Positions 1 to 58,109 of a DNA stretch of 58,109 bases are shown here, one piece after another (position 1 is the first letter of the stretch; each line of letters starts with the position of its first letter). The notes under the pieces were generated by a model. That model had not been told where the DNA came from. It saw only the letters and a list, made by a program, of their open reading frames with translations, and searched no databases. Source of the DNA: Fimicolochytrium jonesii (lineage: Eukaryota); assembly GCF_025526975.1 (NCBI RefSeq), contig NW_026515670.1, positions 1,736,001-1,794,109 of the forward strand, in the 5' to 3' direction. Position numbers and translations under genes: made by a program.

Positions 1-131
1 ATGGTCATTCCTATGCAACACGACAAGTCTATTATAATCTTCAAAGGGAGAAGAACGAAGGCTCATCTAATGATGATGCGATGGATATTGACGATCTTAA
101 TGACAATTTGGATCTAGATGACAAGTTTTGA
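1..131 (+). CDS. C-terminus of a gene entering the window; possible tyrosine recombinase
   Basis: Frame from position 3 reads GHSYATRQVYYNLQ...DDKF* (TGA 129-131). GHS-x2-T-x3-Y resembles the tyrosine-recombinase box II motif, followed by an acidic tail. Only 42 codons are visible. Confidence 0.4.
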   Translation, partial: GHSYATRQVYYNLQREKNEGSSNDDAMDIDDLNDNLDLDDKF

Positions 132-159
132 AAACCTATTATCCATTTTGCTCTTCATA

Positions 160-1377
160 CTAGGCTATGGCCTCCCGTGCATTTTCGAGATTTCCTTCAT
201 CTTCCCAAGTTGATTGAGACGCATCATAACCACTCCATAGAACCTTGTACTGCTTTATCCTTCTGTTGCCTCTACGTACTACTCTTGAATCAAGTATCGA
301 ATCAATTTCGTATTCGTCGTTTTCATTGGGATCTGGCTGTGAAGCCATGTTGGGTACGTTGACGGTCCCTGATGGAACCAAGCAAAGATCGTTGGCCGAT
401 ATTAAACCGGGAAGTCTTGTTCCATCCATTCTGTTTAATCTATACGATGAAACATAACCTGCATAATTACTTTGCACTTTCCCTGCAATTCTATAAGTTT
501 GTGACGAGAAATACCCCACTTTTGCGCGTCTTTTAATGCCACTTGGTAACGGTATTATCTTTCTTACAACATCTCCCACCTTAAATTCATTCAAAACTGT
601 TGATTTCACCCCTTTCAATTTCTTGTTCCGTATGCGATCAAAAATGGCTTCATGTTCATCTTGTAAGATTTCATTTGAAGCCTTCCCTGTGGCATACGTT
701 TTCGTGTTGTTTAAATTATCTATGAGTTTTTGAAGATAATTTGGCCAATCCCGTTTTCCGAATCGGATCGAGGAATAGATCAGATTTTTTATATTTTTGT
801 TAACAGATTCAATCTGTCCTTGACCTTGGGGGACTCCGGGTTGTCCAAACTTCCACTCCACGTTATTCGAGTCGGCCCACTCTTGTACCTGACCTTGAAA
901 TTCCGTACCTACATCGGATGTGAAACTTACTGATACAGCGCCATCCCGTTTCATTGTTTCTAGAAACTTGACAACAGTGGCTTGATCTTGTGTTTTCATC
1001 GCCATACTATACACTTTTTTAGTGAGAATATCCGAAGCATTGACCGAATACTTGTACCCATTGTATGCTATTGCCGTCAAATTTATACAATCAATCTGGT
1101 AATTTCCTTCCTTTCTGGCCAAAATCGGTTTTATCGAGCCTCGGGATCCCATAACTTTTGTAGACCTCTGCCAAATCTCTTGCTTCTTGAGAAAGTCGTT
1201 AAGAAGGGTTCTTTGCGAAATCCTACGAGTTGGAAATGCTTTTCTATATGCATACCACAATTTGTCTCGTCCTAGAAAGTTTTGATTCTGATAGTAAAAC
1301 TTGGTGAGGTTCCGGAGATCCTCCGGAGTGATGGGGTCATATCTGAGAGATGAAGGGCCTTTGTTGTCGGAGTCCAT
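160..1377 (-). CDS. Retroviral-type (rve, DDE) integrase with C-terminal chromodomain
   Basis: Catalytic motifs YQIDC, TSDVGTEF and QIESVNKNIK. Chromodomain EYEIDSILDSR...YKVLWSGYDASQSTWE. First ATG at 1377 (MDSDNK). The TAG at 160-162 may be premature, since the frame continues YEEQNG* to 139. No gag, RT or LTR is associated. Confidence 0.92.
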   Translation of the reverse strand: MDSDNKGPSSLRYDPITPEDLRNLTKFYYQNQNFLGRDKLWYAYRKAFPTRRISQRTLLNDFLKKQEIWQRSTKVMGSRGSIKPILARKEGNYQIDCINLTAIAYNGYKYSVNASDILTKKVYSMAMKTQDQATVVKFLETMKRDGAVSVSFTSDVGTEFQGQVQEWADSNNVEWKFGQPGVPQGQGQIESVNKNIKNLIYSSIRFGKRDWPNYLQKLIDNLNNTKTYATGKASNEILQDEHEAIFDRIRNKKLKGVKSTVLNEFKVGDVVRKIIPLPSGIKRRAKVGYFSSQTYRIAGKVQSNYAGYVSSYRLNRMDGTRLPGLISANDLCLVPSGTVNVPNMASQPDPNENDEYEIDSILDSRVVRRGNRRIKQYKVLWSGYDASQSTWEDEGNLENAREAIA

Positions 1378-1646
1378 CTTTCGTTTATCAATTGACCACA
1401 AATTAATGTTGTAGTCAATTTTTTTGTCATTGTTTGGTAAAAAATTGAGAAAAATACCTGAATCTTTTCTCGGGCATGAGCGCTCAGTCAAGAGGTCATA
1501 CTATATAGGCAAGATTCGAAAAGCCCGATAATGCACAACCCAAAATAATAAAATGGCTCAGGAGTTTGGTCGCGCAGAAGATGTCTTTGTTGCTCAACTC
1601 GGAGAATAGTTTTTCGTCTTATTCAGGACGGAAATCTTGGAAATCT

Positions 1647-1856
1647 TCAAGCGGTCTTTTTCCGCCTAGTGCCTTTAGGTTTTACCTGGTCGTCTAAACT
1701 CTTCTGTACCAATGCTTCTGCCATTTCCTTTTGTAAGGATTCGAGTATTTCTTTTCTGGAGTTTTCGTTAACGTCTAACCAAAGGCGATCTTGGGAAAGC
1801 GCTGCTAAAACCGTGTCATACGTTTCTTTTGTTACAGTATCTGGTATAAAGAACAT
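1647..1856 (-). CDS. Small viral hypothetical protein (69 aa, basic C-terminus)
   Basis: ATG-initiated ORF packed 21 bp behind the ATPase on the same strand. Confidence 0.55.
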   Translation of the reverse strand: MFFIPDTVTKETYDTVLAALSQDRLWLDVNENSRKEILESLQKEMAEALVQKSLDDQVKPKGTRRKKTA

Positions 1857-1877
1857 TTCTATTCAAAAACCAACAAT

Positions 1878-2588
1878 TTAAAAAAAGTGGTGAAACCCGT
1901 CTTTGTCGCAATACCGGTACATCGTTCGCGCATCATCCGCTGCCAAATTCACATATGCAAACGAATACGGCTCCTTTGTGCTTTCGGTAAGATACGATAG
2001 AACTTCTTTTTTTGTTTTGAACGCACTTGTCAATAATTTTGCCAAAGATTCCATATCCTCCGAATTATTCTTAAAGATTATGAACTCTGTTGTGTTGTTC
2101 TTCATCTTTCGAGTCAGTTGACCGCTCACGGACTGGATGCACACCATGGTGGAGCAGAGAAAGTGGCGTCCTTTCGTATAAAGTTTAGACAACTCTTTGT
2201 TTAACTCTTTCCCTTGAGCATTGTCTCCAGCGTCGTCAATATACAACAGCAAGGACTTTCCGCTTTCCGCCAGCAACTTTTGATCCTCCAGAATCTCGGC
2301 TATCATTGCATTATTCACTTCGTCAGTGAAAAAGATGTTCCTGTGCTTAGTGCTCTGTGCCAATTGTTTTATGCTCTTATCGTACAAGACTGTATCTGAC
2401 ATTATTATCACTCTGTCAAACACTTTTGCATAAACATCTTCAATCAATCCACATACAAGAGCGGATTTCCCACTTTTGCGCGGTGCGATAAGTGTACTAC
2501 ATATGGGAGGAGCCTGAATGTCGATCGGAATGATTTTGTTTCGAACCTCGTTTTTCTTCGGAAAGATTGGTTTTGGTTTGTAAGACAT
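1878..2588 (-). CDS. A32-like (FtsK/HerA superfamily) genome-packaging ATPase
   Basis: Walker A APRKSGKS, Walker B LLLYIDD, arginine-finger motif KGRH, then CIQS. The 236-aa size is typical of PLV/virophage/NCLDV packaging ATPases. Confidence 0.92.
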   Translation of the reverse strand: MSYKPKPIFPKKNEVRNKIIPIDIQAPPICSTLIAPRKSGKSALVCGLIEDVYAKVFDRVIIMSDTVLYDKSIKQLAQSTKHRNIFFTDEVNNAMIAEILEDQKLLAESGKSLLLYIDDAGDNAQGKELNKELSKLYTKGRHFLCSTMVCIQSVSGQLTRKMKNNTTEFIIFKNNSEDMESLAKLLTSAFKTKKEVLSYLTESTKEPYSFAYVNLAADDARTMYRYCDKDGFHHFF

Positions 2589-2611
2589 TAATTCTCTTAC
2601 CTTATTACTAA

Positions 2612-3331
2612 ATGTATTCAGAAATTTTATACTCTAGCGTCTCCCAACATACATACAACATCCAACCTGGACGGATCGAGGCTTTCAAAATACTGAGCGT
2701 TTCTTTTCTTCAAGATTGGGATCTGGTTGAAAATAACGTGAATGATACTATCGCATTTGCCCAACAAGGTTCGGATACCATCTTGTACGCAAAGATCCCA
2801 AATGGTAATTACTCGATCGTTGACTTCCCAAACGCTGTATCCACCGCTATGAATAGCGCGGCTGGCTCTAATGTATACTCTGCTACGTTCGATGGTGTTA
2901 GACGCAAGTTAACGGTAAATAGCAACTCGGTTCCTTTTAAGATCCTCCCTGGCAATCGCGGGTCAACAGCCTATATTCTTATGGGAATGTCTTGTCGAGC
3001 CGATATTGGCTTCAGTTCCTCTCACGAGATGAAGAATCCTGTCAATTTAAGCGGTTCATATCCTGTCATTTTGACTTCCAACATTCAATGCAAAGGCACT
3101 CAGTACCTTACTGATTATAACGACAGCACTCAATCAATCTGTTGCAGTATCGTACCTGATAGTTTTGGGGACATTGTACAATATGAAAATTCAGGCGAGT
3201 TTCTTCCCGTTGGACAGACCATATCTCAAGCCGAGTTTCATCTTATCAATTCCCTTACCGGAACAGAAGTATCATTGAATTCTCCTTTAAGTGTCAGATT
3301 CGCCATTCTAGACGATGTAGACGATCTCTGA
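2612..3331 (+). CDS. Putative minor capsid (penton, single jelly-roll) protein
   Basis: 239 aa, beta-strand rich, with an IPNGNYS...F..AV motif like the IP.G.Y motif of Polinton/PLV minor capsids. Lies between the ATPase and the putative major capsid gene. Confidence 0.7.
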   Translation: MYSEILYSSVSQHTYNIQPGRIEAFKILSVSFLQDWDLVENNVNDTIAFAQQGSDTILYAKIPNGNYSIVDFPNAVSTAMNSAAGSNVYSATFDGVRRKLTVNSNSVPFKILPGNRGSTAYILMGMSCRADIGFSSSHEMKNPVNLSGSYPVILTSNIQCKGTQYLTDYNDSTQSICCSIVPDSFGDIVQYENSGEFLPVGQTISQAEFHLINSLTGTEVSLNSPLSVRFAILDDVDDL

Positions 3332-3385
3332 CCGCACCTATGTTCCTCTTAAATATTTTGTTTTCTTTATAAAAACTCGTGTTAA

Positions 3386-3868
3386 ATGAGCGAAGATCCA
3401 AATCATTCGAGTGCCTCTGCCGATTCTCCTGCCAATACTGAAACGGTACAAGAATCTGTACAAGATTCTATACCGGAGATTCGACCACCTTCACCAAAGC
3501 CAGAGTCAAAACCTAAAAAGCAAAGAACACCCGCACAGGAAGCGGCTTTAAAGAAAGCCGTTGCCACACGGAAAAAAAACTTGCAAGAATTGTCCGCTAT
3601 GAAGAAAAAGGAAAGCAAAGATAGAAAAATCCAAGAAGCGAAACAACTTCTTGAAAAGGAGAAACTCGCAAAGAAATTGGCGAAAGAGGAAAAGGCTAAA
3701 TTAAAGCCGCAAACATCACAAACCGCTAAACGGGCACGTTCAATCAAAGTTCCACATAATGAACTGACTGCAATTCGGTCAAAACCAAGTCAAGAAACTG
3801 AATATGTTGAGTTTGACACTGACTACGTCGATGATGGCTACAATGATTATGGTGGAATTTATGGCTAA
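3386..3868 (+). CDS. Lys-rich coiled-coil viral protein (possible DNA-binding core protein)
   Basis: 160 aa with a K/E/A-rich helical middle and acidic, Tyr-rich C-terminus; TAAATG start context. Function is inferred only. Confidence 0.65.
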   Translation: MSEDPNHSSASADSPANTETVQESVQDSIPEIRPPSPKPESKPKKQRTPAQEAALKKAVATRKKNLQELSAMKKKESKDRKIQEAKQLLEKEKLAKKLAKEEKAKLKPQTSQTAKRARSIKVPHNELTAIRSKPSQETEYVEFDTDYVDDGYNDYGGIYG

Positions 3869-3894
3869 TTTTTTTTTTGTACTTATTAGTAAAC

Positions 3895-5142
3895 ATGTCT
3901 GTACCTAACAACTGGCTGTTTGCTACGAAAACTTTCTCCCGCCCGTACAGCGACCCTCGTGGCGAAGGAGTGGCTACTTTTTCGCCTTCGGGTCAAAATG
4001 TGTATTCTACGAAAACGCGTCAGTTGACACCTATTAGAATCCAATGCGATTCCAATTCTGTCTCGTTCATTTTACAAAAGTTGATTCTTTCGATGGACGT
4101 CACGGCTTTGAAGAATAATGCTCCTGTATCTGGGTCTGGAATCGTTAATACCAAACTTGGTATCGAATCTATCATACAATCGCTCACAGTTAAAGCAGGT
4201 AACGAAACAGTTGTTCCGATCCCGAATTATCCTGCGTACCTTGTACAAACGTACAGAAATATGAGTAAAGGCCATAAACAACTACTTGGAAATCTGACCG
4301 GTTATGGTTCCACTGATATGTTCAGCGGAACTGCTACAGCCAGCGTTAGTATGCACCCATGGATAGGATTTTTTCACCCAACTAACGATCAATTTTTGCC
4401 CGTGTGGGCACTCCCGAATCAGGCCATGACCATCGAGTTGGTACTTGCAGATCCCAATACGGTTTTTACATCTGCTGGAGTAGTTGACGAACTTCAAATC
4501 AGCAACATTCCGCTTGCTTAGTGCCTTACGTTACTCCTCCTCCGTCGATCGTTGTTAATGCTACAAGAGCGATTGCTGATGGGAAGAGTATCTACTATGA
4601 TTATGTTTCGCGCCACTATAACATGAGAATGCATGTAGCGGTGGCTTGAGAAATACTTTCAACCTGCATATGTCAGGGGTTAGATCCCTTATCGGATTGG
4701 AAATGTCATTTATAGACGATGATGTGCTTGCAGATCAAACTAAGGACAAGTCACAATCATTCTCGTCTCAAAATCTAAGAGAATGGCGGCTCCAATTAGG
4801 ACCAAATGCGACAATTCCAAGCGGTCTAACTGGTTTTACTCACGGGCCTTATGATCGTCAAACGCTTCTTGTTTCCCAACTGAGCAACAACGACTTTGAG
4901 CAACTTCGCTGATATGGACATTTCATTCAAAGATTATGATACCGCAAATTTCTCGTTTTCTTACGGTTTTGAAGACAAATCCGAAGGAAGCTGGGGCCGC
5001 TTTGAGTTTTACGGGAACCGACTCCATACTTCGAGTGCACACCGTACATGCATCGCCCTCACCTAGTCAACGAGTTAGGCTTCTCAGTACATATCATGAG
5101 AATGTTACCTTGGCAATCGGGGATGTAGTCAGTGTGATATAA
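3895..5142 (+). pseudogene. Putative major capsid protein (double jelly-roll), about 415 aa, broken by about 4 frameshifts
   Basis: Starts MSVPNNWLF and contains IESIIQSLTVKAGNETVVPIPNY (PLV MCP-like) and FLPVWAL...TIELVL. Frames can be stitched near 4510, 4610-4620, 4905 and 4995 (CLVPYVTP...YYDY / ENACSGGLRNTFNL...SGVRSLIGL / ADMDISFKDYDTANFSFSYGFE / ALSFTGTDS...VVSVI*). Confidence 0.72.
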
Positions 5143-5340
5143 TGCGTCTCAATCTTCTCCTTTTCGGGTGTCGTTCCCTGTTCTGATATCTTGATCCTTT
5201 ACTTTCTCGTAAGAGTGAGAAGTGAAATAGTCTCATACACATTTCATTTGTCACTCTTACGAGAACCAACTTGTTCTTTAATTGTACCGATGTCCACAAA
5301 AATTCCCGACCCAACTTCTTTCATTATCAATCCTAACACA

Positions 5341-5640
5341 TCATTCGATTGTCCCACCTTGTATTTTATCTAAGAAATCCTGACCTTGTCTATTAATCTC
5401 ATCGAGTCTCTGAATCCCCTTTGTTGCAGTGGAATCCACTCGACGCGACGTTTCTTTGATCTTCTCATTGAACAAAGGACTATCCTGGACGGCATTGTTA
5501 ACGTTTGTGATAAACTTTGCGCTTTTATGTCCCACCTTCACAGCGTTGTTTGCAAATGAACGCGCCTTGTGATAATAACTTGGAGCATTGGTTATAAAAG
5601 TATTCGCTTTTTCTTTCAGATTGTTCAAGAAATTTGCCAT
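5341..5640 (-). CDS. Small helical viral protein (99 aa)
   Basis: ATG at 5640 (MANFLNNLKEKA); amphipathic; head-to-head with the gene at 5689. Confidence 0.6.
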   Translation of the reverse strand: MANFLNNLKEKANTFITNAPSYYHKARSFANNAVKVGHKSAKFITNVNNAVQDSPLFNEKIKETSRRVDSTATKGIQRLDEINRQGQDFLDKIQGGTIE

Positions 5641-5688
5641 GTCTGTTATTGTACATAGCACAGAATTAAATTTGATGTCTTTAGATAA

Positions 5689-7191
5689 ATGGCATTCTAC
5701 AAAGCAAACGTGCTGGAATTCCAAGGGATCAACAGGTCAAAAGGAATCCCAAATCTCCAGCGTCACCAAATCGGACGAGCCCTTGACTATAATAATCTAG
5801 ATGAGAATGGAAGGCCAGATGTCGTTTATTCGTGGAATAGAAACATCCACGACAAAGATCTTGCAACCAAAACACATTATGTCAAACCAGTTTATGAAGA
5901 GCGTGTTTCCAGCGCCGAAATCCTCCGGTTATCTGCAAAACAGCACTATACGCAAGCGTACAAAGATGGTCTAGAATATATCAAAGCCGAGAAGGACTAT
6001 CGCACTAAAGAACGCTATCTGGATGGCGTTACACCATCTCGGCGAAACAAGACCGTCACAATTGGGACAAGCACATCGACGAGTGGCCTTCCCGTCCCCG
6101 ACACGGAAGGTAGGGTGTATAACTATGATGCGCAAACAACCGCACAAACCGGATTGATGTTCGAAGCACCTGCTAATCTACATGAAGTCCCAGATTTGCC
6201 AAAGAATGTGTCCGGTCAACGTGTCCACCCAGTTATAATCACGCACGAAAACGAGATCGTTGTTGATAACCTTACTGGAGCAGCCCAAGTCAAAACCGGA
6301 AGTTCCTCTGTTCTTAAAGCACCTGTTGTAAGCAATTCTCTTGATTATCAAGAGCCAATGATGCCCGGATCGTTTCCTAATATGATTGGAAAAGATGAAG
6401 TTAAAATCGAAAATAACAAACCTCCGGAGATCAATATTGGGAATGTAAGAACAGAAAGCAAACCAGAAATCGCTTTGACCACCATCAGCGACCCGAATAA
6501 GGTTGAGGAACTCTTATCAAAAACACAAGTTACTAGTAATCTCGTTCGAACCCCTGGGAAGACGCCTATTGGAAATGTGAGGAAAGATCGTCGTTTTGAT
6601 CCGACCAAACGAAGAATAAAGGACAGATTAGAAGACTCACTATTGCAATCCACACTTAACAAGCAGGAATTGGTAGGATTTTCTGATGGAATTAACATTG
6701 AGGTACACAATGATGGCGCAGCAAGACGGAGATTGTCTGCACTCGCCAAAGACACCACAATCCCATCACCAAGACCTCAAGCCTGAATCGGTGCTCGCAG
6801 TGACGAGTTAACCATTAATCCCGCTGTTAAACGGAAAGCGGAGGTTTCTCTAAGAAAGGAACCGTCATCAAAGCGATGAAAGATTGATGATGCAGACGAA
6901 ATTCAATTGGTAGATCCAAAAGTTCTGGAACGATCTAGAATGCATCGGATAGTTCAAGCAAATCTTGGAGTTGAGACCATTGTTGATCCAATGGCTTCCC
7001 TTGTTACAAAACATGAAAAAGCCTCATTTTTGCGTCCTATCGCAAATCTACGCGGAAAGGAAAGAATCGATTATGCGATTCCTCCAACATTTACCGTCTC
7101 GGATGTTGAACCTAGTGTAAGCATCCGAAAACGCCCAACAAAAACGCAACAAATGCCCACTCGACCTGTTAAAAAGGTTAGAATTAACTGA
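5689..7191 (+). pseudogene. Viral hypothetical protein of about 500 aa interrupted by two in-frame TGA codons
   Basis: ORFs 5689-6786 and 6907-7191 share a frame. The intervening sequence reads PQA*IGARSDELTINPAVKRKAEVSLRKEPSSKR*KIDDADEIQLVDP. Confidence 0.65.
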
Positions 7192-10077
7192 ATTTAAGGA
7201 TTTACATTCAGTGACCAACGCGCTTCAAGTTGTCGTAATCTGTGCCATTTGGGCTTCCAATTATGTTCAATATCTTTTTTTGTAATGCATTGAATATAAT
7301 AGAATGTCTGGATTAAACAGCAGAAATTCGAGCGGTTTGCGAAATTTAAACGATACGCTGTTGAACAGCCCGTATGTTTCCAGAAATATGAAAGCCCTTA
7401 GTGGAGACACAAAACTCTCCGGATTTCATTCAGCCGAGGTGAAGACGCTCTACAACCAAAACGGCGAATTAAAAATCAACGACCTTGTTGACAGCAAAGA
7501 TGCTATTATTCATAAGACCAACGGAACCGCATCTGTTGAAGTAATCCCTGACAATATGAAATTTCCACTGGAAAGGAGTTACGGAAGCCGAACTGTTTCC
7601 CTTGTAACAAACCTGCCTCTTGGAGTAAGTCAGGACGGTCTCAATTTGTTCCACGATCAGACTCTTTCAGTGAGCAATGAAGGTCTGACTGTAAATTTTC
7701 CCCCGCCTGATCTGGAAAATCTTCAAGAACCCTTGTCAAGAGACGATGAAGGACTTAAATTGCATTTTGATGATTCATTGGAGGTCAATAATGGGAAATT
7801 GGCCGTTATCAAAGAGTCTTTCATAAGTCCTTTGACGCGTGACGTACAAGGAGTCTATCTGGATATCGACTCCACATTGAAAGTTGAAAACAGTCAGTTG
7901 TCAGTTGTTCAAGAAAATGTTGAAGCGATTGTTAACGAGGCTGTTCGAGTAGAAGTTCCGCTTTCAAAAGATGCAGATAAGGCAATCTGCCTCGATTATG
8001 GGAAAGGGTTGAAAGTAAACGATGAAGGGAAATTGGAAACCGACGTTGATACAGTGATTGTTGGACGAGGGGCGATAAGCAATGATAAAGCAGGAAGTAT
8101 TGCACTCGATGACCTTCTAGAGACCGGTTTCGATTCTCTAGCGGACTTTCTGGGATCAGAAACTGATGTTGATACAACTGTTGTGCGTTTAAAGACATCT
8201 GATGATTTCCAACAGACTGGGAACAAATTGGCTATCCGCTCGAAAGGTATGGGACAGGTTCCATTCTACTCGGCTTTAAGCGGGTTGAATGGAGACAGTA
8301 GTTTTACGTATAATGAAACGTTGAACGAATTACACGTTCCGCATATATACGTTAATCCGGACTTTGACCCTGATAATAACCAAGTACCTTCAACTGCCTA
8401 CGTGGAGCAACTGTATCAAAGTGATTCAGGCTCACCCATTGATATCTCTGGAGTCAGTTCTGGAAGACGGACCATTGGCTTGCGAACAGATGCGACATTA
8501 GCAGTCAAGAATCAAGTTCTTGGAGTAAACGTAAGTCCGCTGGTGGACAATAAAGGTGTGAGGGTTATTGATGGGAAGATTGGAATAGGTTTAACTTTCC
8601 AACCAGGTAATGGTGGATTGAAGATCGAGAATCAGAATCAAGTGAAACTCGCACCTACAGTTACCGGTGCGGTTACCTTCGATGGGAATAACACGTTTGG
8701 TGAGAAAATCACAGCAAGTAATGGAGTCAAGCGTGTGGAAAATGACCTTCAACTCGATCTTCAAGCGGGGGATAATACCGTGACGGTAACTGGCAATTCG
8801 ATTAAGGGCGCATATACAGGATCTAATGGAGTGTCAGTTACGGGAAACACTATTTCCGGGGCCTACACCGCCGGAAACAATATCAGTATAAGTGGATCGA
8901 CAATATCATGTACATACCAACCAGAACCAGAAACGCCAAATGTACTAACTGGAACGTTGCCTATCATCGTAACTGGAGCAGATAAGGAGTATAACATCGC
9001 AAAACAACCTTTAGTCATAACGGGCGGAAGTGGCATTTTGGTAGTGGGCTCGGAGGAGACCGGCTTCAATATTTCTTCCATACAGTCCTACAAGAACAGG
9101 AAAGAAGATGATGATCCGGAAGAGAAAGACGAAACCTCAGAGCCCAGTGGAGAATCTGATCCTTTAACTGTTTCCGGAACCAACCCCGTAGTCTCCGTCA
9201 CTGGTCCCCTTTCTACCATCCTTGGAGGCGCAATTGGCCTCATTGGGCCTGCGGCTGGCACTCCATTTGCCACATCTGCTATCGGTAGCGTCGGGGGTCT
9301 TCTTGGAGGACCTGCTGCAGCAGCCGGAATTATTGGTGGTTTCATCGCTGCGAGTGGTCGAGAAAGAAAGAACCAGAAAGACGCAAATGGTAACAATGTA
9401 GTGGATTCAAAGGGAAACCCCGTTCCAGATCCAAACGGCTCACAAGTTATCATTGCAACTTTCCCTAAAACAGATGATACATCCTGTGATGTTACGAGAT
9501 TACTTTTTGACACTCCACCTTCATGTTCGTATCTTGGCATTGCAGGAGAGGTCCCACAGCAGGAAATCAACTTGGATATGCTACGTCAATACGACTCTAC
9601 AATAATACAGCCAACTTACTCTAATTTGATCAGTCAGAATACAAGTCTTCTTCAAACTGCCATCGATAGTAAAGTCGCAAAAACGGATACCATTCCGTAT
9701 GCAAAAATAACAAATGCTCCAGATCTCACCATCTACGAGAAGAAATTAACATTTGCTGGACCTATAATTTCCAGAGATACATCTAACACCGTTTTGGTCA
9801 ATACCGGAAACATCACTACTCTTGGGACACTCACATCTCTTAACGTAACAGGCGCTTTGACCGCCGGCTCCAGAAGCAGTCCTACCTTGACAAATTATCT
9901 TACAACAGCAAATGCAGCCACAACGTATCAACCACTTAATGCTCGTCTTACAAATTTTGGGAACATTGCACCGACAAATACGTACATGCTTATCGCAAGC
10001 GGAGGCAATTCATTCAGTATTCCCCAGCAGACGTTCGTGCGAATCTCTCATTAAAGAATCTGAGTTTGCTCGATACT

Positions 10078-10275
10078 TTAGACTACACTAGTTCGGCGTT
10101 GGTGAACAAACCTACGCTTGGTTCACTTGCAGCACTTAGCAGTATAGATTACACTTCGGCTTTACTTACGAACAAGCCTACACTTGGTTCGCTTGCAGCC
10201 CTTAGCAGTATTGACTATGCTTCGGCTTTACTTACAAACAAGCCTACACTTGGCAGTTTGGCGGCTAAATCCGTT
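10078..10275 (+). repeat. Three tandem 66-nt (22-aa) repeats in the fibre gene
   Basis: LDYTSSALVNKPTLGSLAALSS / IDYTSALLTNKPTLGSLAALSS / IDYASALLTNKPTLGSLAAKSV. Confidence 0.9.
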
Positions 10276-13200
10276 ATCAATCTTGCAAGTGATGTCAGCG
10301 GGGTCCTTCCCGTTGCCAGTATCGATCCTAACATTGTGCTTGCAGGAACGGGTTTAACTAAAACTGCTCAGACTTTAAGTGTCAATCCTGTACAAACACA
10401 AATTACAAGTATCGGTACTTTAACAGGTCTTTCCGTTTCTGGTTCTAGCACATTTACAGGGTCAATAACCGTACCTACTCCAACCACGGCTTCGCATGCT
10501 GTGACAAAATCATATGTGGATGGATTGATTTCTACAACGCAAACGGGAGCGCAACCGCTAAATGGAAAATTGACTGCTATTTCTTCGAGCACCGCCACTC
10601 TCAACAATTTCCTTGTAGGAGATGGAACGAATTATATCAGTACGACTCCATCAGCATCTAGGACGGCTTTGGGTTTAGGCTCGATTGCATTGAAGAATTC
10701 TATAGATTTAGCAAACGATGTTGGAACAACTGTCCTTCCATATGCCAACATTGACGGAACCGTCGCCTTGAAATCCTATGTAGATGGTTTAGTCCCAACT
10801 GCAGGAACGGGATTGACAAAAACAGGAAACGTTTTCAGCGTTAATGCTAGTCAAACAGGTATAACATCTCTTGGGACCCTATCATCATTGAACGTTAATG
10901 GAAATGCGAACTTTGCTGGAGATGTCACGGTGTCAGGAAATGTAGTTGTATCAACTGTCCCGACATTGGGGACACATCTTACAAATAAGACATATGTTGA
11001 TACGCTTCTTAGTGCTGGAACAGGATTGACACGTAGTGGAAACATTTTCAGCGTAAATGTGGCTCAGCCTCAGATAACATCTGTTGGAACGCTGTCATCT
11101 TTGAATGTTGGTGGAAATGCGAACTTATCCAATGGTCAAATTGCCGGAACGACTGATTCTACGTCGACAAATTCAGGTTCGCTCCAAGTTGTTGGCGGAG
11201 TTGGTATTGGGAAAAGTGTGGTGGTTGGCGGCACCGTGTTCCTAGGAGGAACAACGGCGAACCTGAATACCACAACAGGACAGACTTTGAATATAAATAA
11301 CGCTGCATCGACTGTAGTTGCTTCTACTCTTGACTCCAACGCTATAAATGCTGGTTCTCTCCAAGTTGCAGGCGGGGTTGGAATTGCTAAATCATTATAC
11401 GTCGGTGGATATGGAATCATAAAGGAATCTACAGCCGGAAATGGACTTTCTGTAGGTCTTATAAACTCCAACGGTGGAGGTTGGACTTTGTGGCATATAG
11501 GTCAAACTAGTGGCCGTGGAACTAATAATTTCGGTTTGTACAATAATATTGCCGCAAATCTTGCGTTATCGGTGAATGTGGCAACAAATGCATTAACTAT
11601 CAATTCGGTATCGGACTCAAATGCTACAAATGCTGGCGCTTTACAAGTCGCCGGAGGAGTTGGTATCGCCAAGAAATTGACCGTAGGGAGTGATGCGAGT
11701 TTTGTCGGGTCAAATCAAAGTATCTTTTGGTACAACGGTTCGGTATCAATACCCACATTCGGAAGCAGCATAACGGGCAACGTTTCAGCAGCAGGGTACT
11801 TTTCCTCAAATTCGGCTATTGGCGATATGGTAATTCGGGCACAGTACAATAATGCACCAACGAACTTACGATTCGCTAACGGACCCGGCGTATCAAACCT
11901 TGATATATTGACAAATGGAAATGTTCTAATCAATACAACAACCGACTCCTCTTCTACAACAACTGGCGCTCTAACAGTTGCTGGAGGTCTAGGTGTGGGA
12001 AAATCTCTATTTGCTGGTTCAGCCGCCACGGGAAGTCATACAATGCAAGTAAACTCGACATCTGTCGATGTTTTGAAACTTCAGAGTCTTTCGGCATCTG
12101 GGTTTTCTACTATCGGTTTCCTTAACAACACAGGAACGGTAGTGGGGGCTTTTGGTTACGCAGGAGTCAATATGACCGCTCCAAATGCTGGGAACTTTTT
12201 TCTCTATTCCGGTTCGAATGCCAATTTCATAATCAACTCTAATCTGCCATCTGTACAGATTCTTTCCACTATAGATTCTACTACGACAACATCAGGTTCC
12301 CTTCAGGTGAGAGGTGGAGCGGGTATTGCAGGGAATGTCAATTTTGGTAAAGACTTGACTGTTAACGGCACAATCTACTCCAATATCTCCTCCACCGGAC
12401 CTATTGTTAGCAGCCATCTTGGGACACCGAACTTGGCAGCGGGGAGTTTCACGACTTTACAGATTGGAGTAGGAGCGGCTACAAATAGCATGGCCAGGGT
12501 ATATTTCAACTATGTTGGAGCGGGTCTTGCAACCAATACGTTGGGTTTGGGATTATGGAATGCACCACAAGGTCTTACAGTGGACGGAACAGGTAAAGTT
12601 TCTATTCCTACCGGTTCTATCGGCAATTTGACAGTTTCAGGAAACATGAATTTCACCGGGAGTTTAGCAACAATTTCTGCTACAGGTTCACAAGGTCCTC
12701 TCTCCATAGACCCAAATCAGTCTTCCAATCCTTATGTGAGAGTATGGGACGACTTGAGAACTGTAGGAGATTTTTCCGTGTGGAATTCGGCCGAAAATAC
12801 CACTTGGTTTAAAGTCTCCACCAGCAGTGGTAACGTCGCGCTTACCACAACCGATTCCACAGGAGTTGGATCAGGCGCTCTTCAAGTGAATGGAGGCACT
12901 TCTGTTGCGAAAAATGTATATGTTGGAGGTACTGTATCGGTCTTGAACACTTCTGATGCAACTTCTAACGCATCGGGCGCTCTTCAAGTGAATGGAGGCG
13001 CATCTGTAGCAAAATCTCTATATGTGGGTTCGAATCTTAATGTGACCGGTGATTTGAACAGTCCTGCCTTAACATCGAAAACTACTATCATTCCATATCC
13101 ACAGATGCCAGCAACAGGTTCTTCATGGAACGGGTATACAGTCACCGCGTCATCTGAGTATACATACCCAAATTCGAACGGAGTTGATTCGTATACAGGT

Positions 13201-13415
13201 CATCCATTCGACGCTTACATGAACGCCTCCGTTGCATCCAGACTGCGGTGGGCAACCGCGAGCACTTCGACAGCAAACCTAGGACTCGATGGAACAACAC
13301 AAAGTCTTCATTACTCATTATTGAGACTCCCTTCAGCCGTCGCTATGAGTTCAGTCAAAATGACAGCATATTTGATGGACGCTGTTTCGATGCCAACAAC
13401 ATTTGCTGTAGTTGG

Positions 13416-13891
13416 TGTTATGGACGACGCGTCCATACCATGCGCTTACCTCATGACAGCATCCCAACAGTCAGTCAATGTCAATTCCCTGTCAAAACCT
13501 GACATCTGCCAAACCACGCAGCCGCACGTAGCCACACCTCCCAACACTCGGCGCTTACAAACCCTTCTCCATACTTCCCCACGTACCCGCCCACAGCCTC
13601 AGCGTAGCCACCCCATCCCCAGTCTTCTGTTTCTATGCTTTCCCACCCTTGGCGCTTCTCTTGGCTTCCCTCTCATTCCGTACCCTTCTGCTTCCCCACG
13701 CTTCCCCAGCCTTCCCAGAAAAACATAAATAGCCGCCTCCCCTGAGCTCCCCACTTCCTGATCCCCCAGCAGATCAACACCAGTTCTTCCTAGTCTTGTT
13801 CTAGTTCTTGTTTCGGTCTGAATACCATTACCTGTCAACAACCTGCACCAGAAGTCGCCTCTATTTCCATCGGCTCCGCCCATTCATAACA
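13416..13891 (+). repeat. 5' LTR of G1
   Basis: Direct repeat of 18710-19185 with about 4 mismatches counted by eye. TATA-like CATAAATA near 13724. Confidence 0.97.
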
Positions 13892-13893
13892 GT

Positions 13894-13903
13894 TTGATCT
13901 GCT
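13894..13903 (+). promoter_or_regulatory. Self-priming primer-binding site of G1
   Basis: TTGATCTGCT is the reverse complement of AGCAGATCAA at 13768-13777 inside the LTR. No TGG-type tRNA PBS is present. Confidence 0.75.
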
Positions 13904-13942
13904 CAACAACCCCCAGCCGCTGTACCTCCACGCCAAATCACC

Positions 13943-14869
13943 ATGTCCGACGCCCTTCCCCTCACGGCCGAAGCCTGGCAAGCCATGTGCAATGCGATTG
14001 ACGAACTTCGAGCGCAGAATACCACCCTACAAGCCGAACTAGCGCAAACCCAGACCACTGCCCCTGCCACCCACGCCCCCGAACCCAAAATCAGTCTCCC
14101 AGACAAATTTGATGGCACCCGAAGCAAGTTCCGTGGGTTCCTCAACCAGATCCGGCTCATGTTCGCCCTCCAACCCAGGCGCTACCCCAACGATCAGACC
14201 AAGATACGAACTATTGGCACCTACCTCACTGGCACCGCCCAGGCCTGGCTGGCGCCCCTTGTCGAACAAGATCATCATTCCCTTACGAACCTGGATGATT
14301 TCATCCAGCAAATGCAAGCAGTCTTTGGAGACAGCGACAGGATCCGCACGTCCGAAAACAAGCTCCAGAACCTTCGACAAACCCGTGCAGCAACAGAGTA
14401 TGTAGCTGAATTCCGACATCTGCAATGCGATGTGTTGTGGAATGACCAGGCATTGATTGCCACCTTCCATCGCGGCCTCAAAGAAGACGTCAAGGACTTA
14501 ATGCTCACGATGCCCCCTACCGCCTGAATCGACACCGTGATGGAACAGGCCATCCAATGTGACAACCGATTGTTTGAGCGCCGTCTAGAGCGAAGCAGGA
14601 ACCGACAGCCATATGTGCCAGTTACCACTAGCCCCACCCTCATGAGCCCCGACAACCGCCCAGACGACCCTATGATCATTGACGCTGCTCGTCCGCGAGG
14701 ACCCCTCACACCGCTAGAGCGCCAACACCGCATCACAAACAAACTTTGCCTCTACTGTGGTAAACCCGGCCACATAGCCAAACTCTGCCCGAACAAGATA
14801 CGCACGGCGAATGTCGCGGTTAAGGAACCTGCACCCATCCAGGATTTTGCCCAAGTCCAGCTGCAGTAA
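13943..14869 (+). pseudogene. gag: G1 gag with CCHC zinc knuckle; in-frame TGA at 14525-14527
   Basis: PDKFDGTRSKFRGFL, LTGTAQAW and CLYCGKPGHIAKLC motifs. The two ORF pieces share a frame. Confidence 0.93.
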
Positions 14870-17800
14870 AGGCCGAGCAGCTGGGCAACACCTGTCCTGG
14901 GGCCTTCTCACCACGCAAGTACTGCCAAGGGAGAAGCCACAAAACCTTGCTCCGATCCTGGCATCTCCAGCAACACCCTTCTCCTGACCACCAACAATGT
15001 CAATCTCCTATCTGAGATACCCTCACCCATGCGGACTTTGGGCCCATCCTCACCATTCGAGTACCCTGTTACCCTGCAGATATCGGCCCAGCGAGCTCCA
15101 GTTCAGCTTTCAGCACTACTCGACACCTGTGCGATGTCGTGGTTCATCGACGAAAGTTATGCCCGCAAGCACCGCATCCCACTTGTCAAGAAGGAGGACC
15201 CCATTGCGCTTGAACTGGTTGACGGACGTCCCAGCCATGCGGGCTCCATTACCCATCACACCCAACCTTTGGGCATGTGGGTCAACGACCATTTTGAGGA
15301 GGTGGTATTCCATGTGACATGTTCCCCGCATGCGCCAATCATCCTGGGGCTTCCCTGGTTTGAGCTCCATGATGTGGAGCTACATTGGAAGACTCGCACT
15401 CTTTGCGTCCGCTGCCATTGCGGTTTTGGACAATACGCCTCCTGGGATGCCTTGCCAACAGAACCTAGCCCGAAGCCCTCAAGAACCCCTGAACCTCTGA
15501 TCCGTATCCATCAAGACGAGATTTCAGTCTCCCTAGCCCAGACACCCAACACACTGGACCCAGCACCCACACCGATCCACGTATCGTTTATCAGCGCCCC
15601 AGCTTTCCGTGTGGCGGCAAGGCATGACCAGGCATTCATTGCCTACGCCAATCCGACCAAGTCAGATTCCCAAGCCCTGGCGACCACTCCTCCAAAAGAT
15701 CCAAAGGCCATCATTCCTGAAGAATACCAAGATTTTGCGGACGTCTTCGCCAAGAAGAACGCGGATACCCTCCCAGAGCACCGACCCTACGACTGTCCCA
15801 TCGACTTAGAAGAGGGCAAACAGCCACCGTTCGGCCCGATCTATAGTCTCAGCGAGCCTGAAATGCAGGCACTCTGTGACTACCTTGAAGAGAACCTAGC
15901 TAAGGGGTTCATCAAGCACTCCAAGTCTCCCGCCGGTGCCCCAGTCCTCTTTGTCAAGAAAAAGGACGGTTCCCTCCGTCTGTGCGTCGACTATCGTGGA
16001 CTCAACAATATCACCATCAAGAATCGCTATCCCTTGCCCTTGATTAACAGCATCATGGATCGTCTTCGAGGGGCACGCCGGCTCACCAAGATTGACCTCC
16101 GGGGAGCCTACAACCTTCTTCGGATCCGGCCAGGGGATGAATGGAAGACAGCGTTCCGATGTCGCTACGGCCTATTCGAGTATAATGTCATGCCGTTTGG
16201 GCTCACCAATGCCCCTGGAGTATTCCAACACCTCATGAACAACATATTCCGTGACATTCTCGACGTTTTTGTTGTGGTCTACCTTGACGGCATTCTGATC
16301 TTCTCAAAAAACCCAGAAGACCACCCCAACCACGTCCGAGAGGTGCTCTCACGACTCCGCCAGCACGGGCTGTATGCGAAACCGGAAAAATGCGAATTCA
16401 ACCGTGACTCTGTTGAGTTCCTGGGGTTTATCATCTCCCAGCAAGGCATTTCCATGGACCCAAAGAAGACGGCTGCCATTACCGAATGGGAACCCCCGAC
16501 GAATGTCAAAGGCATCCAGCGCTTCCTTGGTTTTGCCAACTTCTACCGGCGATTCATCAAAGGGTACTCTGCGATCGTTGCACCCCTCACCACGCTCACT
16601 CGCAAAGACTTGCCATTCAAATGGACCCACGCTGCACACCTAGCTTTTGAAACCCTCAAGAAAGCCTTCACCTCCGCACCTATCCTGACTCACCCCGACC
16701 CTGACAAGCCCTTCATTGTCGAATCCGATGCCTCCGACTTTGCCCTTGGCGCCGTCCTCCTTCAACCCGATGACACAGATCAACTCCACCCCGTGGCCTT
16801 TCACTCCCGCAAATTTACTCCTGAGGAAATCAACTATGAGATCTACGACAAGGAACTCCTGGCTATCCAAGACTCATTTGCTCAATGGCGACACCACCTC
16901 ATTGGTGCCCGCCACAAGGTCATCGTTTACTGTGACCACAAGAACCTCCAGTACTTCATGACTACCCGTACCCTCAACCGCCGCCAATCCCGCTGGTCAA
17001 TCTTCTTTGCTGATTTCGACTTTGTCATCACATACCGCCCTGGTACCCAGCAACACCAAGCTGACGCCCTCTCTCGTCGCTCTGAATACGAGCTAAGGGA
17101 GGGGGAAGAAGCATTCCGCTCCCAGGAAATCACGATCCTCACCCCTGACCATCTCCGCCTGGCCGCCACTTATCTGACCCCACTGGACTCCTCGCTCCTT
17201 GACCAAATCAAAGCTGCCCTGGCATCCGATGTGTTTGCGCAAACCATCCGGCGACAGCTTAGGGCCCCCATTGCCCAGCAATCTCAAGAAGACCAAGAAC
17301 GGATAAAGCGATTCTCCGAGGAAAATGGGGTTCTGCTGTACGACAACCTTGTCTACGTCCCCACCAACAAGCTCCGTGCTGAGATCTGCCGGGACATGCA
17401 TGACACGCGTTTGGCAGGACACTACGGCATGTCAAAGACCCTGGAGCTCATCTCACGCAACTACTGGTGGCCTAGCCAATGGCGTTTTGTCAAGTCCTAC
17501 ATCAGGTCCTGCGACGTATGTGCTCAAGCCAAGACCAGCAGACACAAGCCCTACGGTCTCCTCCAACCCCTGCAGGTCCCTGACCGCCCCTGGGGGTCAA
17601 TTTCCATGGACTTCATCACGGATCTACCCGCCAGTGATGGGGTTGATTCTGTGCTCGTTGTCATCTGCCGGTTCACCAAGATGGCGCACTTTGTACCGTG
17701 CAGGAAAACTGCCACCGCTGAGTCAACTGCAGATCTGATCTGGCACCATGTCATCCGGCTCCATAGACTCCCCGACAATATTGTATCTGACCGTGGCCCA

Positions 17801-18652
17801 CAGTTCAACTCCCACTTCTGGAAACGTCTCTTCGCTCTCCTGGGAACCAAGGTCAACCTCTCATCGGCGTTCCATCCCCAGAGCGATGGACAAACCGAGC
17901 GGACCAATCAGATTCTTGAGCAATACCTTCGCTGCTTTTGCAACTATCAACAAGATAACTGGAAGGAACTCTTGTCTTCTGCTGAGTTCTCTTACAATAA
18001 CACCATCCACTCCGCCACCCAGAAAACCCCCTTCTACGCCAACTATGGGTTCCATCCTCGATTCAGTCTGGCTTCCGCCACCACAACCGAATCCCTTAAT
18101 CCTGCAGCCGAAGCTCGTGCCAACCATCTCAAGGAAATCCATGAACAGCTTGCCACTGAGCTCAAGGAGGCCCAAGGACGCATGAAGCGCTTTGCCGATG
18201 CTAAGAGGGCACCTGGCCCAGACATGAAACCCGGGGACAGTGTCTGGCTCTTACAGCGGAATCTCAAGACTCTCCGACCTTCCCAGAAACTTGATCACCG
18301 TAAGATTGGCCCCTTCACAATCACGGAGAAGATCAACTCGGTCACATATCGCCTCAAGCTTCCCCCATCCTACAAAATTCACAACGTCTTCCATGTCTCC
18401 CTTCTTGAACCACGTTTCACCATTCTGGAGCGAACTGAGCCAGAACCCACCCCACCAGAAGAAGTCGAAGGACAGGAGGAATGGATTGTGGAAGACATTC
18501 TTGACTCCCGTATTCGACGCACGCACCTTCAGTACCTCATCAAGTGGCAGGGTTGGCCAAGCTCGGAGAACACATGGGAGCCAGTGGAACACCTTGCCCG
18601 ATGTCAAGAGCTTGTTGCCCAGTTCCACCAAAAGTACCCCGACAAACCCTGA
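14842..18652 (+). CDS. pol: G1 pol (protease-RT-RNase H-integrase-chromodomain), probably inactive
   Basis: LLDTCA protease motif, LCVDYRGLN, YLDG in place of YLDD, SDASD, ISMDF/SDRGPQF/QTERTN integrase motifs, chromodomain EWIVEDILDSR...YLIKWQGW. Candidate slippery site G GAT TTT at 14842-14848 and an apparent indel near 14900. Confidence 0.95.
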
Positions 18653-18709
18653 CCAAAGCCTGCCAACACCAAAACAACATCCGGACGCCGTGGCTAAAGG
18701 AGGGGGTGA

Positions 18710-19185
18710 TGTTATGGACGACGCGTCCATACCATGCGCTTACCTCATGACAGCATCCCAACAGTCAGTCAATGTCAATTCCCTGTCAAAACCTGACATC
18801 TGCCAAACCACGCAGCCGCACGTAGCCACACCTCCCAACACTCGGCGCTTACAAACCCTTCTCCATACTTCCCCACGTACCTGCCCACAGCCTCAGCGTA
18901 GCCACCCCATCCCCAGTCTTCTGTTTCTATGCTTCCCCACCCTTGGCGCTTCTCTTGGCTTCCCTCTCATTCCGTACCCTTCTGCTTCCCCACGCTTCCC
19001 CAGCCTTCCCAGAAAAACATAAATAGCTGCCTCCCCTGAGCTCCCCACTTCCTGATCCCCCAGCAGATCAACACCAGTTCTTCCTAGTCTTGTTCTAGTT
19101 CTTGTTTCGGTCTGAATACCATTACCTGTCAACAACCTGCACCACAAGTCGCCTCTATTTCCATCGGCTCCGCCCATTCATAACA
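18710..19185 (+). repeat. 3' LTR of G1
   Basis: Follows the polypurine tract and is followed by the GTTGG duplication. Confidence 0.97.
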
Positions 19186-19910
19186 GTTGGAGGAACAACC
19201 GAGTCTGCCATGGTAGAAATCGCAACGTTTTCGAATATACCTGGTTCGAGTTGGACCACAGATGGGAATTCATTTAGTTTTGCAAATACCACGCCTTATG
19301 TAGTATGGGGTATCGCATGGGCATACGCAAATCAAACCACAACCAGAGGCTGTGCAATAAGAGCGATTCAGTTCAATCAGGCTGTTCCTAAAGCGACCCT
19401 TGTTAGCGCTGCTGCAAATTCTCTAGATGTTTCCGGTGTATTAACTACAAACACGGTTACGTGCAATGCAACTGCACTAGTGAAGAGCGACTTGACATGT
19501 AGTACCAACGTATTTGCTTCACAAATCATTCAATTTGCAGTTTGCATAAAGGACGGTGTTGTAGATACGTTGTTGACCAATGGAAATGGCTACACGGGGG
19601 GTTTCGGACCCATTGGATGGAAACCTGGTATGTCCGGGGTCGTTTGTCATGTAAGTTTTATGGGGTATATGAATTCGAACAACAGTCGAGTCACGATCAC
19701 TGTTCAAATATTGGATCAATCCTCTACCGTAGTCGCCTCTAGAGCAGTCTCGTACTACTGTGATATAAACAATTATCAGACTCGCTACCCATTCAGTTTT
19801 CAAGTGCCGTTGCTGTTTTCTTTGACGAATACGCAGTTAAGCGCAAGGATTGTCATACCAACATCTATAACATTATCTAATTCATATCTCAACTTTTGGA
19901 CGCAATGCTA

Positions 19911-20260
19911 CTAAGTATCAATATCAAGAACGCACGCTCGATGGTCTTTGTCTGTTCCACATAGCATTCTCAGTTGTCCCTTATCGTCTGTGATCCCTAG
20001 ATACCCGCTCTGAAAAATGAAACCTTTACGGAGACGATTATTCTTCTTGTTAAAAATCGTATAAATCTGTTTAAAAATTCCCCGATTCTCGTCATTTACT
20101 TTTATATATGCCATGTAACCGGGTTTGTTTAACATAGACCAACATATTTGTTCCAGACTATCGAGGTCTGCTACGAAAAAACGAATAACAAAAACTCCCT
20201 TGATAAACTTGATATGCGAGTTTATTTGATATGCGAGTTTATTTCAAAAACGTTTGGCAT
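19911..20260 (-). pseudogene. Small viral gene (110 aa restored) frameshifted by a 17-bp tandem duplication
   Basis: TTGATATGCGAGTTTAT occurs at 20209-20225 and 20226-20242. Removing one copy gives MPNVFEINSHIKFIKGVFVIRFF...WSMLNKPG in one frame. Confidence 0.65.
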
Positions 20261-20337
20261 TGGTTTGACTCTACTTAAGAAATTGACTTTGGCTGTTCGA
20301 GAAAATGCGTCCACGGTATTTCGGGATGAATGGTGAC

Positions 20338-20542
20338 AAAATCGCCCCCACCACTGTTGAACCGGTCTCAACAAAATCACCCCCACAAATTTGAACTACG
20401 TCTCGAAATCGCCCACTCCAAAATTATGCAAGGCGTCCGGAACAAAACACCCCCCCAGTGGGGGCGATTTTTACGAACCTCTTTACGTTGGGGGTGGGCG
20501 ATTTTACAAAACCCATCATACAAACGGCGTGGGTGATTTTTT
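20338..20542. repeat. Intergenic cluster of inverted AAAATC(G/A)CCCC / GGG(C/T)GATTTT motifs
   Basis: About three copies in one orientation (near 20338, 20373, 20405) face three in the opposite orientation (near 20460, 20495, 20531), between divergent genes. Confidence 0.7.
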
Positions 20543-20724
20543 CAAATACCTTGCAAGCATATATCGTATTACCTCACTACTTCGAATATTATGCAAGTTC
20601 AGATTCTTATTTAAAGAGCCACAAAATGATCACAATACAAGTTCCACGGCTCGCATTTTGAACCATGCCATTTCTAACCAAACCCCTTGTGAAACGAATC
20701 TTAAGAATGCCACAGAACGTGAAA

Positions 20725-21054
20725 ATGTCTGATGAGGACTACAAACTTCGCCGATACTTTATCACTGGAACTATTCTCGGATCTGGATATGAGTGTAAAG
20801 ATTGGTCAGACGTTTGGGAATTCAATCGCATCATGCAACCCGCCTGGCCCAAACTCTTTCAGTGATGGGTGGAGAAAGGTCAGGAGGAATGGGCCTGTTT
20901 CGACAAACCGGGAGTGTTCGAGTTTGTTTTGAGTGATACACAGGTTGTCACCTACAGTGCTCCAATCCCCAACGACTGGGCAAGCGGCACTGTCGAAATC
21001 GAAAAAAGTAGTTCAGAAACCACTACAGATGCTGTACATGATAAAGCCGACTAG
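20725..21054 (+). pseudogene. Small viral gene (about 109 aa) with in-frame TGA at 20863-20865
   Basis: MSDEDYKLRRYF...KLFQ*WVEKGQEEW...; both ORF pieces are in the same frame. Confidence 0.6.
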
Positions 21055-21141
21055 ACCTGAAGGAAAGTAATGATAGATTTGAATCTAATGTAATTTTGAA
21101 AAATGAAAGAATGTTCGTATTGGCGGATGTCACAGTAGAGT

Positions 21142-21354
21142 ATGAGTTTGTCATTTACTGTAACGGGGTCAATTAATAATCCAAAGCGCTCTCCTTCAGG
21201 CAAAATTAATTACCCGGAAGGAACTCGAAAATGCAAGACCGCTGAATGCCAATCAGAACCTATTCCCTACATCAAAAATCGGCCATACTGCTACGATTGT
21301 TGGGTCAAGTCAAAGGAACCTAAAGGTTTCAAGATAGAATTCGATTCGGATTGA
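21142..21354 (+). CDS. Small viral zinc-ribbon protein
   Basis: CKTAEC...CYDC four-cysteine pattern in 70 aa. Confidence 0.6.
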   Translation: MSLSFTVTGSINNPKRSPSGKINYPEGTRKCKTAECQSEPIPYIKNRPYCYDCWVKSKEPKGFKIEFDSD

Positions 21355-21572
21355 TCCCGATCATCTGATTTCGTACTCAAAGGCTCTTTCAGAGTCCTTT
21401 TGATGGTGATGTGTCTCCGCGTCCTGCATGATTCTACATTACCCAAAATTCGCGCAACAGTGGATGCGGCAATATCTAGTTTTCTAGCAAGATCACGGAC
21501 GCTCCGGCCTGTGACAGTCTTGATTTCTCCATCCTCAAAGAGTGATGCAATATAGTTGTAAGGAATGTACAT
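21291..21572 (-). CDS. Small helix-turn-helix DNA-binding protein
   Basis: SVRDLARKLDIAASTVARIL matches the HTH pattern; divergent from the primase-helicase. Confidence 0.65.
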   Translation of the reverse strand: MYIPYNYIASLFEDGEIKTVTGRSVRDLARKLDIAASTVARILGNVESCRTRRHITIKRTLKEPLSTKSDDRDQSESNSILKPLGSFDLTQQS

Positions 21573-21677
21573 CTTTGTAGCAATAACGATGCTTCTTTAT
21601 TGGTACATATATGTTTATTTTTGTTACTTGCGTTTAAATGCCATTTAAACTTCTAAGTGTATTCTTAGTAAAGCACC

Positions 21678-24371
21678 ATGTCTTCCAAATTTGCTGCTCA
21701 CGTTGAATCCAAACCTATCAGAGACATCTATCATTTCAAGGAATCTTACTTCGGAGGTGTTCCCGAGTTCAATTGGACACTCGAAGAATACGAAAAGAAA
21801 CATATGGAACACACGTGGCTTACCGAAAACTTTACAAAATTGGGCGCCAATGACAAGATCAAATTGTTTGTCGATTTTGATATGAGATTTGAGGAAGAAT
21901 CCGATCTGCCCTCTGAAGAAGTCGAGACTGAAATCCGTAAAGGTGTTGATAAAGTATTTACCTCCTTGTATTTAAATGAGGATATTACTTTTCATTCTGC
22001 GTTCCGTACAATGGGATACGCTCCTAAGCACACCAAGGACAAAAATGGTAAATACGTCGAAACCGGTGGTGGATATAAAGGCTCTTATTGCCTATGGGCA
22101 GACGGTATGTATACGACCCGGAATGAAATGAAGAAGAAACTCAAGAAATTCATCCCAGATTTGTCCGACTTCCCAGATGTTGTTCGAGACTACAATTTCA
22201 AGGATGGATTTTTTGATCTTTCTGTCTATGACAACAATCGGTCCATGGTGATGGTGGACAAAGTCAAAAATCGTTGGGATAACCGACTTCTCATCAAAAG
22301 CGAACCAGATGCACCAATCTCTTCATATATCATTCAATATGTAGAGGCGGACTGGACCCCGGTTGAATGGACAATTCAATCTGATAATAGAAAGCGTCCT
22401 GCCAATGATGAATTTGTCCTGGTTCCGGACTCGGACCTTGAAGACCAACCGCAACCAAAGAAGAAAAAGGCAAAATATCCTATTGACAACGATGCTAATA
22501 CGGAGGTAATCAGCACTATTTACGATTCAGTTACCAAACTCTGTGGAAAAACGGAATATTTGGAAAGAGATTTTGGGGCCGTACAAAACTATGAGGATGC
22601 GATTGTGGTATTTTTGAGAACCACATACTGCATGTTGCACCATGCAGAACATGATGTCTCCGTTCCCAAAATATTTTTCATAGTGGATCGAAAGAAATTC
22701 ACGTTCAAATGTCAGCACTGTGAACGCTCAAAAACCTATGTTCATAAAAGCAAAAAGATCTTGGACTTGTTCCCGCCGCCCATTACTGAACCCGCAAAAA
22801 CGAGTGAAGAAAAGGATACTGTTGTAACTTGTGAAGATTTGGAAGGTCTAACAGGTTGGGAGAAGTTTGATTTCCGCCAAATTTTGAATATTAGCCACAA
22901 GAATACCGCCGAATGGTTCATTGAAGAGCAAGGTGAGACTTTATTGAAACATTCAAGCGGCTTGATGTTTGTTCTAGGCAAAGATAATATCTGGCGAAAG
23001 TATGAGGGCGGGGTCCGAAATAGCGACTTGAATCTTCAGATTGCAGACACGTTGATTCGCAGTTTTGAGAAACTACTAGATGATTTTGACTCACAAAGAA
23101 GTGATCACGGTAAGTATCTGAAACTGCGATGATTTTGCGAAAAGTTTCGAATGCTGATCGAGGAGACTACGTACTCCATCAATGTAGCACAGAACGTGGA
23201 ACGGCTCTGTATCGCGAACGACACCTGCATCGAACTTTTTCTTTCAAAGCCTCACCTATTTGCTTTTAACGATAAAGTGTACGACCTGATTGAAGGAGAG
23301 GCAAGATCCATCAAATGGGATGATTACATACTATTCACATGTGGTTACAACTATCCGACGACACAAAGCCCTGAGATGCGTGAGAAGATTGAAAACTTTT
23401 ACCAATCTATATTCCGAACTGAAGAATTGATGACTTACCGACTTTGCAATGTTGCGAGGTGTCTCTACGGAGAACTAGTTGAGGAAATCTTCACGATCCT
23501 CAAGGGGCCGGGTCGGAACGGAAAGGGTGTGGAAGGGACTCTCCTTGCTGTTACGTTTGAAAATTACTTCAATACCTTGGACAAGAAAAACTTTACCCGG
23601 GAGCAGCAAGATGTTGACAAAGCAAACTCGCAACTATACAATTGCTTCGGAAAGAGGTATTTGATGACGAGCAAAACAAATAAGAATGATCGATTTTTAT
23701 CCGAAATGTTCAAGAAAGTGTCTGGGAATGATAAGATAACAGTGAGAACACTTAACGGTAAACCCATCAGTTTTCCGATCACTGGGCAAACCAATGTTCA
23801 GACAAATGAAGACCCGGTCTTTGATAAAATAGACCTCGCATTGTGCAATCGGGTGCGAATGCAAGAGTTTCCATACAGTTTCACTCTCAATGGCTCTGAA
23901 CCGATCGAGGAAGAGGGAGATGGAATTCAGGAGGAACAACTTCAAAAAGAAGGTAATATGAAGTTGAAAGGATACTTCAAAACAAATGCATGTCGGGACG
24001 AGTTCATTTTGCTTCTCATTGGCATATTCCGCAAACGTTTTGTGAAGGAAGATAAAACCCTCAATATGAGCATTGAAGTCCCTGCAGAGGTACGAGCCTT
24101 CACCCAAAAGAACCTAGCGAACAGTTTGGCAGCAGCGAAATGGTTGAAGTTCCACTACGATATCACAGGAAGCGATGATGACCGGGTGACCAGATCTGAT
24201 TTATACAAGGAGTATTCCGTTACGGTTCTCGATCAATCGAGGCGCGTCGGAAAGCAGCAATTTTTCAAAGAACTAACAACCATTCAAATCAAGGAACGAA
24301 AAATAAGAGGGAACATATGGTTCCTTGGACTGAAAAAGGCGACCAGAGAAGGAGAGATGTATATAGAATAA
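21678..24371 (+). pseudogene. Fused archaeo-eukaryotic primase / D5-like superfamily 3 helicase (about 897 aa) with a premature TGA at 23130-23132
   Basis: AEP motifs LFVDFD and FDLSVYDNNR, Zn-binding C..HH.EH...CQHC, D5 N-terminal FAFNDKVYDL, Walker A GPGRNGKG, degenerate Walker B YLMTSK, sensor VQTN. ORFs 21678 and 23151 are in frame (KLR*FCEKFRMLI). Confidence 0.9.
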
Positions 24372-25210
24372 GCGGGGGGGATTTTGAGAAGTGGGGCAAA
24401 GTGAAAATGCCCCCCTAGAGGAATGTAGAGAAGTGGAAAGAAAAGAGAGAGTGAGGACGGGATAATAGATGTAGGGGGGCATTTTGGCAGTTTCAAAACC
24501 TATGAGAGAATATATAAAAAGTATTTTGAGAAGAATAATGAGGAAAGAAGTGTGATTTGTGTGGGAGAGGGTGGGTTTGAAAATTGCCTTTTTGCCCCCC
24601 TACATGAAATATGGTATGGGCGAATAGATAGGAAGGGTAGTTTGGCTAGACGCATGTAGGGGGGCATTTTGTTTTGCCCCCCTTTTTCAAAAATGCCCCC
24701 GCAGACGGGAAAAAGATACAGAGGGGGCATTTTGGCAATTTCTAAACCTATGAGAGGATATATGAAAAGTTTTGAAAAGAAGAATGAGAAAAGGATGTCT
24801 CTTTTTGGTGGTGAGAGTTGGTTCGGAAATTGCCTTTTTGCCCCCCTACATGGAACAGGGAATGGGGAAGTAGTAGAAAGGTTGGTTGGACTCGATGCAT
24901 GTAGGGGGGAATTTTGACTTTGCCCCCTTTCCCAAATTGCGCAAGGATGGTTAATGGCTGAAAGGCTTGTGCGGTTAATGCATAACACCGAAGGTGTAGG
25001 GTACATTGTTAATACATTACACCATACACCCGCCAGTACGGTTAATGCATTACACTTTCAGCAGCCGTTATGGTTAATGCATTACACTTTCAGCAGCCGT
25101 TACGGTTAATGCACAGTGTTGCGTGGAGTCAGTACGGTTAATGCACAGTGCAATTGTATAGTGGATCAGTGCATAGCATAAACCATTGGTTTATGCTATG
25201 CACTGATCCA
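24372..25210. repeat. Repeat-rich right terminus (probable terminal inverted repeat) of the viral element
   Basis: Two imperfect direct repeats with a period near 250 bp (starting GGGGGCATTTTGGCA near 24475 and 24723), inverted GGGGCATTTT/AAAATGCCCC motifs, GGTTAATGCA repeats at about 24950-25145, and a terminal palindrome. Confidence 0.7.
25162..25210. repeat. Perfect 49-bp palindrome (24-bp arms, 1-nt centre)
   Basis: TGGATCAGTGCATAGCATAAACCA-T-TGGTTTATGCTATGCACTGATCCA. Confidence 0.97.
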
Positions 25211-28200
25211 GGCGTCCCTAAGCCGACGTCGTGTGTGATGTGTGTGTGTAAGGTCGGTTCTTGCGTTGCCGCGCGTGATGTGATGTAGTTTACGTTGCTA
25301 TTGTCAGTGGTGTGATTGATAGTGAGCGGTTCTTGCGGCGTCGCACGTGTGATGTGATATGAGATGCTCTATGCTGTTCGCCTCCATATCCACAAAGATT
25401 GTGGGTGAGCTTTTCGCCATCGTTTGTAGGCAGGCGTGTAGCGAAGTGGGGATTCGGGTTCCCAAGTAGGGTCAGGATAACCGAGCCATTTGACTACAAG
25501 ATTTCGTACGGCGCGTCGCTCGTCAATGATGTCTTCTACAACCCATTCAGGGTGTCCGCGTTCTTCGATTGGTGGAGGAGGTTGTGGAACTGCACGTTGC
25601 GGATTTTGCTCTTCGCAATGTGGTCGTAAAATATCGACGTGAAAGACAGGCCAGATGCCGCTGATCTTCGATGGTGATGAAAGGACTTCGTAGGTATCAG
25701 GATGTGCTCCCAGTGCGATGATTTTGAATGGTCCAATCCACGTAGCTGAGTATCAAAGTCCTCTTCGAGCGTCTACTTCTAGGTTGATTGCTCGTCGATT
25801 CAGATCGACGAGGTCGCCAATTTTGTATGCAATTGGCGTTCGACCCTTGTCGCGTTGACGTGCGAATTGATCTTGCGATCTCTGAAGGTTTTCGCGTACG
25901 ATACGGGCGATGTCTTCCTGCCCTTTCTTGAAGAGTTCGATTTTGTTTCGATCTACAGCTCGAAGTTTGAGTTCTTGTCCTTCGAGTGTTGGATTCCAAC
26001 CCAAAAAGATTGGAGAGCGTCCGAGATCTACTTCGAATGGCGATAAACCTTCATATTCCTCCCTTGGAGCGGTGTTGTATGCGAATTTGATTAAAGGCAA
26101 TAGTTTCTTCCACTTGCTTTTGTCGTAGTTGAGGTATTGCTTCCAAATCCTTTTCAGGGTTTGCATGGCTCGCTCAACTTTGCCGTCAGTTTGCTGATGA
26201 CGAGCCGTAGCGAATTCGTGTTTAACACCGAGGAGAATATCGAATGCGAGGAAGAAGTCGGAAAGTGCGCGAGGTTCGCGATCCGTAACGAAGACTTTTG
26301 GCGTACCGACATGTTTCCAAACATGATCTAGAAAAACTTGGGGTAGTTCGCGTCCAGTGACTGTCTTCTTGATCGGTGTCAGAATCACACGTCCGGAAAG
26401 GTAATCAATGCAGACGAGACAAGAGTTTGTTTCATCTACTTCGAATATGTTGAATCCGAATCGTGTGCCATCTTCCAAAAGGTATAGGAAGAGGTCGAAG
26501 AAATCCATATGGACGATGACCAGGTTTGAATTGTCGACAGGGTTTGCAAGTTCCAACGTATTTGATAACGTCGGAGCGTACGGTAGACCAGTAATAGTCT
26601 GTAAGAATTCTCGCAAGAGTCTTCTTAACACCGAGATGTCCTCCGGTGGCGAGTTTGTCATGGAATTTCCGTAAAATCTTTGGGCGAATGCCTTCAGGAA
26701 CGTATGGACGTCCTTCGTGTCGTACTAATCCATTTTCAAACGTATAACAGAGTTCTTTTGAAGTTTTCTTGTGTTGAGGTTTTCGAGAAATTTCATCGAG
26801 ATAATCCGAATATGGATCTTCGCGTAGCGCTTTTTCTGAGCAGGTAGGTGAGTTTTGTGGATCGTCTGTCGTAGCGTTGGAGGAAGGTTTGTTGACAAGC
26901 ATGTTGCTGATCTGCGTATGCATGTCGAGGCGTCGTTGACAATCTACACACCGAGGCACATAGATTGGATTATGGCAGAGCATGTCGGCGATATGATTCC
27001 ATTGTCCAGGTAAATACTGGATGTCAAAATCATACTCTTGTAGCTTCTCCACCCAATTGGCTTGTCTTCTGCTCAAATGGGGTTGCGTTTGGATGAATTC
27101 GAGTCCCTTGTGATCGCTAAAGCATCTGAAGTAACGACCGATGAGATATGATCGGTTGGCGACCAACATCTTGACAAGAGCTAAAAGCTCCTGTTCGTGC
27201 GTAGGATATCGAGTTTCTGCGTCCTTCATCTTTCTAGAAAAGAAGACCACAGGCCCAAGCCGAGGTAACTTCTTCCATTGTCCGACGAGAGTAGGCAGAT
27301 TCGTAGGGATCGTTTCATCGCCAGAAGGTTGTCCAATCCAGCCAGCGATCGCGTAGCCTGATGAGTCGGTATAGACGTAAATCGGCTTGGTTTCATCGAT
27401 TGTCGCTAGCGTAGGCGCATTGATCAACGCTTCTTTCAAGTTTTGAAATGCCTCTTGTTGCTCAGGACCTCATCGAAATTTGACTTTCGAAGATTGAATG
27501 CTTGATAGGGGCAGAGCGATGTCCGAATAACCTTGTACAAAGTCGAGGAAATAGTTCGTGAAACCGAGAAAGCTTTGAACTCCTTTTGTTGACTTTGGAG
27601 TAGCCCAATCCTTGATAGCTTGGATTTTCGAGGGCGCGATGCGAACACCATGTCTTCCGACAATATATCCACACCATTCGAGTTCTTCTTTAGCCCATAC
27701 GCACTTTGAAGGCTTGATGAAAAGGGCGTGTTCTTCAAGTTTCTTCAGGATACGATAGACGTGTTCCCAATGTTCGGCTAAGGTCTTCGAGAAAATGAAA
27801 ATGTCGTCCAGGTAGGTAGCAAGAAATTCGTCGTGATCTTTATGGAAGATCTTATTAATAAGACATTGAAATGCAACAGGTGCGTTGATGATCCTGAACG
27901 GCATAACCAAATACTCGAAATGTCCGAAGCGAGTTTGTATTGCCGTTTTTTCTCTATCTTGTTTTCGTATAAGAAGACAATGGTATGCTTCTCGAATATC
28001 GATAAGCGTAAACCATTTACAACCTTGAATTCGATCCCTCATCTCACAAAAATTGGGTGAAGGAGTGCGATCTTTCTTGGTGACAGCGTTGAGACCTCGG
28101 TAGTCCCATCAGATGCGTAATCCGCCATCTTTCTTTTTCGCAAAGATGACACAAGCTCCCCAGGGACTTGAGGAGTGTTGTATCCATCCTTTTTCGAGCA

Positions 28201-30899
28201 TCGAGGTGATTTGGTTCTTGAGTTCAGCGAGTTCTTCTTTCTTCATGTGCCGAAGAGGTTGCCAAATGGGTTCAGCACCTTCAGTGAGTTCGATCTTGAA
28301 GTTATCCTCTCTGCGATCAGGGGGTAGACCTTCCGGTTCCTTGAAGAGCGTATTAACGTATTTATCTAGGATATTCTTAAGATGTCCAGGATTTCCTTTA
28401 AGATCTTGAGGAGCGTCCGGTATTTCGTTAAGAGCGAGGCAACAGACCGTGTCTTTTTCAAACTTGTTCCGTTGCCAAGCCTTATTGAATCGCTTGGAAG
28501 TCACTTCTATGACTTGAGGATTGCGAAGGGCATTGGCTTGAGCGAATCGAGATACATAATGAGGTGCGGCTTGTAGAGGACGAGTATCCACAGGTTTGAT
28601 GGTCTGAACAGGTCGAGCGGGTCTTTTATCATAGACCGGATCTTGTTGAACATCGAAGTAAGGGTTGTTGTGTTTCGGGATGTATTCGACGTCTTCCCAG
28701 TTTCTTGAAGTTCTTTCGCACTTGATGGTAACAGAGTGCGGTGCGTTTGGTATAGGGCCGTAATTGGTCCAGCGAAGGATAGGTAAGGTACTCATCGAGA
28801 ATTGTTCAGTGTAATTAAAGAAACGCCAGAAAGGCATTCCAAAACTAGCGTCATAAGCCAGATCACTGACTAGCCAGGGAAGTTGTCCAACTAAGAAAAG
28901 CGATTGAGATTCGAGATCCCATAGATCTAACTTTTCCGAAACAACCGTGTCGAGAATCATGTATGATTCCTTGTCGGCCAGCCATATCTGCTTCGGTTCG
29001 ATACGTTTCTTGGGAAATTTGTGCTTTTCAACGAATGTCTTGTCAAGGAATAACCCAGTTGCGCCGCTATCGAAAAGAACACGAGCAAACTTGTTTCCGA
29101 TGCGACAGTGAGAGACCCAGAGTCCAGCAGACAGTGGTTCGAAGGCAGGTTTGTCGGTAGGATCGTATGTTGTAGGCCGAGCAGAGCTACCGAGGGGCTC
29201 TATCGACCTTGGAACGAAGATTGATTTGTAGTAGTATTTGTAGTATTCGCAGAGTTGACGGCGTCATCAAGAATTTCCGTAATGCGTGACCCAGCATCAA
29301 CCTGATTGGCTGAACCTTGTTGTTGATTAGGTTGGCTACTGCGCTGCGGAGTTTGAGCGCCACGACCGCGCTGTTGAAAACCACCGCATTGGTTCTGGGT
29401 TTGCGAGCCTTGCTGTCGATTTTCGGGATTTGACCAGCATTCAACTCCAATGTCCCATTTTGTTAGAAAGGGGACAAGGAGTCGTTGGACGTTGACGAGG
29501 AACGTGAGTAGTTTGCCATTGTCCACGTCAACGAAAGGGCTGTTGACGTTGGTAGGGAACTTGACCTGTAGTGAGACGACTCACTCCAGGGGGATAGTAT
29601 GACGTACCGAGGGCATTGAGCCCGAAGGTCATATCATCTATGTCTTGCTCGAATTCCATAATTCAAGGATTGGTGTAAGGGGCGAATCGTCCGCCATGAC
29701 CACCGCCACAACTACCTCGACCGCGACTGGCTCCACGGCCGCCACAAGCACTTGTTGCCGAGGGAATCGGACGAGGTGTATTGGCTTGGTTGCCGTCAGT
29801 GAACCCATGAACTACATGAGCACGACCGGCTGCAGTGATAGCTTGATCGAGAGTGATAGGGGTGTTGATGTTGGTAGTGCTCGAGACTTCGAAGTTCGTA
29901 ACGGCTTCAGAGAGATAATGACCGATTACCGTATTCTTGAGAAGACCGGCCTTGATGTATCGAATTTGATTGATAAGGGGAATGGTGCCTTGAGTGTTAT
30001 CGAGACGATGAGCAGCTTCGAGCTCATTATTGGTGTCTTGAAACTCCTCAATATATTTCTCAAGAGAGTGGCCAAGCTTGAGGCCGGAGAGCTTGCGCTC
30101 AATAGTATTACGCAAGTGGCGGGGATAAAAGTGAGCGACAAGAGCCGTTTGAAAAGCTGTCCAACTTGCGGGAGCGCCGGCGGCGTAAGTCACATTGTAC
30201 CACCAGAGAGCAGTACCCTTGAGGTAGGTAGTGAGCGTAGGGGCGTACTCTGCCATAGTAAAGGGTATGGCGTTGGCAGCTCCAGTACCGTCTGTTCCAG
30301 CTGCTACAGCCGGGACAGTGAGAGACTCGAGGAAGTTGCTATGAGACGTAACAAACTCTTCGATCTTTTTGGCAGCTTTGGCGCCACCGTATTCGACGAG
30401 CTTGTTCTTGCGAGCGTCCATAAGAAGTTTGAAACGTTCGGCTTGTTGGGTGTCTTGCGTCACAGCACGCTGCTGAATCGCGAAAGCAGCTGCGACAGCC
30501 GCAACGATAGCTTGAGTCTGTGCGTCCATTCTTGCTTGTGTACGAGTGTAGGGGCGACGTCTGGTAGAGGGGCGACGTTGACGAGGAATGTCTTGGTGAT
30601 GCTAGCGGTAGGTGGTGCTACCATGTAACGTCAGAGGAAACGTAGACGATATTGGGCCCTTCCGAGAGGGCTGAGAGCAGTGTATTGTAGTGAAGAAAAA
30701 AGTAAGAAGCTCTTCGCAGCGGCCGTTTGACTGACAGCTTTATATATGGGCTGCCAGTGGGGCTTGCGTGGCTTCAGTGAGGCTTAGCGCCTTATATAAA
30801 TGTATCACCAAGAGCTCGGGTGGCCAGTCCGGGTCTCGGATCAAGTAGAAGTAAAGAGATATAATATGAAATGCAAGTGAAGACGAGATATCCCTGACA
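25211..30899 (-). mobile_element. Degenerate Ty3/gypsy chromovirus G3; 5' LTR present, 3' LTR absent from the window
   Basis: Putative LTR 30624-30899 (minus strand TGTCA...TTACA), PBS TGGTAGCACCACC at 30623-30611, gag 29663-30529, and pol fragments with KKDGGLRI*WDYRGLN, YLDD, YTDSSG, VTDREPR, QTDGKVER and chromodomain EWVVEDIIDERR...VKWLGYPDPTWE near 25430-25550. Confidence 0.9.
29663..30529 (-). CDS. gag: G3 gag-like protein
   Basis: YLKGTALWWY, WTAFQTAL...FYP, LEKYIEEF and YIKAGL capsid-type motifs just downstream of the PBS. Confidence 0.8.
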   Translation of the reverse strand: MDAQTQAIVAAVAAAFAIQQRAVTQDTQQAERFKLLMDARKNKLVEYGGAKAAKKIEEFVTSHSNFLESLTVPAVAAGTDGTGAANAIPFTMAEYAPTLTTYLKGTALWWYNVTYAAGAPASWTAFQTALVAHFYPRHLRNTIERKLSGLKLGHSLEKYIEEFQDTNNELEAAHRLDNTQGTIPLINQIRYIKAGLLKNTVIGHYLSEAVTNFEVSSTTNINTPITLDQAITAAGRAHVVHGFTDGNQANTPRPIPSATSACGGRGASRGRGSCGGGHGGRFAPYTNP

Positions 30900-31609
30900 G
30901 TAAGTTGAGAAAGCGCGGCATCTTGGTTGAAAGCTTCGGTGAGGGCTTCCATGATTCGGCTAACGGAAGGTAACTGAGTGGGTCGCAAACGGCTTCCTCG
31001 TTCAGCAGCGAGTCGTCTGGCTCGTTGGAGAACTCGTTTGTCGAAGCCGGGTTCGTCTTTCCACAGGGTCAGAAGTAAATGATTTCTTCTTTGTCGGTGA
31101 TCCCGTCAGTTCTTGAGTATTGATAGGCGATTTCATTGATAAATTCGGTAGCGTTGGCAGTGTTCTGTTTGACATGGTCTCGTTGACTGAGGGCCCATTG
31201 TTCAAGGTCATTGAAGGTATAGCGAGTTTGAAACGGATTAAAGTGCAACATCACTTCTTCAGTAAAGGTTGTCCATGTGGGCTCTTCTCTCCATCGAGTA
31301 AATTCCGTTATTTCGAGTGCTCGGTAACTAGGCATGCTACGAAGCAGCGCCTGAATACTTGGTCTCGAATACTGAGAGAATGTCTGCATACATCGTTTGT
31401 TTTTCAGTTCCACGATTTGTCGTTGCTGCTGATTAGCAAGAACAGGATCTCGGGGGTCGTATGGAATGCGAGGTGCGGTGTGCGGAGGGTTTACGACGAT
31501 TCTCGAATACTCAGCGTCGGGTTTGTATCCAGCGTCGTTAAGTTGAGCAGTGAATAAATGGATTTCCTCTTGTACATCTCGTCCATCAAACTCTATAGCT
31601 CCAGGTTGT
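30900..31609 (-). pseudogene. Older gag relic into which G3, the copia element and G2 inserted (continues at 38194-38214)
   Basis: Joining 38214-38194 to 31609 restores an open frame GLPMIGQPGAIEFDGRDVQEEIHLF...WTTFTEEVMLHF. Confidence 0.7.
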
Positions 31610-34600
31610 TGTTGGAGGTATCATCCTCCCGAGACCCCGGTTAGGGTTCCGATAGTTTATTTCCTCACGTGACTCCCCTCCCGCTTACGCCACGCTTCCG
31701 CGTACGGGACTTCACTCTTTTCTTCCCTTTCGGACCTCGCGTCCTCTATACACTTTAGACTTTTCTACAGAAGACAATACATACTTCACAGTACAGCATT
31801 GCATACTACATAGAGTTCGCTCAGTCATCTGCTTCCTCTGCCAACTACTGCTAAGTGGTTATGAGCCCTGGCTTCGCCCGCAACTAGCGGATGTTCCAGG
31901 ATAAAGAACTCACGGTCTCCAGTCACGGCTCTCTTAGAAAGCACCATGCCACCTAAGGATTCAACAACCCAACCTCAGAAGGGCTACGCAGCTGCAGTGA
32001 CAGCCGGCAAGCCCTCCGCTCACCACACGCAGTCCCAAAAAGGAGCTCTCCTGGGACCCCTACCTGCGGCTACTAGAGGAGGAGGAAAGAAAGTTCAACA
32101 ACCCCCTGTTAAGAGTTCTGAATCTATTAATCAGCGCTGTGGCATTGACTCACGTACTCCGCTTAATCAAGGCGTAGCCCGTCATGCCGATTTATGCAGT
32201 GAACCAACACCTACCCCGCCTTACAAAATGCCTGGAGAATTTGTGGATGAGAAGAAGAGGAAAGAGGAGCTTTCTGCTACTATTGCAGAATGGAAAGACG
32301 TAAGCACGCCATATGTGGATGCGCCTGAATCACGCGGACATACCGGAACCGACCCCTTCCTGATAGATTCCATTCAGGAAGAACCTATGCCTGTCAAGCA
32401 GGAAGAGGAGATGCTTCAAACGAAGGATCAAATAGCCAATCTGACTGGATTGGTTGCCTCGCTCTTGACTTCGGGCCGAGCGCCACAACAAGGCGGACCT
32501 ACCGTCCCCTCCGTGAACCTGCTCGCTCAGTCGCCTGTGAACAGCACTCGTTCTCATTACTCGACTAGCCCCATCCAGGCAAACGTGCCATACATGACCT
32601 CTGTGTCGCCGGCACCCCATGCGCCTCCTCAACGCGCTATGGCCTACTTGGTCCCATATGCTTATAAAGCCCCGGAACGGCATCCTTACTTTCAAACCCG
32701 TTCTCAAAGCCCTCCTTTCGCTGAAATTCCACACGAAAGTGCATCTGTGAGATCTGTTACTCCCGTAACACCCCCTACGGCCGGCAAATCAGCTTCCAAA
32801 GTCTTCATCAACACTACCCTTAGTAAACTCGGCACCTACAACGGCGACCCCAATGTTACCAAGCTTCAAGGGTTCCTTGATCACATCGACGTGATTATGA
32901 AGTACCAGATGATTTCGCCTTCCGAATGCGTAGACTTCGTCGTCAATGCGCTCACTGGACCAGCTCTCCAGTGGTGGAAAAGCCTTCCTGAAAACGAGCG
33001 CTTCTCCATAATTTCATGGCACGATATTCAAGACGCCTATGGACTGCCCCCGCAACTCGGATTACGCTCCACGATGTTAAGGCGCTTCGTTCCCCGAACT
33101 CATCTGCCGCAAGTTCTTCACAGACTGCGCGCACTGAAGCCCAAGTCAATTAACCATCAAGGTTTAACCGAATTCGTCGCCCAGCTCAACCTTTTGGCTG
33201 GACAACTCCCCGGGCTCCCGGAATACGTGCTCTGTGCCGACTTCCTTCGAGCCCTTCAAAAGAATCTTAGTACCCTGATCACTGCTCAGGCTCAGTACGA
33301 CGATAGACTTAGCCCTTCTCAAGAAGCCGCGATTTGTATAGCCGCCCAGCTCAACGAGAGGACCCCGAGCACGCCTCAGTTGGGCGCATCCGCTGTTCAC
33401 GTTACTTCCACTCTACCTCAGAAGAAGAAGGACAAATCCAAGACTGGCGGCTCTAGAGGCACCCCCTCTACCCAATCCTCATCTTCTGACGCCACCAAGA
33501 AGCCTCCCCAGTGCAAATATTGCCAAAGGGACGGCCACAAGTCGGAGAACTGCTTTACTTACAAAGCTGTCAAGGATATCATGGACAAGAACGCGAAAAC
33601 CAAGCAGGACGCACCCGCTGCAGCCTCCATGGCTTATGCCATGCACGTTCAAGTCCAACCAGCCAACCACGACGTCCGCCTCTTCAAGGCGAACGTGGAT
33701 TCCGGTTGTACGGATCATATGACCCCCTATATTGAGGATCTAGATCCATCTTCTCTTCAAGACTACCAACGCCTTCTTGAACTCGCGGATTCGACTACCA
33801 TTACCTCTCAAAAGAAGGGTACCGTACTTATCCAACCTACGTCCGGCGGCAACGTTCTCGCTCTTCGCAATGTGTTATTGGTTCCCAGTCTTGCCCAGCC
33901 GCTTATATCTGTTGCTAAATGCACTGATAACGGCGTTACCATCTCCTTTCACCCCACCGACGTCGTTACGTTCAATACCGACCAACATCTACTCGCGATG
34001 GGAATGCGCGAAGGCGACGCGTACTATTTAGAAGGACAGGTTACTACCTACAAGCCCAATGCACATGCACTGGTCGCTTCCATAACCCCCAACTTCTGCA
34101 TCAACGTCTTGGACACCCTGGAAACCACATTCTCCCGGTTATGCTTAAGATAGTAGAGGATTGGCCTTCAGTGGGGGCTACGCCGGACTCCGGCGCACGC
34201 TGCGATCCACGCGCTCTCGGCAAAGCTACCCGCCATACCTTCCCTAGATCGACATCCCCGCCACACAAACCCGGCGAGCTGATTCACAGCAATTTACAAG
34301 GTCCATTTCGGATCCACGGCATCAACGGAGAGCGCTACAGTCTCGCGTTCCTCGACGACGGCTCCGGTTTCGCCCGTACCTACTCCATCAAGGACAAGGA
34401 GGCATCCCCTATTACCGCAAGGTTTATGATCTTTCATAAGTGGCTCAAGAATCAAACTGGCGTCTCCCTCAAGATCCTACATACGGATAGGGGAGGAGAA
34501 TACACTGGCGAGCTCACGTCGTACCTACACGACAATGAGATTACCCATGAGTCTACTGTCGCGTATTCTAGTCAACAAAACGGAAAAGCAGAGCGCCTCA

Positions 34601-37600
34601 ATCGGACGTTGCTGGACCGCGTACGCGCCATCTTCGCGGACACTCACCTTCCCCGCAAGCTCTGGCCGTACATCCTGGAGGCTATCTCTTACCTGCACAA
34701 CCTCCACCCGCATTCAGTTGCATCCCCGGACGCCAAATCGCGCTCCGAATTCCTTACCGGTCGCCGCCCAAGCATCGCGCATCTGCGCAAGCTCGGATGT
34801 CTCACGTACACTGTCGTTCCACCCAAGGGCCGGGACAAGATGGCAAATCGTGCTACCAAGACGTACCTAGTGGGCTATGCTCACCAACAAGGCACCAAAG
34901 GTTACTATGTCTGGGATCCAGTTTGCGACACTGTCGCCATCTCACGTGACGTTCGTTTCGACGAATCTACTGGACTCCCTGAGCACCTTCGTCAAGATCC
35001 TGCTCTCCTAGATCTTCTAGAAGATGCTCCTACCTCGCAAGAGGAGTTCCCTATCGAACACATCCTTTCTGAACGTCAGCGCCGCGGCAAGAACGTCCAA
35101 AAGGAATACCTCGTCAAGTGGGTTGGTTTTACTACCCCTACCTGGCGACCACGCTCTGATCTCATTGAGACTGAAGCGTTGGATATTTGGGATTCTTGTC
35201 CAGACGCTTTCAACTCCCGAACCATTGAAGCCCTCTCAAACGCCTTCAACACGCGTACCTAAGACACACCTCAATCCGTCACTATGACCTGGCGACAAGC
35301 AATGGCCTCCCCTCAATCAGCTGACTTCAAGCTCGCAGCTGATAAAGAGTTCCAAGCTCTCTTCGATAACGGTACTTGGGAGCTCATACCCCGTCCGCGA
35401 AATCAGCGCGTACTCGGTAGTACTTGGGTACTTCGTCAAATCTTCAATCCGGATGGTACTTTCAAGAAATTGAAGGGCCGCGGTGTAGTTCAAGGTTTTT
35501 GTCAATCCAAGGGTACTGATCATAACGACACCTACGCTCCAACCCTACCCATGTCAGTTCTTCACCTTTTCCTCTCCATTGCCGTCTCTCTTGGTATGGA
35601 AATCCATCAACTCGACGTCCCCAATGCGTTCTTACGCAGCGATATCGACGGACCCGTCTATGTTGAACAATTTCGAGGCTACGAAGATCCGCACAAGCCG
35701 CGCGCAGACTGGGTATACCTCTTACGCAAGGCTCTATACGGTCTGAAGCAGTCTCCGCTTCTCTGGTACCGTACCCTGCGCGAAACCTTCAGTTCTCTCG
35801 GCTTTACCCCGTTAAAGAACTGCCCTTGTGTCTTCTATCACTACGCAACAATGACGCGCACCCTGGACGCCCTCCAGATGCTCCTTATCTATGTGGACGA
35901 TTTCATCGCCTGCTGCTTTCCCGTACACATCAAACAAGTGAAAGGTGAACTATGTTCTCATTTCAACTGTACGGATCTCGGTCCCATCAAGAACTGCCTG
36001 GGTCTCGTCTTCAATTACCAGCTCTCGCCGTCCGGGAACCAACTCAAAATCAGCAAGGTCACCTATATTGACGGTTTACTCGAACGATTTGGACAACAAA
36101 ACGCTACCCCGGTCTCTACGCCGTGCGCCGTCTCTGCGCGTACCCGACCAGCCTCCGCAAGCCCCCCTTTTCATAGCAAGCTTCTCTACCAGGAAGCAGT
36201 GGGAGCCCTCACGTGGGCATCCATCACCTGGCGCTGGGATATTTCTACTGCCGTCGGCTTCGTCGCACGTCAAGTCTCAGCTCCTACTCAAGCCGACTGG
36301 AATGATGTACTTCGCATCATGCGCTACCTTAAAGGTACCCGCACCTTCGAGCTTACCTACAAGTCCGGTCATTCCGATCCTACTGGACTTCGCGTCTATA
36401 CAGACGCATCCTACGCAGACGATGTCAACGACCGCAAATCTACCACGGGCATCGCCAGCTTCTTCAACGGCCAGCTTATCTACTGGAAAAGCACTAAGCA
36501 GAAGTGCGTAGCTCTCAGCTCCACGGAAGCTGAGTATATCGCCGCAGCCCTCGCTTACAACGAGGTCATCTGGCTCCGCTTGATCATCGCGGAGGTCTTC
36601 GGCGACGAATACGGCAACATCAAGGACCCCACGCCACTCCACATTGACAATCAGAGCGCACGCGAGATTGCCAACTCCACGGCTATTACTCAACGCTCCA
36701 AACACATCGACGTACGCTACCACAAGCTACGCGATGGCGTGGCGAAGAAAGACGTCGTATTCCTCGACACCGCGGCGCAGGAACAACTGGCTGATTACTT
36801 TACAAAGCCCTTCCCTCCCGAGACACATACGAAATTTATTCAAGCAATTCAAGAAGGACGTGTCGCTAGCAATAGACAGCCGGCGACGACGACGTCCAAA
36901 TGAGACATACGGAACACCCATACCGGGACGGCTTCTGGGCACTACATACGAATTCGGCAACTTAACCCGCCACCGTGATAGTCGCCGCTGCCCCGGCACC
37001 GGGGGCTCCGCCGGCTCCGGCTCCGCCTCCACCAGGCGGACCCCTTGGACCACCTCCCCCGCGGTTTCCGTCACCGTCTCCATCCTCACTCGAAGACGAA
37101 TCATCCATCTGCTTTTGCAAGTACTGGAGTCGCGTCATCATCTTGTCTCGCTCCCGTCTCTCGATCGCATCACTGCGGCGCTTCGCCTCTTTCATCTTTT
37201 CTTTCGATATGCCGTCTTTTGCCTTATATCGCGACTCCGAGACTGCCTTACGTCCAATAATGAAATCTGACCTATTTCAAAATTATCAGTTGGTGAGATT
37301 CCAACAAGTAGAACTAGTAGACAGTAGTCTGCCTCCTCCATCAATGCCTCAAACGACCCCTTCTTTCGCTTCGATCGATCCAGTTTCGCCTTCGTAAACG
37401 CCAGGTGCTTCGCAAGGTTCTCATGGTTATCCTTGCGGTACCTCAACGTCGACACCTCCGTCGCCAATCGAAGAGCTTCTCTAACCCAGGCTTTCGACAT
37501 CGAAGAGTCGCTTGCAGACGCTGCGGACGATGCGCGCGTAGAGCGCGTTGTCGGTCGTGAGGGTCCTGGTGGAGGTGCAGCTGGGGGGGCTGCTGGTCTC

Positions 37601-38188
37601 ACCGTCTTACGGGCCGATTGCTTCTTCTTGCCGTCGACGCTCTTCTTGCCCTCCCGCTGTTCTTGCCTCCGTTTGCCATTGTTTCGCGTATCGTGTGGTA
37701 GTCTGGGATACGGTAGTTGAGTATGGGAACGTTGGTCTTACCTCTCTGGGGCGACTGACAGCTGTCTCTTGTTTTATACTCGTGGCGTTTCTCTCTTCTT
37801 TCATTTTACTCTTTCATTTCTTTCATTTTTAGTCATAGCGATTCATCCCCCTGACCGCCCGCTTTTCGCGTACGGCCGCACCATTGTATTCATTGTTTGT
37901 TTTATCTTTCACTTAGATAGACTCGAGAGTTTGAGTGGGGGTGTTGGAGGTATCATCCTCCCGAGTCCCCGGTTAGGGTTCCCGTAGTTTATTTCCTCAG
38001 GTGACTCCCCTCCGGCTTACGCCACGCTTCCGCGTATGGGACTTCACTCTTTTCTTCCCTTTCGGACCTCGCCTCCTCTTTACACTTTAGACTTTTCTAC
38101 AGAAGACAATACATACTTCACAGTACAGCATTGCACACTACATAGAGTTCGGTCAGTCATCTGCTTCCTCTGCCGAATACTGCTAAGT
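31610..38188 (+). mobile_element. Full-length Ty1/copia LTR retrotransposon carrying a chromodomain
   Basis: 247-bp LTRs at 31610-31856 and 37942-38188, target duplication GTTGT (31605-31609 and 38189-38193), PBS GGTTATGAGCCC, purine-rich tract before 37942, and domain order gag-PR-IN-RT-RH. Confidence 0.97.
31946..36903 (+). pseudogene. Copia gag-pol polyprotein; frameshift near 34088 and TAA at 35260-35262
   Basis: CKYCQRDGHKSENC, VDSGCTDHM, LHQRLGH, IHSNL (D to N), HTDRGGEY, NGKAERLNRTL, chromodomain, HQLDVPNAFL, LYGLKQS, YVDD, YTDASYA, SSTEAEY and KHIDVRYH. Confidence 0.95.
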
Positions 38189-38214
38189 GTTGTCCTATCA
38201 TAGGTAAACCTCGG

Positions 38215-41200
38215 TGTTATGATCTCGACGACGGGGCGAAAGCGAAGTAGAGAAAATAGGGCGAGTGTGATAGGCGACAAGAGATTGTATTGGCGAAACA
38301 AGAAACAAGGACTAGAACAGGAGATGAGAAGAACTGGTGTTGATCTGCTGGGGAGGAAGGGGATGGATGAAGAGAGGCCGGCTATTTATAGATAGGCAAC
38401 CCAGCAGATCAGAGAACAACAACAACAAGAGGGGACTGGGGGGGCGCCAGCTATGCTCCTAGAGCGTGCGTGGCGAGCGTAGAGAGCATTGCTACAGCTG
38501 CTGGCTATGGGAAGTAGTGGGGGGTGTGGAGAAGCCAAGGGGGGATTGGCTAAATGAGAGGAGAGAGGAGGAGTGGCGATATTGCAAGAGGATTGGCAAA
38601 ATGAGAGGAGAGAGGGGGAGTGGCATTGACATTGACATTGACACTGACATTGACACTGACATTGACATTGACATTGGCGTTTGACATTTGGCGGTTGACA
38701 TTGGCGGCTGTCAGTAGGTAAGCTTATGGTATGGGCGCGTCGTCCATAACATCACCCCTCTCTTTAGCGGCGGCGGCGGCGGCGTCGAGTTTGGTGTGGC
38801 CGCAGAGGAGGTGCCACGGGGACAGAGGAAGGCTTGTTGGGGTACGCGCTGTGGAAGTCCTGGAGGAGTGCGTCGGTATGGGTGAGGTGTTCCACGGGCT
38901 CCCAGGTGTTCTCGGAGTCAGGCCAGCCCTGCCATTTGACCAAGTACTGAAGGCGACGACAATGAATGCGAGAGTCAAGGATGGCTTCGACAACCCACTC
39001 TTCTTGACCCTCAACGGTCTCTGGGGGCGCGGGTTCGGGTTCGTGTCGTTCGGGGATGGTGAAGCGGGGTTCGAGGAGCGAGACATGGAAGACATCGTGG
39101 ATTTTGTACGTAGGCGGGAGCTTGAGCCGGTAGGCGACAGGATTGATTTTTTCAACGATGGGGAATGGCCCAATCTTGCGATGGTCGAGTTTCTGAGAGG
39201 GCCGGGTTGTCTGGAGGTTTTTGCGGAGGAGCCAGACGTGGTCGCCAGGCTTGAAGTCCGGTCCAGGAATTCGTCTAGCGTCGGCGTAGCGCTTCATTTG
39301 TTCTTGGGCTTCCTTGAGCTCGAGGGCGAGCTGTTCATGGACTTCCCTGATTTGTTTAGTGCGGGCTTCAGCGGCGGGGTTGACGGATTCGGAGGTAGCA
39401 GAGGCCGCGAAACTGAAGCGGGGGTGGAGACCCTTGTTGGCGTAGAAGGGGGTGGTCTGGGAGGCGGACTGGTGGGTGTTGTTGTAGGCGAACTCGGCGG
39501 ACGACAGAAGCTGTTTCCAGTTGTCCTGTTGGTGGTTGCAAAAGCATCGGAGGTACTGCTCCAGGATCTGGTTGGTGCGTTCCGTCTGGCCATCGCTCTG
39601 GGGGTGGAAGGCCGAGGAGAGGTTGGCTTTTGCCCCAAGGAGTTCGAGAAGTCGGCGCCAGAACCGGGACTTAAACTGGGGTCCTCAGTCAGAGATGACG
39701 TCGTCGGGGAGGCCGTGGAGACGGATGATGTTGTGGAAGACTAGGTCGGCGGTGGAATCGGCGGATTCTGACTCGCTGCAGGCGATGAAGTGGGCCATCT
39801 TGGTGAGGCGACAGTTGACGTTCAGGATGGAGTCGTACCCGTCCACGGGAGGCAGACCGGTGATAAAGTCCAGCGACCAAGATCCCCAAGGGCGGGTAGG
39901 GATACTGTTGGGCTGGAGTAGGCCATATGGTTTGTGTCGACTGGATTTCGCTTGGCTACAGGTATCGCAGGACTTGACGTAGGCCTTGACGAAGCGCCAA
40001 TGGCTGGGCCACCAGTAGTTGCGGGAGGCGAGTTCAAGCGTCTTGGACATCCCAAAGTGGCCGGCTAGGGGTGTATCGTGCATGTCGTGGCAGACTTCAG
40101 CTCGGAGCTCGTTGGTGGGGACATAGACCAGGTTATCGTGCAGCAGGATCCCATCTTCATCTGAGAACCGCTTGATACGATCTTGGGTTTCCTCGGTTCG
40201 TTGGGCGAGGGGTATCTTGAGCTTTTCGCGAATGGTCTTAGCGAGGGGATCAGAGGCCTGGGCGGCCTTAATCTTGTCAAGCAGCGTGGTATCCATGGGT
40301 GTGAGGTAGGCCGCGGCGAGGCGAAGGCGTTCGGGAGTCAAAATTGTGGTTGCCTGGGAGCGGAACGCTTCTTCCCCCTTTTTTAGCTCATGTTCGGAGC
40401 GTCGGGAGAGGGCATCGGCTTGGTGCTGCTGGGAACCGGGGCGATGGGTAATGACAAAGTCGAAATCCGAGAAGAATATCGACCAGCGGGCTTGGCGGCG
40501 GTTCAGGGTGCGGGTGGTCATGAAGTACTGAAGGTTTTTATGGTCGGAGTAAACGGTGATCTTGTGACAGGCGCCAATGAGATGGTGTCGCCACTGGGCA
40601 AAGGAGTCTTGGATGGCCAGAAGTTCCTTGTCGTAAATCTCGTAGTTGATCTCTTCGGCCGTGAATTTGCAAGAGTGGAAGGCCACGGGGTGGAGCTGAT
40701 TGTCCTGGTCAGGTTGGAGGAGAACTGCGCCAAGAGCGAAGTCGGAGGCGTCAGTTTCGACGACGAAGGGCTTCTCTGGGTCAGGGTGAGCAAGGATGGG
40801 GGCGGTGGTGAATGCTTTCTTCAGGTTCTCGAAGGCGGTGTTTGCGGCGGGTGTCCAGGCTTACGAGATGTCTTTCCGGGTCAGGGCTGTGAGCGGGGTA
40901 GCGATCTTGGAATAACCTTGGATGAATCGGCGATAGAAGTTGGCAAAGCCGAGGAACCGCTGGACGCCTTTGACAGTCTTGGAAGGTTCCCAATCCGTGA
41001 TGGCAGCGATCTTCTTGGGGTCCATCTGGATGCCTTTCTCGGAGATGATGAAGCCTAGGAACTCAACAGATTCGCGGTTGAATTCGCACTTCTCTGGTTT
41101 GGCGTACAACCCATGCTGTCGGAGGCGGGACAAGACTTCGCGGACATGTTTGGGGTGATCTTCGGGGTTCTTGGAGAATATCAGGATATTGTCGAGGTAG

Positions 41201-42680
41201 ACGACAACAAACACATCGAGAATGTCGCAGAAGATGTCGTTCATCAGGTACTGGAAGACGCCAGGAGCATTGCTGAGTCCAAAGGGCATGACATTGTATT
41301 CGAATAGGCCGTAGCGGCAGCGGAAGGCGGTCTTCCATTCATCGCCCGGGCGCATGCGTAAGAGGTTATAAGCGCCGCAGAGGTCGATCTTGGTGAGACG
41401 GCGGGCGCCGCGCAAACGATCCATGATACCGTTGATCAGGGGCAGGGGGTAGCGATTCTTCACCGTGATGCTGTTCAGGCCTCGATAATCCACGCAGAGG
41501 CGGAGAGAACTGTCCTTTTTCTTCACGAATAAGACTGGCGCACCGGCAGGGGACTTTGAGGGTTTGATGAATCCTTTGGCGAGGGTTTCTTCGAGGTATT
41601 CGCAGAGTGCCTTCATTTCTGGTTCGCTGAGGCTGTAGATCGGGCCGAAAGGTGGCTGCTTGCCTTCTTCCAGATCGATTGGACAGTCGTAGGGCCGGTG
41701 CTCGGGGAGAGTGTCAGCATTTCTCTTTTCGAAAACGTCGGCGAAGTCTTGATACTCAGGGGGCAGGAAGTCTTTGATGTCTTTCTCGAGTGTCGGGGGG
41801 TTACTGGGGCTAGGCGAGGCCGGGAGATCGGGTTTCGCAGGGTTGGCGTAGGCGACAAAGACCTGGTCATGCCTTGCTGCGACCCGGAAGGCTGGAGCGG
41901 AGATGAACAAGACTCGGAGCGGCGTGGGAGCCGGTTCCGGGGTGCTGGAGCGAGATACCTTGGGTACTGGAATCGACCATGTTTCGTCGACGGGGACTTC
42001 ATCCTGGGGGATGCGGATCAAGGGCTTGGGGGTCCTGGCAGGTGCTGGGCTCGGGGGTGCTGGGGAGTTGTCCCAATTCGCGAATTCATGGTACTGGCAG
42101 TCGCAACGGAAACCGACCGAAAGGTTCTTGAAGTCAAGGTTAAAGTCGTGGAGGCGGAGCCAGGGGAGACCAAGGAGGATTGGAGCATGGGGTGATTTGG
42201 TGACATGGAAGACGAGTTCTTCGAAGTGGTCGTCGACCCACATGCCTACTGGTTGGCTGTGATGGGTGATTGGCCCAGCAGAGCTGGGTTGACCGTCAAC
42301 GAGTTTGATCGTCAGTGGACGTTGATGCGGGACTAGGGCGATGCGGTGTTTGCAGGCAAAGTTCCTGTCGATGAAGCAGGACAGGGCACCGTTGTCGATC
42401 ATGGCTGAGGTAGGTATCGGGGCGCGGCTGGATGATACCATGATGGTAACGGGGTAGTTGAAGGGTTTGACGGGACCCAGCGCAAGCATGGCGCGGGGGT
42501 TGATTTCGGAGTTTTCGAAATGGGCAGCGGCTAGGAGGGTTGTGTCGGCTATAACGGAGTCGGGAACTAGGGGGGCGGCCTCTCCCGTTGCAGGAGCCGC
42601 GAGGTTAGGAGGCCCGGGGCGGTGTGTGTTGTCCAGTCGCTGGGGCTTTACTGCGGCTGGACTTTGGGAAAACCCTGAGC
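38215..42680 (-). mobile_element. 5'-truncated Ty3/gypsy chromovirus G2, a relative of G1
   Basis: 3' LTR 38215-38751 begins TGTTATGGACGACGCG on the minus strand, as in G1, after a polypurine tract. Pol at 38764-42677 has stops, a frameshift, YLDN and a chromodomain. It breaks off at the gag-pol slippery site G GGT TTT near 42670. Confidence 0.95.
38623..38676. repeat. (GACATT/GACACT)n hexamer microsatellite inside the G2 LTR
   Basis: Visible tandem hexamers. Confidence 0.9.
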
Positions 42681-43074
42681 AAATACACACAAACAACTAG
42701 GTTTCAAATCAGGTTTGTGCCGTATGCAACAACCAAAATTCGGTCATAGATTTTCCCTCTTTTGAGCAAAAAATCCCCAAAATCCACCGTGTCCGATGTC
42801 GGCGGGTTTTGGCTACGTTGATCCTAGACAGGATCTGAAGCTATCAGTTTAAAGAGGCCTTTGAGAGGATCAAGAAGAACCCTAACGGCTTAGCTCTGTC
42901 CCAAAACTGAAAGACTTTTTCTATCCGCCCGTTTTCGCTTAAGTAACAAATTAACGACAAAGGCGATGACGGATAACTCGTTTTGCAGTGATTAAAAAAT
43001 CCCAAAACGTTCAGGTAAATTCAAGGTAATTCTCTAGATCGGGAAGAACCTTATCGGGGGTCGTTTCAGCTTAA

Positions 43075-43784
43075 GCGCGAACAACTAGCGTGGGCACAGG
43101 AGCATGAGGATTGGACGGTGGAGGACTGGCGCCGCATCATTTGGAGTGATGAGACCAGTGTGATGCTCGAGGCGGCGCATCCTGCCAGGGTGATCCGCCG
43201 ACGTGGTCGCCGCTACATCCCAAACAACATGCACCCACGGATACGAAGAAGCAAAGCAATCATGTTTTGGGGATGTTTTGTGGGCACCATCAAAGGTCCT
43301 TTCTCGCGCATTGAGCCTCTGCCTGGATGTAGAGGCATCAACTCGGAAGCATACCAGGAATATCTCTCCAAGAATCTCATCCCCTTTTACTCTGATATTC
43401 AGGGCGAGCAGCGTGATTTTGTTTTCATGCAGGTGTGAACCTCGTTTCTCTCCTTTTTGGATCGGCGGTGACGCTAAGAGTGTTTCTTCCCAGGATAACG
43501 CTCCACCCCATCGCAAAACTCGCAGGGAAGGATATTTTGATCTCCATGGCATTGAGGTACTGGCAAACTGGCCTGCAATCAGCCCGGTGAACCCGATAGA
43601 AAACCTGTGGTCCATTCTCAAGAAACGCATTTATAGACAACGTCCCGCAACTTTAGAGCAGCTAGAGGCCATTGCACAGCAGGCATTTCAGGATATTGAG
43701 CCAGATGTGCTAGAAAACCTTGTGTCGAGCATGCCCCGGCGTATAGCGGCAGTCATAGCAGCTAGAGGAGGATTCACTAGATAC
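43075..43784 (+). pseudogene. Tc1/mariner DDE transposase fragment with an intron at 43433-43493
   Basis: WRRIIWSDET, MFWGCF, FMQ|DNAPPH joined across a GT...CTAAG...CAG intron, WPAISP-VNPIENLW, SMPRRIAAVIAARGGFTRY. N-terminus and TIRs not found. Confidence 0.9.
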
Positions 43785-43874
43785 CAGGCGCGTGTCCAGG
43801 GGCCGGTGAATCAAATTGACAGCGGCCTTGCTTTATGAACGGCACTGTACGCTGGGGTTGCCAACAATCCCCAT

Positions 43875-44435
43875 ATGCTCCAGGAGTTCATTCACAAGAT
43901 GGGCAACTACCTCAGAGTGTCCGACATGCCTCAGGCCCACATTACCCTCCTTGTTGAGAGCGGGCTTACTTGACTCGTGAACCATTGGTGGCTTACCTTG
44001 ACCGAGGAGGAGAACCCCCGAACGTGGCTCCAAACCAGAATTGCCCTCGAGCAGCCCGCCTTCGAAGACACTCTCCAAGAACGGCTCGACGATGTGAAGC
44101 AGACAGGGACCGTCATTGCCTATAACAACGCCTTCAACAAAACTGCAGCCCAGTTGCCCTCCTGGGACCCTTTCCAAATAAAGAGGTATCGTTACTTGAA
44201 AGGCTTGAAGCGCAACATCTCCTGGAACACATCATTGATATTAAAGGGGATCAGAAACGCCAACAGTCGAAGCCCATGATGCCGAATCCCAGGACTTAAA
44301 CGAGGAACGCTCCCGTGGTGGTCAAGGACGCGGACGTTGGGGAAAAGGTCCGTCTCGTGTGGAACGAGAGGAGCGTGTGAAGAATGCGATCTGCAGACTT
44401 TGTGGGGCAAAGGGATACTACGTTTCCGCCTGCAC
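43875..44435 (+). pseudogene. Degenerate retrotransposon gag relic
   Basis: NHWW, LDDVKQTGTVIAYNNAF, YLKGLK and a decayed knuckle CRLCGAKGYYVSAC. Confidence 0.7.
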
Positions 44436-44723
44436 TCTGTTGGAAAAGGCGAAAGTAGCCATCGGCAAGGATGCAGCTGTGGCTGAAGCAAACCTGGGAC
44501 TCCGATGACGGTGGGACTCCGATGACGGTGACCCTTCCTTCCCCGACCATTTGCGAAGATCCCGCGAGGGCTGCGAAGAGAGAGAGAGAGGCAGAGAGAG
44601 AGCAGGAGGAGCAAGTTGGCGGTCAAACAGAGCACATGTATTCCCTTTTCTTTAATGGTTCTATTAACATTGCTACCGTCTCAGACAAGATTTCTACTTT
44701 GCTCTATTTACAGGATCCGAATA

Positions 44724-45081
44724 TCACTTGCACCAATCGTTAGTCCAGGCGTTTGAGTCAACACATCCGTTGTTGCAGTGCATCACAAAGCGGATGTTGC
44801 CATCATCGTCCGTGCAGTCAAACAGGTCGTTGTTGTCCGTGTGGCCTGTCGCAGCCATCACCGGGTCGTAGTTTCTTCCGGTGGCTAAAATATCGTGTGT
44901 TTTGTTCAGAGAAAACTCATAGGAAGCTAAGCCTCCTGGCCCCCCTCCTCTTTCGTAACATACCAATGCTCCTCAACGTCTTGCCGCAGTATACGGTACC
45001 CTTCTTGCAGTTCCTCGCCTCAACTTGGCCAGTGGCGGCGACGAGGGCGACGACGGCAACGATGGCGGAGGTGAGCTTCAT
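44724..45081 (-). CDS. Small secreted cysteine-rich protein A (92 aa; exons 45081-44964 and 44884-44724)
   Basis: Signal peptide MKLTSAIVAVVALVAATGQVEA, six Cys in the mature part, GTATG...TAG intron, and TATAAAA about 85 bp upstream. Confidence 0.9.
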
Positions 45082-46050
45082 GGCTGTAGATATATGATGG
45101 TTTATGTGGGGTTGGGATGGCGTTTGAGAAATGGAACGGAGGTAAGGCCAGCCTTCTCCCTGTTTTATAGCAGAAAGCGCGCCATCGGCCCTGGTCCCGT
45201 AGATGAGACTGCCGCCGCCATTGTCTAACGCCCGTTGAGCCGCTTTTTTCTCCCTGGGTGTACTCGGATAGATGTAGTAAAGCCACGCGGGTCCTTGGCA
45301 GTCGGGGAATCCCACGAAAACGCGGTGCGCTTTCTCGAATCTTGGGCTGGGTGGGGGACCTCTGGCAGTTCACAGCCATCTTCCCTGCCAACAGGTATCA
45401 TGTCTTCCGGTGGGAGTATCGCTGAAAAAGCCCATGAAGTACATCCAATACGTAGACGGAATACCATAGCGTCCGCAGTTAATCCCTCACTCCCGCGGGG
45501 GTGGGAATCGATCCGGTCCTCAGACTTATTGCAATAAAGTGCCCGCAGACGCCGAAGGACGCCCGTTGGGTTGGGGACGCCCGCTGAAGGACGCACGCTG
45601 AAAATGGGGACGTATGTCATATGATATCCGGGCGTGCTCATTTAGCAGGGCCGCTTCAGAAAGCTGGGAATGAATTTTGGATATGCGCTACATGATACGA
45701 TACACGCCCGCCTCATCACGTACTCCCCGCGGAAAGAGCTCCCCGCGGAACGAGCTCCAAACTTGAGCGCCCATCACTTCAGCCCGCATTGGATTTGAAC
45801 TGCCCCATTGCCGCCGTCAAGGGTTCGCTCCAGACCCCACTGCCCCAATCCCCGCTGCAAATGATGAAACTGATACCCTCCCTCTGATGATGGAACGAGA
45901 AGCGGACGTTGTCGTAGGCTCGCGGCGGCCGTTATGCTGGTATGAGACGTTCGGCTATTTAAAGAGGGGATGCCCGTCGGTCTTCCCCCGCCCCTCATCG
46001 AACTTACAACTCACACCAGCCCCTTCACACTTCCACCGCTTTCACCGACA

Positions 46051-46463
46051 ATGAAGCTCGCCTCTGCCATCCTCGCGGTCGTCTGCGTCGCCTTTGCCAG
46101 CCAAGCCGAGGCTAGGAACTGCATCGCGGGTATAACATATTGCGGATCCACCTTGCGCGCCATCGGTATGTTCGCTCGTTGGATGACCCCCAGACAGCGT
46201 GTGGCGTCCCCCTCTTGCCTCGAGAACGAAAAGAGGTGTTTCCTGATAAATGCATATTTGTCTTGTTTTGGATAGCCACCGGATCGAACTACGACCCCGT
46301 CATGGCTGCGACAGGCCACGTGCTCGGCAACGACAAGTTCTACTGCAACGACAGGAACGGCGGCATCGTCTGGCTCAAAACGTGCCGGGAGAACTGCGTG
46401 GACAGAGGTGCTGCCAAAAGCGACTACTGCCAAAATGAAGACCCTAGACCGCAGGATGGATGA
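46051..46463 (+). CDS. Small secreted cysteine-rich protein B, paralog of A (exons 46051-46165 and 46276-46463)
   Basis: MKLASAILAVVCVAFASQAEA-RNCIAGITYCGSTLRAI|ATGSNYDPVMAATGH...; same intron position and Cys spacing as A; TATTTAAA upstream. Confidence 0.9.
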
Positions 46464-48465
46464 TTATGCCCAGCCATTGTCTGTAGAAATTTAGAAAAAC
46501 CACACATTTGTCGTTAGACTTGTGATCATATTGGTCATATCTGTTATCGAATGGTCTTAGGGTTGAATGATCGAATAGAATGGTCGAACTTTCGCTTCTA
46601 TAAAACTGCTCTCACTTCGCTTATGGATCACATTGAGGCTTTTCGTGAGATTAGGGTTGAACATACTCATACTGTACATGTAGCGAGGACGCCTTCGTGC
46701 ATGTGCAATTTCACCACATCTCGCCTATTACGCAGCGCAGCGCAACACATGCCCATGCACAGCCGTACACTCTGCTGCACATGCGGACGTTCCCCAAACA
46801 CGAGGGGATCTGCGGGCGTCATATCAAAGAGGTTATTTACAGATCTCGTTTTTGCTGCGACGACGACGACAAGTTTGAAAGACCCGGACAAGTCCAACTA
46901 GCAGCCAAAACGAGCTCAAATCAGCCACGCGTTTTCCACGCAGCTTTTGACGTCCAAACCACCATCTTCAAGAGGCTCCTTAGAGCTCAAGACGAAAAAT
47001 GTGATCACGTTATCAAAATAACCTCGTTTAACAGCGTGAAGAAGATGTCGGTTTCGATTTCTCCTCGATACGCAAATCGCTCCTAGGAAGACGTAGTAGG
47101 AGCTCGGTTAGCCCTTACATCGATGCTCCTCCACATGGCGGCTGCAGTCTCCTAGTTCGATTTGCAAGCCAATCCCGAGGAAAGAGTGCTCAAATCCGAT
47201 TTCAGGTTCCTCCAAAGCCACATCTTCGCGCTTCCTGCGAACTTCAGGACCGTCAATTCGCAGTAATCGTAGGTCGACCGATTGTTGTACTTTTGACCCA
47301 TATCGTTAGTCTCAGCGTCCTTGTTTGATGCAGTCTCGGCATCCAGCAGGGTATCACGGTATGGCGGCAGGCTGTAGCTGTTGTCCAAAGTCGGTCCGCG
47401 AGGAATCATGGGCAACAAGGGGCGACTGACGTCCCGAGAAGGCAATTTGGAAGCAAACGGCGAACAATAGCGAAGAAGAGGTCCGTTGTACGGCTTAGTT
47501 TTCCGCTTGCTGTCAGGGGTCGATGGGACAGTGAGTTCGCGAAACCCATTTGTGTCGTTTGGGTGAGGGAGTGAGGCCGGTTCCTTCTCATCTCAAGGGC
47601 CTCTTTCCACCTCCTTTCGGAAGAGTCGTCAGCGATAGGCCAAGGACGAAACCATAGAGAAGTTTGCATCCCAAACATATGCCCAGCCTCCCCGAAGCAC
47701 ACAGTCCACAGCGCGCTGGCTTGCAACGCCACCTCGTATGGACGAGGGCCAGAGGAGGGAAGGCAAGGCCCCCGTGCAAGAAAAAAGTCGGAATGCTGCG
47801 CAGGGTCGAACTCTTTTCGCGTGTCTTGGGAGCGCAACATGCATGAGGGAGCTGGAGAGCCGAGCTTGGTTGGCCCTTCTGCACTACTTTTATACCCATA
47901 TAGACCCCACGCATCGTCTTTTCGTAGCATAAACGAATTAATGGAATGGCTGTAGGATCTCTGGTTGGCGGAAGTATTGCGGTTGCGAAGTACGGCGGCT
48001 TTGGCGTCTTCGAAAACTTTCTTGATGCCTCCACGTCCAATACTCAGCGGAATTTCTTGTCCAGGTACTCCAATCGTAGTGTTGTCTGGGTACGCGATTC
48101 GTCCTTGGCCGTTGATAACTAGTTCTCCTCGATTCTGAACCTCGGAAAAGTCTTGGCAAAATCTGCGCAGATGCCCTTCTTGATCGCAATAGACGCATCG
48201 CCAAGGTCGAACATTCGCATTGCCGGTGTTCGTCGAACTTACTGACTGTCATTTTATTCGCTCGTCGAGGATTCTCCCAGCGGCTTGTTACTCACTTACT
48301 GTTAAAGGGAAGCACGTGCATGAGCCCCATCTATCTGTCGCCCCTTTTTTCAAACGGCAGAAACTACGGCTGAATTGGAAGTTGAAACCCCCAAGATTGC
48401 GTCGGACTCCAGAAACCTCCGGCCCGCACACATTTCACCACACTCCAACCTCCACAACCTCCACC

Positions 48466-49471
48466 ATGCCTCCTCTACCGCACATATTCACAGACGTCAA
48501 GCTAGAGAAGGTCATCTACGACGCTACCCTCAAGCTTCTGCACGCGATACAGGACGGCGATCTTGACACCTATCACGAACTTGTGGCACATGATGTCACC
48601 GCGTTCGAGCCGGAGGCTGGGGAGCACCAGGTAGGGAGACCGGAGGAGGAGGAGATGGAGGTGGAGGGTTGAACTCAATATGGAACGGGGTTCCGAGCGA
48701 CGCGAGGAGAATGCAAGCAATGGCGAGCCCAACTGGGCCGTAGGCGTAGGGATGCTTGAGTTCCGAGCGAAGCATGTCCACTGCGCCAAAGGCGCAGGAA
48801 TGGTTGAGTGCGGCGAAGCCGGGGCGAAGCCGGAGGCCCAGGGCTGCAGATCGCAACAGCAGCCCATGCTCCTTGTCGCAGCTGAGCAGCAGGGTATCGT
48901 TCCATCCGCCGAACACCTCGCTTCGCTTGACGTCCACCGAACGCTTCCCTTTGCTTGTGATTCTCACCCACGTTTGCTTCGCCAGGTGCACGGTTTAGAT
49001 TTCCACCGCTTCTACTTTGACCTTGCCCATCCCGGTAGCGGCCAAAAGGCAATCATTGCCCCAACATCGGCCGCCGACGGCCCAACTCAGGTTCTCTACG
49101 CGCCCGAAACATCTCCACCCACGACCACCGTCTCCTTCCCAACCCAACCACCCCCCATTCAACAAATAACCATCGCATCCCCCCACATCCGCATCCTCTC
49201 CCCAGACCGCACATCCGCCCTTATCACCTACATCCGCGTGACCCAAAAGCTCGTTGACGCGTCGAAAGGTGCGGCGGGCGTGCAGGTGTCTACGTCGCAG
49301 GAGACGAGGGTGTGGGAATATGATAAGAAGGATGGCGTGTGGAGGAATGTGCATTTTCATCGGTCGGTTGTGCCGCCGCCGTCAAGGCCGCCGGTGCATG
49401 TCGGGCGTGGCGGTGGGAAGAGGGAGTGTCAGGCGTGTGGAAGGGATAGAGGTAGCAACGCTAAATTGTAG
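48466..49471 (+). CDS. Stand-alone CaMKII association (hub) domain-like protein, NTF2-like fold (exons 48466-48630 and 48986-49471)
   Basis: TLKLLHAIQDGDLDTY...VTAFEPEAGEHQ|VHGLDFHRFYF...PHIRIL...ALITYIRVTQ...ETRVW...WRNVHFHRS closely follows the CaMKII hub consensus. GTAGG...CAG intron is phase 0. Confidence 0.9.
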
Positions 49472-49682
49472 AAATGCGTAAATTTCAACGTACGGTATCC
49501 TCTGACGAGCGGAGATCAATTTTGTATCAAACACAATTCACGACAGTACTTCCTTCGTATAGGAGAAAAAAGGAAGTACGATTTGTATATTTGCTAGCAT
49601 ACAGCAACCCGTCCCAGACCACACAAAGAAGTCCGCACGAGAAGCCCAACAAGTCAGAAGTCACGAAAAATCCCCATCTGCA

Positions 49683-51986
49683 TCACTGAAATCCCCCCTC
49701 CTCGGCCTGCCCCGTGCTGCTCTCCCCCCTCGTCGCGGGCGGATCACTCAAACTAACCGCCTCCATCATGACATCCTCGCTCTTCGCAGACTTGAGCAGC
49801 TCGATCTTGTCGCTCGATGTTCCGCGGAACGGGTTGTCGACCTCCTTTTTGGAGGGGCTGCGGGCGCGGAAGCTGACAGTAGAGCCTTGGCGCGAAGCGG
49901 CGCGGACGGCCTGGATTTGTTGCAGGGTTTGGACGTTGGATTCGGAGAGAGTTGTGAAGTGGGGGCGGATGTATCTGGGGGGGGGGGGGGGGGGGGGGGG
50001 GAGGGGGGGAGGGGCGGGTAGAAGTTCAAGGTTGTGAGCATCGGTGGGGGAACCCAGCCCCGAAATCGAAGTTTGTCAATACTTACTTAGCATCCAACTG
50101 ATAAAGCCACGCAAAAATCACACTCTGCTTCGACGGCGTCGCCAACACCTGCGCTTCCTCATCCAACTCATTCTGCGTCTCAATCATCCCATACCCCTGC
50201 CCTCCCTCCCCACCCGCCGTCGCACTCCTCGGCGTATCCGCCGTCCCCGCCACGGCGCCCACAGTCGGATGCCCCGCCTTCGGCTCCGCATGGGTGTCCT
50301 CAACCAAATGCAGCCACTTCAACATGCTCGGTGTCAACCCACCCAGCACAAGCACGGTCAGCACGACGACCATGACGGTGGTGCCGAAGATCTGGCCTTT
50401 GACATCTTCGTCAAAGACGGGGTGCTCGAGGAAGGTTACGCCAAGCGCGAAGGCGACGGCGCCACGAAGGCCGGAGAACCACATGAGAACTTGTTGGTTG
50501 AAGGGGACTGCGTCTTCTTTTTTGCCGGCGATGTTGGTCATGCCGAGGAAGATGAAGATGTGGGTGCGGGAGACGAGGATGGAGATCTGGTGGGAGGGGT
50601 GTGAGCCTTGTATATTGGTGATATGGGTTGGGATGCATGGGATACTTACAGCGGCGAAGAACACTAGCATGGGACTGTAGACCGTCTTTCCGCCGAAGGA
50701 TAACAGGCCGAGACCCAAGTACAGGAAGATGAAACACTCGCACATGAATCCGATCATGCGCAAGGTCGACTACGATAATCGCAAGGCATCAAAAAATCAA
50801 AACAACCATTGCCATGCCAAAACCTCCGTCAGACCACCCACCTTCAGATTCTTCGCACTCTCCGGCGCCAAATTATTATACGCATAATGCGCCATCGTAA
50901 TCCCCGTAAAGAAGACACTAATGATTCCCGTCAAACTCAACAGATCCGCCAGCAGGTAGCTCACATACGCGAAAATGAGCACCATCGTTGTCTCATACGT
51001 GCTCACTTCATGCGGGTCCACCTTTACATGTTTCGTGATCTTCGCCAATCCCAGGCCGAATGCTACCCCGACGATCGCGGAGCCGAGGAAGACGCCGGCG
51101 GAGGCGAAGACGGCAAGGAGGAATGTGCCAGCTCCCAGGCGCATGTGCGGGTCGGCGAGGGAGGTAAAGAAGCGGTACAGGATAATCGAGACCGCATCGT
51201 TCAAGGCCGACTCGCCGAAAATCAGCATGTACAATTTGCGATCGACGTTGGCGGGGAGCAGCGAGAGAACGGTGACCGGGTCCGTTGAGGAGATGAGGGA
51301 TCCAAAGACGAGGGACTCGATGAAGGACCAGGGGGAGATGAGTTTGGAAAAGAAGTACATGAGGATGGATGTGACGAAGGTGGAGTAGAGGGCGCCGAAG
51401 AAAGCGAGGACCATGATTGTGAGGATGTTTTGAAAGAAGGAGACACGTTGGAGGGCAAAACCGCCCTGTTTGTGGGAGAGGGTATCAGTGGGTGGGTTTT
51501 TGTGTGGGAGGGGGGCGAACGTACCTCGAAGATGATGGGCGGCAGGAGGACCATGTAGAAGAATTTACTGGATAGTTGGATCGCGGTGTTTTGCTCGTCG
51601 TAGGAGATGGCGGTCCATCCCATCGCAACCACCAGTCCTGATCGAGTCAAAAGTACATCAGTAATGCGCTCCAAAATCATTCCACTGCAGGGCTCTTCCT
51701 GGCAAGACTGCAGTTTTCCCCTTCCAAACCCGCACCGAAACTGACCCAACAAGATATAAACCGCCGTCTCCCCAACATAATGAAACTTCTTCTTATGCAA
51801 AAACACATTGATGTTCATCGCCACCGCCATCAGGATCAGCATCAGCAGCGCGCGCACGAAAAGGGTGTGCTGTTCCATTTCTGCCGATGAGTGCCCGGTG
51901 CCGATACCGCTGGGGAGGCCGTCGCCGGCGGAGATGTCGGTTTCGGTGGTGTTGGTGGTCGTCGTGGGCTCTTCTGTTAGGGACAT
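49683..51986 (-). CDS. Na+(K+)/H+ exchanger, CPA1 family, multi-exon (NHX1/NHE8-like)
   Basis: FFYMVLLPPIIFE, FGSLISSTDPVTVL, IFGESALNDAVSI, LSLTGIISVFFTGI and WFSGLRGAVAFAL, with several short GT-AG introns. Internal exon boundaries were not all resolved. Confidence 0.95.
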
Positions 51987-52763
51987 TTTGGCGAGCGTGG
52001 TTGTGAAGCGGAGTTATGGAAGAGTAACCAAGTGACAGGAAGGAAGTTGCCGTTGTTGCTTGGACTGTTGCGACGACGGTCTCTAATTGGGGGGGGGAGG
52101 GGGGGAGGGGGGGGGGGGTCTCAAAATTCCAAATAAGAAGGCTTTTTCTCAAGGGATGAGAACGAAGACTAATTTCCCGCTAGTTCTGAGTTTTGGTCGA
52201 GTCAGCGGAGTTGAGGAAATGACTTACGTAAGATGCGCGGTCTGTGTTGCGCCCTCTCTCTCGTATCTTCCCCCTCGGCTCACTACTAGTCTGTCAAGGG
52301 GACAACGAACTATAGAAACTGTATACTCAACCCGGCCACCCACCCGTCGTTACACTCCCACACCCCCGAGAATTTGTCGAAAATGGACTCCAATGCATCA
52401 ACCTCAAAGAAACGACCCCAGGACACCGAACGTTCCGCCCCCCCATTCACCGCCTCCACAGCTGCCACCTCCACCTCCACCTCCACGCCATCCAAAAAAG
52501 CAAAACATCGTCATATCGAACACCACGTCACCTGCACAATGATCTCGAACGTTTCTTCATTGACTGGCCGGTAGGTACCGTGCTTCGTTTGTGGTTTTCC
52601 TCCGCTCGTGGTTTTTCGCGAGCGTCGTGTTACTGTCAAAATCGTTGTGGTGGTGGCCGGCAGAAGCGAGGGTCTGTCGAATCCGGGGGGTACGGTCGGG
52701 TGTCGGGAAAAATAAGCTGCCGGTCTCTCAATAGCACAAGAAGAGATCTCAAGCGAGAGCGTC

Positions 52764-53800
52764 TGTAATGAGGTGCTGCAGGTGTCACCTTAGTGCGGGG
52801 AAGCGCGTGTAGCATAGATTATATTGGAGTCCTACGCTCTGGGGTGACTCCCGAAGGGAAGAAAAGCCTTCGGGCGGCGCCCCGGGAGGTAGAAACTCTA
52901 GAATTCTTTCAATACATCGAGACGGAGACAGAGCTAGCCTCTGGCAACGGACCTAGCATTATTACATGGTAGCACCACCCTTCAAGATCTCTCCGGCAAC
53001 CTACGATGAGCAACTCTCAGGCGGGTGCTAATACCGCCGTCAGCGATGCGATAGTTAACAATGACCGCTTAGAGCTTGATCCATTTGAACACCCGCATCG
53101 AAGGGCGCAACGGCTTGACGGCGACCAACGCCAAGGCAACGGCCCCGCAGAGCGTAACCGCCTCTTGCACAGGCGCAGGGGGTCACCCCCGTGGTCGCCA
53201 CCTGGAAGGAGGCACTCCAGCTCACGCTCACCTCGTCGACGTCGAAGCCCGGACCCCCAACGCCGGAATCGGACGCCAGAGCAATAGAGGCGCGGACGAC
53301 GAGGTCGCAGGAGCATCTCCCCACCCCGTCAAAGGAGTCGCTCAGCAAGCCGCCACCGCAGCTGCTCCCCGGCAAGGACCCGAAGCCGCTCCCCCATGCG
53401 GCGCAGGAGCCGTACCGCAGCCCGACAAGAGAACGGACAGGCAACAATCCTCCAAATCCTGGCCCAGCTGGCCAACACCAACGCCCAACTCCAGCAGCGA
53501 TTCGAGTGCCTGGAGAGGGACCGCCCAGATGACGGCCTCTGAGCTGGAGTACAGGTTGGCCGCAAGGACCATTTGGCAGCTAGCAAAGAGCGTAAGCGCA
53601 AGGCGGCCGCAGAGAAGGAGTTCCGAACCACCTTGGCTAAGATGCTGATCAAGTTCGACGGTAAGGCTAACGGTAAAGACATGGTCGCCAAACTGGACGA
53701 GTTCGTCGACGCCCACCTACGCTATCTGAAAGCCACCGAATTCAGAACGGAGGACGGGGACGTGAAACACTCTGTGGCCCACTTGTCGGGAGACGCTGTA
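52764..53800 (+). mobile_element. Truncated LTR retrotransposon: 5' LTR, PBS and start of gag
   Basis: 203-bp LTR 52764-52966 (TGTAAT...ATTACA), PBS TGGTAGCACCACC at 52967-52979 identical to that of G3, and gag-like LIKFDGKANG...LDEFV...HLSGDA. Confidence 0.82.
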
Positions 53801-54070
53801 GTATTGCGCTTCAAACTGCGCATGAAATCGATAATATTCCGACGCCAATTATACGCCTAGAATCTTTGACGAGCGAAAGAAATCACCTTTATACGACAAC
53901 GTCAAAATACGGTCAAAACTTTCGACAATAAATCGACACACTCACGTTCCCGACACTCCGACGATTACCAAATACAACCACCTTTACCGAAACCTTCCTT
54001 CACAACGATGTTTTGTCCTCGGATACGACTGACATGCGAAAAATGTAGGCGTAGGAGAGGATCTCACACA

Positions 54071-57000
54071 TAGGGTTAGGGTTAGGGTTAGGGTTAGGGT
54101 TAGGGTTAGGGTTTAGGGTTACAGGACTGTTCCGGGTTATGGGTTATTTTTGGTGGTCCGGAAAGTGTCAAACAAAGTTGCTAGCAATGTTCAAGGGCGT
54201 CTTACGGTACTGTACATAGAAATTTGGGGCATGTTTTCCACTCAATGCTCCCGGAAAATCTGTTTTTCCGCTTTTTGACTATGAAAATGTCACCAAAACG
54301 CATTTTCTGAAACTCTGAGTGGATGGATTTTGCTTAAAGTTCAATATGTCTCAGAAAACATCCCCAGAAACATCTAGGAACCTTCATCTACTCTAGTATT
54401 TATCAACTCCTGGCACTTTTGGTTTCCAGGCAATATGGGGGTGTTCTGCAGTTGGCGGCGAGTCACTCAGTTTGGTTTGCTCTCAATTTGCTACATGTTC
54501 AAATCCTTTTGAGGCCCAAATACTTTCCTTTCTTCCATTGCTCCTCCGGATGGTGGAGGATGGCAAATGCCTTTTTGCATTGCAATATATGGATATGACA
54601 GGGTGTTTGTCAACTAGCAAATCATGCAAAAAGCGTGCAGTGCATGTCCGTTTGCATGCACTATGTCATCTGTACCACCTTGGACACCCCAGGAAAATTG
54701 TGCGGATTCAAAAGATAATATAGTTACGGAAGTGGAACCAGGGAGATTCAATGACTAATGAAGGGCCTATGGCACACATAAGTTCCCAGGAGTGGGACTT
54801 GGAGAATTTGTTGCCTGGAACCCTAGGGACTTAGAAATTTTCGAGTTTTTTGGCTTTTGGGTGTGTTCTACAGTTCGAATTTTTGACTCTGAGGGGTGTA
54901 GTGGCGGGGGGTGTTGCGCACCTAGGCAAGTTGGGGAGGACTAGGTGTGCAAGGGCAAGTGATGGGTCATATGGGCGGTGGTGCGGGTACGGGGGGGGGC
55001 AGGGGTGCGAATAGGGGGGGGGGGTTGATATAAAGGGGACATATAAGTTATATATACGTTATAGGACTTGTGCAAATTGGGATTTTTTTAGTGCCGATCC
55101 GGAGTTGGCGTCCTAATTAAAAGTTGGCCCCATATCATATTCTCTAATTGAAGTACTCTCGGATTGGCAATCTGTGCGGAAAAGGCTTCAGAAACTTAGA
55201 AAAACAAAATTTGCACGCGACAGGGGGTAAAAAATTGGAAAATGTGGTGATATCTCAACATCTGGCTGAATAACCAGTGTTGGGCACTTAATGAAAGTTG
55301 ATTGTAGCCTATGGTTTGCATAGCTGATGTGGTAGCAAATCTTGTGTAACCTTGCTTTTGGCTGAAGAAAAGGGCCCCTTTTCAATTCTCAAGTCGTGAC
55401 CCCCAAGACCTCCTAACAAAAGACTCGAGTACGTATGTGCAGGCAAAGGGGGTTGGCTGTGTTCTCCAGTAAACATTTTGTGAATTCCGCTGTGCATTGT
55501 AGACTGTATGTAGGACCCTTGGGTTAGGGTTAGGGTTAGGGTTAGGGTTACAAGACCCCCTGGGTTGGGTTTTATTTTTGGGTTGCCTGGAACCCTAGGG
55601 ACTTAGAAATTTTCGAGTTTTTTGGCTTTTGGGTGTGTTCTACAGTTCAAATTCTTGACTCTGAGGGGTGTGGTGGCGGGGGGTGTTGCGCACCTAGGCA
55701 AGTCGGGGGGGACTAGGTGTGCAAGGGCAAGTGATGGGTCATATGGGTGGTGGTGCGGGTACGGGGGGGGGGCAGGGGTGCCAATAGGGGGGGGGTTGAT
55801 ATAAAGGGGACATATATGTTATATATACGTTATAGGACTTGTGCAAATTGGGATTTTTTTAGTGCCGATCCGGAGTTGGCGTCCTAATTAAAAGTTGGCC
55901 CCATATCATATTCTCTAATTGAAGTACTCTCGGATTGGCAATCTGTGCGGAAAAGGCTTCAGAAACTTAGAAAAACAAAATTTGCACGCGACAGGGGGTA
56001 AAAAATTGGAAAATGTGGTGATATCTCAACATCTGGCTGAATAACCAGTGTTGGGCACTTAATGAAAGTTGATTGTAGCCTATGGTTTGCATAGCTGATG
56101 TGGTAGCAAATCTTGTGTAACCTTGCTTTTGGCTGAAGAAAAGGGCCCCTTTTCAATTCTCAAGTCGTGACCCCCAAGACCTCCTAACAAAAGACTCGAG
56201 TACGTATGTGCAGGCAAAGGGGGTTGGCTGTGTTCTCCAGTAAACATTTTGTGAATTCCGCTGTGCATTGTAGACTGTATGTAGGACCCTTGGGTTAGGG
56301 TTAGGGTTAGGGTTAGGGTTACAAGACCCCCAGGGTTAGGGTTAGGGTTAGGGTTAGGGTTAGGGTTAGGGTTAGGGTTAGGGTTAGGGTTAGGGTTAGG
56401 GTTAGGGTTAGGGTTAGGGTTAGGGTTAGGGTTAGGGTTAGGGTTAGGGTTAGGGTTAGGGTTAGGGTTAGGGTTAGGGTTAGGGTTAGGGTTAGGGTTA
56501 GGGTTAGGGTTAGGGTTAGGGTTAGGGTTAGGGTTACAGGACTGTTCCCGGTTATGGGTTATTTTTGGCCATCCAAAAAGTGTCAAATAAAGTTGCTAGC
56601 AATGTTCAGGGGCATCTTACTGTAATGTGCTTCAAATCTTGGGGCATGTTTTCCACTCAATGCCCCGGGAAAATCTGTTTTTCCGATTTTTTACTATGAA
56701 AATATTGCCAAAATGCATTTTCTGAAACTCTGAGTGGATGGATTTCGCTTAAAGTGAGATATGTCTCAGAAAACATCCCCAAAAACATCTAGGAACCTTC
56801 ATCTACTCTAGTATTCATCAACTCCTGGCACTTTTTGTTTCCAGGCAATATGGGGGTGTTCTCCAGTTGGCGGCGAATGACTCATTTTTGCTATGATCTC
56901 GGGGACGGAGGCGGAAGCGAAGTAGAGAAGACAGGGCGAGAGTGATAGGCGACAAGAGATTTTATTGGCAAAACAAGAAACAAGGACTAGAACAGGAGAT

Positions 57001-58109
57001 GAGAAGAACTGGTGTTGATCTGCTGGGGAGGAAGGGAACGGACAAAGAGAGGCCGGCTATTTATAGATAGGCAACCCAGCAGATCAGAGAACTACAACAA
57101 CAAGAGGGGACTGGGGGGGCATCAGCTATGCTCCTAGAGCGTGCGTGGCGAGCGTAGAGAGCATTGCTACAGCTGCTGGCTATGGGGAAGTAGTGGGGGG
57201 TGTGGAGAAGCCGAGGGGGGGATTGGCGAAATGAGAGGAGAGAGGAGGAGTGGCGATATTGCAAGAGGATTGGCAAAATGAGAGGAGAGAGGGGGAGTGG
57301 CATTGACATTGACAGGGTAGGGTTAGGGTTAGGGTTAGGGTTAGGGTTAGGGTTAGGGTTAGGGTTACAAGACCCCCTGGGTTGGGTTTTATTATTGGGT
57401 TGCCTGGAACCCTAGGGACTTAGAAATTTTCGAGTTTTCTGGCTTTTGGGTGTGTTCTACAGTTCGAATTTTTGACTCTGAGGGAGGTAGTGGCGGGGGG
57501 TATTGCGCACCTAGGCAAGTCGGGGAGGGGACTAGGTGTGCAAGGGCAAGTGATGGGTCATATGGGCGGTGGTGCGGGTACGGGGGGGGGGGGTTGATAT
57601 AAAGGGGACATATATGTTATATATACGTATAGGACTTGTGCAAATTGGGATTTTTCTAGTGCCGATCCGGAGTTGGCGTCCTAATTGAAAAGTTGGCCCC
57701 ATATCATATTCTCTAATTGAAGTACTCTCGGATTGGCAATCCGTGCGGAAACGGCTTCAGAAACTTAGAAAAACGAAATTTTCACGCGACGGGGGGTAAA
57801 AAGTTGGAAAATGTGGTGATATCTCAACATCTGGCTGACTATCCAGTGTAGGGCACTTAATGAAAGTTGATTGTAGCCTATGGTTTGCATAGCTGATGTG
57901 GTAGCAAATCTTGTGTAACCTTGCTTTTGGCTGAAGAACAGGGTTAGGGTTAGGGGTTAGGGTTAGGGTTAGGGTTACAGGACTGTTCCCGGTTATGGGT
58001 TATTTTTGGCCATCCAAAAAGTGTCAAATAAAGTTGCTAGCAATGTTCAGGGGCATCTTACTGTAATGTGCTTCAAATCTTGGGGCATGTTTTCCACTCA
58101 ATGCCCCGG
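54071..58109 (+). repeat. Subtelomeric array with interstitial (TTAGGG)n tracts
   Basis: Tracts at 54071-54121, 55521-55550, 56292-56321, 56332-56536, 57314-57367 and 57940-57977. Unit A (CAGGACTGTTCC...) at 54122, 56537 and 57978. Unit B (...CCTGGAACCCTAGGGAC...) at about 54811-55520, 55551-56291 and 57368-57939, with a 771-bp period between the first two copies. Confidence 0.97.
56889..57314 (-). mobile_element. Partial LTR of the G2 family, truncated and capped by telomere repeats
   Basis: Near-copy of 38215-38640 (TG(C/T)TATGATCTCG...GGCATTGACATTGACA), followed directly by GGGTAGGGTTAGGG. Confidence 0.92.

Follow-up and report, generated by a model that had tools for sequence, protein, structure and literature searches.

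The yeast element Ty5 is a Ty1/copia retrotransposon that uses a half-tRNA primer and targets silent chromatin through the C-terminus of its integrase, where a short Sir4-binding peptide is found and a chromodomain is absent. Chromodomains are known from the chromoviruses of Ty3/gypsy, including MAGGY, Tf1, and Tcn1 (PMC3350952; PMC6317226), and none were found outside that group in PMC6317226. The sole published copia precedent found for this architecture in the accessible sources is CoDi-A of diatoms, for which a putative chromodomain was described in 2009; the element was placed in Branch 1, and that report gives no chromodomain for other copia elements (PMC2774666). The statement on the diatom CoDi chromodomain is repeated in PMC5348765. 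CopiaMBD of arthropods is likewise a copia element that gained a chromatin reader proposed to guide insertion, although its domain is a methyl-CpG binding domain derived from a host gene, the binding of which was tested (PMC6673714). LTR elements have gained chromodomains repeatedly and separately, as in Chronos of oomycetes (PMC5348765) and in lineages of Ectocarpus (PMC12477816), all of which belong to Ty3/gypsy. Within the accessible parts of the open literature, with subscription journals and Repbase reports lying outside this scope, neither a chromodomain-bearing copia element beyond the diatoms nor a copia element with a gypsy-like Gag was found.

A 58,109-nucleotide stretch of the Fimicolochytrium jonesii genome (contig NW_026515670.1; hereafter the window) was found to contain a complete but dead Ty1/copia element at positions 31610-38188, with a chromodomain behind its integrase. 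It is reasonably likely that this element is a dead copy of an old copia lineage that carries a chromodomain and a Ty3-like Gag, and that, in active members, the domain would stay on the integrase, bind H3K9me2/3, and bring new copies into silent chromatin. The lineage is apparently undescribed in print. It shares with CoDi-A and CoDi-I the copia domain order and a chromodomain at the integrase's C-terminal end (PMC2774666; PMC5348765; PMC2806351). Going by its description only, CoDi-A is set apart as a diatom-specific element of Branch 1 whose chromodomain is termed putative, whereas the focal clade falls among ordinary copia in free trees, has a Ty3-like Gag, and in most of its members keeps the canonical cage. 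The chromoviruses share with the focal element a group I-type chromodomain behind the integrase and the sequence type of the Gag, whereas it follows copia in its domain order, reverse transcriptase (RT), RNase H, protease, integrase, and primer site, and its chromodomain is internal in the polyprotein while theirs is described at the end (PMC3350952; PMC6317226).

Structure of the element

The features of the element are listed below by position in the window, with the evidence for each.

31605-31609, unstranded: left copy of the target-site duplication (TSD), 5 bp, identical bases at both flanks
31610-31856, plus: 5' LTR, 247 bp, TG...GT, aligned with the 3' LTR
31857-31868, plus: primer-binding site, from sequence
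31946-33560, plus: gag, with a long disordered N-terminus, a Ty3/gypsy-like capsid (32795-33361; PF03732 and PF19259), and a CCHC knuckle (33512-33553)
33695-33934, plus: aspartic protease of copia type (Pol_BBD; PF22936, E 5e-13)
34039-34090, plus: frameshift of this copy between the protease and the integrase zinc finger, where tblastn with intact relatives switches frame
34099-34968, plus: integrase with HHCC, DDE core, and C-terminal SH3 (34780-34968) (PF13976, PF00665, PF25597)
35041-35193, plus: chromodomain, by Pfam Chromo, profile score, AlphaFold, and Foldseek
35260-35262, plus: in-frame TAA that separates the chromodomain from RT and is confined to this copy; P0003, P0294, P0296, and P0008 have no stop there
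35263-36903, plus: RT (YVDD at 35890) and RNase H of copia type (PF07727, E 2e-43; motifs; tree)
37926-37941, plus: polypurine tract, from sequence
37942-38188, plus: 3' LTR, 247 bp, pair of the 5' LTR
38189-38193, unstranded: right copy of the TSD, same five bases as the left flank

The paired LTRs, primer-binding site, polypurine tract, and 5-bp TSD were all present. Domains identified through Pfam followed the order Gag, protease, integrase, SH3, chromodomain, RT, and RNase H, which is the Gag-PR-INT-RT-RH order of Ty1/copia, and the Pol families were of copia type (Pol_BBD protease, gag-pre-integrase, rve, SH3, and RVT_2). With a family profile, the best PDB match for the integrase was the Ty1 integrase (E 3e-38). 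The RT-RH-INT order and gypsy-type RT of chromoviruses were absent from the element, which shares with them a chromodomain at the end of the integrase.

The two LTRs are 95% alike, with 12 differences among 246 compared bases. The ends of Ty1/copia LTRs are usually, though not strictly, TG...CA. Both LTRs of the focal element end in GT (31853-31856 and 38185-38188), provided that the 5-bp TSD is right, and the LTR of the related locus L001 ends in CA, with a near-identical primer site directly after it. The primer site at 31857-31868 is presumably of the half-tRNA-iMet type known from Ty5 and Drosophila copia. Half-tRNA primers are described as confined to copia (PMC6317226).

Judged by its reading frames and catalytic residues, the copy is dead, since it contains the frameshift at about 34040-34090 and the TAA at 35260, and since, in the alignment to P0294, the first Asp of the DDE core is replaced by Asn and the second Cys of the HHCC zinc finger is gone. 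Programmed read-through at the TAA (35260-35262) was ruled out by the sense codons that occupy this site in relatives.

Identity of the chromodomain

The segment at 35041-35193 is a canonical (group I) chromodomain by Pfam score, fold, and cage. Pfam Chromo matched it with 26.7 bits (E 5e-6) when the domain alone was queried against a cut-off of 25.1, and with 21.5 bits when the whole open reading frame was the query. Among PDB matches with E<=1, 60 were listed, and nearly all of these are chromodomain proteins. Against a profile built from 12 non-copia chromodomains of mobile elements (11 gypsy and one Polinton-like), the linker scored 58.5 bits, compared with 8.1 bits for the best of 1000 shuffles. 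An AlphaFold model from a 16-row alignment consisted of three strands and a C-terminal helix, with a pLDDT of 88-95 across the domain, and the top Foldseek rows for it were chromodomains (Chp1, CBX2, CBX8, and HP1) at an rmsd of 1.5-1.9 A over 50-55 residues, none of them at E<=0.001. Group I chromodomains possess an aromatic cage of three residues, Y24/W45/Y48 (PMC3350952). The cage of the focal domain is complete, with codons for F at 35047, W at 35119, and F at 35128, and at 35146 this copy has Arg in place of the Glu that is conserved in the WEP motif.

The original prediction had placed a chromodomain at 35035..35200, in frame after the integrase of a copia element, and the Pfam match, the chromodomain fold, and the complete cage bear this out. 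The peptide quoted there is encoded at 35041-35190. The integrase core, SH3, and chromodomain indeed occupy one stop-free frame (33931-35259, plus), although the TAA that follows before RT had been omitted, and the copia nature of the host element was corroborated by the Pfam domain order and the RT-RNase H tree. Neither of the two conditions set there for a refutation arose: the Chromo profile and known structures matched the segment, and the domain was observed in other family members, in 16 of the 150 matches listed as well as in P0294, P0296, and L001.

Occurrence among copia relatives

The integrase and chromodomain were searched together against 1.84 billion representative sequences. A chromodomain, whole or cut, followed directly after the SH3 in 16 of the 150 matches listed, a share that is enriched because the query itself contained the chromodomain; Pfam Chromo matched 14 of these 16 carriers, with ten above the cut-off. 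Additional carriers were P0294, P0296, and P0298 among 71 matches, and P0229 and P0262 among 120 matches listed (2/120 with a chromodomain) in a search limited to proteins longer than 1932 amino acids, which returned mostly plant copia that served as outgroups. P0294 spans 1666 amino acids in a single intact frame and is 52% identical in RT-RNase H. At the locus level, L001 was the one carrier among 79 copia loci with protease and integrase motifs. A single-protein homolog search over 499 candidates gave one match, which had no chromodomain, and neither scans of viral contigs nor a first metagenome scan found relatives. In the ESM Atlas, the SH3-chromodomain piece gave only leads below 0.9, one of which was a cluster containing a diatom record.

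Some 20 diverged relatives, among them ones with an intact single open reading frame, have the chromodomain at the same position. Across 13 rows, mean pairwise identity fell from 41% in the SH3 to 10% in the linker, rose to 32% in the chromodomain, and dropped to 8% in the residues just after it, a profile that reads as the pattern of a selected domain. Excluding six cut or duplicate rows, the cage was complete in 12 of 18 clade rows and partly lost in the other six. One or two cage residues were lost in the sub-group of P0029, P0060, P0075, and P0139, which resembles the group II chromodomains of plants. Going by these comparisons, the chromodomain is a trait of a whole old copia lineage and not of a single copy.

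A Gag of Ty3/gypsy type

A Gag of the PF14223 group is a usual, though not strict, trait of Ty1/copia. Pfam did not find PF14223 in the focal Gag or in the Gags of its clade, which matched PF03732 and PF19259 instead. The focal Gag matched PF03732 with 32.9 bits and the Ty3 capsid family PF19259 with 27.9 bits, the latter being under the cut-off of 29.1; this gypsy-type Gag had been overlooked in the original prediction. In a set of 259 proteins whose integrase-RT linker was complete and whose Gags were typed by script, the chromodomain was found in all ten with a Ty3-like Gag, in none of 86 with a copia-type Gag, and in five of 163 untyped proteins, counts that are not independent since the rows are related. 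One of the five untyped carriers, P0298, has a PF14223 Gag, which brings the occurrence among copia-type Gags to 1/87. Similarly, none of 50 loci with a copia-type Gag and RT had a chromodomain.

A profile of the clade Gag matched the Ty3 capsid (E 3e-12), dArc1, and PEG10. The same profile scored three gypsy Gags at 49, 32, and -1 bits and 22 copia Gags at 14 bits or less. In profile-profile comparison, the clade Gag was equally close to gypsy and copia Gags, with both lobes spanned only by a gypsy match. An unrooted Gag tree of 39 rows, from which three rows had been dropped and for which the gypsy rows were chosen by the clade profile, separated 15 clade, two gypsy, and two unassigned rows from 20 copia rows (99/99). 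Foldseek with the capsid placed dArc1 and Ty3 on top and the Drosophila Copia capsid 29th, all of them weak; the Ty1 capsid was absent from the Foldseek rows listed and present in a wider structural search. The wider structural alignment failed to discriminate (Z of 11.2 for the Drosophila Copia capsid, 10.5 for dArc1, and 13.0 for PEG10), and a PDB search with the Gag as a single sequence gave no match. The clade Gag is Ty3-like at the level of sequence, and we infer that it was taken from gypsy.

Phylogenetic placement

The RT-RNase H phylogeny was built from 192 near-complete proteins plus two added ones, of which 99 were left after the removal of rows more than 58% identical. FastTree united 12 main carriers, without any non-carrier, at 99, and placed P0016 outside. 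IQ-TREE on 50 rows recovered ten carriers together with P0016 at 99/99 among copia, with the bootstrap incompletely settled. P0016, a clade member in the latter tree, has no chromodomain, and its Gag is missing from its record. A second chromodomain group of copia, P0229, P0262, and P0298, the Gag of which is not of Ty3 type, was joined by the non-carrier P0327 (97/97), a copia polyprotein with the CCCH zinc fingers PF00642 and PF18345 in its Gag. Four rows that we take to be GalEa-like from their RNase H motifs were set apart at 100/100. Free trees held these three groups separate, with the focal RT-RNase H among ordinary copia rows and the deep branches poorly supported. In these trees, Branch 1, in which CoDi-A is placed, was represented by the GalEa-like rows as proxies. 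In the integrase tree of 59 rows, the focal sub-clade of seven rows was recovered at 100/99, and the wide clade split into four sub-groups (AU p 0.057).

Origin of the chromodomain

The focal chromodomain scored 55.6 bits with P0294, its closest copia relative, and 55.3 bits with the gypsy domain P0349 of the fungus Berkeleyomyces. The best single cellular domain in PDB scored 26 bits, in a comparison where gypsy chromodomain rows were retrieved by similarity to the clade profile and fungal cellular ones were sampled through PDB only. The chromodomain tree (33 rows, 57 columns) was poorly supported, with copia and gypsy rows interleaved. A chromovirus is the favoured candidate donor. The four other chromodomains of the window scored 17-27 bits, and a capture from these neighbours, gypsy or Polinton-like, was rejected on account of their low scores. 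Independence of the focal domain from the neighbouring elements is likely, and independence from CoDi-A is plausible, the CoDi elements being known by description only.

The independent capture proposed in the original prediction gains partial support to this extent, and borrowing from gypsy looks likelier than a new capture of a host gene. The diatom precedent of 2009 had been missed there.

A further reading, somewhat less likely than not, is that an undescribed and ancient copia lineage of microbial eukaryotes would be a mosaic across superfamilies, in which a copia enzyme core acquired its capsid as well as a chromodomain that reads histone methylation from Ty3/gypsy chromoviruses, independently of CoDi-A, and would thereby target heterochromatin as chromoviruses do, with a second copia group of ordinary Gag gaining the domain separately. 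Chromovirus-like donors may have supplied the chromodomain and Gag by recombination, in two separate segments, given that what lies between and next to them, the protease, the integrase core, and the primer site, is of copia type.

A single ancient gain, common to the clade, the second group, and perhaps CoDi-A, followed by a later change of Gag or with the Ty3-like Gag as an ancestral retention, appears rather unlikely. In AU tests on 30 rows, which rejected no grouping, joining the clade with the second group was retained and gave a better tree (p-AU 0.72, lnL 9.35 higher) and joining it with the GalEa-like rows was retained (p 0.34). The poor support for deep RT-RNase H branches, as well as the combination of a chromodomain with a copia-type Gag in P0298, also agrees with a single gain. 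However, the three groups stay apart in free trees, and the focal RT-RNase H lies among ordinary copia, while CoDi-A is described in Branch 1 and CoDiI as distant from the Copia lineage (PMC2774666; PMC2806351). Additionally, 5410 plant copia elements are described without a chromodomain (PMC6317226). A single gain concerns the origin of the domain and is therefore compatible with a targeting role.

Capture of a host gene of the HP1, Clr4, or Chp1-like kind, instead of a gypsy donor, is unlikely. Chromodomains are ubiquitous, their fungal cellular representatives were sparsely sampled, and a tree of 57 columns is too short to fix the donor, all of which would leave room for a cellular source. 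Against it are the 26 bits of the best cellular match compared with 55 for the fungal gypsy domain, and the co-occurrence of the chromodomain with a gypsy-like Gag.

Proposed role of the chromodomain

Copia polyproteins are usually cleaved by the protease near the start of RT. Such a cut in active members of the lineage would make the chromodomain the last part of the mature integrase, as it is in chromoviruses. A chromodomain with an intact cage may then bind methylated H3 (H3K9me2/3) and dock the integration complex onto silent chromatin, so that new copies would land in silent, repeat-rich chromatin. The chromodomain of MAGGY is described to bind H3K9me2/3 (PMC3350952), and the ligand and the targeting are proposed here by analogy. 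The evidence for targeting covers one insertion at the level of sequence. The six incomplete cages among 18 rows and the Arg at the conserved Glu of this copy weigh against the proposed role, and selection alone is an alternative route to accumulation in heterochromatin.

A function on the integrase or cDNA, or the reading of another mark, with no targeting of heterochromatin, seems improbable. The chromodomain of Tf1 is described to restrain activity and to confer substrate specificity (PMC3350952), and a comparable role would account for a fold that is kept in rows where the cage is partly lost. However, this copy and its nearest relatives are among the 12 of 18 rows with a complete cage, and the nearest solved folds are readers of H3K9me and H3K27me.

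Genomic setting

Mobile elements, nested in one another, make up most of the first ~49 kb of the window. Five integrases with chromodomains are located within 40 kb, and every integrase found in the window bears one. Three belong to Ty3/gypsy elements, with intact-cage chromodomains at 18473-18640, 25402-25554, and 38839-39006. A Polinton/MELD-like element (142-24400) contains an A32-like ATPase, long fibre-like open reading frames, a D5-type primase-helicase, and an rve integrase (142-1500, minus) whose C-terminus bears a chromodomain of its own; a gypsy element with LTRs 99% identical (13413-19191) was inserted into it. The copia insertion interrupted an open frame without a Pfam match (31072-31609, minus). 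Decayed remnants of Ty3-like Gags without pol were observed at 43836-44400 and 53612-53950, the former grouping inside the clade Gags and preceded by what is presumably the tail of a Tc1-like transposase. The only clear host gene in the window is an intron-containing Na+/H+ exchanger (50086-52013, minus).

The region at 54036-58109 looks subtelomeric. It contains TTAGGG arrays, with 41 copies at 56292-56536, among duplicated units of 400-770 bp, as well as a solo LTR, a copy of the one that belongs to gypsy at 38215-38637. The telomere-repeat arrays lie 16-20 kb from the copia element. Together with the fungal-like gypsy neighbours, the TTAGGG arrays point to a probable fungal host. This repeat-rich setting is compatible with a putative targeting to silent chromatin.

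Gypsy debris inserted once in this copy, or an assembly chimera, might be suspected from the three chromodomain gypsy elements within 20 kb and from the decay of the focal copy, but this explanation has a negligible chance of being right and is already refuted by P0294 and others, as the domain is in frame and occupies the same site in about 20 diverged relatives, the neighbouring chromodomains score 17-27 bits only, the LTR pair and TSD are intact, and the GC content of the segment is similar to that of the remaining pol.

Implications

A chromodomain on the integrase counts as nearly diagnostic of gypsy chromoviruses, and copia and gypsy are regarded as firmly divided. A copia clade with a chromodomain and a gypsy-type capsid would represent an exchange of modules across this divide, and domain-based classifiers will misread such elements. 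Since carriers, members with cage losses, and a non-carrier occur in one clade, the lineage offers a natural experiment on whether the chromodomain suffices by itself to retarget a copia integrase.
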